Shown: one piece after another, positions 1-64,000 of the stretch
Layout of the letters: every line of letters starts with the position of its first letter
Numbering within the stretch: position 1 is the first letter of the stretch
DNA from: Escherichia coli
Lineage (GTDB): Bacteria > Pseudomonadota > Gammaproteobacteria > Enterobacterales > Enterobacteriaceae
DNA length: 64,000 bases
NCBI RefSeq assembly: GCF_017348835.2
Contig: NZ_CP071375.1
Reading direction: 5' to 3' (one strand)
Translations under genes and position numbers: made by a program
Notes under the pieces: generated by a model
Seen by the model: the letters and a program-made list of their open reading frames with translations, nothing else
Database searches by the model: none
What the model was told of the DNA's origin: nothing

Positions 1-779
1 CACCGAATTATCGCCAGTCTTGGCGGTTAGCGGGAGTGTGGCGACGGGCGATTAACCTGATGACGGAAAGCTGCGAACTGTTAACGCTGCATCGTCAGGG
101 TAGTGGTTTCGGCCCCGGAGGATGGGTGCTTCGCCGCGCGCAATTCGATGCGTTATGCGGTGGATTATGCGGCAATGAACGACCACAGGTTGTGGCTCAA
201 GGGATTCGCCTCGGGCGTTTCACGGTTAAACAGCCACAGCGTTATTGTTTGCTGCGTATTACGCCGCCTGCACATCCTCAACCGCTTGCCGCTGCATGGA
301 TGCAACGCGCGGAGGAAACCGGGCTTTTCGGGCCACTGGCGTTGGCGGCAAGCGATCCGCTGCCTGCTGAATTACGCCAGTTTCGTCACTGTTTTCAGGC
401 CGCGCTCAATGGCGTTAAGACCGACTGGCGGCACTGGCTGGGTAAAGGCCCCGGATTAACGCCAAGTCATGATGACACTCTGAGCGGAATGCTGCTGGCG
501 GCCTGGTATTATGGCGCTTTAGATGCGCGCTCTGGTCGCCCGTTTTTTGCCTGTTCCGACAATCTTCAACTCGTTACCACAGCGGTGAGCGTCAGTTATT
601 TACGTTATGCCGCGCAAGGATATTTCGCCTCGCCACTCCTGCACTTTGTTCATGCTCTGAGTTGCCCGAAACGTACCGCTGTTGCGATTGATTCGCTGCT
701 GGCGCTGGGGCATACGTCAGGGGCAGATACGCTGCTGGGGTTCTGGCTTGGCCAACAATTATTACAAGGAAAACCATGA
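1..779 (+). CDS. ylbF: DUF2877-family protein (YlbF-like), 5' end cut by window edge
   Basis: Frame is open from nt 3 with no in-frame stop until TGA 777-779; stop overlaps ATG of next gene (ATGA); position directly upstream of ybcF-purK fits E. coli gene order as recalled. Confidence 0.5.
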
Positions 780-1669
780 AAACACTGGTTGTGGCTCTTG
801 GGGGCAACGCCTTACTCCAGCGCGGTGAGGCGCTGACGGCAGAAAATCAATATCGCAATATCGCCAGTGCTGTACCCGCGCTGGCACGCCTGGCCCGTTC
901 TTATCGGTTGGCGATTGTTCACGGCAACGGGCCGCAGGTGGGGCTGCTGGCATTGCAGAATCTGGCGTGGAAAGAGGTAGAACCGTATCCGCTGGATGTG
1001 CTGGTGGCAGAAAGTCAGGGGATGATTGGCTATATGCTGGCGCAGAGTTTGAGCGCACAGCCGCAGATGCCGCCCGTGACGACGGTGCTGACGCGCATTG
1101 AGGTTTCGCCTGATGATCCGGCGTTTTTGCAGCCAGAGAAATTTATTGGTCCGGTTTATCAGCCAGAAGAACACGAGGCACTGGAAGCGGCTTACGGCTG
1201 GCAGATGAAACGTGATGGTAAATATTTACGCCGGGTGGTGGCGTCTCCGCAACCGCGTAAAATTCTCGACAGCGAAGCCATCGAGTTGTTGCTCAAAGAG
1301 GGGCATGTGGTGATTTGCAGTGGCGGCGGCGGTGTGCCTGTGACGGATGACGGAGCAGGGAGTGAAGCAGTGATTGATAAAGATCTCGCCGCTGCGTTGC
1401 TCGCCGAGCAGATTAATGCAGATGGACTGGTGATCATCACCGATGCTGATGCGGTATATGAAAACTGGGGAACGCCGCAGCAACGTGCCATTCGCCATGC
1501 CACACCGGATGAGTTAGCGCCATTTGCCAAAGCCGATGGTTCGATGGGGCCGAAGGTAACGGCGGTGAGTGGTTATGTCAGAAGCCGTGGTAAACCCGCG
1601 TGGATTGGGGCGTTATCGCGAATTGAAGAGACGCTGGCGGGCGAAGCGGGGACCTGTATTTCGCTGTAG
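776..1669 (+). CDS. ybcF: carbamate kinase-like protein
   Basis: 297-aa ORF; carbamate kinase family motifs ([26 protein letters not shown]); position upstream of purK. Confidence 0.85.
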
Positions 1670-1699
1670 TGATGAGAGCATCCGGCAATCGGTGCACCA

Positions 1700-1795
1700 T
1701 GCCTGATGCGACGCTTGACGCGTCTTATCAGGCCTACAATGGGTACCGGAGCGGTGTAGGCCGGATAAGGCGTTCACGCCGCATCCGGCAATCAA
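1700..1795. repeat. REP/BIME-like palindromic units in ybcF-purK intergenic region
   Basis: Two GC-rich imperfect palindromes (gcctgatgcgacgcttgacgcgtcttatcaggcctaca and gtaggccggataaggcgttcacgccgcatccggca) typical of enterobacterial REP elements. Confidence 0.6.
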
Positions 1796-1807
1796 ATGAG
1801 CACCAGG

Positions 1808-2875
1808 TTAACTGAACTTACTCTGCGCCCACATCACGCCGCTGGCATATTCTGGCGGCAGCAGCGGGATTAAGGCTTCCAGCGTCGCGGTCAGACGCGA
1901 TGTGTCGCTGTCGGTTAAATTCAGATGCCCCACTTTACGCCCCGGACGGACTTCTTTGTCGTACCAGTGCAGATGCACCAGCGGCAATTTCAGCCAGTCA
2001 TAATTCACATCGCTACCAATCAGGTTGATCATCACCGACGGACTATTCACTATCGGTTGCGGTAACGGCAGATCGGTAATCGCCCGCAGATGCAGCTCAA
2101 ACTGGCTGATGCTGGCACCGTTTTGTGTCCAGTGACCGCTGTTATGCACACGCGGTGCCAGTTCGTTGATCAACAGACCTTGCGGGGTGACAAAACACTC
2201 CATTGCCATCACGCCTACATAGCCCAGCTCCTGCATAATCGCCGAAAGCATCTCTTCGGCTTGCGCTTGCTGCTGCGCATTGGCCTGCGGGAAAGCGACG
2301 CTGGTGCGCAAAATACCGTCCTGATGCAGGTTATGCGTCAGCGGATAAAACACGGTGCTGCCATCAAAGCCGCGCGCGCCAACCAGCGACACTTCACCAG
2401 AGAAGTTTATGCCCTGCTCGACAATACATTCGCCGTAGCATTCAGCCGGTAACTGCTCGGTTTCATCGGCGCGTAAACGCCATTGACCGCGTCCGTCATA
2501 GCCACCAGTGCGACGCTTAACAATCGCCAGCTCACCTAAACGATCAAACACCGCAGGCCACTCGTTGCGTCCGGCAAGTAACTGCCACGGTGCAGTCGGC
2601 AGGTGGAGCTTATCGAAAAGCTGCTTCTGAGTCAGACGGTCAGCAATAATCGGGAACACATCGCGGTTCACAAAGGCCGGATGGCGCGCCAGCTCGCGGG
2701 TTAATGCGGTTTCCGGCCAGCGTTCTATCTCAGCGGTAATCACGCTTTGTTGAAAAGGCACCGCCGCCGGTTCAGCGTCCAGCCCGACTGGCCAGACAGC
2801 AATGCCTAACGGTTCGCCTGCCTGACGCAGCATACGGCCTAACTGCCCGTTACCGAGGACGCAAACCTGTTTCAT
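1808..2875 (-). CDS. purK: N5-carboxyaminoimidazole ribonucleotide synthase
   Basis: 355-aa ORF, ATP-grasp fold sequence matching PurK; overlaps purE stop. Confidence 0.95.
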
Positions 2876-3381
2876 GCCGCACCTCGCGGGTCCGGGTTTT
2901 CCAGCACTTCGTCGGTCTGGGCTTTGCGCCAGTCATTCAGACGCTGGTGCAGCTCTTTATCATGAGTCGCAAGAATTTGTGCTGCCAGTAACGCCGCGTT
3001 TGCCGCGCCAGCTTTACCAATCGCCAGCGTACCCACCGGAATGCCGCGCGGCATTTGTACGATGGAGTAGAGGCTATCGATACCGCTCAGTGCGGCGCTC
3101 TGTACTGGCACGCCCAGCACTGGCACCAGCGTTTTGGCGGCAATCATACCCGGCAGGTGCGCTGCGCCGCCTGCGCCCGCAATAATCACCTGATAACCGT
3201 TCTCTTCGGCGCTTTCGGCGAAGCTGAACAGTTTATCGGGGGTGCGGTGAGCAGAAACCACTTCAACGTGGTGCGGGACATTCAGGATTTCGAAGATTTC
3301 GGCGGCGAACTGCATGGTAGCCCAGTCGCTTTTGGACCCCATCACGATGGCGACACGCGCCGGATTATTGCGGGAAGACAT
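2872..3381 (-). CDS. purE: N5-CAIR mutase
   Basis: 169-aa product starting [22 protein letters not shown]-track ORF is longer but the internal ATG at 3379-3381 gives the canonical length. Confidence 0.95.
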
Positions 3382-3498
3382 GCGTCTTAAAACTCCTGTG
3401 GTGCACAACTCTCGGCTTTAGAGGGCACAGAGAATAGCACGGAAAGAGAGCAAGGAAAACGGTTGCGTGGCTGTGAAATCAGCAAAGTTGTGGGTTTT

Positions 3499-4221
3499 TT
3501 AAAACGGAAAATGAATCAGCTCAACGTCATCCGCCGTGACTTTCACCATCGAACCTTCCGTATGCCAGGCACCCAGTACCACGCGTAAAGCAGGTTGCTG
3601 GTTGGCGATAAGTTCATGTACCGCCGGGCGATGGGTATGCCCGTGAATCAGCCATTGCACCTGATGTTTTTCCATCGCACTGACCACCGCGTTTTGGTTA
3701 ACGTCCATGATCGCCAGCGATTTACTGCTGTTGGCTTCTTTACTGTTCGCGCGCATTCGCGCGGCAATGCGTTTGCGCACAAACAACGGCAGAGCGAGGA
3801 ATAGCGTTTGCAGCCAGGGTTTGTGGACTTTGGCGCGAAAAGCCTGATAACCCGCGTCATCGGTGCACAGCGTGTCGCCATGCATAATCAACACCCGACG
3901 ACCATAAAGTTCGAGCACCTTTTCTTCCGGCAATAACGTCATGCCGCTTTCACGGGCAAAGCGTTTGCCGAGCAGAAAATCACGGTTGCCATGAATGAAA
4001 TAACAGGGAACGCCGGAATCGGACACCGCTTTGATCGCTGCCGCCATCTGGCGATGGAGTGGGTTGGGATCGTCGTCGCCAATCCACGCTTCAAACAGAT
4101 CGCCAAGAATATACAGCGCGTCGGCATTGCGGGCTTCCCCCGCTAAAAAACGCAGAAAACCGGCGGTGATCGCCGGTTCTTCCACGCAGAGATGAAGATC
4201 TGCAATAAAGAGTGTCGCCAC
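3499..4221 (-). CDS. lpxH: UDP-2,3-diacylglucosamine pyrophosphatase
   Basis: 240-aa calcineurin-like phosphoesterase (DLHL, GDLFE, GNRD, HGHTH motifs). Confidence 0.9.
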
Positions 4222-4223
4222 GA

Positions 4224-4718
4224 TTACTCGCTAACGGTCACGCTTTCAATGATAACGTCTTCTTTTGGCACGTCCTGGTGCATACCGCTACGACCGGTTG
4301 CAACACCTTTGATTTTGTCTACCACGTCCATGCCTTCAACCACTTCAGCAAACACGCAGTAGCCCCAACCTTGCAGGCTTTCGCCAGAGAAGTTCAGGAA
4401 GTCGTTATCAACCACGTTGATGAAGAACTGTGCAGTTGCAGAGTGCGGAGCCTGAGTACGGGCCATTGCCAGCGTACCACGGGTATTTTTCAGGCCGTTG
4501 TTGGCTTCGTTTTTGATCGGTTCTTTGGTGGCTTTTTGTTTCATGCCCGGTTCAAAACCGCCGCCCTGAATCATAAAGCCGTTGATAACACGGTGGAAAA
4601 TGGTGTTGTTGTAAAAACCTTCGCGGCAGTAGTCCAGGAAGTTTTTAACTGTTTCAGGTGCTTTATCGTCAAAAGTTTTGATGACAATATCGCCGTGATT
4701 GGTGTGGAAAGTAACCAT
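4224..4718 (-). CDS. ppiB: peptidyl-prolyl cis-trans isomerase B (cyclophilin)
   Basis: 164-aa cyclophilin sequence ([27 protein letters not shown]...). Confidence 0.95.
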
Positions 4719-4891
4719 TTTTGCATCCTGTTCCGTTTGATTGGTGCTTCAACCCGGTTCGGGTCATATATAGGGTGGTGTTATAGCATAACCGCACGAT
4801 CGGATCATCACGCAATGTATGCTGATTCGCGCGGGAAATATGGGTATTATACGCAACTCAATTACCCACACATGTCTAAACGGAATCTTCG

Positions 4892-6277
4892 ATGCTAAAA
4901 ATCTTCAATACTCTGACACGCCAAAAAGAGGAATTTAAGCCTATTCACGCCGGGGAAGTCGGCATGTACGTGTGTGGAATCACCGTTTACGATCTCTGTC
5001 ATATCGGTCACGGGCGTACCTTTGTTGCTTTTGACGTGGTTGCGCGCTATCTGCGTTTCCTCGGCTATAAACTGAAGTATGTGCGCAACATTACCGATAT
5101 CGACGACAAAATCATCAAACGCGCCAATGAAAATGGCGAAAGCTTTGTGGCGCTGGTGGATCGCATGATCGCCGAAATGCACAAAGATTTTGATGCTTTG
5201 AACATTTTGCGCCCGGATATGGAGCCGCGCGCGACGCACCATATCGCAGAAATTATTGAACTCACTGAACAACTGATCGCCAAAGGTCACGCTTATGTGG
5301 CGGACAACGGCGACGTGATGTTCGACGTCCCGACCGATCCGACTTATGGCGTGCTGTCGCGCCAGGATCTCGACCAGCTGCAGGCAGGCGCGCGCGTTGA
5401 CGTGGTCGATGACAAACGCAACCCGATGGACTTCGTTCTGTGGAAGATGTCGAAAGAGGGCGAACCGAGCTGGCCGTCTCCGTGGGGCGCGGGCCGTCCT
5501 GGCTGGCACATTGAATGTTCGGCAATGAACTGCAAGCAGCTGGGTAACCACTTTGATATCCACGGCGGCGGTTCTGACCTGATGTTCCCACACCACGAAA
5601 ACGAAATCGCTCAGTCCACCTGTGCCCATGATGGTCAGTATGTGAACTACTGGATGCACTCCGGGATGGTGATGGTTGATCGCGAGAAGATGTCCAAATC
5701 GCTGGGTAACTTCTTCACCGTGCGTGATGTGCTGAAATACTACGACGCGGAAACCGTGCGTTACTTCCTGATGTCGGGACACTATCGCAGCCAGCTGAAC
5801 TACAGCGAAGAGAACCTGAAGCAGGCGCGTGCGGCGCTGGAGCGTCTCTACACTGCCCTGCGCGGCACAGACAAAACCGTTGCGCCTGCCGGTGGCGAAG
5901 CGTTTGAAGCGCGCTTTATTGAAGCGATGGACGACGATTTCAACACCCCGGAAGCCTATTCCGTACTGTTTGATATGGCGCGTGAAGTAAACCGTCTGAA
6001 AGCAGAAGATATGGCAGCGGCGAATGCAATGGCATCTCACCTGCGTAAACTTTCCGCTGTACTGGGCCTGCTGGAGCAAGAGCCGGAAGCGTTCCTGCAA
6101 AGCGGTGCGCAGGCAGACGACAGCGAAGTGGCTGAGATTGAAGCGTTAATTCAACAGCGTCTGGATGCCCGTAAAGCGAAAGACTGGGCGGCGGCAGATG
6201 CGGCGCGTGACCGTCTTAACGAGATGGGGATCGTGCTGGAAGATGGCCCGCAAGGGACCACCTGGCGTCGTAAGTAA
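4892..6277 (+). CDS. cysS: cysteine--tRNA ligase
   Basis: 461-aa class I aaRS with HIGH (CHIGHGR) and KMSKS motifs. Confidence 0.95.
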
Positions 6278-6288
6278 TTGCGCTGTTG

Positions 6289-6312
6289 CCGGATGCGAGT
6301 TTTCGCATCCGG
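6289..6312. terminator. hairpin between convergent cysS and ybcI (possible bidirectional terminator)
   Basis: Stem ccggatgcg / cgcatccgg with 6-nt loop, right after the cysS stop; no strong U-tract. Confidence 0.35.
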
Positions 6313-6834
6313 TTATCGCCTGCGCCACCACAATATTCCCATCAGCACCATCCCCGGCAACCACACCCACATCAATTCAGAAATAATCACCTGATGCCCG
6401 TACGGCGTGCTGTAACGAGACAATGCAAACGGCGCGACTTTGATCACCTGCCAGGGAGCGAAAAAGCGTTCATCTGACCACGGCCACAGCCAGCCAACGC
6501 CTTTACCGCCAGTGGTTACCGAATCCAGCAAGCTGTGCGATAGCAACGAGACGGTTAAAAACAGCCAGCAGCGAATCAGCCCAGCCCTGAACCATCGACG
6601 TCCAATCAGCACACATAACAGCGGGACAACAAACGCAAACACCAGCGAATGGGTAAACCCGCGATGACCAAAAACATTGCCGTAAGCAACGCCAAATTTA
6701 AACGACAATACGTCGGCATCGGGCAGCATCGCCAGGACGATTCCGGCAAATAACAGACGCGGCGGGATGATTATCGAACCCAACCCTAAACCAATGCATA
6801 GGGGAACGGCGGCGTGCGTAATAACGGTTGGCAT
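6313..6834 (-). CDS. ybcI: inner membrane protein, DUF457 family
   Basis: 173-aa hydrophobic ORF; position between cysS and ybcJ. Confidence 0.8.
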   Translation of the reverse strand: MPTVITHAAVPLCIGLGLGSIIIPPRLLFAGIVLAMLPDADVLSFKFGVAYGNVFGHRGFTHSLVFAFVVPLLCVLIGRRWFRAGLIRCWLFLTVSLLSHSLLDSVTTGGKGVGWLWPWSDERFFAPWQVIKVAPFALSRYSTPYGHQVIISELMWVWLPGMVLMGILWWRRR

Positions 6835-6941
6835 GATGGTCGCTTCGGCAAAATGTCGATGCTATCAGCATGGCTGAATGGGGCGTAGAGGGCAAAAGTC
6901 TGAAAAGAGAACCGGCCTGTTGATACAGGCCGGGAAAGGGA

Positions 6942-7154
6942 TCAGGCAACAACCTGTACGCTGTGACCTGCAAAACTCACTGTCTGCCCGGCGACGATTT
7001 TGCAGCGTTTGCGCGTTTCAACCGCACCGTCGACTTTCACCTGGCCTTCGGCAATCGCGATTTTCGCCTGCGCGCCGCTTTCGCTCCAGCCTTCCAGTTT
7101 CAGCAAGTCGCACAGCTCAACGTGCGGATGTTTACCTAAAGAAAATGTCGCCAT
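6942..7154 (-). CDS. ybcJ: S4-like RNA-binding protein
   Basis: 70-aa product from internal ATG (MATFSLGKHPHVELCDLLKLEGW...); ORF-track ORF is N-terminally extended. Confidence 0.8.
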   Translation of the reverse strand: MATFSLGKHPHVELCDLLKLEGWSESGAQAKIAIAEGQVKVDGAVETRKRCKIVAGQTVSFAGHSVQVVA

Positions 7155-7155
7155 G

Positions 7156-8022
7156 TTACTCACCCTGTGGATCATGATATTCAACGCACGCCTGAAGCGT
7201 GTTTTCAATCAGCGTGGCAACCGTCATCGGGCCAACGCCGCCCGGAACAGGCGTAATGTATGAGGCGCGTTTAGCCGCGTCTTCAAACACGACGTCGCCC
7301 ACAACTTTGCCATTTTCCAGACGGTTGATGCCGACATCAATCACAATTGCGCCTTCTTTGATCCAGTCACCAGGAATAAAGCCCGGCTTGCCGACGGCAA
7401 CGATCAGTAGATCGGCATTTTCTACGTGGTGACGCAGATTTTTAGTGAAGCGGTGAGTCACGGTAGTGGTGCAACCTGCGAGCAACAGTTCCATGCTCAT
7501 TGGACGACCGACGATATTCGATGCGCCAATCACCACGGCGTTGAGGCCGAAGGTATCAATGTTGTAACGCTCAAGCAGCGTGACGATACCGCGAGGGGTG
7601 CAGGGGCGCAGACGCGGCGCGCGCTGGCACAGGCGACCGACGTTATAAGGATGGAAACCGTCCACGTCTTTGTCCGGGTGAATACGTTCCAGCACTTTGA
7701 CGTTATCAATACCCGCCGGTAACGGCAGTTGAACCAGAATGCCATCGATGGTGTTGTCGGCATTCAGCGCATCGATAAGCTCCAGCAGCTCCGCTTCGCT
7801 GGTGGTTTCCGGGAGGTCATAAGAGCGGGAGACGAACCCGACTTCTTCACAAGCCTTACGTTTGCTTGCGACATAAATTTGCGATGCAGGGTTACTACCC
7901 ACCAGCACAACGGCCAGTCCTGGTGCCCGCAGTCCGGCTGCAATACGCGCCTGAACTTTTTGAGCAACTTCAGAGCGCACCTGCTGCGCAATCGTTTTAC
8001 CGTCAATAATCTTTGCTGCCAT
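7156..8022 (-). CDS. folD: bifunctional methylenetetrahydrofolate dehydrogenase/cyclohydrolase
   Basis: 288-aa ORF with FolD sequence. Confidence 0.95.
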
Positions 8023-8492
8023 CAGAGAGAGGATTCCATCTGTTACGTAGGTCGAAGGGGATGCGCCTATTTTGTCAGAAGCGGGGCGCGCTGTCAGGTT
8101 TCGTTTCAGATTTATCGCGTGAAGCGACCTCTTGCGAAGGTGAGGCGCACTGTCGCTGAGATTGAAAGCTTCATTTTTCGTCCATGATGGCGTTGTAAAT
8201 CTGGAACTGATTTATTTCCTTGTCTAAGGATTAAGATAATTTAAGAAATACCTGACAATATAAAAAGAATTTTCAGCCTGGTAATTTACCGCTTCAGGTC
8301 TATATTTGTGTTGAATATATTTTGCGCGGAAGTATTCATCTAACGGGGCTCTCTATTTTTTAGAATAGAGTGCATATTTTCAATTAAGACATTCTTAGAG
8401 GATAAAAAGGAATTTACTACTATCAGTGTCTTAAATAAAGTAATCGGTTATATACGGATGTGGAGTCGATAAATGAGATTGAAGGAATATAT

Positions 8493-9035
8493 ATGAAATT
8501 AAGATTTATTTCGTCTGCGCTGGCTGCCGCACTATTCGCCGCTACGGGTAGTTATGCTGCCGTTGTAGATGGCGGTACAATTCACTTTGAAGGCGAACTG
8601 GTGAATGCTGCCTGTTCAGTGAATACTGACTCGGCAGACCAGGTTGTCACACTCGGTCAATATCGTACCGATATTTTCAATGCTGTTGGTAATACCTCTG
8701 CATTAATTCCATTCACTATACAGTTGAACGACTGCGATCCTGTTGTTGCCGCTAATGCTGCCGTTGCATTTTCTGGTCAGGCTGATGCAATCAATGATAA
8801 TTTATTGGCCATTGCATCCAGTACCAATACAACAACAGCAACGGGTGTCGGTATTGAAATACTTGATAATACATCCGCAATTCTCAAACCTGATGGGAAT
8901 AGCTTCTCAACCAACCAGAACTTGATCCCCGGGACCAACGTTCTTCATTTTTCTGCACGTTATAAAGGCACCGGTACAAGTGCATCAGCAGGGCAAGCAA
9001 ATGCTGACGCGACTTTTATTATTAGATATGAATAA
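8493..9035 (+). CDS. sfmA: type 1-like fimbrial major subunit
   Basis: 180-aa fimbrillin with signal peptide, starts at ATG 8493 ([16 protein letters not shown]); first gene of chaperone-usher operon. Confidence 0.9.
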
Positions 9036-9254
9036 TCAAAACCACGTTGTTTTGAATTATATATCACGTCTTATAACAAAGTAATGTACCGGTTGTCTGA
9101 AGCGGTATGGTGGCAATGTAAATCGAAATCATGTTCACTTTGTATCATGCCGCTTTATTAAATGAAAAGGGAATGATGTGTTGTAAGAAACCAAAGCAAT
9201 CATTTCTTTATATTCCTTATTTTTGCCGTCAGGAATACACAAGGCGTATTAACT

Positions 9255-9947
9255 ATGATGACTAAAATAAAGTTATTGATGCTCATTATATTTTATTTAA
9301 TTATTTCGGCCAGCGCCCATGCTGCCGGAGGGATCGCATTAGGTGCCACGCGTATTATTTATCCCGCTGATGCTAAACAGACTGCGGTATGGATTAGAAA
9401 TAGCCATACCAATGAGCGCTTTCTGGTCAATTCGTGGATTGAAAACAGCAGCGGTGTAAAAGAAAAGTCATTCATCATTACACCGCCACTGTTTGTCAGT
9501 GAACCCAAAAGCGAAAATACTTTGCGTATTATTTACACCGGTCCACCGCTGGCAGCAGATCGTGAGTCTCTGTTCTGGATGAATGTTAAGACGATCCCTT
9601 CGGTAGATAAAAATGCATTGAACGGCAGGAATGTTTTGCAACTGGCGATTTTATCGCGCATGAAGTTATTTCTCCGTCCAATTCAATTACAAGAATTACC
9701 CGCAGAAGCACCGGACACACTCAAGTTTTCGCGATCCGGTAACTATATCAATGTTCATAATCCATCACCTTTTTATGTCACCCTGGTTAACTTACAAGTG
9801 GGCAGCCAAAAGTTGGGGAATGCTATGGCTGCACCCAGAGTTAATTCACAAATTCCCTTACCCTCAGGAGTGCAGGGAAAACTGAAATTTCAGACCGTTA
9901 ATGATTATGGTTCAGTAACCCCGGTCAGAGAAGTGAACTTAAACTAA
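9255..9947 (+). CDS. sfmC: fimbrial periplasmic chaperone
   Basis: 230-aa PapD-like chaperone. Confidence 0.9.
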
Positions 9948-9977
9948 CCGAATCATCTGACAATATCAGAGCTAATT

Positions 9978-12587
9978 ATGAAAATACCCACTACTACGGA
10001 TATTCCGCAGAGGTATACCTGGTGTCTGGCCGGAATTTGTTATTCATCTCTTGCCATTTTACCCTCCTTTTTAAGCTATGCGGAAAGTTATTTCAACCCG
10101 GCATTTTTATTAGAGAATGGCACATCCGTTGCTGATTTATCGCGCTTTGAGAGAGGTAATCATCAACCTGCGGGCGTGTATCGGGTGGATCTCTGGCGTA
10201 ATGATGAGTTCATTGGTTCGCAGGATATCGTATTTGAATCGACAACAGAAAATACTGGTGATAAATCAGGTGGGTTAATGCCCTGTTTTAACCAGGTACT
10301 TCTTGAACGAATTGGCCTTAATAGCAGTGCATTTCCCGAGTTAGCCCAGCAGCAAAACAATAAATGCATCAATTTACTGAAAGCTGTACCTGATGCCACA
10401 ATTAACTTTGATTTTGCAGCGATGCGCCTGAACATCACTATTCCTCAGATAGCGTTGTTGAGTAGCGCTCACGGTTACATTCCGCCTGAAGAGTGGGATG
10501 AAGGTATTCCTGCTTTACTCCTGAATTATAATTTCACCGGTAACAGAGGTAATGGTAACGATAGCTATTTTTTTAGTGAGCTCAGCGGGATTAATATTGG
10601 CCCGTGGCGTTTACGCAACAATGGTTCCTGGAACTATTTTCGCGGAAATGGATATCATTCAGAACAGTGGAATAATATTGGCACCTGGGTACAGCGCGCC
10701 ATTATTCCGCTGAAAAGTGAACTGGTAATGGGAGACGGCAATACAGGAAGTGATATTTTCGATGGTGTTGGATTTCGTGGTGTACGGCTTTATTCTTCCG
10801 ATAATATGTATCCTGATAGCCAGCAAGGGTTTGCCCCAACGGTACGTGGGATTGCCCGTACGGCGGCCCAGCTAACGATTCGGCAAAATGGTTTTATTAT
10901 CTATCAAAGCTATGTTTCCCCCGGCGCTTTTGAAATTACAGATTTGCACCCGACATCTTCAAATGGCGATCTGGATGTCACCATCGACGAGCGCGATGGC
11001 AATCAGCAGAATTACACAATTCCGTATTCAACAGTGCCAATTTTACAACGCGAAGGGCGTTTCAAATTTGACCTGACGGCGGGCGATTTTCGTAGCGGTA
11101 ATAGTCAGCAATCATCGCCTTTCTTTTTTCAGGGCACGGCACTCGGCGGTTTACCACAGGAATTTACTGCCTACGGCGGGACGCAATTATCTGCCAATTA
11201 CACCGCCTTTTTATTAGGGCTGGGGCGCAATCTCGGAAACTGGGGGGCAGTATCTCTGGATGTGACCCATGCGCGCAGTCAGTTAGCCGACGACAGTCGT
11301 CATGAGGGGGATTCTATTCGCTTCCTCTATGCGAAATCGATGAACACCTTCGGCACCAATTTTCAGTTAATGGGTTACCGCTATTCGACACAAGGTTTTT
11401 ATACCCTTGATGATGTTGCGTATCGTCGAATGGAGGGGTACGAATATGATTACGATTACGACGGTGAGCATCGCGATGAACCGATAATCGTGAATTACCA
11501 CAATTTACGCTTTAGCCGTAAAGACCGTTTGCAGTTAAATATTTCACAATCACTTAATGACTTTGGCTCGCTTTATATTTCTGGTACCCATCAAAAATAC
11601 TGGAATACTTCGGATTCAGATACGTGGTATCAGGTGGGGTATACCAGCAGCTGGGTTGGCATCAGTTATTCGCTCTCATTTTCGTGGAATGAATCTGTAG
11701 GGATCCCCGATAACGAACGTATTGTCGGACTTAATGTTTCAGTGCCTTTCAATGTTCTGACCAAACGTCGCTACACCCGGGAAAATGCGCTCGACCGCGC
11801 TTATGCCTCCTTGAACGCCAACCGTAACAGCAACGGGCAAAATAGCTGGCTGGCAGGTGTAGGTGGGACCTTACTGGAAGGCCACAACCTGAGTTATCAC
11901 GTAAGCCAGGGCGATACTTCGAATAATGGGTACACGGGCAGCGCCACGGCAAACTGGCAGGCCGCTTACGGTACGCTGGGGGTCGGGTATAACTACGACC
12001 GCGAGCAACATGACGTTAACTGGCAGCTGTCTGGCGGTGTGGTCGGACATGAAAATGGCATAACGCTGAGCCAGCCTTTAGGGGATACCAATGTTTTGAT
12101 TAAAGCGCCTGGCGCAGGCGGTGTACGCATTGAAAATCAAACTGGCATTTTAACCGACTGGCGCGGCTATGCGGTGATGCCGTATGCCACGGTTTATCGG
12201 TATAACCGTATCGCGCTTGATACCAATACGATGGGGAATTCCATCGATGTTGAAAAAAATATTAGCAGCGTTGTGCCGACGCAAGGCGCGTTGGTTCGTG
12301 CCAATTTTGATACCCGCATAGGCGTGCGGGCGCTCATTACCGTTACCCAGGGCGGAAAACCGGTGCCGTTTGGATCACTGGTACGGGAAAACAGTACCGG
12401 AATAACCAGTATGGTGGGTGATGACGGGCAAGTTTATTTAAGTGGTGCGCCATTGTCTGGTGAATTACTGGTTCAGTGGGGAGACGGCGCGAACTCACGC
12501 TGCATTGCGCACTATGTATTGCCGAAGCAAAGCTTACAGCAAGCCGTCACAGTTATTTCGGCAGTTTGCACACATCCTGGCTCATAA
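9978..12587 (+). CDS. sfmD: fimbrial outer membrane usher
   Basis: 869-aa usher. Confidence 0.9.
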
Positions 12588-12599
12588 AGGAAATTATCA

Positions 12600-13607
12600 A
12601 TGAAGATAATCTGCAGATTATTATTGGCGATGGCATGTTTGTGTCTGGCAAACATATCCTGGGCTACTGTTTGTGCAAATAGTACTGGCGTAGCAGAAGA
12701 TGAACACTATGATCTCTCAAATGTCTTTAATAGCACCAATAACCAGCCAGGGCAGATTGTTGTTTTACCTGAAAAATCCGGCTGGGTAGGTGTATCAGCA
12801 ATTTGTCCACCCGGCACGCTGGTGAATTATACATACCGTAGTTATGTCACCAACTTTATTGTTCAGGAAACTATCGATAATTATAAATATATGCAATTAA
12901 ATGATTATCTATTAGGTGCGATGAGTCTGGTTGATAGCGTGATGGATATTCAATTCCCCCCGCAAAATTATATTCGTATGGGAACAGATCCTAACGTTTC
13001 GCAAAACCTTCCGTTCGGGGTGATGGATTCTCGTTTGATATTTCGTTTAAAGGTTATTCGGCCCTTTATTAACATGGTGGAGATCCCCAGACAGGTGATG
13101 TTTACCGTGTATGTGACATCAACGCCTTACGATCCGTTGGTTACACCTGTTTATACCATTAGTTTTGGTGGCCGGGTTGAAGTACCGCAAAACTGCGAAT
13201 TAAATGCCGGGCAGATTGTTGAATTTGATTTTGGTGATATCGGCGCATCGTTATTTAGTGCGGCAGGGCCGGGTAATCGGCCTGCTGGTGTCATGCCGCA
13301 AACCAAGAGCATTGCGGTCAAATGTACGAATGTTGCTGCGCAGGCTTATTTAACAATGCGTCTGGAAGCCAGTGCCGTTTCTGGTCAGGCGATGGTGTCG
13401 GACAATCAGGATTTAGGTTTTATTGTCGCCGATCAGAACGATACGCCGATCACGCCTAACGATCTCAATAGCGTTATTCCTTTCCGTCTGGATGCAGCTG
13501 CGGCAGCCAATGTCACACTTCGCGCCTGGACTATCAGTATTACCGGTCAAAAACCGACCGAAGGGCCGTTTAGCGCGCTGGGGTATTTACGCGTCGATTA
13601 TCAATGA
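12600..13607 (+). CDS. sfmH: fimbrial adhesin-like subunit
   Basis: 335-aa ORF after the usher; true start may be a few codons downstream. Confidence 0.8.
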   Translation: MKIICRLLLAMACLCLANISWATVCANSTGVAEDEHYDLSNVFNSTNNQPGQIVVLPEKSGWVGVSAICPPGTLVNYTYRSYVTNFIVQETIDNYKYMQLNDYLLGAMSLVDSVMDIQFPPQNYIRMGTDPNVSQNLPFGVMDSRLIFRLKVIRPFINMVEIPRQVMFTVYVTSTPYDPLVTPVYTISFGGRVEVPQNCELNAGQIVEFDFGDIGASLFSAAGPGNRPAGVMPQTKSIAVKCTNVAAQAYLTMRLEASAVSGQAMVSDNQDLGFIVADQNDTPITPNDLNSVIPFRLDAAAAANVTLRAWTISITGQKPTEGPFSALGYLRVDYQ

Positions 13608-13617
13608 GGTACGGAGA

Positions 13618-14133
13618 ATGAGAAGAGTATTCTTTAGCTGTTTCTGCGGGTTACTGTGGAGTTCCAGTGGATGGGCAGTTGACCCTTTAGGAACGATTAA
13701 TATCAATTTGCACGGTAACGTTGTTGATTTCTCCTGTACCGTAAACACAGCGGATATTGATAAGACGGTAGATTTAGGCAGATGGCCTACGACACAACTA
13801 CTGACCGCTGGTGATACCACGGCACTCGTCCCTTTTAGCCTGCGGCTGGAGGGATGTCCTCCGGGTTCAGTTGCGATTTTATTTACGGGAACGCCGGCAT
13901 CTGATGCCAACCTGCTGGCTCTGGATGATCCCGCAATGGCACAAACCGTCGCCATCGAATTACGTAATAGCGATCGCTCCCGGCTCGCACTGGGGGAGGC
14001 GAGCCCGACTGAGGAAGTAGATGCAAATGGCAATGTCACACTAAACTTTTTTGCCAATTATCGAGCGTTAGCCAGCGGTGTTCGGCCAGGTGTGGCGAAA
14101 GCGGATGCGATATTTATGATCAATTATAATTAA
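13618..14133 (+). CDS. sfmF: fimbrial minor subunit
   Basis: 171-aa product from ATG 13618 (MRRVFFSCFCGLLWSSSGWA signal peptide). Confidence 0.85.
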   Translation: MRRVFFSCFCGLLWSSSGWAVDPLGTININLHGNVVDFSCTVNTADIDKTVDLGRWPTTQLLTAGDTTALVPFSLRLEGCPPGSVAILFTGTPASDANLLALDDPAMAQTVAIELRNSDRSRLALGEASPTEEVDANGNVTLNFFANYRALASGVRPGVAKADAIFMINYN

Positions 14134-14135
14134 TA

Positions 14136-14768
14136 TTATATTAATTCGTATAATTTGGCGTAGTCGATAAGCTCTACAATTGAATGCAAACCTAGCTTGC
14201 CATAAATATTAGATTTATGCGCACTAACTGTTTTATTGCTAAGTAATAACTTATCGGCAATTTCTTTATTAGATAATCCGCTGACCAGATAACGTAATAT
14301 CGTCACTTCACGATTAGATAGCACAGTGATCGTTGAACTATTCGTACTACATTTATTGCTTTTTATATAGTTGAGCGTTTCGCTGGGAAAAAAAGTGTAT
14401 CCGGAGAGGATCATCTGAACGGCATGAAAAATATCATTCTGATCATTGCATTTACTGACAAAACCGTTAGCACCAGCTTGTATTGCTCTGCCAGCATAAA
14501 AGCATTCTGATTTCGATGATAAAAATAACACTTTCACTGTGCTCTGGATTTGTTTGATCCTTTTCAGGAAGGTAAAACCGTCTGTTCCGGGCAAGTCTAT
14601 ATCCATAATGATTAAATCAACAGGACGGGTTCGGAGATAATCGATGGTTATGCGGTAATCATCCGTTTTCAGGACAATCTGCAATTCACTGTTTTTTTGC
14701 AACAGAACTTCAATAGACATTCTGATGATAGGATGAGTGTCCATAATGATCACCGACGTTGGTTTCAT
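14136..14768 (-). CDS. fimZ: LuxR-family response regulator of fimbrial expression
   Basis: 210-aa product from internal ATG (MKPTSVIIMDTHP...); receiver domain plus C-terminal LuxR HTH. Confidence 0.9.
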   Translation of the reverse strand: MKPTSVIIMDTHPIIRMSIEVLLQKNSELQIVLKTDDYRITIDYLRTRPVDLIIMDIDLPGTDGFTFLKRIKQIQSTVKVLFLSSKSECFYAGRAIQAGANGFVSKCNDQNDIFHAVQMILSGYTFFPSETLNYIKSNKCSTNSSTITVLSNREVTILRYLVSGLSNKEIADKLLLSNKTVSAHKSNIYGKLGLHSIVELIDYAKLYELI

Positions 14769-14951
14769 AGTTACCAGTCTCATAGGAGCGGACAATTTTC
14801 CGTTAGGGCGGTAAATTGTACTTTGATACATGAAAATACGGGTTTTCTTGATTCAGACGCGCAGCGGTGTGCATTTGTTTGCCGCTTTAGCGAAATAAAT
14901 CAGAAAATCAGACGCGGTCGTTCACTTGTTCAGCAACCAGATCAAAAGCCA

Positions 14952-14979
14952 TTGACTCAGCAAGGGTTGACCGTATAAT
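14952..14979 (+). promoter_or_regulatory. probable sigma-70 promoter of argU
   Basis: TTGACT (14952-14957), 16-nt spacer, TATAAT (14974-14979), about 30 nt upstream of the tRNA. Confidence 0.45.
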
Positions 14980-15010
14980 TCACGCGATTACACCGCATTG
15001 CGGTATCAAC

Positions 15011-15087
15011 GCGCCCTTAGCTCAGTTGGATAGAGCAACGACCTTCTAAGTCGTGGGCCGCAGGTTCGAATCCTGCAGGGCGCGCCA
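15011..15087 (+). tRNA. argU: tRNA-Arg (anticodon UCU)
   Basis: 77-nt sequence gcgcccttagctcagttggatagagcaacgaccttctaagtcgtgggccgcaggttcgaatcctgcagggcgcgcca with TCT anticodon and GTTCGAATC T-loop. Confidence 0.95.
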
Positions 15088-15089
15088 TT
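15043..15089. repeat. attL core (3' part of argU)
   Basis: cttctaagtcgtgggccgcaggttcgaatcctgcagggcgcgcca(tt) is repeated exactly at 58302-58348. Confidence 0.8.
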
Positions 15090-15102
15090 ACAATTCAATC
15101 AG

Positions 15103-16265
15103 TTACGCCTTCTTTATATCCTCCATAATTCCACAGTGGGACATATTTGGGACATGATCACCAAAAATGTCGTCTATTTTCCTTGCATGCTCTGTCAAAT
15201 GATTAGGCGCAAGGTGAGCATACCTACGAACCATTTCTATGGACTCCCATCCGCCCATTTCCTGAAGCACAGATAATGGGACGCCTGACTGGATCAGCCA
15301 GCTTGCCCAGGTGTGTCTGAGGTCATGGAAACGGAAATCTTCAATTCCTGCACGACGACAAGCTGATAGCCATGATGTCTTGCTGTCGATGCGCATCTTC
15401 CTGACCGCAGGCGTTGATGTTCCATCTGCTCGCTTAGCCGCCTTGGTATGTACAAACACCCATTTGTGATGCTTGCCTATTTGATCACGCAACACTTTAC
15501 AGGCGGTATCGTTCAGCGCCACACCAATGGCGCGGTTTGATTTGCTCTCTTCTGGATTCACCCAGGCAACTCGTCGCTGCATGTCGATTTGTTGCCATTC
15601 CAGATTTATGATGTTCGACTTTCTCAGACCAGTTGCCAGCGCAAACTTGACGACAGATTTCAGTGGTTCGGGGCACTCATCAATAAGGCGTTTTGCTTCC
15701 TCCTTTTCCAGCCATCTGACTCGCTTGTTTCTGACCGCTGGTATCTTGATGACAGGCGCTTTTTCCAGCCACTTCCAGTCGCGTTCTGCAGCACGGAGAA
15801 TGGCCTTTATCATGGCAAGATGCTTTGCCTTTGTCTGAGTTGATACTGGCTTTGGTTCATAAACAGGCGGTTCTTTACCTTTCCTGATGGCGGCCTGAAC
15901 TTTCTGTTTCCATATTTCTTTCGTCTTTCTGTTATGCATTCTGCTTACAGCAGAGTAAATCTTTGCCTCCGAGATATCTTTAAGCCTTATACCCTCAAAA
16001 TGTTCAAGCCAGAACTCAATCCGGCTTTTATCTGAATCGAGAGATTTTTATCAGCTTTTTCCTCAAGCCATCTTAGGCAGGCCTCTTCAAAAGTGACATC
16101 AGGTAAATCCCCTAGCTTTTCTACTCGCCAGAGTTCTGCTTTTCGCTTGTCGTGCAACTCCTGAGCTTGCCGCTTGTCCTTTGTGCCAAGAGATTCCTTA
16201 ATTCGTTTCCCGCCCGGGAGCGAATACGAGGCATACCATATTTCATTTCTGCGGAAGAGTGACAT
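15103..16265 (-). pseudogene. int: tyrosine integrase disrupted by a 1-nt frameshift
   Basis: N-terminal ORF (16265 to 15987) and catalytic C-terminal ORF (15939 to 15103, with R..HxxR..Y motifs) are in different frames; C-terminal frame is open upstream to a TAA at 16048-16050; frames meet at T5 homopolymer 16045-16049. Confidence 0.8.
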
Positions 16266-16492
16266 TTTCTTTCCTCTGTTATGCCATCACCCGCGCTCAC
16301 CTGGACAGTATGCAGCGGAGACTGAAGCGCCGCAATGCAAGCTTGCCGTGTTGTGAGGTAAGGAGATTTTGGCTTGGTTGGATCTTTACGTGTTGCCTGT
16401 AGGCGGCCTGTTCGTATCCAGTTGGTGGCGGTTGGTCTGGATATCTTAAGAAACTGACAGGCCTCATCGAGTGTGAGGCTGTATGGCTCCAT
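16121..16492 (-). CDS. xis: excisionase-like HTH protein (AlpA/Xis family)
   Basis: Starts [31 protein letters not shown] (HTH); stop of upstream gene overlaps its ATG; 3' end overlaps the int start; true length uncertain. Confidence 0.5.
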
Positions 16493-16797
16493 TATTTCAC
16501 CTCTTGCTGTGTCATTGTTGAAAAATGGATACCAGCTCGTTGCTGCCAGACGATCCAACCGAGAGTCATATCCCATGCCATGTATTCGTTATCGCCGTTT
16601 TTTGCTCTCCGACGATCTACTAAGTCACCGAAACGCTTTTCCATGAATAATTCATAGGCTTCGCGTTCATCTGGCTCTACTTCCAGAGATACGAGTGCGA
16701 TTTCATAAGCACGGCGCTCAATATCGTCTCGAACCTCTAGGCTGCTGATTCGTTCTTTGATTTCTTTAATCAGTTCTTTATTGGTAAATGTGGTCAT
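16492..16797 (-). CDS. prophage protein, YfdT-like
   Basis: 101-aa ORF, translationally coupled in the leftward early operon; size and order match CPS-53 yfdT as recalled. Confidence 0.55.
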   Translation of the reverse strand: MTTFTNKELIKEIKERISSLEVRDDIERRAYEIALVSLEVEPDEREAYELFMEKRFGDLVDRRRAKNGDNEYMAWDMTLGWIVWQQRAGIHFSTMTQQEVK

Positions 16798-17159
16798 TAT
16801 GCTCCAGCCTCCGGTGCTTTTGGCATTACTGCCCAGTGAGTGATATTGACGTTTTCAAGGTCCCCGACCTGAAATGTCCACTGCCATTCTCCGGTTTCTT
16901 TTTGTCCCCAGTTGTACCAGAGAGAACGCCAGCCAATCAGCCAGCCTTCTCCATTAGCATCAAATAACAGAACACTTTCATTTGCTGGTGGCAGTTCAGC
17001 TGACACTGGTATTATTTTGTTTTCCAGTGCCGCACATTTAGCTTCAAGCGCGTCGAATTTACGTAACAGGTACTCAGCATTTGTTTCGTTCACTTTCAGA
17101 TCTCGCGGTACACATTTCCCGCGAAGAAACCCTTCCATTTCGAAAACATTCATGCGCAT
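16797..17159 (-). CDS. prophage protein, YfdS-like
   Basis: 120-aa ORF with Trp-rich C-terminus; ATGA overlap with neighbours. Confidence 0.55.
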   Translation of the reverse strand: MRMNVFEMEGFLRGKCVPRDLKVNETNAEYLLRKFDALEAKCAALENKIIPVSAELPPANESVLLFDANGEGWLIGWRSLWYNWGQKETGEWQWTFQVGDLENVNITHWAVMPKAPEAGA

Positions 17160-17686
17160 TTGCGTAACTCCGATAAATCGTTAAAACGTTCCATAAACAT
17201 CCCGTAGGCATGACCCGGTGCCAGTGGAATCACGTTGAACATCTCTGTTGCCGGGATGCCTTCCAGTACAGGCCAGAAAGAGCCATCATCAAGCCCGAGA
17301 TCGCGGCGTTCGGTTGCCAGCATGATGAGATCGGCATATTTCACGGGTGTACTCATAACTAGGGGTAACCCGTATTTCTCACGGATTACGGCGTCTATTT
17401 TTTCTTCCATTTGTTTATAGTCAGGAAGAAGGCGTTTCAGTGGTGCGGGAATGTCCTGGCAATACGCTTCTGTTGCATCATGCATTAACGCTTCAAAAGC
17501 AAATTCCTGCGGCACCAGCTGGCTGCAAAGAACCGCATGTTGGGCGACGCTGTAGAAGTGCGAAAGATGACCGGCAAAGCGACAGATATTTGAAAGGGAA
17601 ACCGCGATATCGTTAATATCGATGTCGTCTTTATTTATCTTGTCATAATAAAAATGCTTCCCGGAAAAAGTTTTAATAAATGACAT
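17150..17686 (-). CDS. HD-domain phosphohydrolase, YfdR-like 5'-deoxynucleotidase
   Basis: 178-aa product from ATG 17684-17686; HD-domain motifs (H..HD.E.Y..D). Confidence 0.7.
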   Translation of the reverse strand: MSFIKTFSGKHFYYDKINKDDIDINDIAVSLSNICRFAGHLSHFYSVAQHAVLCSQLVPQEFAFEALMHDATEAYCQDIPAPLKRLLPDYKQMEEKIDAVIREKYGLPLVMSTPVKYADLIMLATERRDLGLDDGSFWPVLEGIPATEMFNVIPLAPGHAYGMFMERFNDLSELRKCA

Positions 17687-17813
17687 TTTGTTCTCCACGT
17701 ATATGCACTGCACCGCGCTGAATTCTGGTAAAAGGAAGCCCTCACCATCCGGTGATTATTGAGTTAATTACGTTTCCATAAATGCCCCCGCAGGGGCATT
17801 TGCAGTAATGAAA

Positions 17814-18638
17814 TCAGGCGGTGAAAGTACCAATAAAGGTTTCTACTTTGCTGTCTTTGAATTTCTCAACAAGCAGATCACGAAATTCGTTAGCCATTTC
17901 TTCCTGCACCGCTTCCAGCTGAATAATGCGCAGAACCAGTACAGGACGATCGCCAGTGATAATGCTGAGGCGTAATTTAAACGGACGTTCTTTCAGGCCT
18001 TCAAACGGAACGCATTTAAATTCAAATGCCACTGGCATAATGTCTTTGGTCTTCGCTTCGACAGACTCCATCAGGGAGCGTTTGCCGCTGAAGTCATTAT
18101 CTTCAAAATCAGCGGTCTGGTTTGCTTCAATCGTGATTTTACGGACTGCCGCAGCCGCTTTTGTTGCCTGAATGGCGTCACCATTAGCATCAAAGCCCAC
18201 AAGGTAGTCGGCCCAGTCTTCGATCCATTCTGCCAGTGACTTCTGGGAGTTACGCTCGCCGTTAACAGACAACAGAGCAGAGAACGGTGCTGTCTTTTTC
18301 AGTTTGAGAGTGGCAGTGTTATCTGCGTGACCTGGCTCATCAATAGTACCCAGGTTAAGCACACTGACGGCACGCATATTATCGGCATCGATAAAGCAGC
18401 GGGTGCCTTCATCTGCAAGATCTTTAGAATAACGGGTAAAATCATCGATGCAGGCAGTGGAAAGTGCACCACGGAAACGGAAGCGATTTAAATTAAATTT
18501 TTCCAGATCATGAATGCGGAAATTCTCAGGCAATGCCACAGCATCGGCACCAATCTTACTGATAATTTCATTAACACCCTGAGCAGAAATAAGGGCATGG
18601 ATTTGATTAATTGCAGTTGCGTCTAAGTTCTGAGACAT
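17814..18638 (-). CDS. DUF2303-family prophage protein (YfdQ-like)
   Basis: 274-aa ORF; size and position match CPS-53 yfdQ as recalled. Confidence 0.6.
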
Positions 18639-18703
18639 AATAAGTCCTCACTATATAAAGATATTCAGTGATGAGATAAATAATCAGTTTATTACGAACG
18701 ATA

Positions 18704-19066
18704 TTAACGACCTGCTGCGCGGAGTTTTCCGTCAGGTTCACCGGCAAGAGTCAGTAATTGTCCCTGGTCTTCCTGCAGAATAGTCAGGCGACCACCGCGA
18801 TTGACATACATCGGCGTTTCGGTGGTGTCTTCTTCGGAAATTTTCCCGCGGTTAGTCGGGCGAATATATGAGAGTTTGTGTTTGATTTTCACACGGTTCT
18901 CATCAAATGGTTCGATTTCCAGGTTGAGTGAGACCTTACCTTTGGTTTTCGTGTTCATCACACCGGAAGCGACTTCACTGAGAACTGCGCCGATTTTGGT
19001 TTCAAATACGCCGCCGTCCAGCTCCCCGATAAATGCCTGCACATCAGTACTGCGTTCGCTAGCCAT
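18704..19066 (-). CDS. prophage protein, YfdP-like
   Basis: 120-aa product from ATG 19064-19066 (MASERSTDVQAFIGELDGG...); first gene of the leftward operon. Confidence 0.55.
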   Translation of the reverse strand: MASERSTDVQAFIGELDGGVFETKIGAVLSEVASGVMNTKTKGKVSLNLEIEPFDENRVKIKHKLSYIRPTNRGKISEEDTTETPMYVNRGGRLTILQEDQGQLLTLAGEPDGKLRAAGR

Positions 19067-19114
19067 TTTGCTGCTCCTCATCATATCGACCCTGCAAGGC
19101 CGATTAGTTTCTCC

Positions 19115-19247
19115 ACAAAACAGAGAAGAACACCTGTGGTGGCCGCCGCCCGGATGGATTGGGTTATGAGCCCGTCGTCCGGTGATGCTCTTCTCTGTTT
19201 TGTAAAAAGGACGGTACCAGCCGGAAGCAAGGGTACAAGCTGGTACC
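19115..19247. promoter_or_regulatory. structured leader: 15-bp perfect inverted repeat plus leftward hairpin/U-tract
   Basis: acaaaacagagaaga (19115-19129) and its exact reverse complement (19189-19203) with 59-nt spacer; stem ggtaccagc/gctggtacc (19213-19247) followed on the minus strand by TTTTT (19204-19208). Confidence 0.4.
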
Positions 19248-19468
19248 GCCAGGACTACACACAGCATAAAGTTGTGGTGCCGGGTGCCCTCCCGGTGCCT
19301 GGCGAAGGTTGCACACCAGGCGGGTGGGTATCCACAGAAGGTCGACTGTCAGCCTCAACCTTAACCCGCGTGCGCTGAGCCGCATTCACCACAACGCTAA
19401 GGATTCTCTCTGGTTGAAAATACTTAGCTGTTATGTGCCTGCTTTTAGCCACATCAGGCGAGGTGGAC

Positions 19469-19522
19469 CTGGTTATTCCCCAACAACAAGGATTCGGTTA
19501 ATCTGGATATCCCCAACAACAA
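19469..19522 (+). repeat. two tandem ~20-nt direct repeats just upstream of the 19537 ORF
   Basis: ctggttattccccaacaacaa (19469-19489) and ctggatatccccaacaacaa (19503-19522), period about 33 nt. Confidence 0.6.
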
Positions 19523-19536
19523 TAAGAGTATTCAAT

Positions 19537-20052
19537 GTGATCGCTGAATTAACGGCAGCAATGACGGCTATTCGTGAAACAGCCCAGATTGCAAAACTAA
19601 TGAACGAGGCAAAAACTCAAGCTGAAGTAAATGCGGCTATTGGTGAGCTGAACTCAAAGCTTGCGTCTATTCAGCGCGAATGCGTGTCTCTCGTTGAACT
19701 GGTGGGCTCTTATCAAGAAATAAATGCTTCTCTCAAAGCTAAAATTGCAGAATTCGAAAACTTTGAGGCTCAGACGGAAGGCTATATCCTTAACCAACTT
19801 GAGTCGGGTACTTTTGTATACTCGAAGGAGGTAATCGTGAACGGTGGCAGCATAACCATGCATCTTTGCCCAAAATGTTTTGGACAAAAGATAGTATCGA
19901 TACTTCAACCATTCCCGGTTAGCGAAGATGAGCTTTTTCATAAAAGCAGGTGCCTCCACTGTGAAAATAAGTTTCTGATGAATAAAAATCCGGATTACGT
20001 ATCGCCTCCATCCATTGAGGAGTTGTCCAGAAAACTTAACGGCAATCTGTAG
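19537..20052 (+). CDS. hypothetical protein: N-terminal coiled-coil, C-terminal CxxC...CxxC zinc ribbon
   Basis: ORF frame open from 19309; plausible starts GTG 19537 or ATG 19561; heptad-like N-terminus (IAKLMNEAKTQAEVNAAIGELNSKLASIQREC), C-terminal HLCPKCFGQK...SRCLHCENKF; own hairpin terminator downstream. Confidence 0.6.
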   Translation: MIAELTAAMTAIRETAQIAKLMNEAKTQAEVNAAIGELNSKLASIQRECVSLVELVGSYQEINASLKAKIAEFENFEAQTEGYILNQLESGTFVYSKEVIVNGGSITMHLCPKCFGQKIVSILQPFPVSEDELFHKSRCLHCENKFLMNKNPDYVSPPSIEELSRKLNGNL

Positions 20053-20090
20053 ATTACTACTGTTGTGGATATCCAGATTGTTAAAGAGCT

Positions 20091-20114
20091 AAGCGTCCTG
20101 TAGGGCGCTTTTTT
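20091..20114 (+). terminator. rho-independent terminator of the 19537-20052 gene
   Basis: Stem aagcgtcc/gggcgctt with tgta loop, then T6. Confidence 0.6.
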
Positions 20115-20280
20115 GTTGCTAACGAATCATCCTGGACTTCATATGCCCCAGGCGGCTACTTCGTGGGCGTCCTGCCTGTTCGTTTTTGACATTTACTGAC
20201 TGCTTACGACACATGCACCGTGTTGCAACCAGATTTTGTTGTAATCCTGTAGTTGGTCTGGAACAAAAGATAAAATTAAA

Positions 20281-20317
20281 TTGCGAGATATGCAAGCGAT
20301 ATTTGCGAGGTATGCAA
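20281..20317. promoter_or_regulatory. OL-like operator pair with candidate leftward promoter
   Basis: 15-mers TTGCGAGATATGCAA (20281-20295) and TTGCGAGGTATGCAA (20303-20317) share TTGC-N7-GCAA with sites in the cI-cro intergenic region; minus strand carries TTGCAT / 17 nt / TATCTT. Confidence 0.5.
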
Positions 20318-20330
20318 ATTTATAGGTAGT

Positions 20331-20351
20331 AAAAAGCCACCTTTCGGTGGC
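20331..20351 (-). terminator. rho-independent terminator after the cI-like gene
   Basis: Hairpin gccacc-tttc-ggtggc (20336-20351) followed on the minus strand by TTTTT (20331-20335). Confidence 0.6.
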
Positions 20352-20371
20352 CGATGGATGGGATATTGAGG

Positions 20372-21064
20372 TTAATTATGTCTCTTAAGGGTTTGCGACT
20401 GACTGATTAAGACCTTTCCAAAGACCATGAATCGGTGTTCGTTTTCGCTAGTAATTCCCCATTCACGGTAAATCTGGTTATCAGAAATCACCAGCAGTTT
20501 GTCAGGAATCATTTGAAGTCTTTTAACGTATATTTTGTCATCAAAACCAAAGACATATATACCATCACCATCAAACTGATTGATGCTGACATCAACGAAG
20601 ATGAGATCTCCTGGCTCAATGGTTGGACACATACTGTCCCCACGAACGTTGATAACTTTGATGTGATTGGCTGGTCGTCCGCCGAACATTGATACAGCAT
20701 TATCAGTTCTGTATTCGATGGCATGAATCACATCAATGACATCACCGCCCTGGATAAGGCCATTTCCCGCACTGGCACTGATATCCAGCATTTCAATACG
20801 GAACACATCCTTCACCTGCGCAACATCCTCATTATTACTGTTTTTATATACAGTATTACTTTTGTGGGCAGAGGTAAAGAGATCAGCAATATCAACACCT
20901 AAGCTCTTGGCAATATTACTCAGTGTTTGTTCGGTAAATTGTTTTTGCTTACCCGTTTCTAAGCGCGAGATGTTCGCCGCATCTACTCCTATTGCTTCAG
21001 CGAGATCGGCGATTTTCATGTTCTTCGCTTGGCGAAGTTGTCTGACTCGGTTTCCTATGTTCAT
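20372..21064 (-). CDS. cI: CI-like phage repressor (HTH_XRE plus S24 LexA-like peptidase domain)
   Basis: 230-aa; N-terminal HTH (RVRQLRQAKNMKIADLAEAIGVDAANISRLETGK), C-terminal GDSM serine and VKR lysine; divergent from a cro-like gene. Confidence 0.85.
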   Translation of the reverse strand: MNIGNRVRQLRQAKNMKIADLAEAIGVDAANISRLETGKQKQFTEQTLSNIAKSLGVDIADLFTSAHKSNTVYKNSNNEDVAQVKDVFRIEMLDISASAGNGLIQGGDVIDVIHAIEYRTDNAVSMFGGRPANHIKVINVRGDSMCPTIEPGDLIFVDVSINQFDGDGIYVFGFDDKIYVKRLQMIPDKLLVISDNQIYREWGITSENEHRFMVFGKVLISQSQTLKRHN

Positions 21065-21161
21065 GCGTTTATTACATTTCTTTATTGCGTGATAAGCAAA
21101 TCAACTTGCGCAAAATAATTGCGTGAAATAACATGCATAACGCGCAATATTTGGAGGGCAT
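21065..21161. promoter_or_regulatory. OR-like operator/promoter region between cI and cro
   Basis: Repeated TTGCG/CGCAA half-sites; 15-mers TTGCGTGATAAGCAA (21085-21099) and ATGCATAACGCGCAA (21133-21147); RBS ggaggg before cro. Confidence 0.55.
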
Positions 21162-21422
21162 ATGCAATCACCATTACGAAATGTGCGTAAGGCGCATGGT
21201 TTCACTTTGCAGCATGTTGCTGCGGGTGTTCAAGTCAATCCAGCGACGTTGAGTCGTATTGAGAGGCTGGAGCAGATTCCATCTATCGAGCTTGCAGAAC
21301 GTTTAGCCAATTTTTTTAAGGGTGAAGTCAGCGAAATGCAGATTCTTTATCCGGCACGTTTTCAATCTAGCCAAAACCAGAATGGGTTTAAACCACAGGA
21401 ACAGGAGGTGAACCGTGGGTAA
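21162..21422 (+). CDS. cro: Cro-like HTH regulator
   Basis: 86-aa HTH_XRE protein (FTLQHVAAGVQVNPATLSRIER) divergent from cI. Confidence 0.75.
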   Translation: MQSPLRNVRKAHGFTLQHVAAGVQVNPATLSRIERLEQIPSIELAERLANFFKGEVSEMQILYPARFQSSQNQNGFKPQEQEVNRG

Positions 21423-21966
21423 GCATCACTGGAAAGTAGAAAAACAGCCTGAGTGTTACGTGAAAGCTGTCAGAAAAACTATCGCAGCGTTGCCGGGGGG
21501 GTACGCTGAAGCTGCTGACTGGCTGGATGTAACAGAGAACGCATTATTTAACCGCCTTCGTGCCGATGGCGATCAGATTTTCCCGCTGGGATGGGCAATG
21601 ATTTTGCAACGTGCTGGTGGAACTCACTTCATTGCTGACGCTGTGGCGCAGTCTGCAAATGGCGTCTTTGTGTCTCTTCCTGATGTCGAGGATGTGGACA
21701 ACGCCGATATCAACCAACGCCTGCTGGAAGTCATTGAACAGATCGGCAGTTATTCAAAACAGATTCGTTCAGCAATTGAAGACGGTGTAGTGGAACCGCA
21801 TGAGAAGACAGCAATTAACGATGAGCTGTACCTCTCAATTTCGAAGCTGCAGGAGCATGCAGCACTGGTCTACAAAATCTTTTGCGTTTCAGAAAGTAGT
21901 GACGCCCGCGAGTGTGCAGCTCCGGGCGCCGTGGCGTGTCGTGACTGTGGAGAAACTAACGCATGA
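21415..21966 (+). CDS. phage regulatory protein, possibly CII (CP76)-like
   Basis: 183-aa ORF directly after cro with overlapping start; family assignment from position and recalled similarity only. Confidence 0.4.
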
Positions 21967-22301
21967 ACAGTTTAACAACACACTACCGTCGCTCGCAACT
22001 GATTGCGCTTCCTGTACCGGGTGGAAAAGCGAAGGTGGAGTATTGCTATGCAGTAAATGTACCAGGTGACAGGGAAATTGTAACCCACAGCTTTGCAGAG
22101 TGGGCTGTGGGTGATTTCAACCGGCAGAAGGAGACAGTCCTTTGCGACAAGTTAACCGCTGGTTCAAAGATCACTACGGAGTGCCCGTCAGAGTCATTCG
22201 TTGGGAGCCGGAAACACAACGGGTTATCTACCTCCGTGAAGGCTATGAGCATGAGTGCTTCAGCCCGCTCGAACAGTTTCGTCGTAAATTCAGGGAAATA
22301 G
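21963..22301 (+). CDS. hypothetical ORF in a region with three overlapping protein-like frames
   Basis: ATGA coupling to upstream gene; C-terminal half looks non-coding while frame +2 carries protein-like sequence with no ATG; see findings. Confidence 0.3.
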
Positions 22302-22310
22302 AGGTCGGTC

Positions 22311-23252
22311 ATGAGCACTAAATTAACCGGCTATGTATGGGATGGTTGCGCTGCGTCAGGCATGAAATTATCCAGCGTGGCAATTATGGCCCGCCTGGCT
22401 GATTTCAGTAATGACGAAGGTGTGTGCTGGCCATCAATTGAAACCATTGCCCGTCAGATTGGCGCGGGGATGAGTACCGTCAGAACGGCTATCGCACGGC
22501 TGGAAGCAGAAGGCTGGTTAACGCGTAAGGCGCGTCGCCAGGGTAACCGCAATGCGTCGAATGTTTATCAGCTTAACGTTGCGAAGCTTCAGGCAGCGGC
22601 ATTTTCTCAACTGTCAGATTCTGACCCGTCAAAATCTGACGCATCAAAATCTGACCCGTCAAAATTTGATGCGTCGAAATCTGGCAAAAAAGCGGGTTTT
22701 CACCCGTCAGAATCTGGCGGGGATCCGTCAGTAAAATCAAAACATGATCCGTCAGATAAAAAAACTTCTCGTCCGGACGCTTCGCAACCGGACACGCAGA
22801 AGGCTGAACAGGAGTTTTTAACTCGCCATCCTGATGCGGTTGTATTCAGCCCTAAAAAGCGCCAGTGGGGAACGCAGGATGATTTGACCTGCGCACAGTG
22901 GCTCTGGAAAAAAATCATCGCCCTGTACGAGCAGGCCGCCGAATGTGACGGCGAGGTGGTTCGTCCCAAAGAACCGAACTGGACAGCCTGGGCAAACGAA
23001 ATTCGCCTGATGTGTGTGCAGGATGGTCGTACTCACAAACAAATCTGCGAGATGTACAGCCGCGTCAGCCGCGATCCGTTCTGGTGCCGTAACGTGCTCA
23101 GCCCGTCGAAGCTGCGGGAAAAATGGGATGAGCTTTCCCTGCGCTTATCGCCGTCCGTCAGCACGTACACCGAAAAACGCGAAGACCCGTACTTCAAAGC
23201 CAGTTACGACAACGTGGACTACAGCCAGATCCCGGCAGGATTCAGGGGGTGA
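22311..23252 (+). CDS. phage replication initiator (O-like, N-terminal HTH)
   Basis: 313-aa; N-terminal winged-helix/HTH_36-like region (MSTVRTAIARLEAEGWL), internal iteron-encoded linker; follows cro/cII. Confidence 0.7.
   Translation: MSTKLTGYVWDGCAASGMKLSSVAIMARLADFSNDEGVCWPSIETIARQIGAGMSTVRTAIARLEAEGWLTRKARRQGNRNASNVYQLNVAKLQAAAFSQLSDSDPSKSDASKSDPSKFDASKSGKKAGFHPSESGGDPSVKSKHDPSDKKTSRPDASQPDTQKAEQEFLTRHPDAVVFSPKKRQWGTQDDLTCAQWLWKKIIALYEQAAECDGEVVRPKEPNWTAWANEIRLMCVQDGRTHKQICEMYSRVSRDPFWCRNVLSPSKLREKWDELSLRLSPSVSTYTEKREDPYFKASYDNVDYSQIPAGFRG
22606..22760. repeat. iteron-like direct repeats inside the replication gene (candidate ori)
   Basis: Four tandem 15-nt units tgacccgtcaaaatc / tgacgcatcaaaatc / tgacccgtcaaaatt / tgatgcgtcgaaatc (22622-22681), then degenerate ccgtcag units and an A-rich tract. 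Confidence 0.5.
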
Positions 23253-23743
23253 TCATGAGTCTTTTGAATGACGTTCAGAAATTCATTGAAGCCCATCCGG
23301 GCTGTACTTCCGGAGACATTGCGGATGCTTTTGCAGGTTACTCACGGCAGCGCGTTCTGCAGTCAGCAAGCAAGTTACGTCAGAGTGGGCGTGTGGCTCA
23401 CCGTTGTGAAGGAGATACACACAGACATTTCCCGCGCCTGACTGAGAGAGCGCAGGATCCGGAACCACAACCAGTTCGTGAAACCAGACCTGTGCGCAAT
23501 TTCTATGTCGGCACTAACGACCCGCGGGTGATTTTGTGCCTGACCCGCCAGGCGGAAGAACTGGAGTCCAGGGGCTTATACCGTCGTGCTGCAACGGTGT
23601 GGATGGCGGCATTCCGTGAAAGCCACTCCCAGCAAGAGCGAAACAATTTTCTTGCGCGTCGTGAGCGGTGTTTACGGAAAAGCAGCAAGCGCGCTGTATC
23701 GGGTGAAGAGTGGTATCTGTCAGGGAATTACGTGGGGGCTTAA
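23249..23743 (+). CDS. hypothetical prophage protein with PerC-like motif
   Basis: 164-aa ORF, ATGA-coupled to the replication gene; segment EELESRGLYRRAATVWMAAF resembles PerC-family activators (recalled). Confidence 0.4.
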   Translation: MIMSLLNDVQKFIEAHPGCTSGDIADAFAGYSRQRVLQSASKLRQSGRVAHRCEGDTHRHFPRLTERAQDPEPQPVRETRPVRNFYVGTNDPRVILCLTRQAEELESRGLYRRAATVWMAAFRESHSQQERNNFLARRERCLRKSSKRAVSGEEWYLSGNYVGA

Positions 23744-24069
23744 TGACGACGTTAACTCAATGCCAGCAGCAGGTGCTGGATATGCTGATTTCTTACCAGA
23801 AAGAACGTGGCTTCCCGCCAACCAATCAGGAGGTGGCTACCATGCTGGGATACCGTTCAGTGAATGCAGCGGTGGAGCATCTTCGCGCACTGGAGAAAAA
23901 AGGCGTCATCACGATAAAGCGTGGCGTGGCCCGGGGCATCACGCTTCATACCGCGGTGAAGGACGACGACAGCGAGGTGGCCGGGATTATCCGCGCACTG
24001 CTTGCTGGTGAGGAAAACGCCAGGCTGCGTGCAACCCACTGGTTACATGAGAGGGGCCTGAAAGTATGA
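23743..24069 (+). CDS. LexA N-terminal DNA-binding-domain-like protein (no peptidase domain)
   Basis: 108-aa product from ATG 23743; winged-helix similarity to LexA DBD (LTQCQQQVLDMLISYQKERGFPPTNQEVATMLGYRSVNAAVEHLRALEKKGVI). Confidence 0.55.
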   Translation: MTTLTQCQQQVLDMLISYQKERGFPPTNQEVATMLGYRSVNAAVEHLRALEKKGVITIKRGVARGITLHTAVKDDDSEVAGIIRALLAGEENARLRATHWLHERGLKV

Positions 24070-24455
24070 AGCTGATCCTGCCTTTTCCGCCCAGCGTGAA
24101 CACGTACTGGCGACACCCCAACAAAGGGGCGTTTGCTGGTAAGAGCCTGATAAGCGCGGCGGGGCGAAAATTCCAGAGCGCGGCGTGCGCAGCAATAGTT
24201 GAGCAGTTACGTCGTCTGCCGAAACCAACGTCGGCACCTGCTTCAGTGGAGATCGTGTTGTTTCCTCCGGATAACAGGATCCGCGATCTGGACAACTATA
24301 ACAAGGCGCTGTTTGACGCCCTGACCCACGCGGGGGTGTGGGAAGACGACAGTCAGGTGAAAAGAATGCTGGTGGAGTGGGGACCGGTTATCCCGGAAGG
24401 GAAGGTCGAGATCACTATCAGTAAGTACGAGAAAACGGCGGGTGCAGCTGCCTGA
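24066..24455 (+). CDS. rusA: RusA-family Holliday junction resolvase
   Basis: 129-aa; RusA motifs including DLDN and acidic catalytic residues. Confidence 0.8.
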   Translation: MKLILPFPPSVNTYWRHPNKGAFAGKSLISAAGRKFQSAACAAIVEQLRRLPKPTSAPASVEIVLFPPDNRIRDLDNYNKALFDALTHAGVWEDDSQVKRMLVEWGPVIPEGKVEITISKYEKTAGAAA

Positions 24456-24474
24456 TCAAGAGGAGAAACGAAGT

Positions 24475-25284
24475 ATGAATAATCTGATGGTCATTGATGG
24501 TATTGAAGTTCGTCGTGATGCTTATGGGCGTTACAGCCTGAACGATCTGCATCGCGCAGCAGTAGCATCTGGTGCAAATGCCAGAACCAAGGAGCCAGGA
24601 AAGTTTCTTTCCAGCCAACAAACTGTTGAGCTTGTTCATGAATTAACCAACACCCAGAATTTGGGTGTTGACCCGGTGAGTGTGATTCATGGGGGAAATG
24701 AACGGGGAACGTATGTCTGTAAGGAACTGGTGTATGCCTATGCAATGTGGATCAGCCCGTCATTCCATCTGAAGGTGATCCGTACTTTCGATATGGTAAC
24801 CAGCGCGCCGGAAAAGTTATCCGGACAGGTTGCTGACAAGATGCAGGCTGGCGTGATTCTGCTGGACTTTATGCGCCGGGAGTTAAATCTGTCTAACTCA
24901 TCTGTGCTTGGGGCCTGTCAGAAACTCCAGGAGGCTGTTGGCTTACCGAATCTGGCACCGCGCTATGCCATTGATGCACCTGCTGACGCGCCTGATGGCT
25001 CAAGCCGCCCGACGCTGTCGCTGAGTGCACTGCTGAAGCAGTATGGTATCCGCCTGACGGCTAATCAGGCATATCACCAGATGGCGAAGCTGGGGATCGT
25101 TGAACAACGCGAACGATACAGCCGTACCGCGATTAACAACATCAAAAAATTCTGGTCGCTGACAGCGAAAGGTTGCATGTTCGGCAAGAACATCACCAGT
25201 CCCGCAAATCCGCGCGAGACGCAGCCGCATTTCTTCGAATCCCGATTCCCTGAGCTGTTAAAGCTGCTCGATACCGTTCATTGA
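24475..25284 (+). CDS. KilA-N domain protein (antirepressor-like)
   Basis: 269-aa from ATG 24475 with RBS aggag; N-terminal KilA-N/APSES-like domain. Confidence 0.65.
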   Translation: MNNLMVIDGIEVRRDAYGRYSLNDLHRAAVASGANARTKEPGKFLSSQQTVELVHELTNTQNLGVDPVSVIHGGNERGTYVCKELVYAYAMWISPSFHLKVIRTFDMVTSAPEKLSGQVADKMQAGVILLDFMRRELNLSNSSVLGACQKLQEAVGLPNLAPRYAIDAPADAPDGSSRPTLSLSALLKQYGIRLTANQAYHQMAKLGIVEQRERYSRTAINNIKKFWSLTAKGCMFGKNITSPANPRETQPHFFESRFPELLKLLDTVH

Positions 25285-25285
25285 G

Positions 25286-26281
25286 GTGAACGTGAGAGCG
25301 CTACTGACCCCCGAGATTGCCCCGCGTATGGGGATCGTATTGTTCAGACCCGGTTCAGAGCTGATGCCCCTGTTTATGCAGGGGCGTGTCCTGCTGGAGC
25401 CTGAGCCGGAACGTTATTCATCTTTTGCCAGTGGTGCCGTTCCGGCTGCATCACAACCGCTGGCGGATGATCCTGCCGTTCGGGCCGTGTTCCGCAATGA
25501 GGCAGTGATCCGTCGTGCTGGTGGCGTGGAATGTCTTGAAAGCTGGTTACTTCGTGAAAAAGGCTGCCAGTGGCCTCATTCCGACTGGCACAGCGAGAAC
25601 ATGACCACAATGCGACACGCGCCGGGCGCAATCCGTCTGTGCTGGCACTGCGATAACCAACTGCGCGATCAGTTCACGGAACGGCTGGAATCAATGGCAA
25701 CGGATAACTGTGCCCGCTGGGTGTTGTCTGTTGTGCGTCGGGATCTCGGTTTTGATGACAGTCACGTTGTGACAATGCCGGAACTGTGCTGGTGGCTGAT
25801 TCGTAATGATCTGGCGGATACCTTACCGGAAAGTGCAGCCCGTAAGGCACTGAGATTACCGAAGCCTTTTGTGCCGTCTGTCACCCGGGAAAGTGACCTG
25901 GTGCCTTCGGTTCCTGCCACCAGCATCATCCAGAATAAAGCGAAAAAGGTGCTGGCGCTGAAAGTGGATCCGGAGTCGCCGGACTCTTTTATGTTACGCC
26001 CAAAACGTCGCCGCTGGGTTAATGAAAAGTACACGCGATGGGTTAAGACGCAGCCGTGCGCATGTTGTGGAAAACCTGCTGATGATCCCCACCACCTGAT
26101 AGGCCACGGTCAGGGTGGAATGGGGACAAAAGCGCATGACCTCTTTGTGTTGCCTTTGTGCAGAAAGCATCACGACGAGCTGCATGCGGATACTGTGGCA
26201 TTCGAAGAGAAGTATGGCTCCCAGCTGGAGCTGATATTTCGTTTTATCGATCGTGCGCTGGCGATTGGTGTGCTGGCCTGA
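25286..26281 (+). CDS. DUF968-like prophage protein with C-terminal Cys/His (HNH-like) cluster
   Basis: 331-aa; C-terminus [18 protein letters not shown]...CRKHHDELH. Confidence 0.55.
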
Positions 26282-26298
26282 TTTTGTGGAGAAAGTTG

Positions 26299-26682
26299 AT
26301 GCGTGATATTCAGATGGTTCTTGAGCGTTGGGGAGCGTGGGCGGCTAATAATCATGAAGATGTGACTTGGTCGTCCATTGCCGCCGGTTTTAAGGGATTA
26401 ATTCCTTCAAAAGTAAAATCTCGCCCACAATGTTGTGACGATGACGCGATGATCATTTGCGGGTGCATGGCCCGTCTGAAAAAGAACAACAGCGACTTGC
26501 ACGATTTATTAGTAGATTATTATGTAGTCGGTATGACATTCATGTCACTGGCAGGTAAGCATTGCTGCTCTGATGGTTATATCGGGAAAAGGTTACAGAA
26601 GGCTGAGGGCATAATTGAAGGGATGTTAATGGCATTAGATATCCGGTTAGAGATGGATATCGTTGTTAATAACTCTAATTAA
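26299..26682 (+). CDS. quuD: late-gene antiterminator Q (DLP12 quuD-like)
   Basis: 127-aa product from ATG 26299 ([22 protein letters not shown]...); position before the lysis cassette. Confidence 0.75.
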
Positions 26683-26715
26683 TATGCCAATTGTTTACTA
26701 AAAATTATTAAAAAT

Positions 26716-26733
26716 GGGGCGTTGCAACGCCCC
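26716..26733. terminator. 18-bp perfect palindrome hairpin between Q and nmpC
   Basis: ggggcgttg/caacgcccc; T-rich tract on the minus-strand side. Confidence 0.4.
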
Positions 26734-26829
26734 CAAAAATAAAGGGTAATATATAACAGAAGGTTTATATAGTTAGAAGCAAGGTTGTGCTCCTAAAGGA
26801 AGTGGCTTGAGGGAGCCACTTATATGTTG

Positions 26830-26860
26830 GGGAGGCAAAGCCTCCCGCAACATATCTTTT
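26830..26860 (+). terminator. candidate tR'-like terminator downstream of Q
   Basis: Stem ggaggc/gcctcc (26830-26846) followed by TTTT at 26857-26860. Confidence 0.35.
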
Positions 26861-26870
26861 AGTAATCAAA

Positions 26871-27953
26871 TTAGAACTGGTAAACCATACCTACAGCAAC
26901 GATATCATCGGTAGCAACGCCAGATGCTTTCGTGAAATCGCTCTTATCAATCAGGTTGATTTTGTAATCAACAAAAGTGGACATATTTTTGTTGAAGTAA
27001 TAGGTTGCACCTACATCAATATATTCAACCAGGTCCTGATCACCCCACGCACCCAAGTCTTTTCCTTTAGATTGCAGGTAAGCAACGGACGGACGCAGAC
27101 CGAAGTCGAACTGATATTGTGCAACTACTTCGAAGTTTTGTGCTTTGTTGGCAATATGGTTATTACCAAAAACAGTCATGTTCTGGGTTTCAGAATAGGT
27201 GGTAGCCAGATAGATGTTGTTCGCATCATATTTCAGACCAGCTGCCCATACTTCAGCATTTTGACCAGATGCATTCAGGCTGTTGTTACCGTAGATAACC
27301 TGATTATTAGTGCGGTCAGATTTAGCATAGGTTGCACCTACACCGAATCCTTCATACTCATACGTAGTGGAGAAACCGAAACCATCACCATTAGCTTCAG
27401 TTACGTCAGTGCGGTCATTTTTACCCTGATACTGAGCAGCAAAGTTCAGACCATCAACCAGACCAAAGAAGTCGTTGTTACGATAAGTTGCAACACCAGT
27501 GGTGCGACCAGTCATGAACACATCTGTTTGGGTCCAGGTATCGCCACCGAATTCTGGCAGAACGTCAGTCCACGCACCGATGTCATATGCTACACCGTAG
27601 TTACGGCCGTAATCGATTGAGCCGTAGTCCCCGAATTTCAGGCCTGCAAATGCAAGACGGGTTTTGTCTTTGGAGGAGCCTTGAGATTCAGCGCGGTTGC
27701 CTTTGAATTCATATTCCCACTGACCGAAACCAGTCAGTTGATCGTTGATTTGGGTTTCACCTTTGAAGCCAAGACGGGCATAAGTAGTATCACCATCATC
27801 TGCATCATTAGAGGAGAAGTAGTGCTTGGCATTAACTTTCCCATATAGATCCAGCTTGTTACTGTCTTTATTATAAATTTCAGCTGCCTGAGCAGACATC
27901 GCCATCAGTACTGATGCGGCTACAGCAGAAATTGCCACTGTTAATTTTTTCAT
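26871..27953 (-). CDS. nmpC: outer membrane general porin (NmpC/OmpD-like), intact
   Basis: 360-aa 16-strand porin with signal peptide and C-terminal ...VGMVYQF. Confidence 0.9.
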
Positions 27954-28541
27954 CGTGAGCCCTTTTTTTTGAACTATTATTAAAAAATGATGTCACTGCG
28001 CGATAAATATTCATCTAATCAATGTGATTATTTCAAGATGTAAGTTTTAGTTTCTCATTTAATTTGTGAGGTAGATCTCTATTTTTATCTGAACTTTTTC
28101 TATCGAAACCTATTTATGGCTCTTATTTGAACAAAAATAAACCTATTAGCTAATTTATATTAATGGCTGTTATTTATGGAGGTTCTATAATTCGGCGGTT
28201 TAATTTAAATCAACTAAAAATAACGGCGGAAATTATTTGTAGGATATTTGTTGAGGTTTTCTTATGTATTTGTGGTGGTGTTTTGAACACTCGGTAGCAT
28301 TCTCATAAATATCATTCAGTGGTTTACGTACGTAAAAAATTGGTTATGCTGTTAAGAGTGGTTACTTCGTCACACAGCTTAAACCCGCCGTCGAGCTGGT
28401 TTTTCCATTTTTTGAGTCTCGATATTAGCTGATAACTCAATACCTGAGTTATTCACTGACTCCGAGTCTGTTACGTTTCTGCTTTTTTGCGATACGTTGT
28501 ATTCCCTCAATTTACACCCGCTTTGTCTGCGAGGTGGGGTT

Positions 28542-28757
28542 ATGAAATCCATGGATAAGTTAACAACGGGTGTCGCCTATGGCACCTCAGCAGGTAGTGC
28601 CGGTTACTGGTTTTTACAGCTGCTCGATAAAGTTACGCCCTCACAGTGGGCAGCAATAGGTGTGCTGGGTAGCCTGGTATTTGGCCTGCTGACGTACCTG
28701 ACAAACCTTTATTTCAAGATTAAAGAAGATAAGCGCAAGGCTGCGAGAGGTGAATAA
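28542..28757 (+). CDS. essD: pinholin (phage 21 S-like) with dual start
   Basis: 71-aa with MKSMDK dual-start motif (ATG 28542 and 28551), RBS gaggtgggg, two TM segments. Confidence 0.85.
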
Positions 28758-29254
28758 TGCCTCCATCATTACGAAAAGCCGTTGCTGCTGCTATTGGTGG
28801 CGGAGCAATTGCTATAGCATCAGTGTTAATCACTGGCCCAAGTGGTAACGATGGTCTGGAAGGTGTCAGCTACATACCATACAAAGATATTGTTGGTGTA
28901 TGGACTGTATGTCACGGGCATACAGGAAAAGACATCATGCTCGGTAAAACGTATACCAAAGCAGAATGCAAAGCACTCTTGAATAAAGACCTTGCCACTG
29001 TCGCCAGACAAATTAACCCGTACATCGAAGTCGATATACCGGAAACAACGCGCGGCGCTCTTTACTCATTCGTTTACAACGTGGGTGCTGGCAATTTCAG
29101 AACATCGACGCTTCTTCGCAAAATAAACCAGGGCGATATCAAAGGCGCATGTGATCAGCTACGTCGCTGGACATACGCTGGCGGTAAGCAATGGAAAGGC
29201 CTGATGACTCGCCGTGAGATTGAGCGTGAAATCTGTTTGTGGGGTCAGCAATGA
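28757..29254 (+). CDS. rrrD: SAR endolysin (lysozyme)
   Basis: 165-aa; N-terminal signal-anchor-release segment, T4-lysozyme-like catalytic region. Confidence 0.85.
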
Positions 29255-29712
29255 ACAGAGTAACCGCGATTATCTCCGCTCTGGTTATCTGCATCATCGT
29301 CTGCCTGTCATGGGCTGTTAATCATTACCGTGATAACGCCATTACCTACAAAGCCCAGCGCGACAAAAATGCCAGAGAACTGAAGCTGGCGAACGCCACC
29401 ATTACTGACATGCAGCAGCGCCAGCGTGATGTTGCTGCACTGGATGAAAAATACACGAAGGAGTTAGCTAATGCGAAAGCTGAAAATGATGCTCTGCGTG
29501 ATGATGTTGCCGCTGGTCGTCGTCGGTTGCACATCAAAGCAGTCTGTCAGTCAGTGCGTGAAGCCACCACCGCCTCCGGCGTGGATAATGCAGCCTCCCC
29601 CCGACTGGCAGACACCGCTGAACGGGATTATTTCACCCTCAGAGAGAGGCTGATCACTATGCAAAAACAACTGGAAGGAACCCAGAAGTATATTAATGAG
29701 CAGTGCAGATAG
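29251..29712 (+). CDS. rzpD: spanin inner-membrane subunit (Rz)
   Basis: 153-aa from ATG 29251 overlapping the endolysin stop; N-terminal TM plus coiled-coil. Confidence 0.8.
29471..29653 (+). CDS. rzoD: spanin outer-membrane lipoprotein (Rz1) embedded in Rz in +1 frame
   Basis: 60-aa with lipobox (LVVVGC) and Pro-rich segment, wholly inside Rz. Confidence 0.75.
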
Positions 29713-29743
29713 AGCTGCCCATATCGATGGGCAACTCATGCAA

Positions 29744-30037
29744 TTATTGTGAGCAATACACACGCGCTTCCAGCGGAGTATAAATGCCTAAAGTAATAAA
29801 ACCGAGCAATCCATTTACGAATGTTTGCTGGGTTTCTGTTTTAACAACATTTTCTGCGCCGCCACAAATTTTGGCTGCATCAACAGTTTTCTCCTGTCCA
29901 ATTCCCGAAACGAAGAAGTGATGGGTGATGGTTTCCTTTGGTGTTACTGCTGTCGGTTTGTTTCCAACAGTAAACGTCTGTTGAGCACATCCTGTAATAA
30001 GCATTGCCAGAGCGGCAGAAAACAACATTTTTTTCAT
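29744..30037 (-). CDS. bor: Bor lipoprotein
   Basis: 97-aa from ATG 30035-30037 (MKKMLFSAALAMLITGC lipobox). Confidence 0.85.
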   Translation of the reverse strand: MKKMLFSAALAMLITGCAQQTFTVGNKPTAVTPKETITHHFFVSGIGQEKTVDAAKICGGAENVVKTETQQTFVNGLLGFITLGIYTPLEARVYCSQ

Positions 30038-30399
30038 CTTATTATCCTGCATTGTTAAAAACGGCAGAATCCTATGTGACAACAATTAAACGATAATTAA
30101 ATGGATTGATGAAAATTAAAACTATATAGGTGTACGCTCAGACTATTGGAGGAAGTTGGGGACACTCAGAATCCTGTGGAATGAAATAAACCGGTCTATC
30201 CGTCTATTACCCTTTTAGCTGCGCTGTATCGTCGCCGTATTCCCGCATTAACCATGACCGTAGCCCGACGGGGAATTCCTTCTGCGTGAGTGTGCGGGAA
30301 TAATCAAAAACGATGCACACCGGGTTTTACTGTGCTGACAGACGCAGGGTTACCCTCATAGTCGCTTTTCCGGTGCGATGGTGGAAGAAACCGGGATGT

Positions 30400-30594
30400 T
30401 TATTCATCATCACTTTGGATTGATGTATATGCTCTCTTTTCTGACGTTAGTCTCCGACGGCAGGCTTCAATGACCCAGGCTGAGAAATTCCCGGACCCTT
30501 TTTGCTCAAGAGCGATGTTAATTTGTTCAATCATTTGGTTAGGAAAGCGGATGTTGCGGGTTGTTGTTCTGCGGGTTCTGTTCTTAGTTGACAT
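30400..30594 (-). CDS. DUF3950-family small protein (YlcI-like)
   Basis: 64-aa basic N-terminus; between bor and cos. Confidence 0.55.
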   Translation of the reverse strand: MSTKNRTRRTTTRNIRFPNQMIEQINIALEQKGSGNFSAWVIEACRRRLTSEKRAYTSIQSDDE

Positions 30595-30793
30595 GAGGTT
30601 GCCCCGTATTCAGTGTCGCTGATTTGTATTGTCTGAAGTTGTTTTTACGTTAAGTTGATGCAGATCAATTAATACGATACCTGCGTCATAATTGATTATT
30701 TGACGTGGTTTGATGGCGTAGATGCACGTTGTGACATGTAGATGATAATTATTATCATTTTGCGGGTCCTTTCCGGCGATCCGACAGGTTACG

Positions 30794-30805
30794 GGGCGGC
30801 GACCT
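30794..30805. other. cosN cohesive-end site
   Basis: ...ccgacaggttacg | GGGCGGCGACCT cgcgggttttcgctatttatgaaaattttccgg matches the lambda genome ends as recalled; terminase genes follow. Confidence 0.85.
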
Positions 30806-30982
30806 CGCGGGTTTTCGCTATTTATGAAAATTTTCCGGTTTAAGGCGTTTCCGTTCTTCTTCGTCGTAACTTAATGTTTTTATTTAAAACACCCTCTGAA
30901 AAGAAAGGAAACGACAGGTGCTGAAAACGAGCTTTTTGGCCTCTGTCGTTTCCTTTCTCTGTTTTTGTCCGTGGAATGAACA

Positions 30983-31502
30983 ATGGAAGTCAACAAAAAG
31001 CAGCTGGCTGACATTTTCGGCGCGAGTATCCGTACCATTCAGAACTGGCAGGAGCAGGGAATGCCCGTTCTGCGGGGTGGTGGCAAGGGTAATGAAGTGC
31101 TTTATGACTCTGCCGCCGCCATAAAATGGTATGCCGAAAGGGATGCTGAAATTGAGAACGAAAAGCTGCGCCGGGAAGTTGAAGAACTGCGGCAGGCCAG
31201 CGAGACAGATCTCCAGCCAGGGACTATTGAGTACGAACGCCATCGACTTACGCGTGCGCAGGCCGACGCACAGGAGCTGAAAAATGCCAGAGACTCCGCT
31301 GAAGTGGTGGAAACCGCATTCTGTACTTTCGTGCTGTCGCGGATCGCAGGTGAAATTGCCAGTATTCTCGACGGGATCCCCCTGTCGGTGCAGCGGCGTT
31401 TTCCGGAACTGGAAAACCGACATGTTGATTTCCTGAAACGGGATATCATCAAAGCCATGAACAAAGCAGCCGCGCTGGATGAACTGATACCGGGGTTGCT
31501 GA

Positions 31503-31528
<26 letters not shown>
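30983..31528 (+). CDS. nu1: terminase small subunit (Nu1)
   Basis: 181-aa, near-identical to lambda Nu1 as recalled. Confidence 0.9.
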
Positions 31529-35209
<3,681 letters not shown>

Positions 35210-35229
<20 letters not shown>

Positions 35230-36529
35230 TCTCCCGCATATTGCCAGCATGGCTTTTAATGAGCCGCTGATGCTTGAACCCGCCTATGCGCGGGTTTTCT
35301 TTTGTGCGCTTGCAGGCCAGCTTGGGATCAGCCGCCTGACGGATGCAGTATCCGGCGACAGCCTGACTGCCGGAGAGGCACCCGCGGCGCTGGCGTTATC
35401 CGGTGATGATGACGGACCACGACAGGCCCGGAGTTATCAGGTCATGAACGGCATCGCCGTGCTGCCGGTGTCCGGTACGCTGGTCAGCCGGACGCGGGCG
35501 CTGCAGCCGTATTCGGGGATGACCGGTTACAACGGCATTATCGCCCGTCTGCAACAGGCTGCCAGCGACCCGATGGTGGACGGCATTCTGCTCGATATGG
35601 ACACACCGGGCGGAATGGTGGCGGGAGCATTTGACTGTGCTGACATCATCGCCCGTGTGCGTGACATAAAACCGGTATGGGCGCTGGCCAACGACATGAA
35701 CTGCAGTGCAGGTCAGCTGCTTGCCAGCGCCGCCTCCCGGCGTCTGGTCACGCAGACCGCCCGGACAGGCTCCATCGGCGTCATGATGGCTCACAGTAAT
35801 TACGGTGCTGCCCTGGAGAAACAGGGCGTGGAAATCACGCTGATTTACAGCGGCAGCCATAAGGTGGATGGCAACCCCTACAGCCATCTACCGGGTGATG
35901 TCCGGGAAACACTGCAGTCCCGGATGGATGCAACCCGCCGGATGTTTGCGCAGAAGGTGTCGGCATATACCGGCCTGTCCGTGCAGGCTGTGCTGGATAC
36001 CGAGGCTGCAGTGTACAGCGGTCAGGAGGCCATTGATGCCGGACTGGCTGATGAACTTGTCAACAGCACCGATGCGATCACCGTTATGCGTGATGCACTG
36101 GATGCACGTAAATCCCGTCTCTCAGGAGGGCGAATGACCAAAGAGACTCAATCAACAACTGTTTCAGCCACTGCTTCGCAGGCTGACGTTACTGGCGTGG
36201 TGCCAGCGATGGAGGGCGAAAACGCCAGCGCGGCGCAGCCGGACGTGAACGCGCAGATCACCGCTGCGGTTGCGGCAGAAAACAGCCGCATTATGGGGAT
36301 CCTCAACTGTGAGGAGGCTCACGGACGCGAAGAACAGGCCCGCGTGCTGGCAGAAACCCCCGGTATGACCGTGGAAACGGCCCGCCGCATTCTGGCCGCA
36401 GCACCACAGAGTGCACAGGCGCGCAGTGATACTGCGCTGGATCGTCTGATGCAGGGGGCACCGGCACCGCTGGCTGCAGGTAACCCGGCATCTGATGCCG
36501 TTAACGATTTGCTGAACACACCAGTGTAA
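35210..36529 (+). CDS. C: head protease/scaffold (gpC, Nu3 in-frame C-terminal part)
   Basis: 439-aa from GTG 35210 (VTAELRNLPHIASMAFNEP...); S49 peptidase-like. Confidence 0.85.
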
Positions 36530-36538
36530 GGGATGTTT

Positions 36539-36871
36539 ATGACGAGCAAAGAAACCTTTACCCATTACCAGCCGCTGGGCAACAGTGACCCGGCTCATAC
36601 CGCAACCGCGCCCGGCGGATTGAGTGCGAAAGCGCCTGCAATGACCCCGCTGATGCTGGACACCGCCACCCGTAAGCTGGTTGCGTGGGATGGCACCACC
36701 GACGGTGCTGCCGTTGGCATTCTGGCGGTTGCTGCTGACCAGACCAGCACCACGCTGACGTTCTACAAGTCCGGCACGTTCCGTTATGAGGATGTGCTCT
36801 GGCCGGAGGCTGCCAGCGATGAGACGAAAAAACGGACCGCGTTTGCCGGAACGGCAATCAGCATCGTTTAA
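36539..36871 (+). CDS. D: head decoration protein D
   Basis: 110-aa [27 protein letters not shown]... Confidence 0.9.
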
Positions 36872-36926
36872 CCTTACCCTTCATCACTAAAGGCCGCCTG
36901 TGCGGCTTTTTTTACGGGATTTTTTT

Positions 36927-37952
36927 ATGTCGATGTACACAACCGCCCAGCTGCTGGCGGCAAATGAGCAGAAATTTAAGTTTGATCCGCTGTTTCTGCG
37001 TCTCTTTTTCCGTGAGAGCTATCCCTTCACCACGGAGAAAGTCTATCTCTCACAAATTCCGGGACTGGTAAACATGGCGCTGTACGTTTCGCCGATTGTT
37101 TCCGGTGAGGTTATCCGCTCCCGTGGCGGCTCCACCTCTGAATTTACGCCGGGATATGTCAAACCCAAGCATGAAGTGAATCCGCAGATGACCCTGCGTC
37201 GCCTGCCGGATGAAGATCCACAGAATCTGGCGGACCCGGCTTACCGCCGCCGTCGCATCATCCTGCAGAACATGCGAGACGAAGAGCTGGCCATTGCTCA
37301 GGTCGAAGAGATGCAGGCAGTTTCTGCCGTGCTTAAGGGCAAATACACCATGACCGGTGAAGCCTTCGATCCGGTTGAAGTGGATATGGGCCGCAGTGTG
37401 GCGAACAACATCACGCAGTCCGGCGGTACGGAGTGGAGCAAGCGTGACAAGTCCACGTATGACCCGACCGACGATATCGAAGCCTACGCGCTGAACGCCA
37501 GCGGTGTGGTGAATATCATCGTGTTTGATCCGAAAGGCTGGGCGCTGTTCCGTTCCTTCAAAGCCGTCAAGGAGAAGCTGGATACCCGTCGCGGCTCTCA
37601 TTCCGAGCTGGAGACAGCGGTAAAAGACCTGGGCGAAGCGGTGTCCTATAAGGGGATGTATGGCGATACGGCGATCGTCGTGTATTCCGGACAGTACGTG
37701 GAAAACGACGTCAAAAAGAACTTCCTTCCGGACAACACGATGGTGCTGGGGAACACTCAGGCACGCGGTCTGCGCACCTATGGCTGCATTCAGGATGCGG
37801 ACGCACAGCGCGAAGGTATTAACGCCTCTGCCCGCTACCCGAAAAACTGGGTGACCACCGGCGATCCGGCGCGTGAGTTCACCATGATTCAGTCAGCACC
37901 GCTGATGCTGCTGGCTGACCCTGATGCGTTCGTGTCCGTACAACTGGCGTAA
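36927..37952 (+). CDS. E: major capsid protein E
   Basis: 341-aa from ATG 36927 (MSMYTTAQLLAANEQKF...). Confidence 0.95.
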   Translation: MSMYTTAQLLAANEQKFKFDPLFLRLFFRESYPFTTEKVYLSQIPGLVNMALYVSPIVSGEVIRSRGGSTSEFTPGYVKPKHEVNPQMTLRRLPDEDPQNLADPAYRRRRIILQNMRDEELAIAQVEEMQAVSAVLKGKYTMTGEAFDPVEVDMGRSVANNITQSGGTEWSKRDKSTYDPTDDIEAYALNASGVVNIIVFDPKGWALFRSFKAVKEKLDTRRGSHSELETAVKDLGEAVSYKGMYGDTAIVVYSGQYVENDVKKNFLPDNTMVLGNTQARGLRTYGCIQDADAQREGINASARYPKNWVTTGDPAREFTMIQSAPLMLLADPDAFVSVQLA

Positions 37953-37993
37953 TCATGGCCCTTCGGGGCCATTTTCTCTCTGTGGAGGAGTCC

Positions 37994-38389
37994 ATGACGA
38001 AAGATGAACTGATTGCCCGTCTTCAGGTGCTGGGTGAGCAACTGAACCGTGATGTCAGCCTGACGGGGACGAAAGAAGAACTGGCACTCCGTGTGGCAGA
38101 GCTGGAAGAGGAGCTTGATGACACGGATGACGCTGCCGGTCAGGACACATCTGTCAGCCCGGAAAATGCGCTGACCGGACATGAAAATGAGGTTGTATCA
38201 GCGCAGCCGGATACCGTGACTGATACGGCTGATCTGGTCACGGTTGTGGCACTGGTGACGCTGCATACTGATGCACTTCACGCCACGCGGGATGAGGCTG
38301 TGGCATTTGTGCTGCCGGGAACGGCGTTCCGTGTCTCTGCCGGTGTGGCAGCTGAAATGACAGAGCGCGGCCTGGCCAGAATGCAATAA
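37994..38389 (+). CDS. FI: DNA packaging protein FI
   Basis: 131-aa from ATG 37994 with RBS ggaggag. Confidence 0.8.
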   Translation: MTKDELIARLQVLGEQLNRDVSLTGTKEELALRVAELEEELDDTDDAAGQDTSVSPENALTGHENEVVSAQPDTVTDTADLVTVVALVTLHTDALHATRDEAVAFVLPGTAFRVSAGVAAEMTERGLARMQ

Positions 38390-38400
38390 CGGGAGGCGCT

Positions 38401-38775
38401 GTGGCTGATTTCGATAACCTGTTCGATGCTGCCATTGCCTGCGCCGATGAAACGATACGCGGGTACATGGGAACGTCAGCCACCATGACATCCGGTGAGC
38501 AGTCCGGTGCTGTGATACGTGGTGTTTTTGATGACCCTGAAAATATCAGCTATGCCGGACAGGGCGTGCGCGTTGAAGGCTCCAGCCCGTCCCTGTTTGT
38601 CCGGACTGATGATGTGCGGCAGCTGCGGCGCGGCGACACGCTGACCATCGGTGAGGAAAACTTCTGGATAGACCGGATTTCGCCGGATGATGGCGGAAGC
38701 TGTCATCTCTGGCTTGGGCGGGGCGTACCGCCTGCCGTTAACCGTCGCCGCTGGAAGGGGGATGTATGGCCATAA
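38401..38775 (+). CDS. FII: head-tail connector FII
   Basis: 124-aa, GTG start. Confidence 0.85.
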   Translation: MADFDNLFDAAIACADETIRGYMGTSATMTSGEQSGAVIRGVFDDPENISYAGQGVRVEGSSPSLFVRTDDVRQLRRGDTLTIGEENFWIDRISPDDGGSCHLWLGRGVPPAVNRRRWKGDVWP

Positions 38776-39344
38776 AAGGTCTTGAGCAGGCCGTTGAAAA
38801 CCTCAGCCGTATCAGCAGAACGGCGGTGCCCGGTGCCGCCGCAATGGCCATTAACCGCGTTGCTTCATCCGCGATATCGCAGTCGGTGTCACAGGTTGCC
38901 CGTGAGACAAAGGTACGCCGGAAACTGGTAAAGGAAAGGGCCAGGCTGAAAAGGGCCACGGTCAAAAATCCGCAGGCCAGAATCAAGGTTAACCGGGGGG
39001 ATTTGCCCGTAATCAAGCTGGGTAATGCGCGGGTTGTCCTTTCGCGCCGCAGGCGTCGTAAAAAGGGGCAGCGTTCATCCCTGAAAGGTGGCGGCAGCGT
39101 GCTTGTGGTGGGTAACCGTCGTATTCCCGGCGCGTTTATTCAGCAACTGAAAAATGGCCGGTGGCATGTTATGCAGCGTGTGGCCGGGAAAAACCGTTAC
39201 CCCATTGATGTGGTGAAAATCCCGATGGCGGTGCCGCTGACCACGGCGTTTAAACAAAATATTGAGCGGATACGGCGTGAACGTCTTCCGAAAGAGCTGG
39301 GCTATGCGCTGCAGCATCAACTGAGGATGGTAATAAAGCGATGA
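38766..39344 (+). CDS. Z: tail completion protein Z
   Basis: 192-aa lambda Z-like. Confidence 0.85.
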   Translation: MAIKGLEQAVENLSRISRTAVPGAAAMAINRVASSAISQSVSQVARETKVRRKLVKERARLKRATVKNPQARIKVNRGDLPVIKLGNARVVLSRRRRRKKGQRSSLKGGGSVLVVGNRRIPGAFIQQLKNGRWHVMQRVAGKNRYPIDVVKIPMAVPLTTAFKQNIERIRRERLPKELGYALQHQLRMVIKR

Positions 39345-39736
39345 AACATACTGAACTCCGTGCAGCCGTACTGGATGCACTGGAGAAGCATGACACCGGG
39401 GCGACGTTTTTTGATGGTCGCCCCGCTGTTTTTGATGAGGCGGATTTTCCGGCAGTTGCCGTTTATCTCACCGGCGCTGAATACACGGGCGAAGAGCTGG
39501 ACAGCGATACCTGGCAGGCGGAGCTGCATATCGAAGTTTTCCTGCCTGCTCAGGTGCCGGATTCAGAGCTGGATGCGTGGATGGAGTCCCGGATTTATCC
39601 GGTGATGAGCGATATCCCGGCACTGTCAGAGTTGATCACCAGTATGGTGGCCAGTGGCTATGACTACCGACGCGACGATGATGCGGGCCTGTGGAGTTCA
39701 GCCGATCTGACTTATGTCATTACCTATGAAATGTGA
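39341..39736 (+). CDS. U: tail terminator protein U
   Basis: 131-aa lambda U-like. Confidence 0.85.
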
Positions 39737-39743
39737 GGACGCT

Positions 39744-40484
39744 ATGCCTGTACCAAATCCTGTAATGCCGGTGAAAGGTGCCGGGACCACCCTGTGGGTT
39801 TATAAGGGGAGCGGTGACCCTTATGCGAATCCGCTTTCAGACGTTGACTGGTCGCGTCTGGCAAAAGTTAAAGACCTGACGCCCGGCGAACTGACCGCTG
39901 AGTCCTATGACGACAGCTATCTCGATGATGAAGATGCGGACTGGACTGCGACCGGGCAGGGGCAGAAATCAGCCGGAGATACCAGCTTCACGCTGGCGTG
40001 GATGCCCGGAGAGCAGGGGCAGCAGGCGCTGCTGGCGTGGTTTAATGAAGGTGATACCCGTGCCTATAAAATCCGCTTCCCGAACGGCACGGTCGATGTG
40101 TTCCGTGGCTGGGTCAGCAGTATCGGTAAAGCGGTGACGGCGAAGGAAGTGATCACCCGCACGGTGAAGGTCACCAATGTGGGACGTCCGTCGATGGCAG
40201 AAGATCGCAGCACGGTCACAGCGGCAACCGGCATGACCGTGACGCCTGCCAGCACCTCGGTGGTGAAAGGGCAGAGCACCACGCTGACCGTGGCATTCCA
40301 GCCGGAAGGCGCAACCGACAAGAGCTTCCGTGCGGTGTCTGCGGATAAAACAAAAGCCACCGTGTCGGTCAGTGGTATGACCATCACCGTGAAAGGTGTT
40401 GCTGCAGGCAAGGTCAACATTCCGGTCGTATCCGGTAATGGTGAACTTGCTGCGGTTGCAGAAATCACTGTCACCGACAGTTAA
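39744..40484 (+). CDS. V: major tail tube protein V
   Basis: 246-aa from ATG 39744; C-terminal Ig-like domain. Confidence 0.9.
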
Positions 40485-40499
40485 TCCGGAGAGTCAGCG

Positions 40500-40922
40500 A
40501 TGTTCCTGAAAACCGAATCATTTGAACATAACGGCGTGACCGTCACGCTTTCTGAACTTTCAGCCCTGCAGCGTATTGAGCATCTCGCCCTGATGAAACG
40601 GCAGGCAGAACAGGCGGAGTCAGACAGCAACCGGAAGTTTACAGTGGAAGACGCCATCAGAACCGGTGCTTTTGTGGTGGCGATGTCCCTGTGGCATAAC
40701 CATCCGCAGAAGACAAAGCAGCCTTCCATGAATGAAGCCGTTAAACAGATTGAGCAGGAAGTGCTTACCACCTGGCCCACAGAGGCAATTTCTCATGCTG
40801 AAAACGTGGTGTACCGGCTGTCCGGTATGTATGAGTTTGTGGTGAATGATGCCCCTGAACAGGCAGAGGACGCCGGGCCTGCAGAGCCTGTTTCTGCGGG
40901 AAAGTGTTCGACGGTGAGCTGA
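40500..40922 (+). CDS. G: tail assembly chaperone G
   Basis: 140-aa lambda G-like. Confidence 0.85.
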   Translation: MFLKTESFEHNGVTVTLSELSALQRIEHLALMKRQAEQAESDSNRKFTVEDAIRTGAFVVAMSLWHNHPQKTKQPSMNEAVKQIEQEVLTTWPTEAISHAENVVYRLSGMYEFVVNDAPEQAEDAGPAEPVSAGKCSTVS

Positions 40923-41338
40923 GTTTTGCCCTGAAACTGGCGCGCGAGATGGGGCGACCCGACTGGCGTGCCATGCTTGCCGGGATGTCATCCACGGAGT
41001 ATGCCGACTGGCACCGCTTTTACAGTACCCATTATTTTCATGATGTTCTGCTGGATATGCACTTTTCCGGGCTGACGTACACCGTGCTCAGCCTGTTTTT
41101 CAGCGATCCGGATATGCATCCGCTGGATTTCAGTCTGCTGAACCGGCGTGAGGCTGACGAAGAGCCTGAAGATGATGTGCTGATGCAGAAAGCGGCAGGG
41201 CTTGCCGGAGGCGTCCGCTTTGGCCCGGACGGGAATGAAGTTATCCCCGCTTCCCCGGATGTGGCGGACATGACGGAGGATGACGTAATGCTGATGACAG
41301 TATCAGAAGGGATCGCAGGAGGAGTCCGGTATGGCTGA
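40500..41338 (+). CDS. T: G-T fusion product made by programmed -1 ribosomal frameshift
   Basis: Slippery heptamer G GGA AAG at 40898-40904 near the end of G; the T frame lacks its own start context and continues to 41338. Confidence 0.75.
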
Positions 41339-43892
41339 ACCGGTAGGCGATCTGGTCGTTGATTTAAGTCTGGATGCGGCCAGATTTGACGAGCAGATGG
41401 CCAGAGTCAGGCGTCATTTTTCCGGTACGGAAAGTGATGCGAAAAAAACAGCGGCAGTCGTTGAACAGTCGCTGAGCCGACAGGCGCTGGCTGCACAGAA
41501 AGCGGGGATTTCCGTCGGGCAGTATAAAGCCGCCATGCGTATGCTGCCTGCACAGTTCACCGACGTGGCCACGCAGCTTGCAGGCGGGCAAAGTCCGTGG
41601 CTGATCCTGCTGCAACAGGGGGGGCAGGTGAAGGACTCCTTCGGCGGGATGATCCCCATGTTCAGGGGGCTTGCCGGTGCGATCACCCTGCCGATGGTGG
41701 GGGCCACCTCGCTGGCGGTGGCGACCGGTGCGCTGGCGTATGCCTGGTATCAGGGCAACTCAACCCTGTCCGATTTCAACAAAACGCTGGTCCTTTCCGG
41801 CAATCAGGCGGGACTGACGGCAGATCGTATGCTGGTCCTGTCCAGAGCCGGGCAGGCGGCAGGGCTGACGTTTAACCAGACCAGCGAGTCACTCAGCGCA
41901 CTGGTTAAGGCGGGGGTAAGCGGTGAGGCTCAGATTGCGTCCATCAGCCAGAGTGTGGCGCGTTTCTCCTCTGCATCCGGCGTGGAGGTGGACAAGGTCG
42001 CTGAAGCCTTCGGGAAGCTGACCACAGACCCGACGTCGGGGCTGACGGCGATGGCACGCCAGTTCCATAACGTGACGGCGGAGCAGATTGCGTATGTTGC
42101 TCAGTTGCAGCGTTCCGGCGATGAAGCCGGGGCATTGCAGGCGGCGAACGAGGCCGCAACGAAAGGGTTTGATGACCAGACCCGCCGCCTGAAAGAGAAC
42201 ATGGGCACGCTGGAGACCTGGGCAGACAGGACTGCGCGGGCCTTCAAATCCATGTGGGATGCGGTGCTGGATATTGGTCGTCCTGATACCGCGCAGGAGA
42301 TGCTGATTAAGGCAGAGGCTGCGTTTAAGAAAGCAGACGACATCTGGAATCTGCGCAAGGATGATTATTTTGTTAACGATGAAGCGCGGGCGCGTTACTG
42401 GGATGATCGTGAAAAGGCCCGTCTTGCGCTTGAAGCCGCCCGAAAGAAGGCTGAGCAGCAGACTCAACAGGACAAAAATGCGCAGCAGCAGAGCGATACC
42501 GAAGCGTCACGGCTGAAATATACCGAAGAGGCGCAGAAGGCTTACAAACGGCTGCAGACGCCGCTGGAGAAATATACCGCCCGTCAGGAAGAACTGAACA
42601 AGGCACTGAAAGACGGGAAAATCCTGCAGGCGGATTACAACACGCTGATGGCGGCGGCGAAAAAGGATTATGAAGCGACGCTGAAAAAGCCGAAACAGTC
42701 CGGCGTGAAGGTGTCTGCGGGCGATCGTCAGGAAGACAGTGCTCATGCTGCCCTGCTGACGCTTCAGGCAGAACTCCGGACGCTGGAGAAGCATGCCGGA
42801 GCGAATGAGAAAATCAGCCAGCAGCGCCGGGATTTGTGGAAGGCAGAAAGTCAGTTCGCGGTACTGGAGGAGGCGGCACAACGTCGCCAGCTGTCCGCAC
42901 AGGAGAAATCCCTGCTGGCGCATAAAGATGAGACGCTGGAGTACAAACGCCAGCTGGCTGCACTTGGCGACAAGGTTACGTATCAGGAGCGCCTGAACGC
43001 GCTGGCGCAGCAGGCGGATAAATTCGCACAGCAGCAACGGGCAAAACGGGCCGCCATTGATGCGAAAAGCCGGGGGCTGACTGACCGGCAGGCAGAACGG
43101 GAAGCCACGGAACAGCGCCTGAAGGAACAGTATGGCGATAATCCGCTGGCGCTGAATAACGTCATGTCAGAGCAGAAAAAGACCTGGGCGGCTGAAGACC
43201 AGCTTCGCGGGAGCTGGATGGCAGGCCTGAAGTCCGGCTGGAGTGAGTGGGAAGAGAGCGCCACGGACAGTATGTCGCAGGTAAAAAGTGCAGCCACGCA
43301 GACCTTTGATGGTATTGCACAGAATATGGCAGCGATGCTGACCGGCAGTGAGCAGAACTGGCGCAGCTTCACCCGTTCCGTGCTGTCCATGATGACAGAA
43401 ATTCTGCTTAAGCAGGCAATGGTGGGGATTGTCGGGAGTATCGGCAGCGCCATTGGCGGGGCTGTTGGTGGCGGCGCATCCGCGTCAGGCGGTACAGCCA
43501 TTCAGGCCGCTGCGGCGAAATTCCATTTTGCAACCGGAGGATTTACGGGAACCGGCGGCAAATATGAGCCAGCGGGGATTGTTCACCGTGGTGAATTTGT
43601 CTTCACGAAGGAGGCAACCAGCCGGATTGGCGTGGGGAATCTCTACCGGCTGATGCGCGGCTATGCCACCGGTGGTTATGTCGGTACACCGGGCAGTCTG
43701 GCTGACAGCCGGTCGCAGGCGTCCGGGACGTTTGAGCAGAATAACCATGTGGTGATTAACAACGACGGCACGAACGGGCAGATAGGTCCGGCTGCTCTGA
43801 AGGCGGTGTATGACATGGCCCGCAAGGGTGCCCGTGATGAAATTCAGACACAGATGCGTGATGGTGGCCTGTTCTCCGGAGGTGGACGATGA
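41331..43892 (+). CDS. H: tail tape measure protein H
   Basis: 853-aa lambda H-like. Confidence 0.9.
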   Translation: MAEPVGDLVVDLSLDAARFDEQMARVRRHFSGTESDAKKTAAVVEQSLSRQALAAQKAGISVGQYKAAMRMLPAQFTDVATQLAGGQSPWLILLQQGGQVKDSFGGMIPMFRGLAGAITLPMVGATSLAVATGALAYAWYQGNSTLSDFNKTLVLSGNQAGLTADRMLVLSRAGQAAGLTFNQTSESLSALVKAGVSGEAQIASISQSVARFSSASGVEVDKVAEAFGKLTTDPTSGLTAMARQFHNVTAEQIAYVAQLQRSGDEAGALQAANEAATKGFDDQTRRLKENMGTLETWADRTARAFKSMWDAVLDIGRPDTAQEMLIKAEAAFKKADDIWNLRKDDYFVNDEARARYWDDREKARLALEAARKKAEQQTQQDKNAQQQSDTEASRLKYTEEAQKAYKRLQTPLEKYTARQEELNKALKDGKILQADYNTLMAAAKKDYEATLKKPKQSGVKVSAGDRQEDSAHAALLTLQAELRTLEKHAGANEKISQQRRDLWKAESQFAVLEEAAQRRQLSAQEKSLLAHKDETLEYKRQLAALGDKVTYQERLNALAQQADKFAQQQRAKRAAIDAKSRGLTDRQAEREATEQRLKEQYGDNPLALNNVMSEQKKTWAAEDQLRGSWMAGLKSGWSEWEESATDSMSQVKSAATQTFDGIAQNMAAMLTGSEQNWRSFTRSVLSMMTEILLKQAMVGIVGSIGSAIGGAVGGGASASGGTAIQAAAAKFHFATGGFTGTGGKYEPAGIVHRGEFVFTKEATSRIGVGNLYRLMRGYATGGYVGTPGSLADSRSQASGTFEQNNHVVINNDGTNGQIGPAALKAVYDMARKGARDEIQTQMRDGGLFSGGGR

Positions 43893-44218
43893 AAACCTTC
43901 CGCTGGAAAGTGAAACCCGGTATGGATGTGGCTTCGGCCCCTTCTGTAAGAAAGGTGCGCTTTGGTGATGGCTATTCCCAGCGAGCGCCTGCCGGGCTGA
44001 ATGCCAACCTGAAAACGTACAGCGTGACGCTTTCTGTCCCCCGTGAGGAGGCCACGGTACTGGAGTCGTTTCTGGAAGAGCACGGGGGCTGGAAATCCTT
44101 TCTGTGGACGCCGCCTTATGAGTGGCGGCAGATAAAGGTGACCTGCGCAAAATGGTCGTCGCGGGTCAGTATGCTGCGTGTTGAGTTCAGCGCAGAGTTT
44201 GAACAGGTGGTGAACTGA
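43889..44218 (+). CDS. M: tail tip protein M
   Basis: 109-aa. Confidence 0.85.
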   Translation: MKTFRWKVKPGMDVASAPSVRKVRFGDGYSQRAPAGLNANLKTYSVTLSVPREEATVLESFLEEHGGWKSFLWTPPYEWRQIKVTCAKWSSRVSMLRVEFSAEFEQVVN

Positions 44219-44916
44219 TGCAGGATATCCGGCAGGAAACACTGAATGAATGCACCCGTGCGGAGCAGTCGGCCAGCGTGGTGCTCTGGGAAATCGACCT
44301 GACAGAGGTCGGTGGAGAACGTTATTTTTTCTGTAATGAGCAGAACGAAAAAGGTGAGCCGGTCACCTGGCAGGGGCGACAGTATCAGCCGTATCCCATT
44401 CAGGGGAGCGGTTTTGAACTGAATGGCAAAGGCACCAGTACGCGCCCCACGCTGACGGTTTCTAACCTGTACGGTATGGTCACCGGGATGGCGGAAGATC
44501 TGCAGAGTCTGGTCGGCGGAACGGTGGTCCGGCGTAAGGTTTACGCCCGTTTTCTGGATGCGGTGAACTTCGTCAACGGAAACAGTGACGCCGATCCGGA
44601 GCAGGAGGTGATCAGCCGCTGGCGCATCGAGCAGTGCAGCGAACTGAGCGCGGTGAGTGCCTCCTTTGTACTGTCCACGCCGACGGAAACGGATGGCGCT
44701 GTTTTTCCGGGACGTATCATGCTGGCCAACACCTGCACCTGGACCTATCGCGGTGACGAGTGCGGTTATAGCGGTCCGGCTGTCGCGGATGAATATGACC
44801 AGCCAACGTCCGATATCACGAAGGATAAATGCAGCAAATGCCTGAGCGGTTGTAAGTTCCGCAATAACGTCGGCAACTTTGGCGGCTTCCTTTCCATTAA
44901 CAAACTTTCGCAGTAA
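44218..44916 (+). CDS. L: tail tip protein L
   Basis: 232-aa. Confidence 0.9.
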   Translation: MQDIRQETLNECTRAEQSASVVLWEIDLTEVGGERYFFCNEQNEKGEPVTWQGRQYQPYPIQGSGFELNGKGTSTRPTLTVSNLYGMVTGMAEDLQSLVGGTVVRRKVYARFLDAVNFVNGNSDADPEQEVISRWRIEQCSELSAVSASFVLSTPTETDGAVFPGRIMLANTCTWTYRGDECGYSGPAVADEYDQPTSDITKDKCSKCLSGCKFRNNVGNFGGFLSINKLSQ

Positions 44917-44921
44917 ATCCC

Positions 44922-45665
44922 ATGACACAGACAGAATCAGCGATTCTGGCGCACGCCCGGCGATGTGCGCCAGCGGAGTCGTGCGGCTTTGTGGTAAGCA
45001 CGCCGGAGGGGGAAAGATATTTCCCCTGCGTGAATATCTCCGGTGAGCCGGAGGCGTATTTCCGTATGTCGCCGGAAGACTGGCTGCAGGCAGAAATGCA
45101 GGGTGAGATTGTGGCGCTGGTCCACAGCCACCCCGGTGGTCTGCCCTGGCTGAGTGAGGCCGACCGGCGGCTGCAGGTGCAGAGTGATTTGCCGTGGTGG
45201 CTGGTCTGCCGGGGGACGATTCATAAGTTCCGCTGTGTGCCGCATCTCACCGGGCGGCGCTTTGAGCACGGTGTGACGGACTGTTACACACTGTTCCGGG
45301 ATGCTTATCATCTGGCGGGGATTGAGATGCCGGACTTTCATCGTGAGGATGACTGGTGGCGTAACGGCCAGAATCTCTATCTGGATAATCTGGAGGCGAC
45401 GGGGCTGTATCAGGTGCCGTTGTCAGCGGCACAGCCGGGCGATGTGCTGCTGTGCTGTTTTGGTTCATCGGTGCCGAATCACGCCGCAATTTACTGCGGC
45501 GACGGCGAGCTGCTGCACCATATTCCTGAACAACTGAGCAAACGAGAGAGGTACACCGACAAATGGCAGCGACGCACACACTCCCTCTGGCGTCACCGGG
45601 CATGGCGCGCATCTGCCTTTACGGGGATTTACAACGATTTGGTCGCCGCATCGACCTTCGTGTGA
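44922..45665 (+). CDS. K: tail tip assembly protein K (JAMM/MPN plus NlpC/P60-like)
   Basis: Open frame from 44922; HSHPGGLPWLSEAD JAMM-type motif; classical lambda K start corresponds to ATG 45066. Confidence 0.8.
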   Translation: MTQTESAILAHARRCAPAESCGFVVSTPEGERYFPCVNISGEPEAYFRMSPEDWLQAEMQGEIVALVHSHPGGLPWLSEADRRLQVQSDLPWWLVCRGTIHKFRCVPHLTGRRFEHGVTDCYTLFRDAYHLAGIEMPDFHREDDWWRNGQNLYLDNLEATGLYQVPLSAAQPGDVLLCCFGSSVPNHAAIYCGDGELLHHIPEQLSKRERYTDKWQRRTHSLWRHRAWRASAFTGIYNDLVAASTFV

Positions 45666-46234
45666 AAACGGGGGCTGAAGCCATCCGGGCACTGGCCACA
45701 CAGCTCCCGGCGTTTCGTCAGAAACTGAGCGACGGCTGGTATCAGGTACGGATTGCCGGGCGGGACGTCAGCACGTCCGGGTTAACGGCGCAGTTACATG
45801 AGACTCTGCCTGATGGCGCTGTGATTCATATTGTTCCCAGAGTCGCCGGGGCCAAGTCAGGTGGCGTATTCCAGATTGTCCTGGGGGCTGCCGCCATTGC
45901 CGGATCATTCTTTACCGCCGGAGCCACCCTTGCAGCATGGGGGGCAGCCATTGGGGCCGGTGGTATGACCGGCATCCTGTTTTCTCTCGGTGCCAGTATG
46001 GTGCTCGGTGGTGTGGCGCAGATGCTGGCACCGAAAGCCAGAACTCCCCGTACACAGACAACGGATAACGGTAAGCAGAACACCTATTTCTCCTCACTGG
46101 ATAACATGGTTGCCCAGGGCAATGTTCTGCCTGTTCTGTACGGGGAAATGCGCGTGGGGTCACGCGTGGTTTCTCAGGAGATCAGCACGGCAGACGAAGG
46201 GGATGGTGGTCAGGTTGTGGTGATTGGTCGCTGA
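45563..46234 (+). CDS. I: tail tip assembly protein I
   Basis: 223-aa, overlaps K as in lambda. Confidence 0.85.
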   Translation: MAATHTLPLASPGMARICLYGDLQRFGRRIDLRVKTGAEAIRALATQLPAFRQKLSDGWYQVRIAGRDVSTSGLTAQLHETLPDGAVIHIVPRVAGAKSGGVFQIVLGAAAIAGSFFTAGATLAAWGAAIGAGGMTGILFSLGASMVLGGVAQMLAPKARTPRTQTTDNGKQNTYFSSLDNMVAQGNVLPVLYGEMRVGSRVVSQEISTADEGDGGQVVVIGR

Positions 46235-46294
46235 TGAAAAACGTTTTATGTGAAACCGCCTCCGGGCGGTTTTGTCGTTTATGGAGCGTGAGGA

Positions 46295-49200
46295 ATGGGT
46301 AAAGGCAGCAGTAAGGGGCATACTCCGCGCGAAGCGAAGGACAACCTGAAGTCCACGCAGTTGCTGAGTGTGATCGATGCCATCAGCGAAGGGCCGGTTG
46401 AAGGTCCGGTGGATGGATTAAAAAGCGTGCTGCTGAACAGTACGCCAGTGCTGGACACTGAGGGGAATACCAACATCTCCGGCGTCACGGTGGTGTTCCG
46501 GCCCGGTGAGCAGGAGCAGACACCGCCGGAGGGATTTGAATCCTCCGGCTCCGAGGCGGTGCTGGGTACGGAAGTGAAATACGACACGCCGATTACCCGG
46601 ACCATCACGTCGGCAAACATCGACCGTCTGCGCTTTACCTTCGGTGTGCAGGCACTGGTGGAAACCACCTCAAAGGGGGACCGGAATCCGTCGGAAGTCC
46701 GCCTGCTGGTTCAGATACAGCGTAACGGTGGCTGGGTGACGGAAAAAGACATCACCATTAAAGGCAAAACCACCTCACAGTATCTGGCCTCGGTGGTGGT
46801 GGATAACCTGCCGCCGCGCCCGTTTAATATCCGGATGCGCAGGATGACGCCGGACAGCACCACAGACCAGCTGCAGAACAAAACGCTCTGGTCGTCATAC
46901 ACCGAAATCATCGATGTGAAACAGTGCTACCCGAACACGGCACTGGTCGGCGTACAGGTGGATTCGGAGCAGTTCGGCAGCCAGCAGGTGAGCCGTAATT
47001 ATCATCTTCGCGGGCGCATTCTGCAGGTGCCGTCGAACTATAACCCGCAGACGCGACAATACAGCGGTATCTGGGACGGAACGTTAAAACCGGCATACAG
47101 CAACAACATGGCCTGGTGTCTGTGGGATATGCTGACCCATCCGCGCTGCGGCATGGGGAAACGTCTTGGTGCGGCGGATGTGGATAAATGGGCGCTGTAT
47201 GTCATCGGCCAGAATTGCGACCAGTCGGTGCCGGATGGCTTTGGTGGCACGGAACCGCGTATCACCTGTAATGCGTACCTGACCACGCAGCGCAAGGCGT
47301 GGGATGTGCTCAGTGATTTCTGCTCGGCGATGCGCTGTATGCCGGTATGGAACGGGCAGACGCTGACGTTCGTGCAGGACCGGCCATCGGATAAGGTGTG
47401 GACCTATAACCGCAGTAATGTGGTGATGCCGGATGATGGCGCGCCGTTCCGCTACAGCTTCAGCGCCCTGAAGGACCGTCATAATGCCGTTGAGGTGAAC
47501 TGGATTGACCCGAATAACGGCTGGGAGACGGCGACAGAGCTTGTGGAGGATACGCAGGCCATTGTCCGTTACGGTCGTAACGTCACGAAGATGGATGCCT
47601 TTGGCTGTACCAGCCGGGGGCAGGCACACCGCGCCGGGCTGTGGCTGATTAAAACGGAGCTGCTGGAGACGCAGACCGTGGACTTCAGCGTGGGCGCAGA
47701 AGGGCTTCGCCATGTACCGGGCGATGTCATTGAAATCTGTGATGATGACTATGCCGGTATCAGCACCGGCGGGCGTGTGCTGGCGGTGAACAGCCAGACC
47801 CGGACGCTGACGCTCGACCGTGAAATCACGCTGCCATCCTCCGGTACCACGCTGATAAGCCTGGTTGACGGAAGTGGCAATCCGGTCAGCGTGGAGGTTC
47901 AGTCCGTCACCGACGGCGTGAAGGTGAAAGTGAGCCGTGTTCCTGACGGCGTTGCCGGATACAGCGTGTGGGGGCTGAAGCTGCCGACGCTGCGCCAGCG
48001 CCTGTTCCGCTGTGTGAGTATCCGTGAGAACGACGACGGCACGTATGCCATCACTGCCGTGCAGCATGTACCGGAAAAAGAGGCCATCGTGGATAACGGA
48101 GCGCACTTTGACGGCGACCAGAGCGGCACGGTGAATGGTGTCACGCCGCCAGCGGTGCAGCACCTGACCGCAGAAGTCACCGCAGACAGTGGGGAGTATC
48201 AGGTGCTGGCGCGCTGGGACACGCCGAAGGTAGTGAAGGGTGTGAGCTTTATGCTTCGCCTGACCGTGGCCGCCGATGACGGCAGTGAGCGGCTGGTCAG
48301 CACGGCCCGGACGACGGAAACCACTTACCGCTTCAGGCAGCTGGCGCTGGGGCGTTACACGCTGACGGTCCGGGCGGTAAATGCCCGGGGACAGCAGGGC
48401 GATCCGGCGTCGGTATCGTTCCGGATTGCCGCCCCGGCAGCGCCGTCGCGGATTGAGCTGACGCCGGGCTATTTTCAGATAACTGCCACGCCGCATCTTG
48501 CCGTTTATGATCCGACGGTACAGTTTGAGTTCTGGTTCTCGGAAACGCGGATTACCGATATCAGGCAGGTTGAAACCACAGCCCGCTACCTTGGCACGGG
48601 GCTGTACTGGATAGCCGCCAGTATCAATATCAAACCGGGCCATGATTATTACTTTTATATCCGCAGTGTGAACACCGTTGGCAAATCGGCATTCGTGGAG
48701 GCCGTCGGTCGGGCGAGCGATGATGCGGAAGGTTACCTGGATTTTTTCAAAGGCAAGATAACCGAATCCCATCTCGGTAAAGAGCTGCTGGAAAAAGTTG
48801 ATCTGACGGAGGATAACGCCAGCAGACTGGATGAGTTTTCGAAAGAGTGGAAGGACGCTAACGATAAATGGAATGCCATGTGGGGCGTCAAAATTGAGCA
48901 GACCAAAGACGGCAAACATTATGTCGCGGGTATTGGCCTCAGCATGGAGGACACGGAGGAAGGCAAGCTGAGCCAGTTTCTGGTTGCTGCTAACCGTATC
49001 GCGTTTATTGACCCGGCAAACGGGAATGAAACGCCGATGTTTGTGGCGCAGGGCAACCAGATATTCATGAACGACGTGTTCCTGAAACGCCTGACGGCAC
49101 CCACCATTACCAGCGGTGGCAGTCCTCCGGTATTTTCCCTGACATCAGACGGAAAGCTGACCGCTAAAAATGCGGATATCAGTGGCAGTGTGAATGCGAA

Positions 49201-49708
49201 CTCAGGGACGCTCAACAATGTCACGGTAAATGAAAACTGTACGATTAAGGGCATGCTGGAGGCGACTCAGGTCAGAGGTGACTTCGTTAAAGCTGTATCC
49301 AAATCATTTCCGAAACAGGCTGGTACGTGGGGTAACACGGAAACACCAAACGGGACGGTTACAGTCACCATCAGCGATGATCATAACTTTGACCGTCAAA
49401 TCATTATTCCGCCCATTATCTTTAACGGAATAGCGTATAGCGATCCGGGAAGTGGTAATAACCCGGGAGGTACAAGATACACGGGTTATGGTTTTGAAGT
49501 TCGCAAAAACGGTGTATTAATCGCATCCAGAGAAACTAAAGGGGCCATTCCCGGTAGCTACAGTGCGGTTATTGATATGCCGAGTGGCAGGGGAAGCGTC
49601 ACTCTGGAGTTTAAGGTTTTCCATAAAGGCAATCAGTGGGCAGGTAATATCACCGACTGTACGGTGATTGTGACCAAAAAAGCCGCTTCCGGCATCAGTA
49701 TTCGTTGA
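46295..49708 (+). CDS. J: central tail fibre / host specificity protein J
   Basis: 1137-aa lambda J-like. Confidence 0.95.
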
Positions 49709-49777
49709 AATTGTTATAACCCATATAAGGGCACCAGAAATGGTGCCTTTTTTATTGCAGAAAAGCGAGAGGTAATT

Positions 49778-50377
49778 ATGCGTAAACTTTATGCCGCCAT
49801 TTTGTCCGCAGCCATTTGTCTGGCCGTATCCGGTGCGCCTGCATGGGCATCTGAACATCAGTCCACGCTGAGCGCGGGGTATCTTCATGCCTCGACGAAC
49901 GTTCCCGGCAGCGATGATCTTAACGGGATTAACGTGAAATACCGTTATGAGTTTACGGACACACTGGGGCTGGTGACGTCATTCAGCTATGCAGGAGACA
50001 AGAATCGCCAGCTTACCCGTTACAGCGATACCCGCTGGCATGAAGATTCCGTGCGTAACCGCTGGTTCAGCGTGATGGTGGGGCCGTCTGTGCGCGTGAA
50101 TGAATGGTTCAGCGCGTATGCGATGGCGGGTATGGCTTACAGCCGTGTGTCGACTTTCTCCGGGGATTATCTCCGCGTAACTGACAACAAGGGGAAAACG
50201 CACGACGTGCTGACCGGAAGTGATGACGGTCGCCACAGCAACACGTCTCTGGCGTGGGGAGCTGGCGTGCAGTTTAACCCGACCGAATCCGTGGCCATTG
50301 ATATTGCTTATGAAGGCTCCGGCAGTGGCGACTGGCGCACTGACGGTTTCATCGTGGGTGTCGGTTATAAATTCTGA
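49778..50377 (+). CDS. lom: Lom outer membrane protein (Ail/Lom/PagC family)
   Basis: 199-aa beta-barrel OMP with signal peptide, C-terminal ...GVGYKF. Confidence 0.85.
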
Positions 50378-50441
50378 TTAGCCAGGTAACACAGTGTTAT
50401 GACAGCCCGCCGGTTCTGGCGGGCTTTTTTGTGGGGGGAAT

Positions 50442-53402
50442 ATGGCAGTAAAGATTTCAGGTGTACTGAAAGACGGCACAGGAAAACCGGTACAGAACTG
50501 CATAATCCAGCTGAAAGCAAAACGTAACAGCACCACGGTGGTGGTGAACACGCTGGCCTCAGAAAATCCGGATGAAGCCGGGCGTTACAGCATGGACGTT
50601 GAGTACGGTCAGTACAGCGTTATTCTGTTGGTGGAGGGATTCCCGCCGTCACATGCCGGGACCATCACCGTGTATGAAGATTCTCAACCCGGTACGCTGA
50701 ATGATTTTCTCGGTGCCATGACGGAGGATGATGCCCGTCCGGAGGCACTGCGTCGTTTTGAACTGATGGTGGAAGAGGTGGCGCGTAACGCGTCCGTGGT
50801 GGCACAGAACACGGCAGCCGCAAAGAAGTCAGCCAGTGATGCCAGCACATCTGCCAGTGAGGCGGCAACCCGTGCGACTGATGCTGCAGATTCAGCACGT
50901 GCAGCCAGCACGTCAGCCGGACAGGCCGCGTCGTCGGCTCAGTCAGCGTCTTCCAGCGCAGGAACGGCATCAGCAAAAGCCTCTGAGGCATCAAAAAGTG
51001 CTGCCGCTGCAGAGTCCTCAAAAAGCGCGGCGGCTACCAGTGCCGGTGCGGCGAAAACGTCAGAAACGAATGCGGCAGCGTCAGAACAATCAGCCGCCAC
51101 TTCTGCATCCACCGCGACCACGAAAGCGTCAGAAGCTGCCACCTCAGCCCGGGATGCGGCGGCCTCAAAAGAGGCGGCAAAATCATCAGAAACGAGCGCA
51201 GCCTCGAGCGCCAGTAATGCCGCTTCCTCGGCAACGGCGGCAGGAAATTCCGCGAAGGCGGCAAAGACGTCTGAGACAAACGCTAAGTCCTCTGAAACGG
51301 CAGCAGCACAGAGTGCCTCCGCAGGCGCAGACTCAAAAACAGCGGCTGCATCATCTGCCAGCGCCGCGTCAACAAGTGCCGGGCAGGCCTCAGCCAGTGC
51401 CACCGCTGCCGGAAAGTCGGCAGAAAGTGCCGCATCGTCTGCTTCAACAGCCACAACGAAGGCTGGCGAAGCCACTGAACAGGCCAGCGCAGCAGCGAGT
51501 TCTGCTTCCGCAGCGAAGACATCCGAAACGAACGCGAAAGCGTCGGAAACCAGCGCAGAATCCTCAAAAACTGCTGCCGCATCGTCAGCCAGTTCGGCGG
51601 CGTCATCGGCATCATCTGCGTCTGCTTCAAAAGATGAGGCGACCAGACAAGCGTCAGCAGCGAAGAGCAGCGCCACGACGGCATCCACGAAGGCGACAGA
51701 GGCAGCTGGCAGTGCGACGGCGGCAGCTCAGAGCAAAAGTACGGCGGAATCCGCGGCAACGCGCGCCGAGACAGCGGCAAAACGGGCAGAGGATATTGCA
51801 TCCGCCGTGGCGCTTGAAGATGCGAGCACGACGAAAAAGGGGATAGTACAGCTCAGCAGTGCGACTAACAGCACTTCCGAGTCACTGGCGGCAACGCCAA
51901 AAGCAGTTAAGTCCGCGTATGACCTGGCTAACGGGAAATACACCGCACAGGATGCAACGACAGCACAGAAAGGGATAGTTCAGCTCAGCAGCGCGACCAA
52001 CAGCACATCTGAAATGCTGGCGGCAACGCCAAAGTCGGTAAAGGCAGCCTATGACCTTGCTAACGGGAAATATACCGCTCAGGACGCTACGACAGCACAA
52101 AAAGGAATTATCCAGCTCAGTAGTGCAACCAACAGCGCATCTGAAACGCTTGCCGCGACACCGAAAGCAGTGAAAGCAGCTAATGATAATGCGAATGGTC
52201 GGGTACCTTCTGCCCGTAAGGTGAATGGTAAGGCGCTTTCAGCGGATATAACACTGACGCCGAAAGATATTGGTACGCTTAACTCAACAACAATGTCATT
52301 CAGCGGTGGTGCTGGTTGGTTCAAATTAGCAACGGTAACCATGCCACAGGCGAGTTCTGTTGTTTCAATTACGTTGATTGGTGGCGCGGGATTTAACGTG
52401 GGGTCACCTCAACAGGCAGGTATATCTGAACTTGTTTTGCGTGCAGGTAATGGTAATCCGAAGGGGATTACTGGTGCTTTATGGCAGCGCACATCGACAG
52501 GGTTTACAAATTTTGCCTGGGTCAATACATCTGGTGATACTTACGATATTTACGTTGCAATCGGAAATTATGCGACTGGTGTAAATATTCAATGGGATTA
52601 TACCAGTAATGCCAGCGTGACTATTCATACGTCACCAGCATATTCTGCTAATAAGCCGGAAGGGTTAACGGACGGTACAGTTTATTCACTCTATACGCCA
52701 TCAGAGCAGTTTTATCCGCCTGGCGCACCAATCCCGTGGCCATCAGATACCGTTCCGTCTGGTTATGCCCTGATGCAGGGGCAGACTTTTGACAAATCTG
52801 CATACCCGAAACTTGCAGCCGCTTATCCGTCAGGCGTGATCCCTGATATGCGTGGCTGGACGATTAAGGGCAAACCCGCCAGTGGTCGTGCCGTATTGTC
52901 TCAGGAACAGGACGGCATTAAATCGCACACCCACAGCGCCAGCGCATCCAGTACGGATTTGGGGACGAAAACCACATCGTCGTTTGATTACGGCACTAAA
53001 TCCACGAATAACACCGGGGCTCATACGCACAGTCTGAGCGGCTCTACAAGCTCGGCCGGAGCACACTCGCACGTTGATGGTCGCAGGTTTAATACAAGCA
53101 CTTTTAAAGACACCTATCAGTATGGTTCTACAGCTGTCGGAAGTAACTCATACCAGGTACAAGGGGCGGTTGGTCTGGGCATTGGCACGATGGCGAATAC
53201 GAACTCTGCTGGCGCGCATACCCACTCACTGTCCGGCACTGCTGCAAGCGCAGGTGCACACGCACATACTGTCGGTATTGGTGCTCATACGCACTCCGTT
53301 GCGATTGGCTCACATGGACACACCATCACCGTTAACGCTGCTGGTAACGCGGAAAACACCGTCAAAAACATCGCATTTAACTATATTGTGAGGCTTGCAT
53401 AA
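50442..53402 (+). CDS. stf: side tail fibre protein (Stf)
   Basis: 986-aa; conserved N-terminus, long Ala/Ser-rich low-complexity region, three tandem 40-aa repeats, C-terminal HxH repeats. Confidence 0.85.
51835..52194 (+). repeat. 3 x 120-nt tandem in-frame repeats within stf
   Basis: Repeat protein unit [15 protein letters not shown](S/M)LAATPK(A/S)VK(S/A)[18 protein letters not shown]. Confidence 0.7.
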
Positions 53403-53986
53403 TGGCATTCAGAATGAGTGAACAAGCACGGACCATAAAAATTTATAATCTGCTGGCCGGAACTAATGAATTTATTGGTGAAGGTGATGCATATATTCCG
53501 CCTCATACAGGTCTGCCAGCAAACAGTACCGATATTGCACCACCAGATATTCCTGCTGGCTTTGTGGCTGTTTTCAACAGTGATGAGGCATCGTGGCATC
53601 TCGTTGAAGACCATCTGGGTAAAACGGTTTATGACGTAGCGTCAGGGGACGAGTTATTTATTTCTGAACTCGGTCCGTTACCGGAAAATGTTACCTGGTT
53701 ATCGCCGGAAGGGGAGTTTCAGAAGTGGAACGGCACAGCCTGGGTGAAAGATGCAGAAGCAGAAAAACTGTTCCGGATCCGAGAGGCGGAAGAAATAAAA
53801 AACAGCCTGATGCAGGTAGCCAGTGAGCATATTGCGCCACTTCAGGATGCTGTAGATCTGGAAATCGCAACGGAGGAAGAAACCTCATTGTTGGAAGCCT
53901 GGAAAAAGTATCGGGTGTTGCTGAACCGTGTTGATACATCAACTGCACCTGATATTGAGTGGCCTACGAATCCTGTCAGGGAGTAA
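53402..53986 (+). CDS. tfa: tail fibre assembly protein (Tfa)
   Basis: 194-aa, start overlaps the stf stop. Confidence 0.85.
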
Positions 53987-54040
53987 TCATTGGGATTATG
54001 CCGCAGCACGTCTTAAGCAAGAACGTGCTGCGGTTGGATG

Positions 54041-54709
54041 CTATTTTTTCCCTGAAGCGGAAAACATTACTACAGTACCTTGAACCTTGGTTTTAACATT
54101 CTCGAAATGCTCTGAGAGTATATGTGTTAAGCCTTCTTCGGAATCTTTTGTGTTTGAAAAGATGCCTTTCTGATTGTAAATGCGCATCAGTTTTTGACCG
54201 AAGCTATTGTGCACAACTCCATCGCCAAGAATTGTGGCTCCGTATAGAGTTCCATCGTCAGTTAAGGCCTGCGCCGCATTGCGTATTACACAGCTTTTTG
54301 TAGATATATTTCCAGGCAGGCAGTGAAGAAGGTAAAACATGGAAATGGAATCAAATTGACCATGTAACGCCGCGGGATAAGGTTCAAAAACATCATGGCT
54401 AATTTTATGTTTAATTTTTGATTCCCCAGCCCTTGTAGATGCCGCGTTCAGGCTAGCTTCGTTCAAATCCATTAAAGATATCAGACTACTCTCAGGTACG
54501 TGAGTAAGGTAAAACCCAGTTCCAACACCAATATCCAGATGGTTGTTACCTAAATGTTCCAGAAAGTGTGGAAGAAGGTGTTCCTTTGTAGGACATCCCC
54601 ATGCAAGCCGATTTGATACTCCCAAAACCCACCAGTCATAAAGCTTTAGGGTAAGTGGTGTGTAAATTTTAGCCCCATCATCTGTGTTTTTTTTCATTAA
54701 TTTCACCAT
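54041..54709 (-). CDS. class I SAM-dependent methyltransferase (YbcY-like)
   Basis: 222-aa; LDIGVGTGF SAM-binding motif I; convergent with tfa. Confidence 0.65.
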   Translation of the reverse strand: MVKLMKKNTDDGAKIYTPLTLKLYDWWVLGVSNRLAWGCPTKEHLLPHFLEHLGNNHLDIGVGTGFYLTHVPESSLISLMDLNEASLNAASTRAGESKIKHKISHDVFEPYPAALHGQFDSISMFYLLHCLPGNISTKSCVIRNAAQALTDDGTLYGATILGDGVVHNSFGQKLMRIYNQKGIFSNTKDSEEGLTHILSEHFENVKTKVQGTVVMFSASGKK

Positions 54710-54765
54710 GTTATAGTTTTATTTGTGAATTAAATCAATTATGGCGATGAATTACAAGGGGTTAA

Positions 54766-55071
54766 ATGCTGCCGCAGCATAGCGATATTGAAATAGCCTG
54801 GTATGCTTCGATACAACAGGAGCCGAATGGCTGGAAGACCGTCACCACACAGTTCTACATCCAGGAATTCAGTGAGTATATTGCGCCACTGCAGGATGCT
54901 GTAGATCTGGAAATCGCAACGGAGGAAGAAAGATCGTTGCTGGAGGCATGGAATAAATATCGGGTATTGTTGAATCGAGTTGATACATCAGTAGCTCTGG
55001 GTATGAAGCTGTTTGTAACTCATGTTACAGTAACAGTCATTACTATCTCGAAGGTGCAAAATGTATATTGA
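54766..55071 (+). pseudogene. tail fibre assembly gene remnant (tfaX-like)
   Basis: 101-aa ORF whose residues 39-75 repeat the C-terminal Tfa segment [35 protein letters not shown], then diverges. Confidence 0.6.
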
Positions 55072-55254
55072 TTTGATATTTTATAAATTTACTTCGAATC
55101 TGGCACGTCAACTTTTGATTAAAGTAATATCAGTTTTCGGCGAAAAAAGGACCGTGTACATGAGACGATTTCATACAATAATAACAAAAATATGAATATG
55201 CTCCCAATGCAATATATGTTTTGCATTGGGAGCAAATAGCGGAATATTTTGAAA

Positions 55255-56739
55255 TTATTGTATTTCTGCTTCAGAATTTCCTGGGCAGTATATATTTTCT
55301 ATTTTTTGTGGAGTGATCAGGTGATGTACAACTGCTTTATCTACACATAAATTAACTCCGGTGAGAGCTAATGTATGCCCATCACCATTTATTGTTAGTA
55401 ACGGGCTGGAAAATTTCTCTGCCATCTTACGGGCATTAATCCAGGGCGTTGTTGGGTCGTATTTGTGTGCTATAAACAGTAAACCAGAGGGCAGAACAGT
55501 ATTTTTCAGGCGAGTTTTGTTCAGGTCGCTATGTATTGGCCATAATTCACAAAAATCAGGTGAATCGGAACGTCCATTGTCAAAGTTAATAGCCGGGAAG
55601 GCATTCGCAAGAGCGTCTTTTCGGGATTTTCGCTCTTCTGGTGTTAATTGCTCATCCCCCTGATCTACACAGAGGATTACCCCCGAAGCATCGCTTGACT
55701 CTTCTGAGGCTATCGGAGCACTGAGCGCAGTTTCAATTTCATTACTGACAATCCCCTGAGAGAACTGGCGTATGGCAGTTGCAAGGGTTGGCCATGATGA
55801 ACGCCATAGCAGAAGGTCTGTTGTTAATGATATGAGTTCATCTGAAGATATATTTTCTCTCTTACTGTCTAATAAAGGTTTGTGATGTAATTTTGATAAT
55901 AGCTCATGGAACTGAGTTATTGCCTTATCTCTGTCTGAAGAAAGCGGGCAACTTTTTGTACGCGCACACCAGGATGCAAAGCGATCAAACGTTTCCTGAT
56001 AACTCTGTGCCTGTTTGAGTTGCCATGTGAAGTTGTCCTCCAGGTCATCGATATCGACGACTCCATCAAGAACGATAGATCTTACGTTGTAGGGAAAACG
56101 TTCTGCATATAAGGCTGCAATTTGAGTTCCATACGAATACGCCACGGCTGTCAGTTGTTTATCCCCCAAGGCTTGCCTAATACGATCAATATCGTATACA
56201 GCCTCGTTAGAGCCGATATGGCGAATGACTTCGGCTCCGGTATTATGGATACAGGCATTAATTTTATTTAATACTTGTTGCTTTTCGGTTATGTTTTCCT
56301 GAGTCTCTGTATCTGATTGCCGGCAGTTTATTGTCGGAGTGGACTGTCCGACGCCTCGAGGATCAAATCCAATAATATCCCATGACTCACGAAGATTTGT
56401 GACTGGCCAGTCAAAGTTAATATAAGGATTTATGCCTGGTAACCCGGGACCACCACTTATTATCAGGATACTTCCTTTATGCTTGCTTTTTGCCGGCAAT
56501 TTTGTCAACGCTAGTTTGACTTGTGATTTTTTTTCATAAGAAGCATCTCCGCCTGTGTCTGTATATTTTAATGGAACAGACAAATAACCACATAGTAAGT
56601 CAGGAGACGGTTTTTCCTCACCAAACCAGTGGTTGAATTGACTGGCCATACAGGATTGCCACTGTATCTGCTGGGCAGATACGGTTACTGGTAGAAGTAA
56701 CGTTAAAACAACTTTGAAATGAGTAATTATTTTTCGCAT
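55255..56739 (-). CDS. secreted alpha/beta-hydrolase-fold protein, probably S33-type peptidase/esterase
   Basis: 494-aa; signal-peptide-like N-terminus (MRKIITHFKVVLTLLLPVTVSAQQ), GGPG segment, nucleophile-elbow-like AYSYG; AT-rich; hairpin ctcccaatgca...tgcattgggag downstream. Confidence 0.65.
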   Translation of the reverse strand: MRKIITHFKVVLTLLLPVTVSAQQIQWQSCMASQFNHWFGEEKPSPDLLCGYLSVPLKYTDTGGDASYEKKSQVKLALTKLPAKSKHKGSILIISGGPGLPGINPYINFDWPVTNLRESWDIIGFDPRGVGQSTPTINCRQSDTETQENITEKQQVLNKINACIHNTGAEVIRHIGSNEAVYDIDRIRQALGDKQLTAVAYSYGTQIAALYAERFPYNVRSIVLDGVVDIDDLEDNFTWQLKQAQSYQETFDRFASWCARTKSCPLSSDRDKAITQFHELLSKLHHKPLLDSKRENISSDELISLTTDLLLWRSSWPTLATAIRQFSQGIVSNEIETALSAPIASEESSDASGVILCVDQGDEQLTPEERKSRKDALANAFPAINFDNGRSDSPDFCELWPIHSDLNKTRLKNTVLPSGLLFIAHKYDPTTPWINARKMAEKFSSPLLTINGDGHTLALTGVNLCVDKAVVHHLITPQKIENIYCPGNSEAEIQ

Positions 56740-56925
56740 TGTGTCTCTGAATATCGGAATAAAGATAAGATTTGAATATATTGAGGTCTTGTGTTGCGGT
56801 AAGAGATTACACGTTATGACATAGGTTAAATGCTTACAAAATTAGTGGATATTGCCTACTTGTAACTGTAAACAAATTCCCCGGGGTTATACAATACCAC
56901 CGGGGAGAAAATCTGGTTAACTTCG

Positions 56926-57879
56926 TTAAAAGGTGTACTTAAGACCAGCAGTAGTGATGAAGTTATAGTTTTCTATGCCTGCACCATTTTTGCTGTAGTC
57001 TGAAGTGTTATCATTGTGATCATAAAGTGAAGTATTACCTTTTTTATTCGTAACCCGATTCCATGCGCCTTCAACATAAACTTTTGCGTTAGGTGTTACG
57101 TAATAACCTGCATTGACTGCAACAGAATAGTAATTTTGGTCTTTGACTTTACTGCGATAAGTGATTCTTTTTCCTGGGTCATAGTGCTCATCGTTATCAG
57201 ATGCTTCCACCCAGCCGCTGTATTTAAATGTGCCACCTAGCTCAAAATCTTCATAACGATAACTTCCAGTCAAGCCAATGTAGGGCATTTTAAAACGTTG
57301 TTTGTAGCCGATTGCTCTTTCTCCATTCGGGAAGGAGCCGATATCATCTCTGAATCCCTCCTCAGAACTGTAGATATAGGAACCACCTCTGGCTGTAAAG
57401 CTATAACGGCTTTCCTGATATCCGGCCATGAGTCCCAGGCGGTAATTGGGTTCGTTGAGGAGCCAGCCTTTGATATTCAGATCAAATTCGTTGGCATAAT
57501 TGAGTTGTGTATCAGGGTGCCTACTTTCATCTGTCCAGGTTCCGGGGTTACTGGAATCCATCCAGTCCTGATCGACCATATTGCCACCTCGGCTGCCGAG
57601 AGTAGTCCAGCCCGCAGCCCCAATAGATATCTGGGGCATCAAATCCCAATTAATTGCACCTTTAATAATTGCAGCGTTATTGAATTTCCAGTCGAGTTGA
57701 CTGACTTTTCGGCCTCCTTCTTCAGCTAGATAAACGCGCTCTTTTGTTTTTCCGCTCAGAGTTCCAAGACTAATGTCCGCATTTATGTTGTCAGGAGTAA
57801 ACGATATAGTCTCGGTAGAAGCAAAAGAGCTGATCGCAATAGGGGTTGTCAGAACTATTCCCAGAAGTTTCGCCCGCAT
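56926..57879 (-). CDS. ompT: omptin outer membrane protease
   Basis: 317-aa matching E. coli OmpT as recalled (MRAKLLGIVLTTPIAISSFA ... TAGLKYTF). Confidence 0.95.
   Translation of the reverse strand: MRAKLLGIVLTTPIAISSFASTETISFTPDNINADISLGTLSGKTKERVYLAEEGGRKVSQLDWKFNNAAIIKGAINWDLMPQISIGAAGWTTLGSRGGNMVDQDWMDSSNPGTWTDESRHPDTQLNYANEFDLNIKGWLLNEPNYRLGLMAGYQESRYSFTARGGSYIYSSEEGFRDDIGSFPNGERAIGYKQRFKMPYIGLTGSYRYEDFELGGTFKYSGWVEASDNDEHYDPGKRITYRSKVKDQNYYSVAVNAGYYVTPNAKVYVEGAWNRVTNKKGNTSLYDHNDNTSDYSKNGAGIENYNFITTAGLKYTF

Positions 57880-64000: not shown

Follow-up and report, generated by a model that had tools for sequence, protein, structure and literature searches.

The two genes that lie between rusA and the late antiterminator gene in this Escherichia coli lambdoid prophage are probably two separate, ordinary and very common delayed-early genes, the first encoding a KilA-N regulator and the second a DUF968 (YdfU-family) nuclease of recombination or replication. 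Both open reading frames of the original prediction (269 and 331 aa) are present on the + strand of the window, the 64-kb stretch of DNA that we analyzed, at the positions and in the location proposed (Table 1), and the domains assigned to them hold: the first product matches Pfam KilA-N (PF04383, E = 3.5e-22), and the second matches Pfam DUF968 (PF06147, E = 3.6e-80) over model positions 2–171 of 171, with the expected HNH-type zinc cluster. Each also matches a PHROG family over its full length, the KilA-N protein PHROG 129, “transcriptional regulator” (E = 7.8e-124; the other figure given for this match is 1e-124), and the DUF968 protein PHROG 96, “HNH endonuclease” (E = 5.5e-176). Full-length homologues of both proteins extend down to 26–30% identity, and the family matches are far beyond chance; NCBIfam returned no match for either protein.

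Table 1. Features of the locus, with positions counted along the window.
Feature	Position	Strand	Basis or remark
LexA DNA-binding-domain-only protein	23743..24069	+	First gene of conserved block; context
rusA	24066..24455	+	PGAP annotation; context, upstream member of conserved block
KilA-N domain protein gene, 269 aa, WP_052892388.1	24475..25284	+	ORF; PGAP; PHROG 129
KilA-N / APSES-like DNA-binding domain, residues 7–109	24493..24801	+	
KilA-N protein C-terminal alpha/beta domain, residues ~180–268	25012..25278	+	
DUF968 / YdfU-family gene, 329 aa, WP_071830202.1	25292..26281	+	ORF; PGAP start; RBS position; PHROG 96
DUF968 N-domain putative zinc-type site C92-x7-H100-x16-C117-W-H-C120, beta-hairpin + helix (329-aa numbering)	25565..25651	+	Ligand columns; AF2
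Pfam DUF968 (PF06147) match, residues 162–328 of the 331-aa form	25769..26269	+	E = 3.6e-80
DUF968 predicted His-Me finger (HNH) nuclease core: zinc ligands C256, C259, C290, H293; predicted active-site H267/H268, D283, H294, H298	26039..26185	+	
quuD (late antiterminator Q)	26299..26682	+	PGAP annotation; context, downstream mosaic boundary

The gene order is rusA, KilA-N, DUF968, quuD. Only 7 nt separate the KilA-N and DUF968 genes, which belong to the delayed-early operon, and neither a promoter nor a terminator specific to the two was found at the locus. The KilA-N gene, a nin-region gene at a distance of 3.4 kb from the prophage repressor, starts with an ATG preceded by GAGGAG. For the DUF968 gene, whose GAGGTG Shine-Dalgarno sequence overlaps the KilA-N stop codon, GTG starts are available at 25286 (331 aa) and 25292 (329 aa); we prefer the latter because it is better spaced behind GAGGTG, and it is also the RefSeq/PGAP start (the PGAP annotation comes from a 100%-identical region of the E. 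coli 05-3629 chromosome). The GC content of the two genes (0.50–0.58) equals that of the flanking replication and rusA genes, unlike that of the porin moron after Q (0.33–0.47). The absence of a promoter or terminator, the tight spacing, the neighbor-like GC content and the block-wise travel with the LexA-like and RusA genes described below all speak against the earlier description of the genes as inserted. The LexA-like protein is 51% identical to residues 1–68 of E. coli LexA and lacks a cleavage or protease domain. A scan of the 64 kb for SOS boxes gave two CTGT-N8-ACAG sites where 0.87 were expected, no significant excess.

The C-terminal domain of the DUF968 protein is predicted to be a complete zinc-stabilized His-Me (HNH) core of the Ref/YbcO/HNHc_6 group, and the protein is thus a candidate nuclease. 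Its last ~80 residues have the features of the beta-beta-alpha-metal fold, and the CxxCG..HH..H..C..HH..H pattern previously read from the sequence is exact. DUF968 and DUF1364 (YdfU and YbcO) make up group 7 of the His-Me finger proteins in the classification of Jablonska et al. 2017, a group with RusA, Q and antirepressor genes as neighbors and a proposed role in recombination (PMC5714182; PMC4999995); two such neighbors, rusA and Q, lie close by at our locus. By hhalign, the DUF968 protein aligned with ΦNM1 Gp16 (95% probability, E = 2.5e-8), P1 Ref (82%, E = 1e-5) and YbcO (81%, E = 1.2e-5), and Gp16 in turn matches Pfam DUF968 at 1.6e-6. The link to Ref and YbcO comes from fold comparison and profile-profile comparison only: the match to Pfam RecA_dep_nuc (PF16786, the P1 Ref family) falls below threshold (E = 0.44), and phmmer/hmmsearch of the PDB with the single protein or the profile returned nothing significant, for Ref or otherwise. 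The HNHc_6 and DUF968 families cross-match in Pfam, with the match of our protein to HNHc_6 (PF16784, E = 7.2e-6) confined to model positions 123–184 of 204. An AFDB50 fold search found only other DUF968 proteins and did not extend the context of the N-terminal domain. Membership of the NinG/Rap family (PF05766) was rejected, as there was no Pfam match and hhalign against lambda NinG gave 8% probability over 13 columns, covering the CxxC turn alone. In phages that carry RusA, it is RusA and not the DUF968 protein that is regarded as the functional counterpart of Rap.

The residues of the predicted core are well conserved. Those found important by mutation in Gp16 (C148, C181 and H184; H157, H185 and H189; PMC12817073) align to C259, C290 and H293, and to H268, H294 and H298, of the DUF968 protein; all are present and are conserved in 27–31 of 34 homologues. 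The putative catalytic set (Table 1) is conserved in 30–34 of the 34, and catalytic and zinc-ligand positions together in 27–34. In a few members of the family the HH pair or the zinc ligands are missing, so some of the proteins may act non-catalytically.

Comparison with known systems places the protein more precisely. By profile comparison its closest experimentally characterized relative is Gp16, a RecA-interacting nickase required for efficient phage DNA replication (NAR 2026, PMC12817073), whose gene is likewise an early one, with SSB, replication genes and RusA nearby, but which differs in its NinB/Orf-like N-terminal domain, its host phylum and its operon layout. K-12 YdfU, from the Qin prophage, belongs to the same family (BLASTP, 57% identity over 329/349 aa, E = 1e-146), shares the two-domain architecture over its full length and is encoded directly upstream of a Q-like antiterminator (ydfT). 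The C-terminal thirds are ~95% identical, whereas the N-terminal two thirds of YdfU are a diverged allele and YdfU has a linker insertion of ~20 aa; Qin has also lost rusA and carries no KilA-N gene upstream of ydfU. YbcO of DLP12 and phage 82 (DUF1364, PDB code 3g27) has 96 aa and no N-terminal domain, and its gene lies upstream of rusA, whereas the DUF968 gene lies downstream. P1 Ref (PDB code 3plw) has a disordered basic N-terminus of 76 aa where the DUF968 protein has a folded domain of ~190 aa with a putative zinc site, and is expressed from its own C1-controlled promoter, which the DUF968 gene lacks; PMC4330346 describes the Ref N-terminus as required for RecA-dependent activity. Lambda NinG/Rap resembles the DUF968 protein in being a His-Me finger protein whose gene, in the nin region, comes a short way ahead of Q, and acts on branched recombination intermediates (PMC5714182).

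The N-terminal ~190 residues of the DUF968 protein match no Pfam family. They are predicted by AF2 to be folded (pLDDT 79–96) rather than a basic tail, and appear to form a domain specific to the family, in which four conserved ligands make up a separate putative zinc site, a second Cys/His site that the original prediction had missed. Across 34 homologues at 24–85% identity, position 92 is Cys in 33 and position 117 in all 34, while position 100 is His in 17 and Cys in 17, and position 120 His in 23 and Cys in 11; AF2 places strands at 104–109 and 112–117 and a helix at 118–124. A NinB/Orf-like domain, described for Gram-positive “DUF968” proteins (PMC4118853) as well as for Gp16, was rejected here, since hhalign against lambda Orf and YbcN gave 0.2% probability. 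An internal duplication of the N-terminal core and the C-terminal HNH domain is at most weakly hinted at: the two share a colinear W..C..H..LCxH, but hhalign was non-significant (E = 0.02–0.03, 2% probability).

The KilA-N protein is most likely a sequence-specific DNA-binding phage regulator in which a linker connects an APSES-like KilA-N domain to a small C-terminal domain. Its N-terminal domain combines the significant PF04383 match with an APSES-like fold, and this DNA-recognition half is swapped between phages (alleles at 100/81/69/53%). Outside the KilA-N domain there was no Pfam match. The C-terminal domain gave 394 matches, all fused behind KilA-N and all in Enterobacterales, and no convincing match in the PDB; its predicted secondary structure looks winged-helix-like. 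No domain match to the ANT, KilAC or Rha antirepressors (PF03374, PF09669) was found, and the only PHROG anti-repressor match (E = 0.0013) lies inside the KilA-N domain. An assignment to known non-defense functions, for which the original prediction had named antirepressors and NinG-like proteins, is largely reached for the DUF968 protein, among the Ref/YbcO/Gp16 HNH nucleases rather than NinG, but not for the KilA-N protein, which matches no antirepressor family.

Both genes are widespread. Among 5426 complete E. coli genomes, 2115 carry the two genes side by side. In E. coli the KilA-N allele nearly always adjoins the DUF968 allele (2113 versus 2115 genomes), and a YdfU-type protein, K-12 YdfU included, is found in about 40–70% of complete genomes. 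The pair is also present in the viable phages mEp460 and ST64B and in Stx2c phages, and the DUF968 gene is retained beside Q in mEp460, ST64B and Stx2 phages. In most of 80 related viral contigs the LexA-like, RusA, KilA-N and DUF968 genes move as one block. Beyond this block the arrangement varies: the Q that follows 97–99%-identical DUF968 genes is 100, 86, 62 or ~47% identical, or belongs to another family. This set of related loci, from a narrower alignment, holds only 97–99%-identical loci and suits mosaic joints, not deep co-occurrence.

The KilA-N and DUF968 genes are not an obligate pair. In some Stx2-type phages the same DUF968 allele stands without KilA-N between a DnaB-like helicase gene and Q, as almost the sole gene kept there. 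DUF968 homologues of 34–46% identity occupy the same slot in other Gammaproteobacteria; distant homologues are preceded by an unrelated ANT/Rha gene or none, and at some of these loci are followed by a VRR_NUC gene or small ORFs, not Q. A conserved upstream partner at the distant loci was rejected, as the ANT/Rha proteins encoded at these loci show no homology to the KilA-N protein (hhalign probability <0.5%). KilA-N::DUF968 fusions exist, but a Rosetta-stone reading of them was likewise rejected, since these are products of in-frame deletion in decaying prophages and show at least four different joints. The tight linkage in E. coli is attributed to shared descent of one module.

In the model that we favor, both genes would be transcribed with the replication and nin genes during lytic growth. 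By analogy with Gp16 and with P1 Ref, which acts at D-loops as a RecA-dependent nickase, the DUF968 protein would nick or cut recombination or replication intermediates (D-loops, RecA-bound or branched DNA), and would in this way work beside RusA to promote the replication and recombination of phage DNA. The N-terminal ~190 residues would target the enzyme; because this domain is unlike the Ref tail and the NinB-like domain of Gp16, RecA dependence cannot be carried over to the DUF968 protein.

A nuclease that mainly attacks or stalls the host chromosome, causing host shut-off, instead of acting on phage intermediates is conceivable but unlikely, and is compatible with the favored model rather than exclusive of it. 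Cells over-expressing Gp16 are inhibited in growth, their nucleoids condense and their replication is suppressed (PMC12817073); the DUF968 protein retains the homologous HNH core intact, and P1 Ref raises killing by ciprofloxacin (PMC4713147). However, the host effects of Gp16 are tied to RecA and to the NinB-like N-terminal domain, which the DUF968 protein lacks, and thousands of cryptic prophages still carry the DUF968 gene, at what would be a high price if its leaky expression were very toxic.

More speculatively, and with a rather low probability, YdfU-type proteins could represent a new architectural class of nickases directed at recombination intermediates, in which a degenerate duplicated treble-clef zinc module (C92, H/C100, C117, H/C120) would serve as the targeting device in place of the Gp16 NinB-like domain or the Ref basic tail. 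The four-gene block of an uncleavable LexA DNA-binding-domain mimic, RusA, KilA-N and DUF968 would then manipulate host RecA/SOS for phage replication.

That the DUF968 protein is a non-catalytic zinc-finger protein, its two zinc modules only binding DNA or RNA and, for example, modulating late transcription near Q, is very unlikely. The position of its gene immediately before Q, irrespective of the type of Q, its two treble-clef-like putative zinc sites and the homologues without an HH pair would fit such a role, but the catalytic set is conserved more strictly than zinc binding requires, the closest relatives are active nucleases, and Q is replaced at some of the distant loci.

Equally poor are the prospects of a defense or superinfection-exclusion pair in which the KilA-N protein would detect the DNA of an infecting phage for destruction by the HNH protein. 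The near-constant adjacency of the two alleles in E. coli would suit such a pair; HNH domains are effectors in Cap5 and McrA, and a KilA-N-like domain is present in the prophage abortive-infection protein BstA (bioRxiv 10.1101/2020.07.13.199331). BstA of prophage BTP1 resembles the KilA-N protein in being prophage-encoded, in its size of about 300 aa and in having two domains, the N-terminal one KilA-N-like and DNA-binding. Yet the KilA-N protein has no match to the BstA HMM, against which true BTP1 BstA scores 1.9e-124, and hhalign of the two gave 2% probability, so a BstA-like reading was rejected; bstA, moreover, is expressed in lysogens, from a position downstream of cI, whereas our genes sit in a lytic early operon with no promoter of their own. 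PADLOC-DB 2.0 returned no defense-model match for the DUF968 protein and, for the KilA-N domain, a weak match of 37 residues to the candidate PDC-S22 (E = 1.6e-5). The Stx2-type phages with the DUF968 allele alone and the unrelated or missing upstream genes of distant homologues also argue against a pair, and the accessory or defense role implied by the original prediction finds no support.

The terminase genes of the prophage are annotated as nohD and large terminase, of the lambda kind, and a terminase of this kind is not known to need an HNH partner. A packaging role, with the DUF968 protein helping terminase to cut cos like HK97 gp74, is the least credible reading. HNH proteins can be terminase cofactors (as cited in PMC12817073), but the DUF968 gene has Q, the porin gene and the entire lysis cassette between it and the nohD and large terminase genes, and its product comes closest in fold to Ref and YbcO rather than to the gp74 type.

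Both gene families were already known and both genes are annotated in RefSeq under the same family names, so for genome annotation little changes. Their pairing reflects linkage by descent and not a two-gene system, and the two genes are therefore not a defense candidate. For the family itself, the N-terminal half of the DUF968 protein, outside every Pfam model, carries a second conserved putative zinc site, and the y-gene ydfU of E. coli is tied to a relative characterized in 2026, ΦNM1 Gp16, which gives its function a concrete and testable hypothesis.

The window carries an E. coli lambdoid prophage that is 100% identical to E. coli 05-3629 (NZ_CP027373) over the stretch, with the lysis genes next after the porin gene. 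The coordinates, lengths and Cys/His motif in the original prediction were all right, and only the start of the DUF968 gene has been moved: GTG 25292 (329 aa, the RefSeq start) lies 5 bases past a GAGGTG, itself overlapping the stop codon of the KilA-N gene, and the alternative GTG 25286 falls within this Shine-Dalgarno sequence. The original prediction had also taken the KilA-N and DUF968 genes to be inserted between rusA and Q, implying an accessory or defence role, and several observations stand against such a role. Intergenic gaps are only 7–19 nt (rusA/KilA-N, 19 nt; KilA-N/DUF968, 7 nt; DUF968/quuD, 17 nt), no promoter-like or convincing terminator-like signal delimiting the pair was found, and the GC content of the region (0.50–0.58) resembles that of the replication genes; the porin moron past Q is at 0.33–0.47. 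The DUF968 protein matched none of the PADLOC defence models.

Genes and sites of the prophage discussed in the text
Feature	Coordinates	Strand
cI-like repressor	20372-21064	-
SOS-box-like palindrome	20838-20853	
cro-like	21162-21422	+
ymfL	21415-21966	+
DUF4222 protein	22142-22321	+
replication HTH protein	22311-23252	+
PerC-family yfdN	23249-23743	+
small LexA-family protein	23743-24069	+
rusA	24066-24455	+
KilA-N protein	24475-25284	+
DUF968 protein	25292-26281	+
N-terminal Cys/His site of DUF968 protein	25565-25651	+
quuD (Q)	26299-26682	+
bidirectional hairpin	~26716-26733	
ompC-like porin	26871-27953	-
Iss/Bor-type lipoprotein	29744-30085	-

Other genes of the prophage merit brief description. 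The porin gene between Q and the lysis cassette is a classic moron (360 aa, OmpC/NmpC-like), with flanks of low GC (0.33–0.47) and a bidirectional hairpin, and is intact here whereas that of K-12 DLP12 is IS5-disrupted. In a distant lambdoid prophage contig (L005, 5668-7199), its slot between Q and holin is occupied by genes for a Ser/Thr protein kinase and a PP2C phosphatase. Downstream of the lysis genes lies a gene for a serum-resistance lipoprotein of the Iss/Bor type. The 108-aa LexA-like protein encoded directly upstream of rusA shares 51% identity with the DNA-binding domain of LexA from E. coli (residues 1–68), lacks the cleavage site and protease domain, and accompanies RusA, KilA-N and DUF968 in most of the related phages; from its sequence it would act as a LexA mimic that cannot be cleaved, and it could damp down or divert the SOS response in lytic growth. 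A perfect SOS-box-like palindrome, CTGTTTTTATATACAG, lies within the cI-like repressor gene, and the two such sites in 64 kb are not significant against the 0.87 expected.

The KilA-N protein matches Pfam KilA-N over residues 7–109 (E 3.5e-22) and, at full length, PHROG 129 "transcriptional regulator" (E 7.8e-124), while the DUF968 protein matches Pfam DUF968 over residues 162–328 (E 3.6e-80) and, at full length, PHROG 96 "HNH endonuclease" (E 5.5e-176). Judged on sequence, both ORFs are real genes, and we hold their family and fold identity to be nearly certain. An exhaustive representative search returned 3079 relatives of the DUF968 protein, with full-length relatives at 26–50% identity in Enterobacterales, Pasteurellaceae and Vibrionaceae. 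Among 5426 complete E. coli genomes, the KilA-N gene (counted at ≥80% coverage) occurs in 2113, the window's DUF968 allele in 2362, any DUF968 match in 3712, and the two genes adjacent to each other in 2115. Isolated or induced phages with the pair include mEp460, vB_EcoM-720R4, Stx2c-converting phages and Salmonella ST64B. K-12 YdfU (Qin prophage), 57% identical to the DUF968 protein over its full length, is likewise encoded directly upstream of a Q homologue. In ST64B (sb47/sb48; L004, 4405-5359) the annotation splits the homologue into two overlapping CDS, "HNH endonuclease" and "DUF968 domain-containing protein", either because the gene is frameshifted or because the reference record contains a sequencing error.

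Seen from the KilA-N side, the near-absolute linkage in E. coli (2113 versus 2115 genomes) reflects one inherited module, yet co-occurrence as a pair does not hold more widely. In 80 viral contigs whose DUF968 genes are 97–99% identical, most carry the whole LexA-like, RusA, KilA-N and DUF968 block; the Q that follows may be identical, diverged or of another family. Several full-length loci (L056, L068, L073, L074 and L086) lack all three upstream block genes; in L073 and L056, as in the Stx2d phage Stx2_112808, the order is DnaC-like loader, DnaB-like helicase, 85-aa ORF, DUF968 and Q. Judging from these loci, the DUF968 protein works in the absence of both KilA-N and RusA, and its gene is the one that a minimal nin region retains. 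At distant loci (34–46% identity), the gene upstream of DUF968 encodes a Rha+ANT protein with a 4-nt overlap (L005), or an ANT protein is found with a 114-aa ORF (L006 and L007), or neither is present (L008, L009 and L011); downstream there is a Q from one of several families, a VRR_NUC nuclease gene or small ORFs. The ANT/Rha proteins show no homology to the KilA-N protein; the position ahead of DUF968 thus draws DNA-binding genes of the antirepressor class, with no partner conserved. KilA-N::DUF968 in-frame fusion ORFs in other genomes (P0043, P0062, P0010, P0351 and P0058) have at least 4 different deletion joints; P0043 and P0062 share one (...KGCMFG|NEAVIRR...) although their KilA-N alleles differ. 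With joints that are several and different, the fusions look like recurrent in-frame deletion in decaying prophages.

BstA is the only prophage defence protein with a KilA-N-like domain to have been characterised, and it can be ruled out as the identity of the KilA-N protein, which failed to match the PADLOC BstA model (BTP1 BstA itself matches at 1.9e-124) and gave an hhalign probability of 2%, and whose gene position differs from that of bstA, downstream of cI and expressed in lysogens. No ANT or Rha domain was found in the KilA-N protein. Across loci L016–L095, a mosaic joint divides its gene (24475-24801 versus 24817-25281): the DNA-binding half occurs as alleles at 100, 81, 69 and 53% identity, while the C-domain and DUF968 stay at 97–99%. 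This suggests exchange of DNA-recognition specificity, and sites that are phage-specific.

By profile-profile comparison, the C-terminal domain of the DUF968 protein matched phage P1 Ref (E 1e-5) and YbcO of DLP12 (E 1.2e-5, trailing helices included), with the strongest link to the HNH protein Gp16 of Staphylococcus phage ΦNM1 (95% probability, E 2.5e-8). Gp16 (Pfam HNHc_6) cross-matches DUF968 at E 1.6e-6, and the window protein cross-matches HNHc_6 at E 7.2e-6. Gp16 is an early protein, an in vitro nickase and a RecA binder, whose deletion impairs phage DNA replication and whose over-expression is toxic (2026, PMC12817073). Its mutated zinc ligands C148, C181 and H184 and nuclease-centre residues H157, H185 and H189 (PMC12817073) align to C259, C290 and H293, and to H268, H294 and H298, respectively. 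In a 34-sequence alignment of DUF968 homologues, C256 and D283 are kept in all 34, H268 in 31, H267, H294 and H298 in 30 each, C290 in 29, and C259 and position 293 (C or H) in 27 each; given this conservation of ligand and active-site residues, the nuclease core is intact and under selection. The nuclease classification itself is not new: a nuclease-like function was predicted for DUF1364 by Kaur & Subramanian 2016 (PMC4999995), and Jablonska et al. 2017 (PMC5714182) assigned DUF968 and DUF1364 (YdfU, YbcO) to the His-Me finger superfamily, pointed out that RusA, Q and antirepressor genes are typically found nearby, and suggested that the proteins act in recombination.

A second four-ligand Cys/His site (C92, H/C100, C117 and H/C120) lies in the N-terminal domain, outside Pfam coverage, on a predicted β-hairpin and helix. 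In the same alignment, column 92 is Cys in 33/34 and C117 never varies, whereas two columns alternate between His and Cys (column 100, 17 His and 17 Cys; column 120, 23 His and 11 Cys); W118, D121 and N139 are likewise conserved. The ligand pattern marks this as a second, previously unremarked metal-type site. Its segment is colinear with the C-terminal HNH core at E 0.02–0.03, which is without statistical support, and a degenerate duplication is thus only a hint.

In the mechanism we propose, induction would yield a YdfU-type protein from the delayed-early transcript, and its zinc-stabilised ββα-metal site would nick DNA; motif alignment casts H268 as the general base and D283, H294 and H298 as the residues that bind the metal. 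The putative N-terminal zinc domain may steer the protein to a particular structure or partner, for instance D-loops, forks, RecA filaments or SSB; the nicks would feed recombination-dependent replication, with resolution involving RusA, and the KilA-N protein would be a sequence-specific DNA binder. A host-directed component, as with Gp16, is possible. Operon signals, spacing, GC content, the PADLOC result and the precedents set by Gp16 and Ref point to a lytic-cycle role in DNA metabolism, and the two genes are very probably not a defence pair; that the DUF968 protein is an active nuclease in phage recombination or replication we consider evenly balanced. The initial observation stands and its interpretation was partly right: the two families are known and annotated and the genes extremely common, and the insertion and defence part is not borne out. 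The residual interest lies in the fact that a close functional analogue of YdfU-type proteins has now been characterised, and in their undescribed N-terminal zinc domain.

Follow-up and report, generated by a model that had tools for sequence, protein, structure and literature searches.

An intact nmpC/lc porin unit with an IpeX-like tail between Q and the candidate late promoter of an Escherichia coli prophage

Introduction

The stretch of Escherichia coli DNA analysed here (64,000 nucleotides of contig NZ_CP071375.1, hereafter the window) carries a lambdoid prophage in which a porin gene lies, on the opposite strand, between the gene for the antiterminator Q and the lysis genes. This arrangement raises the question of where the late transcription modified by Q starts, and whether it has to pass antisense through the porin gene on its way to the lysis genes. 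It also raises the question of what the palindromic sequences between Q and the porin stop codon are. We put the probability at roughly 0.8 that the window holds an intact nmpC/lc cargo unit with an IpeX tail, placed between Q and the late promoter pR', and that late transcription starts beyond this unit.

Identity, intactness and frequency of the porin gene

The porin gene occupies positions 26871-27953 on the minus strand and encodes a 360-aa precursor of the nmpC/lc type, as judged from its open reading frame (ORF), Pfam, solved porin chains and alignment to the K-12 gene. The initial annotation had taken the frame to be full length, and this held: no internal stop was found, the Porin_1 model (PF00267) matched over its entire length (1-337 of 337, E = 3.1e-153), and the gene was colinear with K-12 nmpC. 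Its position between Q and the lysis genes, antisense to both, was likewise as annotated, with Q ending at 26682 and the holin ATG at 28542. Compared with solved OmpC, OmpK36, PhoE and OmpF chains, the protein aligned from residue 24, the start of the mature chain, to the C-terminal Phe; solved OmpK37, OmpC and PhoE chains were matched with E of about 1e-134 to 1e-137. A signal peptide at the N-terminus is indicated by sequence reading and by the mature-chain start at residue 24, and the C-terminus reads ...VYQF. By sequence, the predicted product belongs to the general bacterial porins (OmpC/OmpF/PhoE/NmpC/Lc/OmpD).

The DLP12 (qsr') prophage of K-12 shares with the window prophage its site (the argU tRNA, beside the sfm/fimZ genes) and its gene order (quuD, porin, essD, rrrD, rzpD, bor/iss). 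The Q-to-S stretch of DLP12 was 91.3% identical to the window in one alignment block of 2476 columns. The disruption of K-12 nmpC by IS5, as stated in the initial annotation, proved correct: after removal of IS5 and its 4-bp duplication, the window gene was colinear with a K-12 ORF of 365 aa, and 329 of the 365 aligned positions were identical (90%). Compared with K-12, the window porin lacks IS5, has 360 rather than 365 aa, and carries substitutions and two short deletions, which we take to lie in surface loops. The window prophage also differs from DLP12 in having retained its head and tail genes.

The exact porin protein was found on at least 1000 contigs, where the source names were porin OmpD, outer membrane porin protein LC or porin OmpC. 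The Q-porin-holin module was present in 2397 of 5426 complete E. coli genomes and also in 36 phage records; an nmpC/lc prophage porin in this gene order is thus ordinary and already known, being carried by almost half of the complete genomes. Among alleles, residues 1-147 were nearly invariant (three variable positions), and the differences clustered in five short C-terminal segments, presumably surface loops in the general porin topology. The Lc porin of the lambdoid phage PA-2 is a phage-borne general porin that is expressed in lysogens and replaces OmpC. Its likeness to the window porin is one of name and description and comes from the LC label that database sources give to the exact window protein. 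A record named 'phage PA2' was considered as a source of the Lc sequence and rejected as an unrelated Stx phage.

The region upstream of the porin (27954-28321, minus strand) is AT-rich (27-32% GC) and is presumed from composition and sequence to hold the porin's promoter. A consensus scan of 26200-28800 gave no 9-of-12 promoter, and inspection of the minus strand yielded the candidates TTGAAA and AATATT with a poor 19-nt spacer. We consider it unlikely that the porin is silent in the window strain, carried along intact but not expressed in a prophage that is undergoing decay. The upstream region does appear to be of the AT-rich kind that is usually silenced by H-NS, the integrase is split into two ORFs, so that the prophage may be decaying, and the title of a cited paper terms nmpC 'quiescent' in E. 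coli B. However, the ORF is intact and its exact sequence widespread, and the near-invariant first 147 residues with clustered C-terminal changes fit a gene under selection. Intact nmpC alleles are, moreover, strongly expressed at 37 °C in CFT073, at both the RNA and the protein level.

Hairpins and the porin 3' UTR

Two hairpins had been annotated between Q and the porin stop codon (26871-26873), and the coordinates bear this out. The first is exactly the perfect 18-bp palindrome at 26716-26733 that had been described (GGGGCGTTG/CAACGCCCC). The second, annotated as a hairpin and T-tract at 26830-26860, has the core GGGAGGC/GCCTCCC (26830-26846) within a longer stem (26822-26855), followed by CTTTT (26856-26860). 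The promoter and terminator scan of 26200-28800 called a terminator at the palindrome on the minus strand; from scan and fold, we read positions 26700-26733 (minus strand) as the Rho-independent terminator of the porin/IpeX transcript, consisting of the stem-loop at 26716-26733 and the T-run ATTTTTAATAATTTTT at 26715-26700. Its 7-bp GC stem (-13.9 kcal/mol) was modest when folded alone (z about -2). The tail of the palindrome on the plus strand is A-rich, and the palindrome is therefore not a terminator in that direction.

Between the porin stop codon and the terminator lies a 3' UTR of 167-171 nt. Taken as 171 nt, it folded with -63.2 kcal/mol (z = -8.35). The twin hairpins recognised within it from the fold and the palindrome listing (26800-26855, with stems at 26800-26821 and 26822-26855) folded with -37.6 kcal/mol (z = -6.4), which none of 200 shuffles equalled. 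The hairpin at 26800-26821 is a third one, absent from the initial annotation. Between the hairpins there are about 110 nt of conserved sequence with two further predicted helices.

Variation was assessed over 20 distinct homologous spacers. In the terminator hairpin it was confined to the loop (TGCA, TGAG or GGAA), so that conservation concerns a 7-bp stem capped by a tetraloop; a perfect palindrome of 18 bp is specific to the window allele. In the second hairpin, nearly all changes fell in the loop or in a bulge. No compensatory base changes were seen in the hairpin stems of these 20 spacers, in which variation was low and located mainly in the loops and the bulge.

Together with both stop codons, the spacer was identical to the quuD-nmpC spacer of DLP12 at 185 of 192 positions (96%). 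In DLP12, the IpeX RNA is said to have been placed by Castillo-Keller, Vuong and Misra in 2006 between the nmpC stop codon and a Rho-independent terminator. A review gives its length as 167 nt, which the 3' UTR distance in the window fits, and later papers describe it as a repressor of OmpC and OmpF that acts after transcription. Compared with IpeX of DLP12, the terminator loop is changed from TGAG to TGCA in the window, which yields the perfect palindrome, and there are six other small differences. By location and sequence, the structured 3' UTR at 26704-26870 (minus strand, about 167 nt, ends approximate) is the predicted equivalent of IpeX, and repression of OmpC and OmpF by the window allele is putative. 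The hairpins, which the initial annotation had left unexplained, are on this prediction part of the porin mRNA, namely its structured 3' UTR (the IpeX small RNA of the literature) and the terminator.

The hairpins might instead be mere transcription stops that insulate the convergent Q and porin units and do not act as a regulatory RNA in this allele. We regard this as improbable. The interleaved pair does suit convergent units, with the T-run of the first hairpin on the minus strand and the short T-run of the second on the plus strand, and insulation would also agree with stems free of compensatory changes and with Rfam, where a search of 25500-30500 at E <= 1 returned one chance microRNA match and no family for IpeX or StxS. 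Yet the spacer is 96% identical to a DLP12 sequence with reported IpeX activity, and the conserved sequence and additional helices between the hairpins exceed what insulation needs. Within the IpeX-like 3' UTR that we favour, the second hairpin and its CTTTT(T) could, on the plus strand, still stop transcription leaving Q.

Q, the candidate late promoter and the lysis genes

The Q gene (26299-26682, plus strand) encodes a 127-aa antiterminator of the QuuD type in the Q21/Q933 family, as assigned from Pfam (Phage_antitermQ, E = 8.5e-54), the solved Q21 structure (E = 7.6e-8) and 79-82% identity to Q of Stx phages. A candidate late promoter pR' cognate to QuuD was located by homology and co-variation on the plus strand at 28323-28350 (-35 TTTACG, 28323-28328; 16-nt spacer; -10 TATGCT, 28345-28350). 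It is situated beyond the porin, 1.64 kb from Q, and precedes the holin by about 185 nt. This promoter agrees with the sigma-70 consensus at 8 of 12 positions, just below the cut-off of the consensus scan, which gave no plus-strand promoter in 26200-28800. It carries the 14-bp palindrome TTTACGTACGTAAA (28323-28336, plus strand), a candidate Q-binding element by its co-variation with the Q clade.

The promoter is followed at 28354-28373 (plus strand) by a leader word known from matches in viral contigs, AAGAGTGGTTACNTNGNCAC, here AAGAGTGGTTACTTCGTCAC, which covers about +1 to +20 of the late transcript. Its invariant form AAGAGTGGTTAC occurs as a single copy, at 28354, in the entire Q-to-holin stretch. 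The leader word would be expected to be the place of the sigma-dependent pause and of Q loading; no convincing -10-like hexamer was recognised within it. The lysis genes downstream, both on the plus strand, encode an S21-type holin (28542-28757; Phage_holin_2_1, E = 2e-35) and an endolysin of the Phage_lysozyme family (28757-29254; Phage_lysozyme, E = 2.8e-45).

Positions 28322-28404 shared 76% identity over 83 nt with the sequence that immediately follows Q933, and 90% identity over 60 nt with phage P27. The Stx phages with Q933 (933W, Sakai Sp5) share with the window the -35, the palindrome, the -10, the leader word and the first hairpin. There, the promoter and the end of Q overlap, and transcription proceeds for 258 nt to tR' and continues into tRNAs and stx; in the window, Q and the promoter are 1.64 kb apart, with the antisense porin cargo between them. 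In Sakai Sp5, a TTTACG-16-TATCAT promoter stands 258 nt before the tR' T-run, a distance equal to the published length of StxS. The window leader, in contrast, measures about 185 nt and has no StxS-like sequence; an StxS-like RNA downstream of the window pR' was considered and rejected, as similarity did not extend beyond the first hairpin. In DLP12, a fragment just upstream of essD served in a reporter as the Q-controlled lysis (SRRz) promoter (PMC7918800).

A leader hairpin with T-runs at 28377-28414 (plus strand) is likely tR', as judged from its fold, comparison with K-12 and allele counts. At 28397 the window allele has T instead of the G of K-12, so that the stem contains a mismatch; the window and DLP12 also differ by a 16-nt indel upstream of the holin. 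The common allele folded into an 8-bp hairpin with a T-run at -16.4 kcal/mol, compared with -8.4 kcal/mol (z = +0.7) and an alternative 6-bp stem for the window allele. With the hairpin weakened in this way, the Q dependence of the lysis genes is uncertain here.

The relation between promoter and Q was assessed through the leader word, which had exact matches in at least 120 viral contigs. The Q genes beside it were 42-100% identical to QuuD among the matches listed. A QuuD-family Q lay upstream of the leader word in at least 93 loci, at least 18 times adjacent and at least 75 times behind 0.6-2.4 kb of cargo. In the 93 loci among the matches listed, 16 Q clusters were distinguished, and each cluster had a characteristic palindrome in the -35 to -10 interval, irrespective of how far Q lay from the promoter. 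A Q 83% identical to QuuD had the same TTTACGTACGTAAA directly adjacent. The palindrome is thus a candidate Q-binding element specific to its own Q. Judged from these sequences, adjacency to Q is not a defining feature of pR' in the Q21/Q933 family, because 75 of the 93 related loci among the matches listed also have Q and pR' separated.

The initial annotation had Q-modified late transcription start just downstream of Q and run antisense through the porin, and this part did not stand: no late promoter adjoining Q (26683-26870) was found by eye or motif search, and the pR' homologue lies past the porin. That a pR' nonetheless resides in 26683-26870, with the second hairpin as its tR', has hardly any probability left: it would follow the textbook order of Q and then immediately pR' and tR', and there are a -10-like TAATAT near 26748 and a strong plus-strand hairpin followed by CTTTT at 26822-26860, but the TAATAT has no acceptable -35 at 16-18 nt, the scan gave no promoter, the family's leader word and palindrome are absent near Q, and the promoter specific to this Q clade is at 28323. 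The 26683-26870 stretch, moreover, travels with the porin and not with Q, being missing after Q933, the Q of P27 and the Q of Lambda_ev087. In the last of these phages, a related Q has a promoter-like element paired with a terminator-like one directly behind it, and an antisense lipocalin gene comes next, so that this kind of layout may occur outside the window. Lambda_ev087 was also considered as a porin-free ancestral state and rejected; given its different promoter-like region after Q and its antisense lipocalin gene, it neither supports nor refutes our reading. Since the pR' cognate to this Q sits past the porin, near the holin, late transcription most likely bypasses the porin.

Discussion

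The proposed explanation is that positions 26683-28321 form a self-contained leftward cargo unit (a 'moron') of a lambdoid prophage at the argU/DLP12 site. The unit would comprise its own AT-rich promoter region, the porin, an IpeX 3' UTR and a Rho-independent terminator at the 18-bp palindrome. In the lysogen, we infer, the porin of the window strain is made from its own promoter and reaches the outer membrane, while the IpeX tail of its transcript would lower host OmpC and OmpF post-transcriptionally. Lc-type porins classically exclude OmpC-using phages such as PA-2, and a cell surface re-equipped in this way would be expected to do the same. Q-modified transcription would start close to the holin and head away from the porin, so that only transcription leaving Q itself would reach the porin 3' end. 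With the late promoter past the porin, no head-on conflict of late transcription with the porin gene would arise. Provided that the hairpins represent IpeX and its terminator, a cell with an intact nmpC allele would gain a repressor of host OmpC and OmpF along with the new porin, which is relevant to its susceptibility to phages and to the entry of antibiotics.

Cargo between Q and pR' was antisense in about 19 of 21 distinct types among the matches listed; cargo located after pR' pointed along the late operon in 18 of 20 such loci. The types found between Q and pR' were the nmpC/IpeX porin unit, a ClpP-like protease, DUF6731 proteins, membrane proteins and lipoproteins, along with cargo matching defence candidates, namely a KAP NTPase (PDC-S20) and an ATPase (HEC-04). 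We tentatively suggest, as a possibility that we hold at less than even odds, that the Q-to-pR' gap of QuuD/Q933-family phages is a dedicated exchange slot for lysogen-expressed genes, with the 3' part of Q at one end and the invariant leader of pR' at the other, and that its cargo is almost always directed against Q. A narrow literature search found no earlier paper describing such a slot. If true, it would amount to a strand rule for lysogeny genes versus lytic cargo in lambdoid phages and would offer a place to mine defence genes; the antisense pattern may also aid prophage annotation and the search for such genes.

The lambda morons bor and lom are similar to the proposed unit in that they too have their own promoter and terminator, are expressed from the prophage and encode an envelope protein. 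A bor/iss homologue is present in the window at 29744-30037; unlike the porin, which is located upstream of pR' and outside the late operon, it is an antisense gene within that operon.

The Porin Gene

The porin open reading frame (26871-27953, minus strand, 360 aa) matched the entire Pfam Porin_1 model (E=3e-153). It lies between two plus-strand units, the Q antiterminator gene quuD (26299-26682, 127 aa; Pfam Phage_antitermQ, E=8.5e-54) and the lysis genes, which start with an S21-type holin (28542-28757) and a lysozyme-family endolysin (28757-29254). Solved OmpC, OmpK36, PhoE, and OmpF chains aligned with the product from residue 24 to the C-terminal Phe, and the reading frame thus encodes a complete precursor. 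When IS5 and its 4-bp duplication were removed from the K-12 sequence, the stretch from Q to S aligned with the window as a single block (91.3% identity), and the reconstructed K-12 NmpC (365 aa) was identical to the window porin at 329 of 365 aligned positions; the window gene is therefore an intact nmpC allele. These results bear out the initial annotation, which had described a full-length porin antisense to Q and the lysis genes and equated it with the nmpC gene disrupted by IS5 in K-12.

Among porin alleles of the 360-aa and 365-aa forms, residues 1-147 were nearly invariant, with three variable positions. Differences clustered in five segments (~181-188, 218-236, 267-271, 306-316, and 339-350), which we take to be surface loops, given the general topology of porins. 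This pattern of variation agrees with phage- or immunity-driven selection on what would be a working protein. In strain CFT073, nmpC alleles have been reported to be expressed at 37 °C, as both RNA and protein.

The Spacer between Q and the Porin

Two hairpins had been noted between Q and the porin stop codon, and both were recovered: the 18-bp perfect palindrome exactly at 26716-26733, and the second one, with its T-tract, as a core (26830-26846) within a longer stem (26822-26855) followed by CTTTT. An additional, third hairpin occupies 26800-26821. On the minus strand, ATTTTTAATAATTTTT comes directly after the palindrome, whereas its plus-strand tail is rich in A; the palindrome is therefore the intrinsic terminator of the minus-strand porin transcript. 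Comparison of 20 distinct homologous spacers showed changes to this hairpin in the loop only (TGCA in the window, TGAG in K-12 and the majority, GGAA in a single spacer), so that what is conserved is a 7-bp stem capped by a tetraloop.

The 171-nt stretch bounded by the porin stop codon and the end of the T-run was predicted to fold into a chain of helices (-63.2 kcal/mol, z=-8.35), and the spacer is identical to that of the K-12 cryptic prophage DLP12 at 185 of 192 positions. The ipeX gene was reportedly placed by Castillo-Keller et al. in 2006 between the nmpC stop codon and a predicted Rho-independent terminator, and the same sequence is said to have been found there behind the porin gene lc of phage PA-2. 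IpeX is described as a 167-nt small RNA of DLP12 that lowers OmpC and OmpF. Counted from the porin stop codon, 167 nt end at 26704, inside the terminator T-run. As judged from sequence and position, the hairpins of the spacer are the known IpeX stretch and its terminator.

Position of the Late Promoter

The initial annotation had late transcription start just downstream of Q and read through the porin antisense. A late promoter (pR') directly after Q found no support, and three lines of evidence (homology to a known promoter, co-variation of a promoter palindrome with Q, and a DLP12 reporter) put it past the porin. A motif search found no copy of the conserved leader word (28354-28373 in the window) or of the promoter palindrome described below between Q and the porin, and the stretch between them travels with the porin and not with Q, which places the porin unit outside the late operon. 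By homology to the promoter adjacent to Q933, the Q of Stx phages, the plus-strand pR' was assigned to a -35 element TTTACG (28323-28328) and a -10 element TATGCT (28345-28350) with a 16-nt spacer, ~185 nt before the holin ATG. The surrounding sequence (28322-28404) was 76% identical over 83 nt to that directly after Q933 and 90% identical over 60 nt to phage P27, and QuuD itself was 79-82% identical to the Q proteins of Stx phages. With this homologue of pR' at 28323, on the far side of the porin from Q, antisense read-through of the porin is probably wrong.

In the Sakai Sp5 counterpart (TTTACG-16-TATCAT), a start ~7 nt after the -10 element gives 258 nt to the T-run of the tR' hairpin, equal to the length of the pR' transcript StxS as determined by dRNA-seq and Term-seq (258 nt; PMC7547250). 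In a published DLP12 reporter, the fragment immediately preceding essD drives the lysis operon, and a Q-type antiterminator, RpoE, and Hha are given as regulators of that operon (PMC7918800).

The late leader of the Stx2 phage Sakai Sp5 (L007, 869-896) has a good hairpin and T-run just ~25-50 nt after the start, versus the published 258-nt terminated transcript. Phage Lambda_ev087 (L006, LR597644.1, 4379-5059) encodes a Q with 89% identity to QuuD but a different C-terminus, directly followed by a promoter-like TTGCTG-17-TAATGT, a strong terminator-like hairpin, and an antisense lipocalin (Blc) gene. Late transcription in this phage may cross an antisense cargo gene.

Palindromes Specific to Q

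Scanning viral contigs with the leader word AAGAGTGGTTACNTNGNCAC yielded at least 120 loci. Among the matches listed, a QuuD-family Q (42-100% identical) lay upstream in 93, adjacent to the promoter in 18 and 0.6-2.4 kb away in 75; the remaining 27 mostly had little upstream sequence. In one locus (L065), no Q was detectable in the 3.9 kb upstream of the leader word.

When Q proteins were clustered at 90% identity, every cluster among the matches listed had its own palindrome between -35 and -10, and within a cluster it was constant whatever the gap between Q and promoter. The palindrome of QuuD, TTTACGTACGTAAA, is a perfect 14 bp (28323-28336) overlapping the -35 element, and an 83%-identical Q has the same one directly adjacent. 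Q933 goes with TTTACGATCGTAAA, and more distant Q proteins with GCGTACGC, GCGGTCCGC, TTCGTTACGAA, GTTATAAC, and GGAATTCC. A Q-binding element would be expected to show such cluster specificity, which links the Q gene at 26299 with the promoter at 28323; the palindrome is probably the binding element of this Q family. The Q21 binding element is described as a direct repeat, whereas promoters of the QuuD/Q933 family have a palindrome.

Cargo between Q and the Late Promoter

In 75 of 93 loci among the matches listed (drawn from L008-L127, a redundant sample), 0.6-2.4 kb of cargo separated Q from the AAGAGTGGTTAC leader word. The largest cargo reading frame was antisense to Q in 69 of these 75 loci and, by our count, in ~19 of 21 distinct cargo types. 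In 18 of 20 loci with cargo between pR' and the holin, again among the matches listed, that cargo was co-oriented with the late genes. Antisense cargo included a KAP-family NTPase (match to PADLOC candidate PDC-S20, E=3e-177), an ATPase (HEC-04 match, E=7e-47), a ClpP-like SDH-type protease, DUF6731 proteins, an ion-channel-like membrane protein, and a lipoprotein.

We tentatively propose, at roughly one chance in three, that the gap between Q and pR' is a general slot for genes expressed in the lysogen, filled mostly antisense, with the porin/IpeX unit as one occupant. The slot is bordered by the conserved end of Q on one side and by the invariant pR' leader on the other, and recombination could use these flanks as anchors. 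Avoidance of head-on transcription is an attractive but not proven reason for the strand bias. The bor/iss-type lipoprotein gene (29744-30037, minus strand), located between the spanin genes and cos, is antisense within the late operon and thus a counter-example; the lipocalin gene of Lambda_ev087, apparently downstream of the promoter-terminator pair after Q, would be a second. The cargo pattern is a modest side result, of which a limited literature search found no description.

In a lysogen, the porin would be transcribed leftward from a putative promoter in its own AT-rich upstream region (27-32% GC), with termination at 26700-26733. The protein would act as an alternative general porin, and its 3' UTR would act as IpeX, lowering OmpC and OmpF as described in the literature. 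Phage adsorption and outer-membrane passage would be altered as a result. The PA-2 porin Lc excludes OmpC-specific phages. Upon induction, transcription leaving Q would meet the second hairpin and a short plus-strand T-run and may stop there; Q would then act at 28323-28373, and late transcription would run rightward into the holin.

Prevalence and Prophage Context

Of 5426 complete E. coli genomes, 2397 contained the module of Q, porin, and holin (at least 80% of the query covered), as did 36 phage records. At least 1000 contigs encode exactly this porin protein, which is variously called porin OmpD, outer membrane porin protein LC, or porin OmpC. The porin feature is real and correctly placed, but ordinary, having already been described as nmpC/lc plus IpeX.

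The chromosome of E. coli PE164 was 99.99% identical to window positions 6250-48600, and there the region is a lambdoid prophage at tRNA-Arg, downstream of the sfm/fimZ genes. The integration site is that of DLP12 in K-12. Both prophages share the order quuD, porin, essD, rrrD, rzpD, and bor/iss, but that of the window retains terminase, head, and tail genes. The window prophage has its integrase divided between two reading frames (278 and 92 aa; 15103-16265, minus strand) adjoining the tRNA-Arg (~15011-15087), and the annotation of the PE164 integrase records a frameshift and an internal stop. The prophage has probably lost the ability to excise, though its structural genes look complete.

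Phage 434 isolate 434B (L003, OL657227.1, 177-3768) is a viable phage with the K-12 DLP12 segment of Q, nmpC::IS5, and holin, evidently acquired by recombination with the cryptic prophage of its host. Even with the porin interrupted by IS5, the module thus remains functional in late control and lysis.

The Late Leader

An 8-bp hairpin with a T-run (AACCCGCCGTCGAGCGGGTTTTT, -16.4 kcal/mol) is present in the leader of K-12 and most relatives. At position 28397 (within 28377-28414), the G of K-12 DLP12 and most relatives is replaced in the window by T, creating a stem mismatch that reduces the predicted stability to -8.4 kcal/mol, no better than shuffled sequences; an alternative 6-bp stem forms. 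The T allele was common to 11 of ~36 porin-type viral loci among the matches listed. A terminator scan found no further terminator-like element before the holin. With the leader hairpin weakened, the lysis genes may be less tightly Q-dependent, and in this allele they may be leaky without Q.

The window also has a 16-nt insertion relative to K-12 at ~28476-28495, in the interval that separates the late promoter from the start of the holin gene. Two spacings occur among related loci: the holin follows the leader word at 172 nt in one class and at 188 nt in the other.

Follow-up and report, generated by a model that had tools for sequence, protein, structure and literature searches.

The locus at positions 28542 to 29712 of the window, by which we mean the whole 64,000-nucleotide stretch of Escherichia coli DNA analysed here, is almost certainly the lysis cassette from the late operon of a lambdoid prophage, as judged from a gene set that corresponds to S-R-Rz-Rz1 of phage 21 and to essD-rrrD-rzpD-rzoD of E. 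coli K-12. The cassette is real and had been correctly interpreted in an earlier note on this DNA, and it belongs to a system already known in detail from phage 21 and from the K-12 prophage DLP12. The additions made by the current analysis are small: S contains a mosaic junction at its 3' end, and the best RefSeq matches leave the Rz1 gene unannotated.

Organization of the lysis cassette

The four genes are read from the plus strand and follow each other with minimal overlaps at start and stop codons. The S gene, an essD allele, holds the frame of the S71 antiholin, or anti-pinholin (28542..28757; 71 aa; PF04971), which begins at ATG 28542, and within it the frame of the S68 pinholin (28551..28757; 68 aa), which begins at a second in-frame ATG corresponding to Met4. 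The S stop codon TAA (28755-28757), identified in the open reading frame list and in the raw sequence, shares one base with the start ATG of R at 28757 (TAATG). R, the rrrD gene encoding a SAR endolysin of the GH24 or T4-type lysozyme class (28757..29254; 165 aa; PF00959), terminates with TGA at 29252-29254, and the start ATG of Rz at 29251 overlaps this stop codon as ATGA. Rz, the rzpD gene of the i-spanin (29251..29712; 153 aa; PF03245; phrog_13), carries in its +1 frame rzoD, the gene of the Rz1 o-spanin lipoprotein (29471..29653; 60 aa; PF06085), with ATG at 29471 and the stop codon at 29651-29653. The open reading frames of S, R, Rz and Rz1 are thus found at exactly the positions at which the earlier note had placed them. 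Ahead of each start lies a purine-rich motif resembling a Shine-Dalgarno sequence, namely GAGGTGGGG for S, GAGAGGTG for R, GGGG for Rz and AAGGAG for Rz1.

All four products match curated Pfam families with E-values between 3e-20 and 5e-54, far over the curated cut-offs, and the PHROGs families matched are those of holin, endolysin and Rz-like spanin. Against NCBIfam, none of the four proteins scored above the curated cut-offs, and S and Rz1 were without any match; we ascribe this result to the content of that library and do not count it against the assignment. Rfam and tRNA scans returned nothing within the cassette or adjoining it, and a consensus scan for promoters and terminators gave fewer promoter-like sites than were obtained in shuffled sequences and nothing informative near S.

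The dual-start pinholin gene

The S protein is matched by the Pfam family 'Bacteriophage P21 holin S' (PF04971) with an E-value of 2e-35 and 121 bits (cut-off 26), across profile positions 1-63 of 64. The dual start recognized beforehand in the N-terminal sequence MKSMDK is borne out, in that the ATG codons at 28542 and 28551 (ATG AAA TCC ATG, encoding MKSM) lie in the same frame and correspond to the starts annotated in phages 21 and 434. Lys2 is placed between the two starts and endows S71 with an extra positive charge over S68. Dual-start antiholins (S107/S71) and the pathway that involves pinholin and SAR endolysin have been described (PMC9636201, PMC9239132).

Hydrophobicity and motif checks on S, R, Rz and Rz1 were done with our own scripts, using a threshold of KD19 >= 1.0 for transmembrane segments. 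In S, the second transmembrane domain (TMD2, residues 36-54; KD 1.72) is strongly hydrophobic, and G40, S44 and G48 can be read directly from the sequence; these residues presumably constitute the motif with a functional role in TMD2 of S21. Together with MKSMDK they are common to S and to S21 of phage 21. The first transmembrane domain (TMD1, about residues 10-28) is weakly hydrophobic (KD 0.68; 53% Gly/Ala/Ser/Thr). Only one segment of S passes the threshold, and we considered S as a one-TMD protein; this candidate was rejected, since S21 exhibits the same hydrophobicity profile with a TMD1 that is weaker still (KD 0.45). A TMD1 below the threshold is a known property of the releasable, SAR-like type of this segment.

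Comparison with phage 21 reveals S as the most diverged member of the cassette, with 61 of 71 residues (86%) and 164 of 216 nucleotides (76%) identical in pairwise alignment. The codon differences between S and S21 comprise 34 synonymous and 10 non-synonymous changes; the allele belongs to the S21 family and, though diverged, is maintained by purifying selection. The 10 substitutions include W27L in TMD1 as well as L47F and F49L in TMD2, so that lysis timing could differ from that of phage 21. From the 86% identity to S21 and the identity to EssD, we infer that S would form small holes which collapse the proton motive force (PMF) and release a SAR endolysin, as opposed to holes that let a cytoplasmic endolysin pass. 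RNA folding at the dual start, evaluated in the intervals 28505-28580 and 28520-28565 and in the equivalent phage 21 intervals, was not better than in shuffled sequences (z from -1.2 to +0.2), and the idea that RNA structure sets the ratio of S71 to S68 is therefore unsupported.

The SAR endolysin

R is matched by the phage lysozyme family PF00959 with an E-value of 2.8e-45, and 163 of its 165 residues are identical to RrrD as represented in PDB entry 4ZPU, and likewise to entry 3HDE. The 3HDE chain (165 residues) and R of phage 21 (OL657228) differ from R at the same two residues, and 3HDE and 3HDF are the structures of R21. The catalytic triad is present as E35-X8-D44-X5-T50, in agreement with the motif E-X8-D-X5-T given in PMC9239132. 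The hydrophobicity scan delineates residues 8-26, encoded by codons at 28778..28834 on the plus strand, as the sole hydrophobic segment of R (KD mean 2.11; 63% Gly/Ala/Ser/Thr), with R6 and K7 before it. The differences between R and R21 are confined to residues 91 and 98, from which it follows that the signal-anchor-release (SAR) segment, which the earlier note had already proposed at the N-terminus, is identical to that of R21. Release of R from the membrane and its activation upon depolarization may be inferred from the 163/165 identity shared with R21 and RrrD.

Rz and the embedded Rz1

Rz is matched by PF03245 with 182 bits (E 5e-54) and by phrog_13, the Rz-like spanin, with an E-value of 2e-79, and it exhibits an N-terminal transmembrane domain at residues 4-22 (KD 2.63). 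Rz1 is located wholly within Rz, in a different frame as had been claimed, at an offset of 220 nt from the Rz start that places it in the +1 frame. It spans Rz from 0.48 L to 0.87 L, where L is the length of Rz, and embedded Rz1 genes typically start at 0.4-0.5 L (Kongari et al., PMC6139136). The protein is recognized by PF06085, the Rz1 lipoprotein precursor family, with an E-value of 2.9e-20. Its lipobox VVGC, with Cys20 as its cysteine, Thr (hence no Asp, as suits sorting to the outer membrane) at position +2, and three Lys or Arg among the first seven residues, passes a PROSITE-type pattern, which answers the formal lipobox check that the earlier note had called for; it also fits the consensus [LVI][ASTVI][GAS]C described in PMC6139136 together with the embedded +1 architecture of Rz1. 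Mature Rz1 contains 10 Pro in 41 residues. Cysteines are found at positions 14, 18, 99 and 152 of Rz and at positions 9, 20 and 29 of Rz1; for the lambda proteins, intermolecular disulfides involving C99 and C152 of Rz and C29 of Rz1 are attributed to Berry et al. in PMC6139136. With the SAR segment of R, the transmembrane domain of Rz, the strong TMD2 of S and an S TMD1 that is weak in the manner of S21, the membrane segments on which the lysis assignment had been made to depend are in place.

Annotation of Rz1 is uneven. The PGAP pipeline leaves Rz1 out of the 100%-identical RefSeq locus of E. coli PE164 and out of all 20 best E. coli matches; K-12 MG1655 and the curated records of phages 21 and 434 do list the gene. 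Gene callers are biased against embedded genes (PMC6139136), and the missing Rz1 annotation matches this bias.

Across 39 distinct Rz alleles, variable sites account for 29% of the 5' part, 6.6% of the Rz1 overlap and 8.5% of the 3' tail. Low variability in the overlap was considered as a sign of dual coding. The numbers are compatible with it, but we do not use it as such, for the 3' end of Rz, outside the overlap, is just as conserved and the effect is inseparable from recombination mosaicism.

Relationship to phages 21, 434 and lambda

The record of phage 21 (OL657228) displays the same architecture, lengths and start/stop overlaps, with antiholin S71, holin S68, SAR endolysin, i-spanin and o-spanin annotated. 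Downstream of S the correspondence is close: pairwise identities amount to 163/165 residues and 485/498 nucleotides for R, 147/153 residues and 449/462 nucleotides for Rz, and 60/60 residues and 183/183 nucleotides for Rz1. Description of the cassette as phage-21-type, which the earlier note had proposed to examine by alignment, therefore holds for R, Rz and Rz1 (97-100% nucleotide identity) and needs qualification for S, which is the EssD allele of DLP12 and shows 86% amino acid and 76% nucleotide identity to S21. BLAST homology to phage 21 extends from 28541, one base before the S start, to 30328. Along this interval, the first 180 nt of S are about 74% identical; at about 28722 the identity jumps to 92-100%, a level that continues across R, Rz, Rz1 and bor, and this jump indicates that the 3' end of S contains a mosaic junction. 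A second patch of divergence from phage 21 occurs at 29382-29441 (50 of 60 positions identical), just upstream of the Rz1 start. The sequence preceding S is also different: phage 21 has pR' and the genes of tRNA-Asn and tRNA-Thr upstream of S, whereas the window has an antisense porin gene and lacks these tRNA genes.

Phage 434 (OL657227) is 96.1% identical in nucleotide sequence across the full 1.4 kb of the cassette region. It is annotated with antiholin, holin class II, SAR endolysin, i-spanin and o-spanin, and it features an nmpC-type porin gene upstream and iss/bor downstream; the porin gene carries an IS5 insertion in the sequenced isolate of 434, unlike the intact porin gene of the window. 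Lambda shares with the window the family and the embedded +1 architecture of Rz/Rz1, as well as bor and the lambda-type cos and Nu1 further downstream, but its holin is of the canonical type with three TMDs (S105/S107) and its R is a transglycosylase of the cytoplasm, in place of a pinholin and a SAR lysozyme.

Prophage context and comparison with K-12 DLP12

The cassette is part of a full-length lambdoid prophage that resembles DLP12, measures about 40 kb (approximately 15090-55100) and is located at argU, the gene of tRNA-Arg(UCU) at 15011-15087. The order from the start is split integrase, regulators, replication genes, rusA, quuD, antisense porin and S-R-Rz/Rz1, followed by bor/iss, ylcI, cosN, terminase, head, tail and tail fibre genes, and thereafter by ompT and envY. 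The whole window is collinear with positions 3563492-3627491 of the PE164 chromosome (reverse strand), with 6 mismatches in 64 kb. The integrase gene intD (15103-16265, minus strand) is split into open reading frames of 278 aa and 92 aa and is annotated in PE164 as 'frameshifted; internal stop', suggesting that the prophage may be unable to excise; the lysis genes are unaffected.

An intact porin gene on the minus strand (26871-27953; 360 aa; PF00267, E 3e-153; named OmpC by PGAP) separates S from quuD (26299-26682), the gene of the Q antiterminator. With the porin in antisense orientation at this place, late transcription must read through the porin gene. A perfect GC-rich palindromic hairpin, GGGGCGTTGCAACGCCCC, is situated at 26716-26733, in the interval that separates quuD from the porin gene's 3' end, with A-runs on both sides in the plus strand. 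The hairpin looks like the terminator of the porin gene, and it is possibly a bidirectional terminator lying in the path of the late transcript.

Directly 3' of Rz is the bor/iss lipoprotein gene (29744-30037, minus strand; PF06291 Lambda_Bor, E 6e-31; lipobox LITGC), annotated in PE164 as 'increased serum survival lipoprotein Iss', which is a neighbour of the lysis cassette and stands outside its mechanism. The lambda-type cosN site GGGCGGCGACCT is found at 30794-30805, about 1.1 kb downstream of Rz, and is succeeded by the Nu1-like small terminase gene at 30983-31528. Two further features were noted elsewhere in the window. A full-length Rfam match to the IS009 RNA family (225 bits) occurs at 53745-53943, within the region of the tail-fibre-assembly gene, and envY (58216-59965 region) is interrupted at about 58216-59429 by an IS3-family element that contains an ALIL frameshift pseudoknot at 59007-59123 (Rfam, 120 bits).

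The essD-rrrD(ybcS)-rzpD/rzoD genes of DLP12 in K-12 occupy the same argU site and share the gene order of quuD, porin, S, R, Rz/Rz1, bor, ylcI and nohD/Nu1. At the protein level, identities to K-12 are 71/71 for S (EssD), 163/165 for R (RrrD), 143/153 for Rz (RzpD) and 59/60 for Rz1 (RzoD). Several differences set the two prophages apart. K-12 DLP12 has lost the complete terminase, head, tail and tail-fibre genes that the full-length prophage of the window retains; nmpC of K-12 is broken by IS5, whereas the porin gene of the window is intact; and ybcV and ybcW of K-12 DLP12 are absent from the window prophage. The start codon of K-12 RzpD is GTG, and K-12 RzoD carries P34R. A literature search for DLP12 jointly with essD and rrrD found no paper.

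Prevalence and related loci

A 1.4 kb region that encompasses the cassette is 100% identical to the chromosome of E. coli PE164, where it is annotated as essD-rrrD-rzpD. Matches to this region were obtained in 5217 of 5426 complete E. coli genomes, with 2193 of them covering >=80% of the query, and in 568 phage records, the best of which were lambdoid ev207, PhiR34_1, Turner and 434 (96-98.6% identity). To compare relatives at the level of gene arrangement, viral contigs (IMG/VR loci) were scanned with Rz, which gave 80 loci with Rz proteins 91-99% identical in amino acid sequence. All 80 have an intact Rz1 at the 220-nt offset and in the +1 frame seen here, with the lipobox Cys conserved. An S21-type holin and an R21-type endolysin are positioned upstream of Rz in 48 of the 80 loci. 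The sequence ATG-AAA-TCN-ATG is kept in 46 of these 48 S21-type alleles, some of them diverged by about 24% at the nucleotide level; the other two are a 5'-disrupted allele and a distant variant. Considering the Pfam E-values, the retention of Rz1 in 80/80 loci and that of the dual start in 46/48 alleles, the features of the cassette lie far beyond what chance produces.

The remaining loci mostly (about 28 of 80) have a lambda-R-like enzyme of 158 aa and, where a holin was found, a different one; a single locus has a SAR endolysin of 177 aa. The same Rz/Rz1 module is thus coupled to at least three endolysin types (R21 SAR lysozyme, lambda-R-like 158-aa enzyme, 177-aa SAR endolysin), and this variation beside Rz/Rz1 reflects the modular exchange of lysis genes that is well known from lambdoid phages.

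Proposed mechanism and alternative interpretations

The mechanism proposed for the cassette is based on near-identity to characterized proteins (PMC9636201, PMC9239132, PMC6139136). The phage 21 work of the Young laboratory is a further basis. Lysis would be prepared by a Q-dependent promoter downstream of quuD, from which the late transcript would be driven through the antisense porin gene into S. Translation of S would proceed from two starts, Met4 giving the S68 pinholin and Met1 giving S71, in which the extra Lys2 would delay the exit of TMD1 from the membrane and so confer the antiholin function. S68 would accumulate in the inner membrane, and its weakly hydrophobic TMD1 would leave the bilayer; TMD2, through the face made up of G40, S44 and G48, would then oligomerize into pinholes of nanometre scale, with collapse of the PMF at a programmed time. 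R is expected to be exported by Sec and to be held inactive in the inner membrane, tethered by its SAR segment, until depolarization frees it to refold into the active lysozyme (E35/D44/T50) that would degrade the murein. In the final step, Rz of the inner membrane and Rz1, the outer-membrane lipoprotein, would form a complex that spans the periplasm and, after loss of the murein, disrupts the outer membrane. Nothing in the sequence speaks against reading the locus as a lysis cassette.

A different role would fall to the cassette if it were a domesticated remnant that has ceased to serve phage release and that the host retains for turnover of its cell wall or for control of biofilms or vesicles; such a role has been proposed for the lysis module of K-12 DLP12. 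The location at the DLP12 site argU together with the split integrase is consistent with this proposal, as are an S protein identical to K-12 EssD in 71 of 71 residues and a presence in most E. coli genomes (the 5217 of 5426 given above). The SRRz/Rz1 operon of DLP12 is moreover reported to be conserved and transcribed, to confer a lytic phenotype from a plasmid and to modulate the production of outer membrane vesicles (PMC7918800). Unlike K-12 DLP12, however, the prophage described here is complete in its regulatory, replication, terminase, head, tail and tail-fibre genes and in cos, and with such a gene set the simplest role of the cassette is still phage lysis. A role in the host would, besides, rely on these very proteins with unchanged biochemistry and is not truly a rival mechanism. 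On balance, we consider domestication unlikely. Similarly doubtful, and put forward with comparable reserve, is the idea that the EssD-type S might be a functionally distinct pinholin timing allele and the full-length argU prophage a progenitor, still viable, of the cryptic DLP12.

One might also ask if the embedded Rz1 reading frame and the second start codon of S arose by chance and are not expressed, given that PGAP omits Rz1 from the identical PE164 locus and from the 20 best E. coli matches, and that an open frame of 60 codons inside a gene is not very rare. We give this interpretation practically no credence. Lack of annotation is the expected outcome of the known gene-caller bias (PMC6139136), and a spurious frame would hardly combine the PF06085 match of 2.9e-20 with a canonical lipobox and an AAGGAG Shine-Dalgarno sequence of its own, nor would it remain intact in 80 of 80 loci. 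Rz1 is, furthermore, 100% identical to the genetically proven Rz1 of the phage 21 and lambda type (PMC6139136), and the dual start of S has been retained in 46 of 48 alleles despite a nucleotide divergence of about 24%. The phage lysis cassette, with S71/S68, R, Rz and Rz1 as its products, accordingly stands as the preferred reading.

Significance

Beyond correct annotation, the locus has little significance of its own: it represents a textbook system, found in most E. coli and already characterized genetically as well as structurally. Two aspects deserve mention all the same. The embedded Rz1 gene (rzoD) is still under-reported by automated annotation. Lastly, the locus shows a full-length version of the cryptic DLP12 prophage of K-12, and as such it may help studies of prophage decay.

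Follow-up and report, generated by a model that had tools for sequence, protein, structure and literature searches.

A predicted lambda-type cos site and lambda/434-type late genes in a mosaic DLP12-family prophage of Escherichia coli

The stretch of Escherichia coli DNA analysed here (64 kb, hereafter the window) carries at positions 30794-30805 the 12-mer GGGCGGCGACCT, and we hold with high confidence that this sequence belongs to a genuine lambda-type cos which, together with a late module of the lambda/434 type, sits in a mosaic prophage of the DLP12 family. The whole window matches, at 100% identity, the reverse strand of the chromosome of the pig isolate E. coli PE164 (NZ_CP114128.1).

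The 12-mer is found as a single exact copy in the window, on the + strand. Dinucleotide-preserving shuffles of the window gave a mean of 0.02 exact matches, with at least one match in 2 of 100 shuffles, while a search allowing one mismatch is expected to return 0.5 matches by chance. The 12-mer alone is moderately informative, and its surrounding context is decisive: when the joined lambda termini (NC_001416) were compared with the window, 89 bp were perfectly identical (lambda -16 to +72), with scattered substitutions beyond. An earlier note on this DNA had proposed that the cohesive end and its flanks match the lambda termini, and the unique 12-mer inside this perfect match bears that proposal out. 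A chance occurrence of the 12-mer was considered and rejected, given the 0.02 exact matches expected and the position of the site inside 18.5 kb of homology. Using the curated coordinates of the phage 434 record (OL657226) and exact-string searches, the cos subsites were located as follows.

30764-30770, + strand: cosQ heptamer GGGTCCT, exact match to the curated 434 cosQ and to lambda 48473-48479; predicted packaging-termination subsite
30794-30805, + strand: cosN, the same as lambda bases 1-12 and the curated 434 cosN; predicted terminase nicking site
30843-30959, + strand: cosB, made up, going downstream from cosN, of R3, I1, R2 and R1
30843-30858, + strand: R3, identical to lambda 50-65; 434 differs by 1 nt
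30867-30879, + strand: I1 (IHF site), exact match to 434 and lambda
30901-30916, inverted: R2, exact match to 434 and lambda
30944-30959, + strand: R1, exact match to 434 and lambda

All six subsites (cosQ, cosN, R3, I1, R2 and R1) are identical to those of lambda, and cosQ lies about 30 bp upstream of cosN, as a lambda-type cos requires. Between R2 and R1, a 1-bp deletion (lambda G138) is common to the window and to 434, a viable phage. Because of this deletion, the nu1 ATG at 30983 stands 189 nt past the first base of cosN (177 nt from the last) instead of the 190 nt seen in lambda, close to the distance of about 180 bp given in the earlier note. Altogether, the 12-mer is the predicted cosN nicking site of a complete lambda-type cos (cosQ-cosN-cosB).

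The homology with lambda begins at Rz (29251) and crosses cos, rather than starting at cos. In blastn alignments, window 29251-30091 corresponds to lambda 45966-46809 (Rz-bor) at 93.7% identity, the 411 bp immediately left of cos (window 30383-30793) to lambda 48092-48502 at 96.1%, and window 30794-49264 to lambda 1-18474 at 97.6% (18,475 columns, 439 mismatches and 3 gap openings). The alignment ends inside J at 49264 and resumes at 50250, at the stf N-terminus, with 86.5% identity. Lambda alignments altogether cover 95% of 30600-50400, leaving out ~1 kb that comprises lom and the 3' end of J, as well as 52.7% of the prophage and 46.5% of lambda. The earlier note had pointed to a pairwise alignment with lambda (J02459) as the way to examine the near-identity of the structural arm, and the 97.6% found over 30794-49264 agrees with its expectation. 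The genes downstream of cos are the following.

30983-31528, + strand: nu1, terminase; 181 aa, 98.3% amino-acid identity to lambda; Pfam Phage_Nu1 (PF07471), E = 5.5e-101
31503-33428, + strand: A, terminase; 641 aa, 3 substitutions compared to lambda, 99.5% amino-acid identity
33425-38775, + strand: head genes W, B, C/nu3, D, E, FI and FII, all open, with 88-100% amino-acid identity to lambda
38766-46234, + strand: tail genes Z, U, V, G/T, H, M, L, K and I, with 96-100% amino-acid identity to lambda
46295-49708, + strand: J, central tail fibre; 1137 aa, lambda-like from residue 1 to about 985, with a 434-type C-terminal part of about 150 aa (from ~49265)
49778-50377, + strand: lom-like Ail/Lom protein of the 434 type, without a lambda match at the nucleotide level
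50442-53402, + strand: stf, side tail fibre; N-terminus 86.5% identical to lambda orf401, 434-like up to 50863
53402-53986, + strand: tfa

From nu1 to J, the 21 late genes all have open reading frames and encode proteins with 88-100% identity to those of lambda: W, T and K are 100% identical, and FI, which has lost one codon, stands lowest at 87.9%. Nu1 differs from the lambda protein at 3 of 181 residues (V46A, A75T and L132I), and the slippery heptamer of G-T, GGGAAAG, is kept at 40898. In FII (38401-38775, + strand), which encodes the head-tail joining protein, the stop codon is changed from TGA to TGG, adding 7 amino acids and making the gene overlap the start of Z. An apparent oddity of the FII start codon was set aside since lambda also uses GTG there, so that only the stop-codon change is real.

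The earlier note had described the arm as lambda-like through J, which is right from nu1 to most of J, colinear with lambda at 97.6% nucleotide identity, but not for J after residue ~985 nor for lom, which are not of the lambda type. Compared to lambda J, identity is 93-99% as far as residue ~900 and 86% for residues 901-1000; in a per-100-residue profile, the last ~137 residues (1000-1137) are 35-36% identical to lambda and 94-97% identical to 434, while the identity to 434 J is 94-100% along the whole length. For the N-terminal part of stf as well, the 434 match is better than the lambda match. The C-terminus of J is known to set host specificity, and 434 as well as lambda carrying the 434 tail-fibre gene use OmpC (PMC11101478, PMC3509688). 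Since the C-terminus of J is of the 434 type in the window, the predicted receptor of a phage made from this prophage is OmpC rather than LamB.

The prophage that holds these genes is bounded by two copies of a 47-bp repeat derived from argU, and its site is the DLP12 locus. The features at its two ends are listed here.

15043-15089: attL, a 47-bp exact direct repeat corresponding to the 3' part of tRNA-Arg argU (tRNA at 15011-15087, + strand)
15103-16265, - strand: intD-type tyrosine integrase, frameshifted and annotated as a pseudogene in RefSeq
54041-54709, - strand: SAM methyltransferase (ybcY-like), cargo between the tail fibres and attR
55255-56739, - strand: TAP-like alpha/beta hydrolase, 494 aa, at the position of appY in K-12 DLP12; match to PADLOC candidate model C3a206 (3e-55)
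56926-57879, - strand: ompT, inside the 47-bp att repeats
58302-58348: attR, the second copy of the argU-derived repeat

RefSeq places tRNA-Arg argU and intD at the left flank and ompT-envY-ybcH-nfrA at the right flank. The prophage measures 43,306 bp and its predicted excised circle 43,259 bp, which is 89% of the length of lambda and comfortably packageable under the packaging limits of that phage. Cos is internal in the prophage because attP lies between the tail-fibre/cargo end and int, making the integrated map a circular permutation of the virion map. As ompT is inside the att repeats, it is prophage cargo, as in K-12 DLP12; together with the methyltransferase and hydrolase genes, it is also found in the phage record PhiR29_1. 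Just outside attR, envY (~58392-59957) is interrupted by an IS3-family element (~58726-59939) that has a programmed frameshift.

The integrase gene carries the only visible lesion, a 1-bp deletion in an A6 run at nt 217 of the gene (around position 16049), which is the single indel compared to K-12 intD and to the PhiR29_1 int gene. In strain F2_81, which is 99.8% identical, intD is intact (1164 bp), implying either a very recent mutation or an error of homopolymer assembly. The frameshift was therefore not retained as firm evidence of crypticity, since this relative lacks it. The RefSeq annotation of the prophage does not include an excisionase.

The early region of the prophage is a different module, as the earlier note had suggested when it described the late region as joined to a different early region: blastn against lambda returned zero matches anywhere in window 1-29250, and the immunity region is of the SfII type (99.3%). 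The main features between the integrase and cos are given below.

16266-26345: early region of the SfII/SfIV/PhiR29 type, without a lambda nucleotide match and including the leftward yfdT-yfdP genes
20372-21064, - strand: cI-like repressor (Pfam S24 and HTH)
21162-21422, + strand: cro-like gene
21415-21966: ymfL/cII-like gene, in the early region
22311-23252: O-like HTH replication protein, in the early region
26299-30037: late-control/lysis block of the DLP12/434 type (RefSeq annotation), 97.1% and 91.5% identical to K-12 DLP12
26299-26682, + strand: quuD
26871-27953, - strand: porin gene of the nmpC/OmpC type, intact, between Q and the lysis genes and on the opposite strand
28542-28757, + strand: essD, holin
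28757-29254, + strand: rrrD, endolysin
29251-29712, + strand: rzpD, spanin
29744-30037, - strand: iss/bor
30400-30594, - strand: ylcI (DUF3950), just upstream of cos

Over 16266-30793, PhiR29_1 and PhiR29_2 cover 90% at 96.8% identity and the Shigella phages SfII/SfIV about 55% at 97%, while intD and the quuD-porin-lysis genes are 91.5-99% identical to K-12 DLP12; the early region is in turn pieced together from parts of the SfII type and parts of the DLP12 type. It further holds genes for PerC, RusA, KilA-N and DUF968 proteins and for a protein with a LexA DNA-binding domain only. The latter (23743-24069, + strand), encoded in the nin-like region and shared with SfII and PhiR29_1, has 108 residues with the LexA DNA-binding domain (PF01726, 2.9e-19) and lacks the S24 self-cleavage domain; it could act as an uncleavable LexA mimic. 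Another observation concerns a 171-aa ORF (19537-20052, + strand) flanked by the leftward early operon and by the repressor gene and transcribed opposite to both, for which Pfam and PADLOC searches gave zero matches. In lambdoid phages, this slot often holds exclusion or moron genes, and PhiR29_1 carries another gene there. Close to cos, ylcI occupies the same place in 434 and K-12 DLP12, and homologues of ybcV/ybcW (lambdap78/p79), which lambda, K-12 DLP12 and PhiR29_1 carry before cos, are missing from the window, with about 290 bp left (30092-30382) in the same arrangement as in 434.

As for where the late arm comes from, the earlier note had called it essentially lambda, which the 97.6% identity justifies as a description, except that lambda is not a privileged donor, 434 and PhiR29_1 being about equally close. 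In a four-way alignment of the arm, identities were 97.60% for window-lambda, 97.24% for window-434, 97.14% for window-PhiR29_1 and 98.11% for lambda-434, with patches in which the window is closest to PhiR29_1 (37793-38790, 99.6%) or to lambda (41790-45790, H-K, 99.4-99.7%). This patchy identity profile argues for a recombining pool of one structural module rather than for recent descent from lambda. Such a module is also widespread: coverage of 30600-50400 reaches 80% or more in 79 phage records, for the most part with 95-99% identity, and 3002 of 5426 complete E. coli genomes contain at least 80% of the 18.5-kb arm, with some match in 5228. The 247-bp segment from cosQ to nu1 (at least 80%) is found in 3982 of the 5426 genomes, with 2 places per genome as the median and 8 as the maximum. 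According to the model that we propose, the late block from the holin gene to the stf N-terminus would be a lambda/434 module that circulates in E. coli lambdoids by homologous recombination, and it would here have been joined to SfII-type immunity and replication genes and to int and Q-porin-lysis genes of the DLP12 type.

The arm could instead be a direct and recent descendant of lambda, recombined as a lambda late arm onto a foreign early region, and 97.6% over 18.5 kb, the 99.4-99.7% from H to K and an R3 site matching lambda but not 434 do fit such an origin. Yet the 2.4% divergence is spread along the arm, which is as close to 434 and PhiR29_1 and has patches closest to the latter; moreover, the J C-terminus, lom and the cos-proximal arrangement without ybcV/W are 434-like, and comparable arms are held by those 3002 E. 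coli genomes, some of them 99% identical to the arm of the window. We thus regard direct descent from lambda as quite improbable. Lambda DNA often serves as a control in laboratories and in sequencing, which raises the question of an artefact, whether from contaminating control DNA or from a 12-mer arising by chance (one-mismatch matches being expected 0.5 times). The exact-match expectation of 0.02, the identity of 97.6% instead of 100%, the fact that the arm continues into prophage DNA foreign to lambda and into the host flanks, and the recurrence of the same arrangement in independent assemblies at 99-99.8% make the probability of an artefact close to negligible, and contamination by lambda control DNA was rejected for the same departure from 100% identity and the arrangement shared by independent assemblies.

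If the circulating module functions here as its counterpart does in lambda, induction and excision of the prophage would be followed by the formation of concatemers, on which gpNu1 would bind R3, R2 and R1 of cosB while IHF would bend the DNA at I1. By the same analogy, gpA would nick cosN at positions 12 nt apart, packaging would proceed rightward from nu1, and cosQ would assist cutting at the next cos; the product would be a 43,259-bp chromosome whose 5' overhangs read GGGCGGCGACCT. We infer cos cleavage, inducibility and receptor use for this prophage, and consider it rather likely that the copy in PE164 can still produce phage, although this copy, whose intD is frameshifted in the assembly, may fail to excise.

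Could cos and the arm rather be a dead relic, cryptic like the DLP12 element of K-12, with cos serving at most as a recombination substrate for incoming lambdoids? The intD frameshift would fit this explanation, as would the defective remnant that K-12 keeps at the same locus, which retains cos-nohD, and the recombination with lambda at the DLP12 cos that was shown experimentally (PMC3945230). On the other side, the 21 late genes, the terminase genes, the lysis cassette, the repressor, cro and replication genes and Q are all open, the frameshift involves one base of an A-run and does not occur in the 99.8%-identical F2_81, and a colinear relative, PhiR29_1, is deposited as a phage genome in a database record that names a host, which makes it a putative active phage. 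A literature search did not find a PhiR29_1 paper and matched only unrelated Pseudomonas phages named 'PhiR26'. On balance, a dead relic seems unlikely to us. With a broken intD and an intact cos, terminase and full set of structural genes, one may also imagine that upon induction cos is cut in situ and that packaging runs rightward into the ompT-envY-nfrA host DNA, giving particles like lambda-doc or like those of lateral transduction. Such packaging would require another lambda-type cos downstream, oriented the same way, and PE164 contains 6 places matching the arm; we judge it very improbable.

Modular mosaicism of lambdoid phages, the cos-nohD segment of DLP12 and h434 host-range swaps are already known, so that the importance of this prophage is small beyond its correct annotation: it is a textbook case of lambdoid mosaicism with a swap of the receptor-binding tip. 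We propose that it be annotated not as 'phage lambda' but as a near-complete lambdoid of the DLP12 family that carries a lambda-type cos and SfII-type immunity and whose host range is predicted to be of the OmpC type (434-type). The presence of cos and the arm in 55-73% of complete E. coli genomes bears on recombination between incoming lambdoids and resident prophages.

With lambda (NC_001416/J02459), the prophage shares the gene order nu1-A-W-B-C/nu3-D-E-FI-FII-Z-U-V-G/T-H-M-L-K-I-J (97.6% over 18,471 bp), as well as Rz-bor and the 411 bp left of cos (94-96%). In contrast, int/xis, red, N, cI/rex, cro, O/P, nin, Q, S and R of lambda have no nucleotide match in the window, and lambda uses the attB-lambda site while the window prophage is at argU. 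Neither the lambda immunity (cI, cro, OL/OR) nor the LamB-specific C-terminus of J is present. Membership of the species Lambdavirus lambda calls for about 95% nucleotide identity over the full length in ICTV practice, and the prophage does not belong to this species, because only 46.5% of lambda and 52.7% of the prophage are covered.

The longest colinear match is with 434 (OL657226), over 22.3 kb (28551-50863) at 95-97% (94.8% from 28551). It runs through holin-endolysin-spanin-bor-ylcI-cos-nu1...J-lom-stf N-terminus and includes lysis genes of the pinholin/SAR-endolysin type; both phages lack ybcV/ybcW and share the OmpC-type J C-terminus. They differ in that the early region, immunity, int/att and Q of 434, which are lambda-like or 434-specific, are unmatched in the window.

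The cI-cro-cII immunity region of SfII (NC_021857) is 99.3% identical to window 20188-21500, within blastn matches of 98.7% over 20121-23746 and 93.9% over 23743-26345 that end at the start of Q. Beyond this point, SfII has a contractile tail (tail sheath and baseplate), another terminase, gtr O-antigen genes and other lysis genes, and neither the late arm nor the cos of the window is matched in it. The same early module thus appears with a contractile-tail late module in SfII and with a lambda/434 siphovirus module in the window, which is a direct sign of module exchange.

PhiR29_1 and PhiR29_2 (PV340556/7) are colinear with the prophage from att to att (window 15063-58398, 95-99.6%) and share its intD-type integrase, porin, cos-arm, ompT and hydrolase. 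PhiR29_1 differs in the immunity region (window 20188-21386), the stf C-terminus and a few other patches, and has its own dam methyltransferase, ybcV/ybcW and extra right-end genes.

The DLP12 prophage of K-12 (NC_000913, 564755-586056) occupies the same argU site, and its annotated feature likewise starts inside argU. Compared by blastn with MG1655, window 10281-16360 (host flank, argU and intD) is 98.9% identical; the order quuD-nmpC-essD-rrrD-rzpD-borD-ylcI-cos-nohD is kept at 91.5-97.9% nucleotide identity, with 97.9% over window 30383-31810 (ylcI-cos-nohD-aaaD), and the right end with tfaD-ybcY-tfaX and ompT is also shared. K-12 DLP12, in contrast, lacks the 21.7 kb of window 31811-53547, from about codon 103 of A to within tfa, and the 5' end of A (aaaD) is joined directly to tfaD (53548) with a junction overlap of about 3 bp. 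It further differs by a degraded early region (IS3, emrE, ybcK and others), an IS5 in nmpC, the presence of ybcV/ybcW before cos and appY instead of the hydrolase gene. It was previously found that a 3353-bp stretch of DLP12 spanning R, Rz, cos, nu1 and A shares 98% identity with lambda, that this R-Rz-cos-nu1-A segment recombines with lambda, with junctions that cluster at cos, and that lambda hybrids with the DLP12 nu1 are viable (De Paepe et al. 2014, PMC3945230). The viability of such cos-nu1 hybrids is the nearest indirect support for the predicted cleavage of the window cos in vivo. Judging from these alignments, K-12 DLP12 is the same kind of element minus 21.7 kb, and the prophage of the window would give a picture of what K-12 DLP12 was before losing these head and tail genes.

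Follow-up and report, generated by a model that had tools for sequence, protein, structure and literature searches.

The G–T junction of a lambdoid Escherichia coli prophage very probably carries a lambda-type programmed -1 ribosomal frameshift site

The stretch of Escherichia coli DNA analysed here (64,000 nucleotides of contig NZ_CP071375.1, referred to as the window in the following) contains a phage tail gene, G, that runs into an overlapping reading frame, T, and thus raises the question of how this second frame comes to be translated: is T a gene of its own, or is it reached by ribosomes that change frame near the end of G? The G/GT frameshift is a classic case of recoding, present in most long-tailed phages. 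The original prediction had proposed it for this locus from the sequence; in the following, we describe the junction and its genomic setting, compare it with related loci, and weigh the frameshift against other ways of expressing T.

The locus belongs to a lambdoid prophage of ~40 kb (about 15100-54700) at an argU/DLP12-type site. A tRNA-Arg(tct) gene (15011-15087) marks its left end, and on its right side lie genes for a methyltransferase and an alpha/beta hydrolase, followed by ompT, a disrupted envY, ybcH and nfrA. This prophage is by no means rare: the interval 39000-44000 has a 100% identical counterpart in E. coli PE164 and in several O103/O26 STEC genomes, and the tail region has matches in 4123 of 5426 complete E. 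coli genomes. Besides the tail module, the prophage carries moron genes, namely a porin gene (26871-27953, minus strand), an iss/bor-like gene and lom (49778-50377), and a full-length match to the Rfam family IS009 (RF02111, 225 bits) is found at 53745-53943, inside the tail fibre assembly ORF 53402-53986.

Gene G (40500..40922, plus strand) starts with an ATG that is preceded by the Shine-Dalgarno (SD) sequence GGAG (-6.6 kcal/mol, spacing 7). Its zero-frame product, the tail assembly chaperone gpG, has 140 residues, of which residues 1-125 give a full-length match to the Pfam family of the lambda tail assembly chaperone G (PF06894, Phage_TAC_2) with an E-value of 4.9e-59 and a score of 198 bits, against a cutoff of 27; it likewise matches phrog_42 (E 6e-54), and the 100% identical RefSeq record lists it as WP_000479169.1, 'phage tail assembly chaperone G'. 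The conceptual -1 fusion, gpGT, consists of G residues 1-135 and the -1 frame, and has 279 residues; its T segment (40905..41338, plus strand) is read in codons that begin with the G at 40904, followed by TG. With the fusion comes a match to PF06223 (Phage_tail_T, minor tail protein T), which has an E-value of 5.8e-14 and, at 52.7 bits, lies above the cutoff of 25.9, and T also matches phrog_39 (E 1.4e-55). A further family, phrog_32165, is matched by both parts one after the other along a single profile of 290 positions, by G at 1-142 and by T at 140-285, which indicates that this family was modelled on fused GT proteins. A PDB sequence search with gpGT returned no solved relative.

The neighbouring genes are those expected of a lambda-like tail module, with G and T flanked by the tail tube gene on one side and the tape measure gene on the other, in the order V-G-T-H. 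Immediately upstream lies gene V for the major tail tube protein (39744..40484, plus strand), a RefSeq CDS that matches PF16461 (E 1.6e-70) and Big_2; immediately downstream lies gene H for the tape measure protein (41331..43892, plus strand), which matches PF06791 (E 7e-70) and PF09718. The ATG of H at 41331 overlaps the end of T by 8 nt and is preceded by the strong SD sequence AGGAGG (-10.3 kcal/mol, spacing 7). A promoter and terminator scan of 39500-42000 gave no promoter-like site, and nothing meaningful inside G-T. At its C-terminus (41180-41335), T of the lambda and Stx types carries a tandem duplication of a C-terminal motif (DDVLMQKAAGLAGGVRFG... and DDVMLMTVSEGIAGGVRYG); in our alignment, the T domains of the N15, phi80 and Gifsy-1 types stop after a single copy.

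Where the two frames meet, a direct reading of the sequence and of the ORF register confirms the proposed slippery heptamer GGGAAAG at 40898-40904 (plus strand). Relative to the codons of the ORF 40500-40922, which start at 40500+3k, its phase is G_GGA_AAG, i.e. X_XXY_YYZ, so that the zero-frame 3' end of G reads GCG GGA AAG TGT TCG ACG GTG AGC TGA. The heptamer is separated by 15 nt (5 codons) from the TGA stop codon of G (40920-40922, plus strand), which shifted ribosomes would bypass; the distance of 18 nt given in the original prediction is correct when measured to the last base of this codon, but not to the stop codon itself. The -1 frame contains no stop codon between 40859 and the TGA at 41336-41338, with 146 codons past the heptamer, and T thus extends to 41338 as had been proposed.

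The bare heptamer is found in the window at chance frequency, with 8 copies on both strands against 7.7 +/- 2.5 expected from dinucleotide-preserving shuffles, and there is no enrichment; therefore, we take phase and ORF context as evidence instead. Only one of these 8 copies, the one at 40898, combines the right phase within a long ORF with a long -1 ORF behind it, while the other 7 are either out of phase with the real genes that contain them or confined to spurious open stretches of short length. An in-phase GGGAAAG within the 21-codon overlap of G and T would be expected by chance with a probability of ~0.002, as estimated from base composition.

The closest known counterpart is phage lambda itself (NC_001416; G at 9711-10133, T at 10115-10549). 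A comparison of the two G-T junctions, the check named in the original prediction, finds 64 nt around the site identical, and base-for-base agreement from 17 nt before the heptamer to 44 nt after it; over the whole G-T region, nucleotide alignment gives ~98% identity to lambda and to phage 434. The locus shares with the lambda G/G-T system (Levin, Hendrix & Casjens 1993; Xu, Hendrix & Duda 2004, 2013, 2014) the heptamer, its phase and the 15 nt to the G stop, as well as a G of 140 residues, a T frame of 144 codons, a GT of 279 residues and the V-G-T-H order, and the GT proteins are 97.5% identical. It differs in scattered substitutions elsewhere in G only (e.g. residues 59 and 73-75), and in being part of an integrated prophage at the argU tRNA site. 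The conserved lambda G/GT arrangement that had been claimed is thus borne out by the identical junction, the Pfam matches of both halves, the gene order and the conservation of the site in relatives, and we have very little doubt that the site is a lambda-type G/GT programmed -1 ribosomal frameshift site in a lambdoid prophage. Given that the sequence around it is identical to that of lambda, we infer that the frameshift would work in this prophage by the same mechanism.

This arrangement extends well beyond lambda and its nearest kin. A tblastn search with the fusion found matches in 185 phage records, and among the matches listed, all 40 of 40 came in two pieces, i.e. in two frames, with identities of 36-99%. 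For a closer view of the junction, we compared 96 related loci, comprising lambda, 434, 14 further phage records and 80 IMG/VR contigs, and including E. coli lambdoids, Gifsy-1, and Providencia and Vibrio phages (36-99% protein identity where measured). An in-phase shift-prone site is present at the homologous codon in 95 of these 96 loci; the remaining one (L071) is unparsable and has no anchoring motif. The first 90 entries of this collection, i.e. 89 related loci and the window, contain 24 distinct junctions, with GGGAAAG in 82 entries and AAAAAAG and GGAAAAG in four each. Further loci have GGAAAAG (N15, mEp213, Eeyore and a Providencia phage), AAAAAAG (a further Stx2 phage) or C_CCA_AAA (a Vibrio phage). 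With the exception of the Vibrio phage, the A-site codon is AAG in all parsed loci; AAA is the commoner Lys codon in E. coli and lambda (PMC3296357 Table 2).

The position of the G stop falls into two classes, 15 nt after the site in the lambda, 434, Stx, N15 and phi80 types and 0-3 nt after it in Gifsy-1, Tritos, Providencia and Vibrio. Two distant gpG/gpT homologs belong to the latter class: Vibrio phage K242 (L095) has C_CCA_AAA at 910-916, 3 nt before the stop, and Providencia phage PSTCR8lys (L096) has G_GAA_AAG at 907-913, with a TAG directly after it. In both of these records, G and T are annotated as separate genes.

Such an annotation corresponds to the first alternative, in which T is an independent gene with a start of its own and the heptamer is incidental. 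In its favor, there is a GTG in the T frame at 40904, which PGAP in the identical RefSeq record and the lambda record NC_001416 both annotate as the start of a separate CDS (PGAP product WP_000459457.1, 'phage tail assembly protein T', locus NZ_CP114128 LZG51_RS17630). This GTG, which overlaps the heptamer, is the sole upstream start in the T frame, but its best anti-SD duplex (-4.3 kcal/mol) ends 1 nt from the codon, an unusable spacing, compared with -6.6 to -10.8 kcal/mol at 3-8 nt for the starts of G, H, M, U and Z. The anti-SD duplex energies at the next T-frame ATGs (40949, 40973 and 40985) reveal no SD sequence either.

The comparison with relatives points in the same direction. Where the shift site is kept, the codon corresponding to GTG 40904 is replaced by GTC, GTA, GCG, GCA or GCC, and in many relatives the stretch from the upstream T-frame stop to the conserved LARE motif is entirely free of T-frame start codons. 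T-frame conservation instead begins right at the Lys of the shift site: across 7 GT fusions with identities of 33-72%, K135 and E140, F143, L147, A148, R149 and E150 are invariant, and the first T-frame ATG comes only after all of them. Free gpT was reportedly not detected in lambda by Levin et al. in 1993. Reviews describe the lambda T frame as expressed via the gpGT fusion, which is made by -1 frameshifting (PMC5009743). Other records have adopted this reading, with the GT product of phage 434 annotated as a two-piece join (OL657226) and the homologous GGAAAAG of N15 as 'slippery sequence for -1 translational frameshift' (NC_001901). From these comparisons, the T frame appears to be devoid of a functional translation start of its own. 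The claim that it has no start context is right in substance, with the qualification that a nominal GTG does exist, lacking a usable SD sequence and not conserved; an independent ribosome-binding site with its start, named beforehand as the observation that would speak against a frameshift, was not found in usable form among the T-frame candidates. We consider an independently started T very unlikely.

Even less probable is expression by termination and reinitiation, in which ribosomes would stop at the TGA of G at 40920 and restart at the T-frame ATG at 40949, 40973 or 40985. Translational coupling is frequent among phage genes that overlap or adjoin each other, and the ATG at 40949 is only 27 nt past the stop; however, a product begun there would miss the invariant VF/LxxELxFxLxLARE segment upstream of it, its Met corresponds to Phe in N15, HK225, phi80, Gifsy-1 and Tritos, there is no SD sequence (-1.8 kcal/mol), and the conserved in-phase slippery motif would be left unexplained. 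A frame change at the RNA level, by transcriptional slippage of RNA polymerase on the A run, is just as improbable. Such slippage is used in some bacterial and IS genes (PMC5009743), and some relatives do have a 6-A run (AAAAAAG). The GGGAAAG of the window and of lambda, however, contains only three As. Efficient polymerase slippage generally needs homopolymer runs much longer than this. In addition, thiolation of tRNA-Lys at U34, which acts on the ribosome, affects the gpG:gpGT ratio of lambda (PMC3296357).

In the preferred reading, a lambda-type programmed ribosomal frameshift, ribosomes would begin at the ATG of G at 40500, and most of them would read GGA AAG in the zero frame, stop at the TGA at 40920 and release gpG (140 residues). 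A few percent (~4% in lambda) would slip back by one base with GGA in the P site and AAG in the A site, whereupon the tRNAs would re-pair from GGA to GGG and from AAG to AAA, respectively; the single E. coli tRNA-Lys(mnm5s2UUU) pairs weakly with AAG. The shifted ribosomes would continue in the T frame as far as the TGA at 41336-41338 and yield gpGT (279 residues). In lambda, this frameshift has been demonstrated by experiment: the passages of PMC5009743 and PMC3296357 that cite Levin et al. 1993 give a shift of ~4% at G_GGA_AAG and a gpG:gpGT ratio of roughly 30:1, with both products needed for the assembly of the tail. The motif is among the most shift-prone in E. coli, with the gpG cluster marked as 'true' (PMC4066793), and hypomodification of tRNA-Lys(mnm5s2U34) raises the shift and lowers the phage yield (PMC3296357).

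The functions of the two products can be transferred from lambda. According to the relevant passages of PMC5009743, PMC3296357 and PMC7618472 (citing Levin 1993 and Xu 2004-2014), the G moiety binds the tape measure protein, while the T domain binds to the tail tube protein, whose polymerisation it nucleates; the same passages describe gpG and gpGT as absent from the virion and their ratio as important. By homology, the G part that both proteins share would here coat H, the tape measure protein, and recruitment of V, the tail tube protein, would fall to the T domain of the rare gpGT. Because G would act on H while T of the rare fusion would act on V, the frameshift rate would determine the gpG:gpGT ratio required for the tail to assemble, and both proteins would be missing from the virion.

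A question that follows from these rates is whether the heptamer acts by itself. In reporters, the shift at G_GGA_AAG was 0.28% without a stimulator; moderate IS911 stimulators brought it to 3.8%, and the IS3 pseudoknot to 43% (Sharma et al. 2014, PMC4066793). The difference between 0.28% without a stimulator and ~4% in lambda suggests some stimulation, and the heptamer alone may not account for the lambda rate. A candidate stimulator is a branched stem-loop at 40912..40982 (plus strand), which is predicted when the 86 nt that follow the heptamer are folded, and whose start lies 7 nt 3' of the heptamer. Its predicted outer helix pairs 40912-40919 with 40975-40982 and its inner hairpin spans 40939-40971; the minimum free energy is -38.1 kcal/mol (z -2.78), and none of 200 shuffles folds as well. 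HK225, phi80 and Stx1 phages are predicted to adopt a matching architecture (z -4.5, -3.5 and -3.2, respectively). In Gifsy-1, Tritos and the Providencia phage, which also differ from lambda in having the G stop next to the site, the lambda-type stem-loop is not predicted (z about 0).

Across an alignment of 19 sequences, pairing holds in 91% of cells and two-sided changes occur at 6 pairs, with the structure derived from this same alignment. The pairing score was reached by none of 500 shuffles and by no slid control, a result that has to be read with the caveat that the stem-loop region encodes the most conserved peptide of T. Extra constraint on synonymous sites over the stem-loop was not seen, with a diversity of 0.25 vs 0.30; this lack of a clear drop agrees with the entry 'RVSS: N' that Sharma 2014 (Table S4, PMC4066793) gives for the cluster G_GGA_AAG_4 gpG, marked as 'true', alongside 'downstream structure: Y'. 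An Rfam scan of the G-T region at E<=10 returned chance-level miRNA and snoRNA matches only, and no curated RNA family. Levin et al. are said to have seen some downstream effect, with no structure identified. Our literature search found no text on their test of downstream sequences, and no definition or test of the downstream structure of the gpG cluster beyond the computational flag of 2014. We tentatively suggest, while regarding it as the less probable case, that the stem-loop at 40912-40982, with its compensatory changes in the lambda, Stx, N15 and phi80 clades, could be a moderate stimulator that raises the shift from ~0.3% to the ~4% required by tail assembly, and that Gifsy-1, Tritos and Providencia might use the adjacent stop instead.

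Related systems include the phages of the G_GAA_AAG type (N15, HK225, phi80 and Gifsy-1), with homologous G and T (36-54% identity), a shift at the homologous Lys codon AAG and the same gene order. Unlike in lambda, however, their P-site codon GAA would re-pair imperfectly, so that the shift at GGAAAAG is probably a single-tRNA A_AAG slippage. The E. coli dnaX site A_AAA_AAG has the tRNA-Lys/AAG slippage chemistry and the host in common with the G-T site (PMC5009743), but shifts at ~50%, with an upstream SD sequence and a downstream hairpin, and gives the shorter product, whereas the G-T shift occurs at ~4% and gives the longer one.

The window itself contains a second programmed -1 frameshift, in an IS3-family element inserted in envY (58726-59939), which consists of orfA (58726-59052) and orfB (59052-59939), with an A run at 59044-59049 at the end of orfA; the identical RefSeq record labels it 'programmed frameshift'. 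As in G-T, two overlapping ORFs are joined by a -1 shift shortly before the first of them ends, and Lys-codon A runs are used; a downstream RNA structure takes part in the IS3-family shift, and in G-T such a structure is a predicted candidate. By contrast, the resulting protein is an unrelated one, a transposase, and the stimulator is strong and curated, namely the ALIL pseudoknot (59007-59123; Rfam RF01497, 120 bits).

The G/GT frameshift described here is an already known one, in a very common E. coli prophage, and its practical value lies in annotation, since the reference records of the window sequence and of lambda (RefSeq) give T from a GTG and not the gpGT fusion. The GTG at 40904 is almost certainly not used as a start of T, and thousands of E. 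coli genomes probably share a systematic artefact of annotation, in which T is listed as a CDS on its own; protein counts and families that are built from records with T as a separate gene inherit this error. As for the prophage, the site is intact, as are V, H and the downstream tail genes, which suggests that its tail module is still functional.

Follow-up and report, generated by a model that had tools for sequence, protein, structure and literature searches.

The short tfaX reading frame in the right arm of a lambdoid Escherichia coli prophage is probably a scar left when two lambdoid genomes recombined out of register. The arrangement in which it lies, tfa-ybcY-tfaX, is ordinary and already known: it is the intact form of the pseudogene layout tfaD'-ybcY'-tfaX' of the DLP12 prophage of E. 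coli K-12. The window analyzed here is a 64,000-nucleotide stretch of E. coli contig NZ_CP071375.1.

The window contains a complete lambda-like prophage integrated in the tRNA-Arg gene argU (15011–15087). The left attachment site (attL, 15043–15089, plus strand) is a 47-nt core that corresponds to the 3' part of tRNA-Arg(TCT) argU, the DLP12 integration site, and is exactly repeated at the right end of the prophage (attR, 58302–58348, plus strand); homology to the free phages ev243 and PhiR26_1 stops at 58348–58352. The att core was also sought near tfaX, where the segment 54700–55400 shares no 11-mer with the argU region.

The plus strand encodes the side tail fibre protein Stf (50442–53402, 986 aa), an ORF annotated as "prophage tail fiber N-terminal domain-containing protein" in the identical strain PE164 and as "side tail fiber protein" in PhiR26_1, followed by the intact tail fibre assembly gene tfa (53402–53986, plus strand, 194 aa), with ~91% nucleotide identity to lambda orf-194. 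The encoded Tfa is a full-length member of its family (lambda Tfa / Mu U; Pfam PF02413) and matches PHROG 105 over residues 1–192 (E = 1e-98). Downstream of tfa, there is a GC-rich hairpin followed by a T-rich tract (54000–54034, plus strand); an 81-nt RNA containing the hairpin stem (53980–54060) folds at -30.7 kcal/mol (z = -3.5). In all related loci, the ybcY block begins on its left with this hairpin, which is found in every left-context class. Beyond ybcY and tfaX comes a junction segment (54991–55254), in which the AT-rich 3' flank of a hydrolase gene stands in place of the natural last 14 tfa codons and which contains a terminator-like hairpin on the minus strand (55199–55234); most relatives part from the window exactly after 54990. 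The next two cargo genes, both on the minus strand, encode an alpha/beta hydrolase of 494 aa (55255–56739; ORF with annotation and profile matches) and, still within the prophage, the outer-membrane protease OmpT (56926–57879; ORF and annotation).

The free phages PhiR26_1, ev243 and 2G7b share the order stf/tfa – ybcY – tfaX – hydrolase – ompT – attP – int. OmpT and a hydrolase that is as yet uncharacterised are carried by inducible phages. Among 5426 complete E. coli genomes, 80% or more of 53400–55260 is present in at least 1128. Under the explanation that we consider the probable one, this region would be the prophage right arm, equivalent to the lambda "b region", where the stf-tfa-hairpin unit is followed by a leftward run of cargo genes, ybcY, hydrolase and ompT.

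The initial annotation had reported that a piece of tfa at 53831–53941 recurs at 54880–54990 with ~85% identity. This observation is borne out: the 111-nt core has 13 mismatches (88% identity), and the complete direct repeat, delineated by repeat search and MAFFT, extends gap-free and in frame over 132 nt (53810–53941 and 54859–54990, both plus strand), with an identity that held up on alignment (114 of 132 positions, 86.4%). When copy 1 is compared with the whole window by blastn, copy 2 is retrieved with E = 3e-41 and all other matches have E > 0.4. Copy 1 comprises tfa codons 137–180, and copy 2, an internal tfa fragment covering approximately the same codons (~137–180), comprises tfaX codons 32–75, each in the frame of its own ORF. 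The two peptides are alike, SE(H/Y)...(T/R)SLLEAW(K/N)..., with H/Y, T/R and K/N as the variable residues. In most relatives, the repeat unit is 226 nt long and runs from tfa codon 137 through the stop codon and the hairpin, on to 54035.

As judged from these alignments, copy 2 comes from a tfa allele other than that of copy 1, and the divergence between them is allelic and mostly synonymous, with 10.5 synonymous and 7.5 non-synonymous differences (dN/dS 0.16, p = 0.0025). In the phage collection, the DNA identity of intact tfa genes to copy 2 does not exceed 88%, the best of them reaching 84–88%, and among the top 120 matches in a search of 5.8 billion proteins, there is no full-length protein with the copy-2 allele, only fragments of 50–105 aa. 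Given that no intact donor allele was found, purifying selection on tfaX itself could also account for the synonymous bias.

The tfaX ORF (54766–55071, plus strand, 101 aa) shows a chimeric make-up in profile comparisons. Its first 29 codons (54766–54852, plus strand) match the beginning of a small phage gene of PHROG 3893, which is 79 aa long when whole; these are joined in frame to tfa codons 137–180, and 24 unrelated residues follow. The profile matches cover TfaX residues 1–37 (PHROG 3893) and 29–77 (Tfa families, profile positions 145–193 of 239). Compared with a full-length Tfa, the N-terminal 136 residues are replaced by 29 PHROG-3893 residues and, in the window, the last 14 are missing. 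PGAP treats tfaX as a pseudogene ("tail fiber assembly protein, incomplete, missing N-terminus"), and the label "tail fiber assembly protein" that pipelines attach to it is wrong. The protein has its own family, PHROG 2341; no specific NCBIfam family is above the cut-off for Tfa, TfaX or YbcY.

The gene between the two copies, ybcY (54041–54709, minus strand), is indeed the 222-aa SAM-dependent methyltransferase gene on the opposite strand that had been noted previously, and it is no fragment: the ORF is uninterrupted, free of internal stops, and its product is identical to RefSeq WP_000239881.1, a "class I SAM-dependent methyltransferase". Because homologues and PHROG 2132 begin at Met5, the actual start is probably at 54697 (218 aa). 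YbcY matches the Pfam families Methyltransf_12/23/25/11 (Methyltransf_12 at E = 6e-9) and contains the glycine-rich SAM loop of motif I (LDIGVGTG, residues 58–65); its AlphaFold model (pLDDT 94.3) consists of alternating beta/alpha elements, in keeping with the seven-stranded Rossmann-like fold of this class, and is matched by Foldseek to many class I methyltransferases with probability 1.00. The nearest solved structures are phosphatidylethanolamine, phosphoethanolamine, juvenile-hormone-acid, NodS and natural-product methyltransferases, and all matches to solved structures, by sequence profile or by fold, are methyltransferases of small molecules, lipids, peptides or, in one case, rRNA.

With regard to the target, DNA or a small molecule, these profile and fold matches point to the latter, and YbcY is a class I methyltransferase predicted to be of the small-molecule/lipid type; going by its structural neighbours, the methyl acceptor may be a lipid head-group, a carboxylate or a phenolic small molecule. 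A DNA methylase or a defence protein is rejected on the basis of the motifs, the PDB sequence profile, the fold search and PADLOC: as regards the DNA-methylase signature (D/N/S)PP(Y/F/W), the sequence contains no PP dipeptide, and PADLOC gave no meaningful match (best E = 0.003). Chromosomal homologues of YbcY with 56–70% identity are found in unrelated contexts in Enterobacter, Salmonella and other genera. Gene neighbourhood was considered as a source of functional clues, but since the neighbours are unrelated among the chromosomal homologues in Enterobacter, Salmonella, Citrobacter and E. coli, no function can be derived from it. YbcY itself is present in over a thousand sequenced E. coli.

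On sequence grounds, ybcY is a moron, a cargo gene of a lambdoid phage. Its GC content is about 41% (0.37–0.45) vs 0.47–0.55 for stf/tfa; tfa occurs without ybcY in lambda, HK629/630, ev099, 2H10 and others, and HK225 carries dinI in the slot equivalent to that of ybcY. Between ybcY and tfaX lies a divergent promoter spacer (54710–54765), of which 54710–54759 is the upstream DNA of ybcY itself, conserved even in chromosomal homologues; those of Enterobacter and Citrobacter align through 54759 (blastn). A promoter-like site is located on the minus strand at 54765–54738, in a scan that gave no more sites than shuffled sequence. For K-12, a genomic SELEX study lists two divergent constitutive sigma-70 promoters, bound by H-NS, in the ybcY/tfaX spacer (PMC3946193). 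On the ybcY strand, the sequence has no T-run 3' of the hairpin, so that a terminator of its own is not evident for this gene.

In Citrobacter freundii, a full 79-aa PHROG-3893 gene is divergent from a 90%-identical ybcY, and the DNA in common with the window extends over 54029–54852 (91.6% identity). Phage Ayreon shares 54736–54852 and has undergone a secondary deletion of ybcY that retained 36 nt of the gene. Further enterobacterial siphophages, among them HK225 (tfa – dinI – gene – invertase – attP), likewise carry a member of the PHROG-3893 family in their b region. The PHROG-3893 gene is the natural divergent neighbour of ybcY. The earlier suggestion that the methyltransferase gene had been captured holds in the sense that ybcY is cargo at the lambdoid fibre end; the repeats did not capture it. 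Together with about 50 nt of its upstream DNA, ybcY was already located between the tfa terminator and the PHROG-3893 gene, as in the Citrobacter prophage and the Ayreon remnant.

We propose the following scenario for the origin of tfaX. The ybcY gene would have come from the chromosome of an enterobacterium, bringing along about 50 nt of its promoter region, and would have settled between the tfa terminator and the small rightward PHROG-3893 phage gene. An out-of-register illegitimate crossover would then have joined PHROG-3893 codon 29 in genome one to approximately tfa codon 137 in genome two, with genome one contributing stf-tfa-hairpin-ybcY and genome two the 3' end of tfa with its hairpin and all that follows. 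The cost of this founding crossover would have been a duplicated tfa 3' end of 132–226 nt, and the hybrid, having retained a complete fibre module, would have stayed viable. Subsequently, homologous recombination in or near copy 1 would swap the upstream fibre module and recombination in copy 2 would swap the downstream cargo and attachment module, and in the lineage of the window, a further illegitimate joint after the ...NRVDTS codons, at 54990, would have attached the hydrolase-ompT block. We infer the illegitimate nature of the founding joint; the order of the events we infer from present-day mosaics only.

A different route, which we consider unlikely, is that ybcY DNA entered a single genome by two staggered illegitimate joints, duplicating the tfa 3' end in situ; the copies would at first have been identical, and the functional copy 1 would later have been replaced repeatedly by other tfa alleles. 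A staggered insertion would give a repeat unit of the kind seen in most relatives, which spans the same 226 nt, copy 1 has clearly been replaced often, and there is a second, independent case, locus L029, where ybcY is flanked by a 297-nt, 97%-identical direct repeat composed of a gix site and the 5' end of pin, with an intact pin retained. The right joint, however, lies between the interrupted PHROG-3893 gene and tfa, not between ybcY DNA and tfa, which implies that the break occurred in phage DNA already downstream of ybcY. Moreover, the copy-2 allele differs by 12–15%, mostly synonymously, from every intact tfa sampled, so that duplication in situ would require the replacement of every functional copy.

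The distribution of joints among the relatives fits the crossover between two genomes followed by exchange. Many fibre modules join the same ybcY block inside copy 1, where homology to the window begins, leftward, at 53205, 53841, 53867, 53889 or 54001 depending on the locus class, and many downstream tails join inside copy 2, where at least five natural C-terminal tails occur (ANPVRE, EEPDTM, TSPAE, SQP and TGPIIE). In the commonest version of copy 2, the 3' 110 nt are identical to the end and hairpin of the intact tfa in strain NMBU-W13E19. These mosaic joints emerge from comparison of the loci, and in K-12, recombination at both copies has been shown directly: both tfa copies of DLP12 recombine with the lambda tfa 3' segment under lambda Red, with 7 of 12 recombinants of type I and 2 of 12 of type II (Poteete et al., 2004; PMC545071). 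Both copies now act as homology patches for module exchange. The earlier view of the repeat as a trace of tail-fibre recombination is upheld by the distinct allele of copy 2 and by the many joints in both copies among relatives.

Two further configurations were looked for. A clean product of a deletion between copy 1 and copy 2, with ybcY lost and a hybrid tfa, was not found in the 5426 genomes, the best match to a synthetic junction query being 95.7%; that best match, L095, is an ordinary tfa with only the last 110 nt in common with copy 2. An exact "empty site", in which tfa and its hairpin are followed by an intact PHROG-3893 gene without ybcY, was not recovered.

Cassette inversion, which had been suggested from the layout alone, is rejected for the window. 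The copies are direct, and the search for an invertase and for crossover sites in the window was negative: tblastn with the 201-aa Pin of L029 gave no match at E <= 1e-3, and the gix-like 26-mer of L029 has no match within 3 mismatches. The crossover core pattern AAACCNNGGTTT has 4 matches vs 2.2 expected, and the GAACCTTGGTTT match inside ybcY (54082–54093) is at chance level as a candidate crossover site. Inverted repeats in the window are weak and none is significant; nor are there two opposed sets of fibre tip and tfa, both tfa pieces being on the same strand with no second stf fragment.

Among the relatives, 16 of ~85 related loci (about 20%) have a truncated pin fused to the copy-1 remnant, beside an invertible fibre segment. 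It is conceivable in principle that the layout is the remnant of a Gin/Cin/Pin-type switch with alternating fibre-tip/tfa sets, later scrambled to a tfa fragment, but we regard this as extremely improbable. Invertible segments of this type (Mu G/Gin, P1 C/Cin, e14 P/Pin, p15B Min) likewise have duplicated tfa-family genes ending the fibre operon; the 16 relatives with the same ybcY block carry the truncated pin at the edge of a [Sv U U' Sv'] segment that occurs in both orientations, L029 has gix-like sites TTCCTGTAAACCGAGGTTTTAGATAA, and in HK225 the invertase is just downstream of the PHROG-3893 gene. Unlike these systems, the window has direct copies, no invertase, no crossover site within 3 mismatches, no significant inverted repeats, no alternative fibre tip and no stf fragment accompanying copy 2. 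Furthermore, the lambda-type tfa remnant of the pin loci was joined to pin separately, at 53889, outside the invertible segment.

In the proposed scenario, tfaX is most likely a non-functional chimeric ORF. The opposite reading, that it encodes a functional chimera of 88–101 aa that includes the conserved C-terminal Tfa segment and has its own lysogen promoter, kept for an effect on fibre assembly or on competing phages, would draw on the in-frame fusion, on an ORF that is open in about 63 of the 72 loci long enough to judge, on the existence of a separate protein family, on a tfa-derived part that differs from other alleles mainly synonymously and has no known intact donor, and on the upstream promoter assigned in K-12 (PMC3946193). 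Nevertheless, it appears highly unlikely. The loci are 97–99% similar, so that an open tfaX says little, and the frame has been broken by the independent lesions W12*, Q29* and W62* (two allele backgrounds) and by one frameshift, K-12 being among those affected. In the lineage of the window, the natural C-terminal 14 residues have been swapped for unrelated sequence, and the N-terminal part differs from that of Ayreon by radical changes.

Polymorphism is consistent with this assessment. Raw counts for tfaX are distorted by recombined blocks and one frameshift, and only isolated mutations were used; recent ones in tfaX number 7 synonymous vs 15 non-synonymous or stop (pN/pS about 0.57), compared with 15:13 in ybcY (pN/pS about 0.25), a difference that is suggestive of relaxed constraint on tfaX although not significant. 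A specific variant of the functional reading, in which TfaX would be made in lysogens from the H-NS-controlled promoter and act in trans where fibre assembly depends on Tfa, for instance by hampering how competing lambdoid phages assemble their side fibres, seems to us very doubtful; if true, the synonymous-biased divergence from known tfa alleles would reflect selection on TfaX itself.

Among known systems, the closest is DLP12 of K-12, in which tfaD' (ybcX) – ybcY' – tfaX' – appY – ompT occupy the argU site in the same gene order and orientation as in the window. DLP12 likewise has two tfa 3' homology patches around ybcY and is 97% identical in DNA over 53548–54995. In DLP12, each of the three genes is damaged, tfaD by loss of its N-terminus, ybcY by a frameshift and tfaX by an internal stop; the remainder of that prophage has decayed, and appY is found where the window has the alpha/beta hydrolase gene. 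The prophage of the window, by comparison, is complete, with intact tfa and ybcY genes and a copy 2 that breaks off at 54990. The layout has long been annotated in K-12, and a 2004 study described the tfa patches and demonstrated their recombination, so that it carries little weight as a discovery. Its value is that of a clean worked example of lambdoid genome assembly, with a cargo slot behind the fibre genes and a preserved, probably out-of-register joint that gave rise to a chimeric ORF; the duplicated patch then permits fibre modules to be shuffled on one side and, on the other, cargo/attachment modules, be it hydrolase-ompT, appY-ompT or different integration sites.

By its position and organization, ybcY resembles other morons. 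Morons, a concept said to go back to Hendrix, Juhala and colleagues, are cargo genes with transcription of their own, inserted between conserved phage genes; examples are lom, bor, sodC, dinI and the effector loci downstream of tail fibre genes. Like these, ybcY is a single gene opposite the late operon, with its own upstream DNA, lower GC content and variable presence, and it occupies the stretch behind the tail fibre genes and before attP that is classic for such cargo; unlike these, it has no clear intrinsic terminator on its strand.

The joints, in turn, correspond to the model attributed to Hendrix and Casjens, according to which lambdoid mosaic joints reportedly arise by illegitimate recombination, selection for function and homologous exchange at short conserved sequences, the "linker" sequences that Clark et al. 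are said to have described in 2001. As in that model, the joints are sharp and coincide with the borders of genes or domains, part of a gene remains duplicated at the joint, and many alternative modules meet at one conserved patch. What sets the present case apart is that the scar is unusually well preserved, widespread and forms an in-frame chimeric ORF.

A direct repeat of 132 nt, without gaps and with 114 of its 132 positions identical (86.4%), was found by repeat search and MAFFT alignment at 53810-53941 (copy 1) and 54859-54990 (copy 2), which confirms the repeated tfa segment claimed in the initial annotation, whose coordinates were right though slightly narrow. When copy 1 was compared with the 64-kb window using blastn, copy 2 was recovered at E=3e-41 and no further copy below E=0.4; the tfa repeat is real and non-random. 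Copy 1 corresponds, in frame, to codons 137-180 of tfa (53402-53986, 194 aa) and copy 2, also in frame, to codons 32-75 of the tfaX ORF (54766-55071, plus strand, 101 aa). The 222-aa methyltransferase gene that had been placed between them on the opposite strand is indeed there, as an uninterrupted ORF (ybcY, 54041-54709, minus strand) with Pfam methyltransferase domains.

Two kinds of PHROG family that are not related to each other are represented in the tfaX ORF: PHROG 3893 (79 aa, unknown function) is matched by residues 1-37, and Tfa families by residues 29-77. A remnant prophage of Citrobacter freundii, with a ybcY 90% identical to that of the window, shares with it exactly 54029-54852 (91.6% identity), and there the divergent neighbor of ybcY is a complete 79-aa gene, a full-length member of PHROG 3893. 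Such genes lie directly behind tail fiber genes in HK225 (in the order tfa, dinI on the minus strand, PHROG-3893 gene on the plus strand, invertase, attP), mEp390 and HK140, and also in Klebsiella, Erwinia and Cronobacter phages. In phage Ayreon (MF807953.1, 2270-2620), the 3' end of tfa is followed by the hairpin, by 36 nt from the 3' end of ybcY and by the equivalent of 54736-54852; ybcY is cleanly deleted (window 54077-54735), the 5' part of the PHROG-3893 gene is kept and copy 2 is absent. From these comparisons it follows that 54766-54852 represents the 5' end (29 codons) of a true phage gene, fused in frame at 54852/54853 to a tfa at about its codon 137. Most relatives keep the tfa-derived part up to its natural stop and through the conserved hairpin, which yields an ORF of 88-89 aa (PHROG 2341) and a repeat unit of 226 nt (53810-54035). 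In the lineage of the window, copy 2 ends after ...NRVDTS (54990), where it is joined to the AT-rich 3' flank of a hydrolase gene. Stranded tfa 3' fragments are very common prophage debris and not peculiar to the ybcY locus, given that in E. coli and Shigella 393 protein clusters (E<=1e-5) of 50-105-aa ORFs consist of the Tfa C-terminal segment only.

The behavior of the copies as recombination joints is apparent from 80 IMG/VR loci that encode YbcY (protein identity of 99% or more in each case). The stretch spanning the hairpin and ybcY up to 54990 is common to all compared loci, at 97-99% identity, and the attached flanks vary. On the left, homology to the window starts at 53205 in 30 loci with an intact lambda-type tfa, at 53889 in 16 loci with a truncated pin invertase gene fused to a tfa remnant, at 53867 in 21 loci with an ev243-type membrane-protein gene and at 53841 in 5 loci with another fused ORF; in 13 loci, only the hairpin is shared (from ~54001). 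On the right, copy 2 carries at least five kinds of natural Tfa tails (ANPVRE, EEPDTM, TSPAE, SQP and TGPIIE), and the DNA beyond each tail differs (e.g., potB in ATCC 25922). Over its final 110 nt, with the hairpin, the commonest form of copy 2 is identical to the end of an intact tfa from strain NMBU-W13E19, which places a crossover at about 54975-54990.

Of the cassette exchange or inversion proposed for this layout, the former is partly right, inasmuch as the copies are sites of recombination joints and module exchange, whereas an inversion origin is unsupported in the window: the copies are in direct orientation, there is neither an invertase nor a gix-like site (within three mismatches), and inverted repeats are at chance level. 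For relatives of this locus, the inversion idea is not baseless. In the 16 pin-class loci, which are lambdoid prophages (J-lom-stf N-terminus), an invertible Sv-U-U'-Sv' segment occurs in either orientation; after it come a gix-like site, pin truncated at about codon 67, the lambda-type tfa remnant, hairpin, ybcY and tfaX. In one related locus, L029 (UViG_2695420708_000013, 4500-6460), a 297-nt direct repeat (97% identical) flanks ybcY. Both of its copies contain the 5' end of pin together with a gix-like site (TTCCTGTAAACCGAGGTTTTAGATAA); one is part of the truncated pin by the invertible fiber segment and the other of an intact pin. These structures are further joints of the same kind, not evidence for an inversion origin of the repeat in the window. 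L029 also provides a second, independent case in which the cassette is bracketed by duplicated parts of the interrupted gene. Separately, in two IMG/VR loci (L080 and L081), the J C-terminus, lom and the stf N-terminus by truncated pin are in opposite orientation, suggesting an inversion much larger than the usual segment.

The 18 differences between the copies comprise 10.5 synonymous and 7.5 non-synonymous changes (Nei-Gojobori; dN/dS 0.16, synonymous excess p=0.0025), the latter mostly within the first six, poorly aligned codons. This substitution pattern is that of two alleles, each of them a functional gene during their divergence, rather than of one copy decaying in place. Identity of the copy-2 allele (Y...R...N) to the intact tfa genes of the phage collection is 84-88% in every case, and among its top 120 matches in 5.8 billion proteins the allele occurs only in 50-105-aa fragments; the donor is therefore unsampled. 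TfaX itself is probably non-functional: independent lesions (W12*, Q29*, W62* on two allele backgrounds and one frameshift) are found, and the natural Tfa C-terminus is lost in the lineage of the window. The ratio of synonymous to non-synonymous or stop changes among isolated recent mutations is 7:15 in tfaX vs 15:13 in ybcY, a difference that is not significant, and the loci are too alike for the open tfaX ORF to carry much weight. That TfaX is functional is very unlikely; we retain a small probability of selection on it because the donor of copy 2 is unsampled, the main gap in the argument. W62* (TGG to TGA at codon 62; loci L002/L041 and L011/L025) is present on both main copy-2 backgrounds, Y...R...N and H...N...K, and accordingly either arose twice or spread by recombination within copy 2.

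YbcY contains motif I (LDIGVGTG) and no DNA-methylase motifs, belongs to PHROG 2132, a family of no known function, and yields only sub-threshold NCBIfam matches and nothing meaningful with PADLOC. Its AlphaFold model (99 homologs, pLDDT 94.3) best matches, at TM-scores of 0.55-0.69, phosphatidylethanolamine N-methyltransferase, juvenile-hormone-acid methyltransferase, NodS, Plasmodium phosphoethanolamine methyltransferase and natural-product O-, C- and N-methyltransferases. There is no DNA methylase among these best matches. Throughout Enterobacterales, homologs sharing 56-70% identity reside on chromosomes, next to unrelated genes; ~50 nt upstream of ybcY (54710-54759) are conserved even with these; the GC content is ~41% compared to 47-55% in stf/tfa; and the K-12 ybcY/tfaX spacer is listed as an H-NS-bound divergent constitutive promoter pair (PMC3946193). 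Such features are characteristic of a moron that was acquired from a bacterial chromosome. As the Ayreon deletion shows, a plaque-forming phage can do without ybcY. The annotated start (ATG, 54709) is probably four codons too early: homologs are 218 aa long, PHROG 2132 aligns from Met5 (ATG at 54697), and a GGTGA sequence precedes the latter by 6 nt.

Most likely, an out-of-register joint between two lambdoid genomes, beside which the cargo methyltransferase already existed, left the tfa 3' duplication as a scar, and this scar has since served module exchange as a patch of homology.

The last 47 nt of the tRNA-Arg(TCT) gene argU (15011-15087) recur exactly at 58302-58348; these repeats are attL and attR of a ~43-kb lambda-like prophage in the DLP12 site, so that everything from stf through ompT is intra-prophage. 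Accordingly, ompT (56926-57879), which the inducible or free phages ev243 and PhiR26_1 also carry, is phage-borne cargo and not a chromosomal neighbor. Between tfaX and ompT, here and in active phages, lies a 494-aa alpha/beta hydrolase gene (55255-56739, minus strand), whose product matches the PADLOC candidate-defense model PDLC01094 (C3a206, TAP-like protein; E=3e-55) and PHROG 20134 (unknown function) and weakly resembles prolyl aminopeptidases. Within stf (at 50830-52210), there is a long low-complexity Ala/Ser/Thr-rich region with many short direct repeats, and there are also about three tandem 132-nt coding units (51819-51950, 51951-52082 and a third).

E. coli PE164 matches the window at 100%, and at least 80% of 53400-55260 is present in at least 1128 of 5426 complete E. 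coli genomes. The locus is the already known tfa-ybcY-tfaX arrangement of DLP12-type lambdoid prophages, and not a new one. Poteete et al. (PMC545071) detected by PCR Red-mediated recombinants at both DLP12 copies (7/12 and 2/12), so the duplication and its recombination activity are likewise in the literature. The gene order of the window, stf, tfa, ybcY (minus), tfaX (plus), hydrolase (minus), ompT (minus), attP and int, is that of the active phages PhiR26_1, PhiR30_1, PhiR29_1, ev243 and 2G7b, whereas DLP12 of K-12 is a decayed version, with a tfaD fragment, a frameshifted ybcY and a tfaX with an internal stop, followed by appY, in the slot of the hydrolase gene, and ompT.
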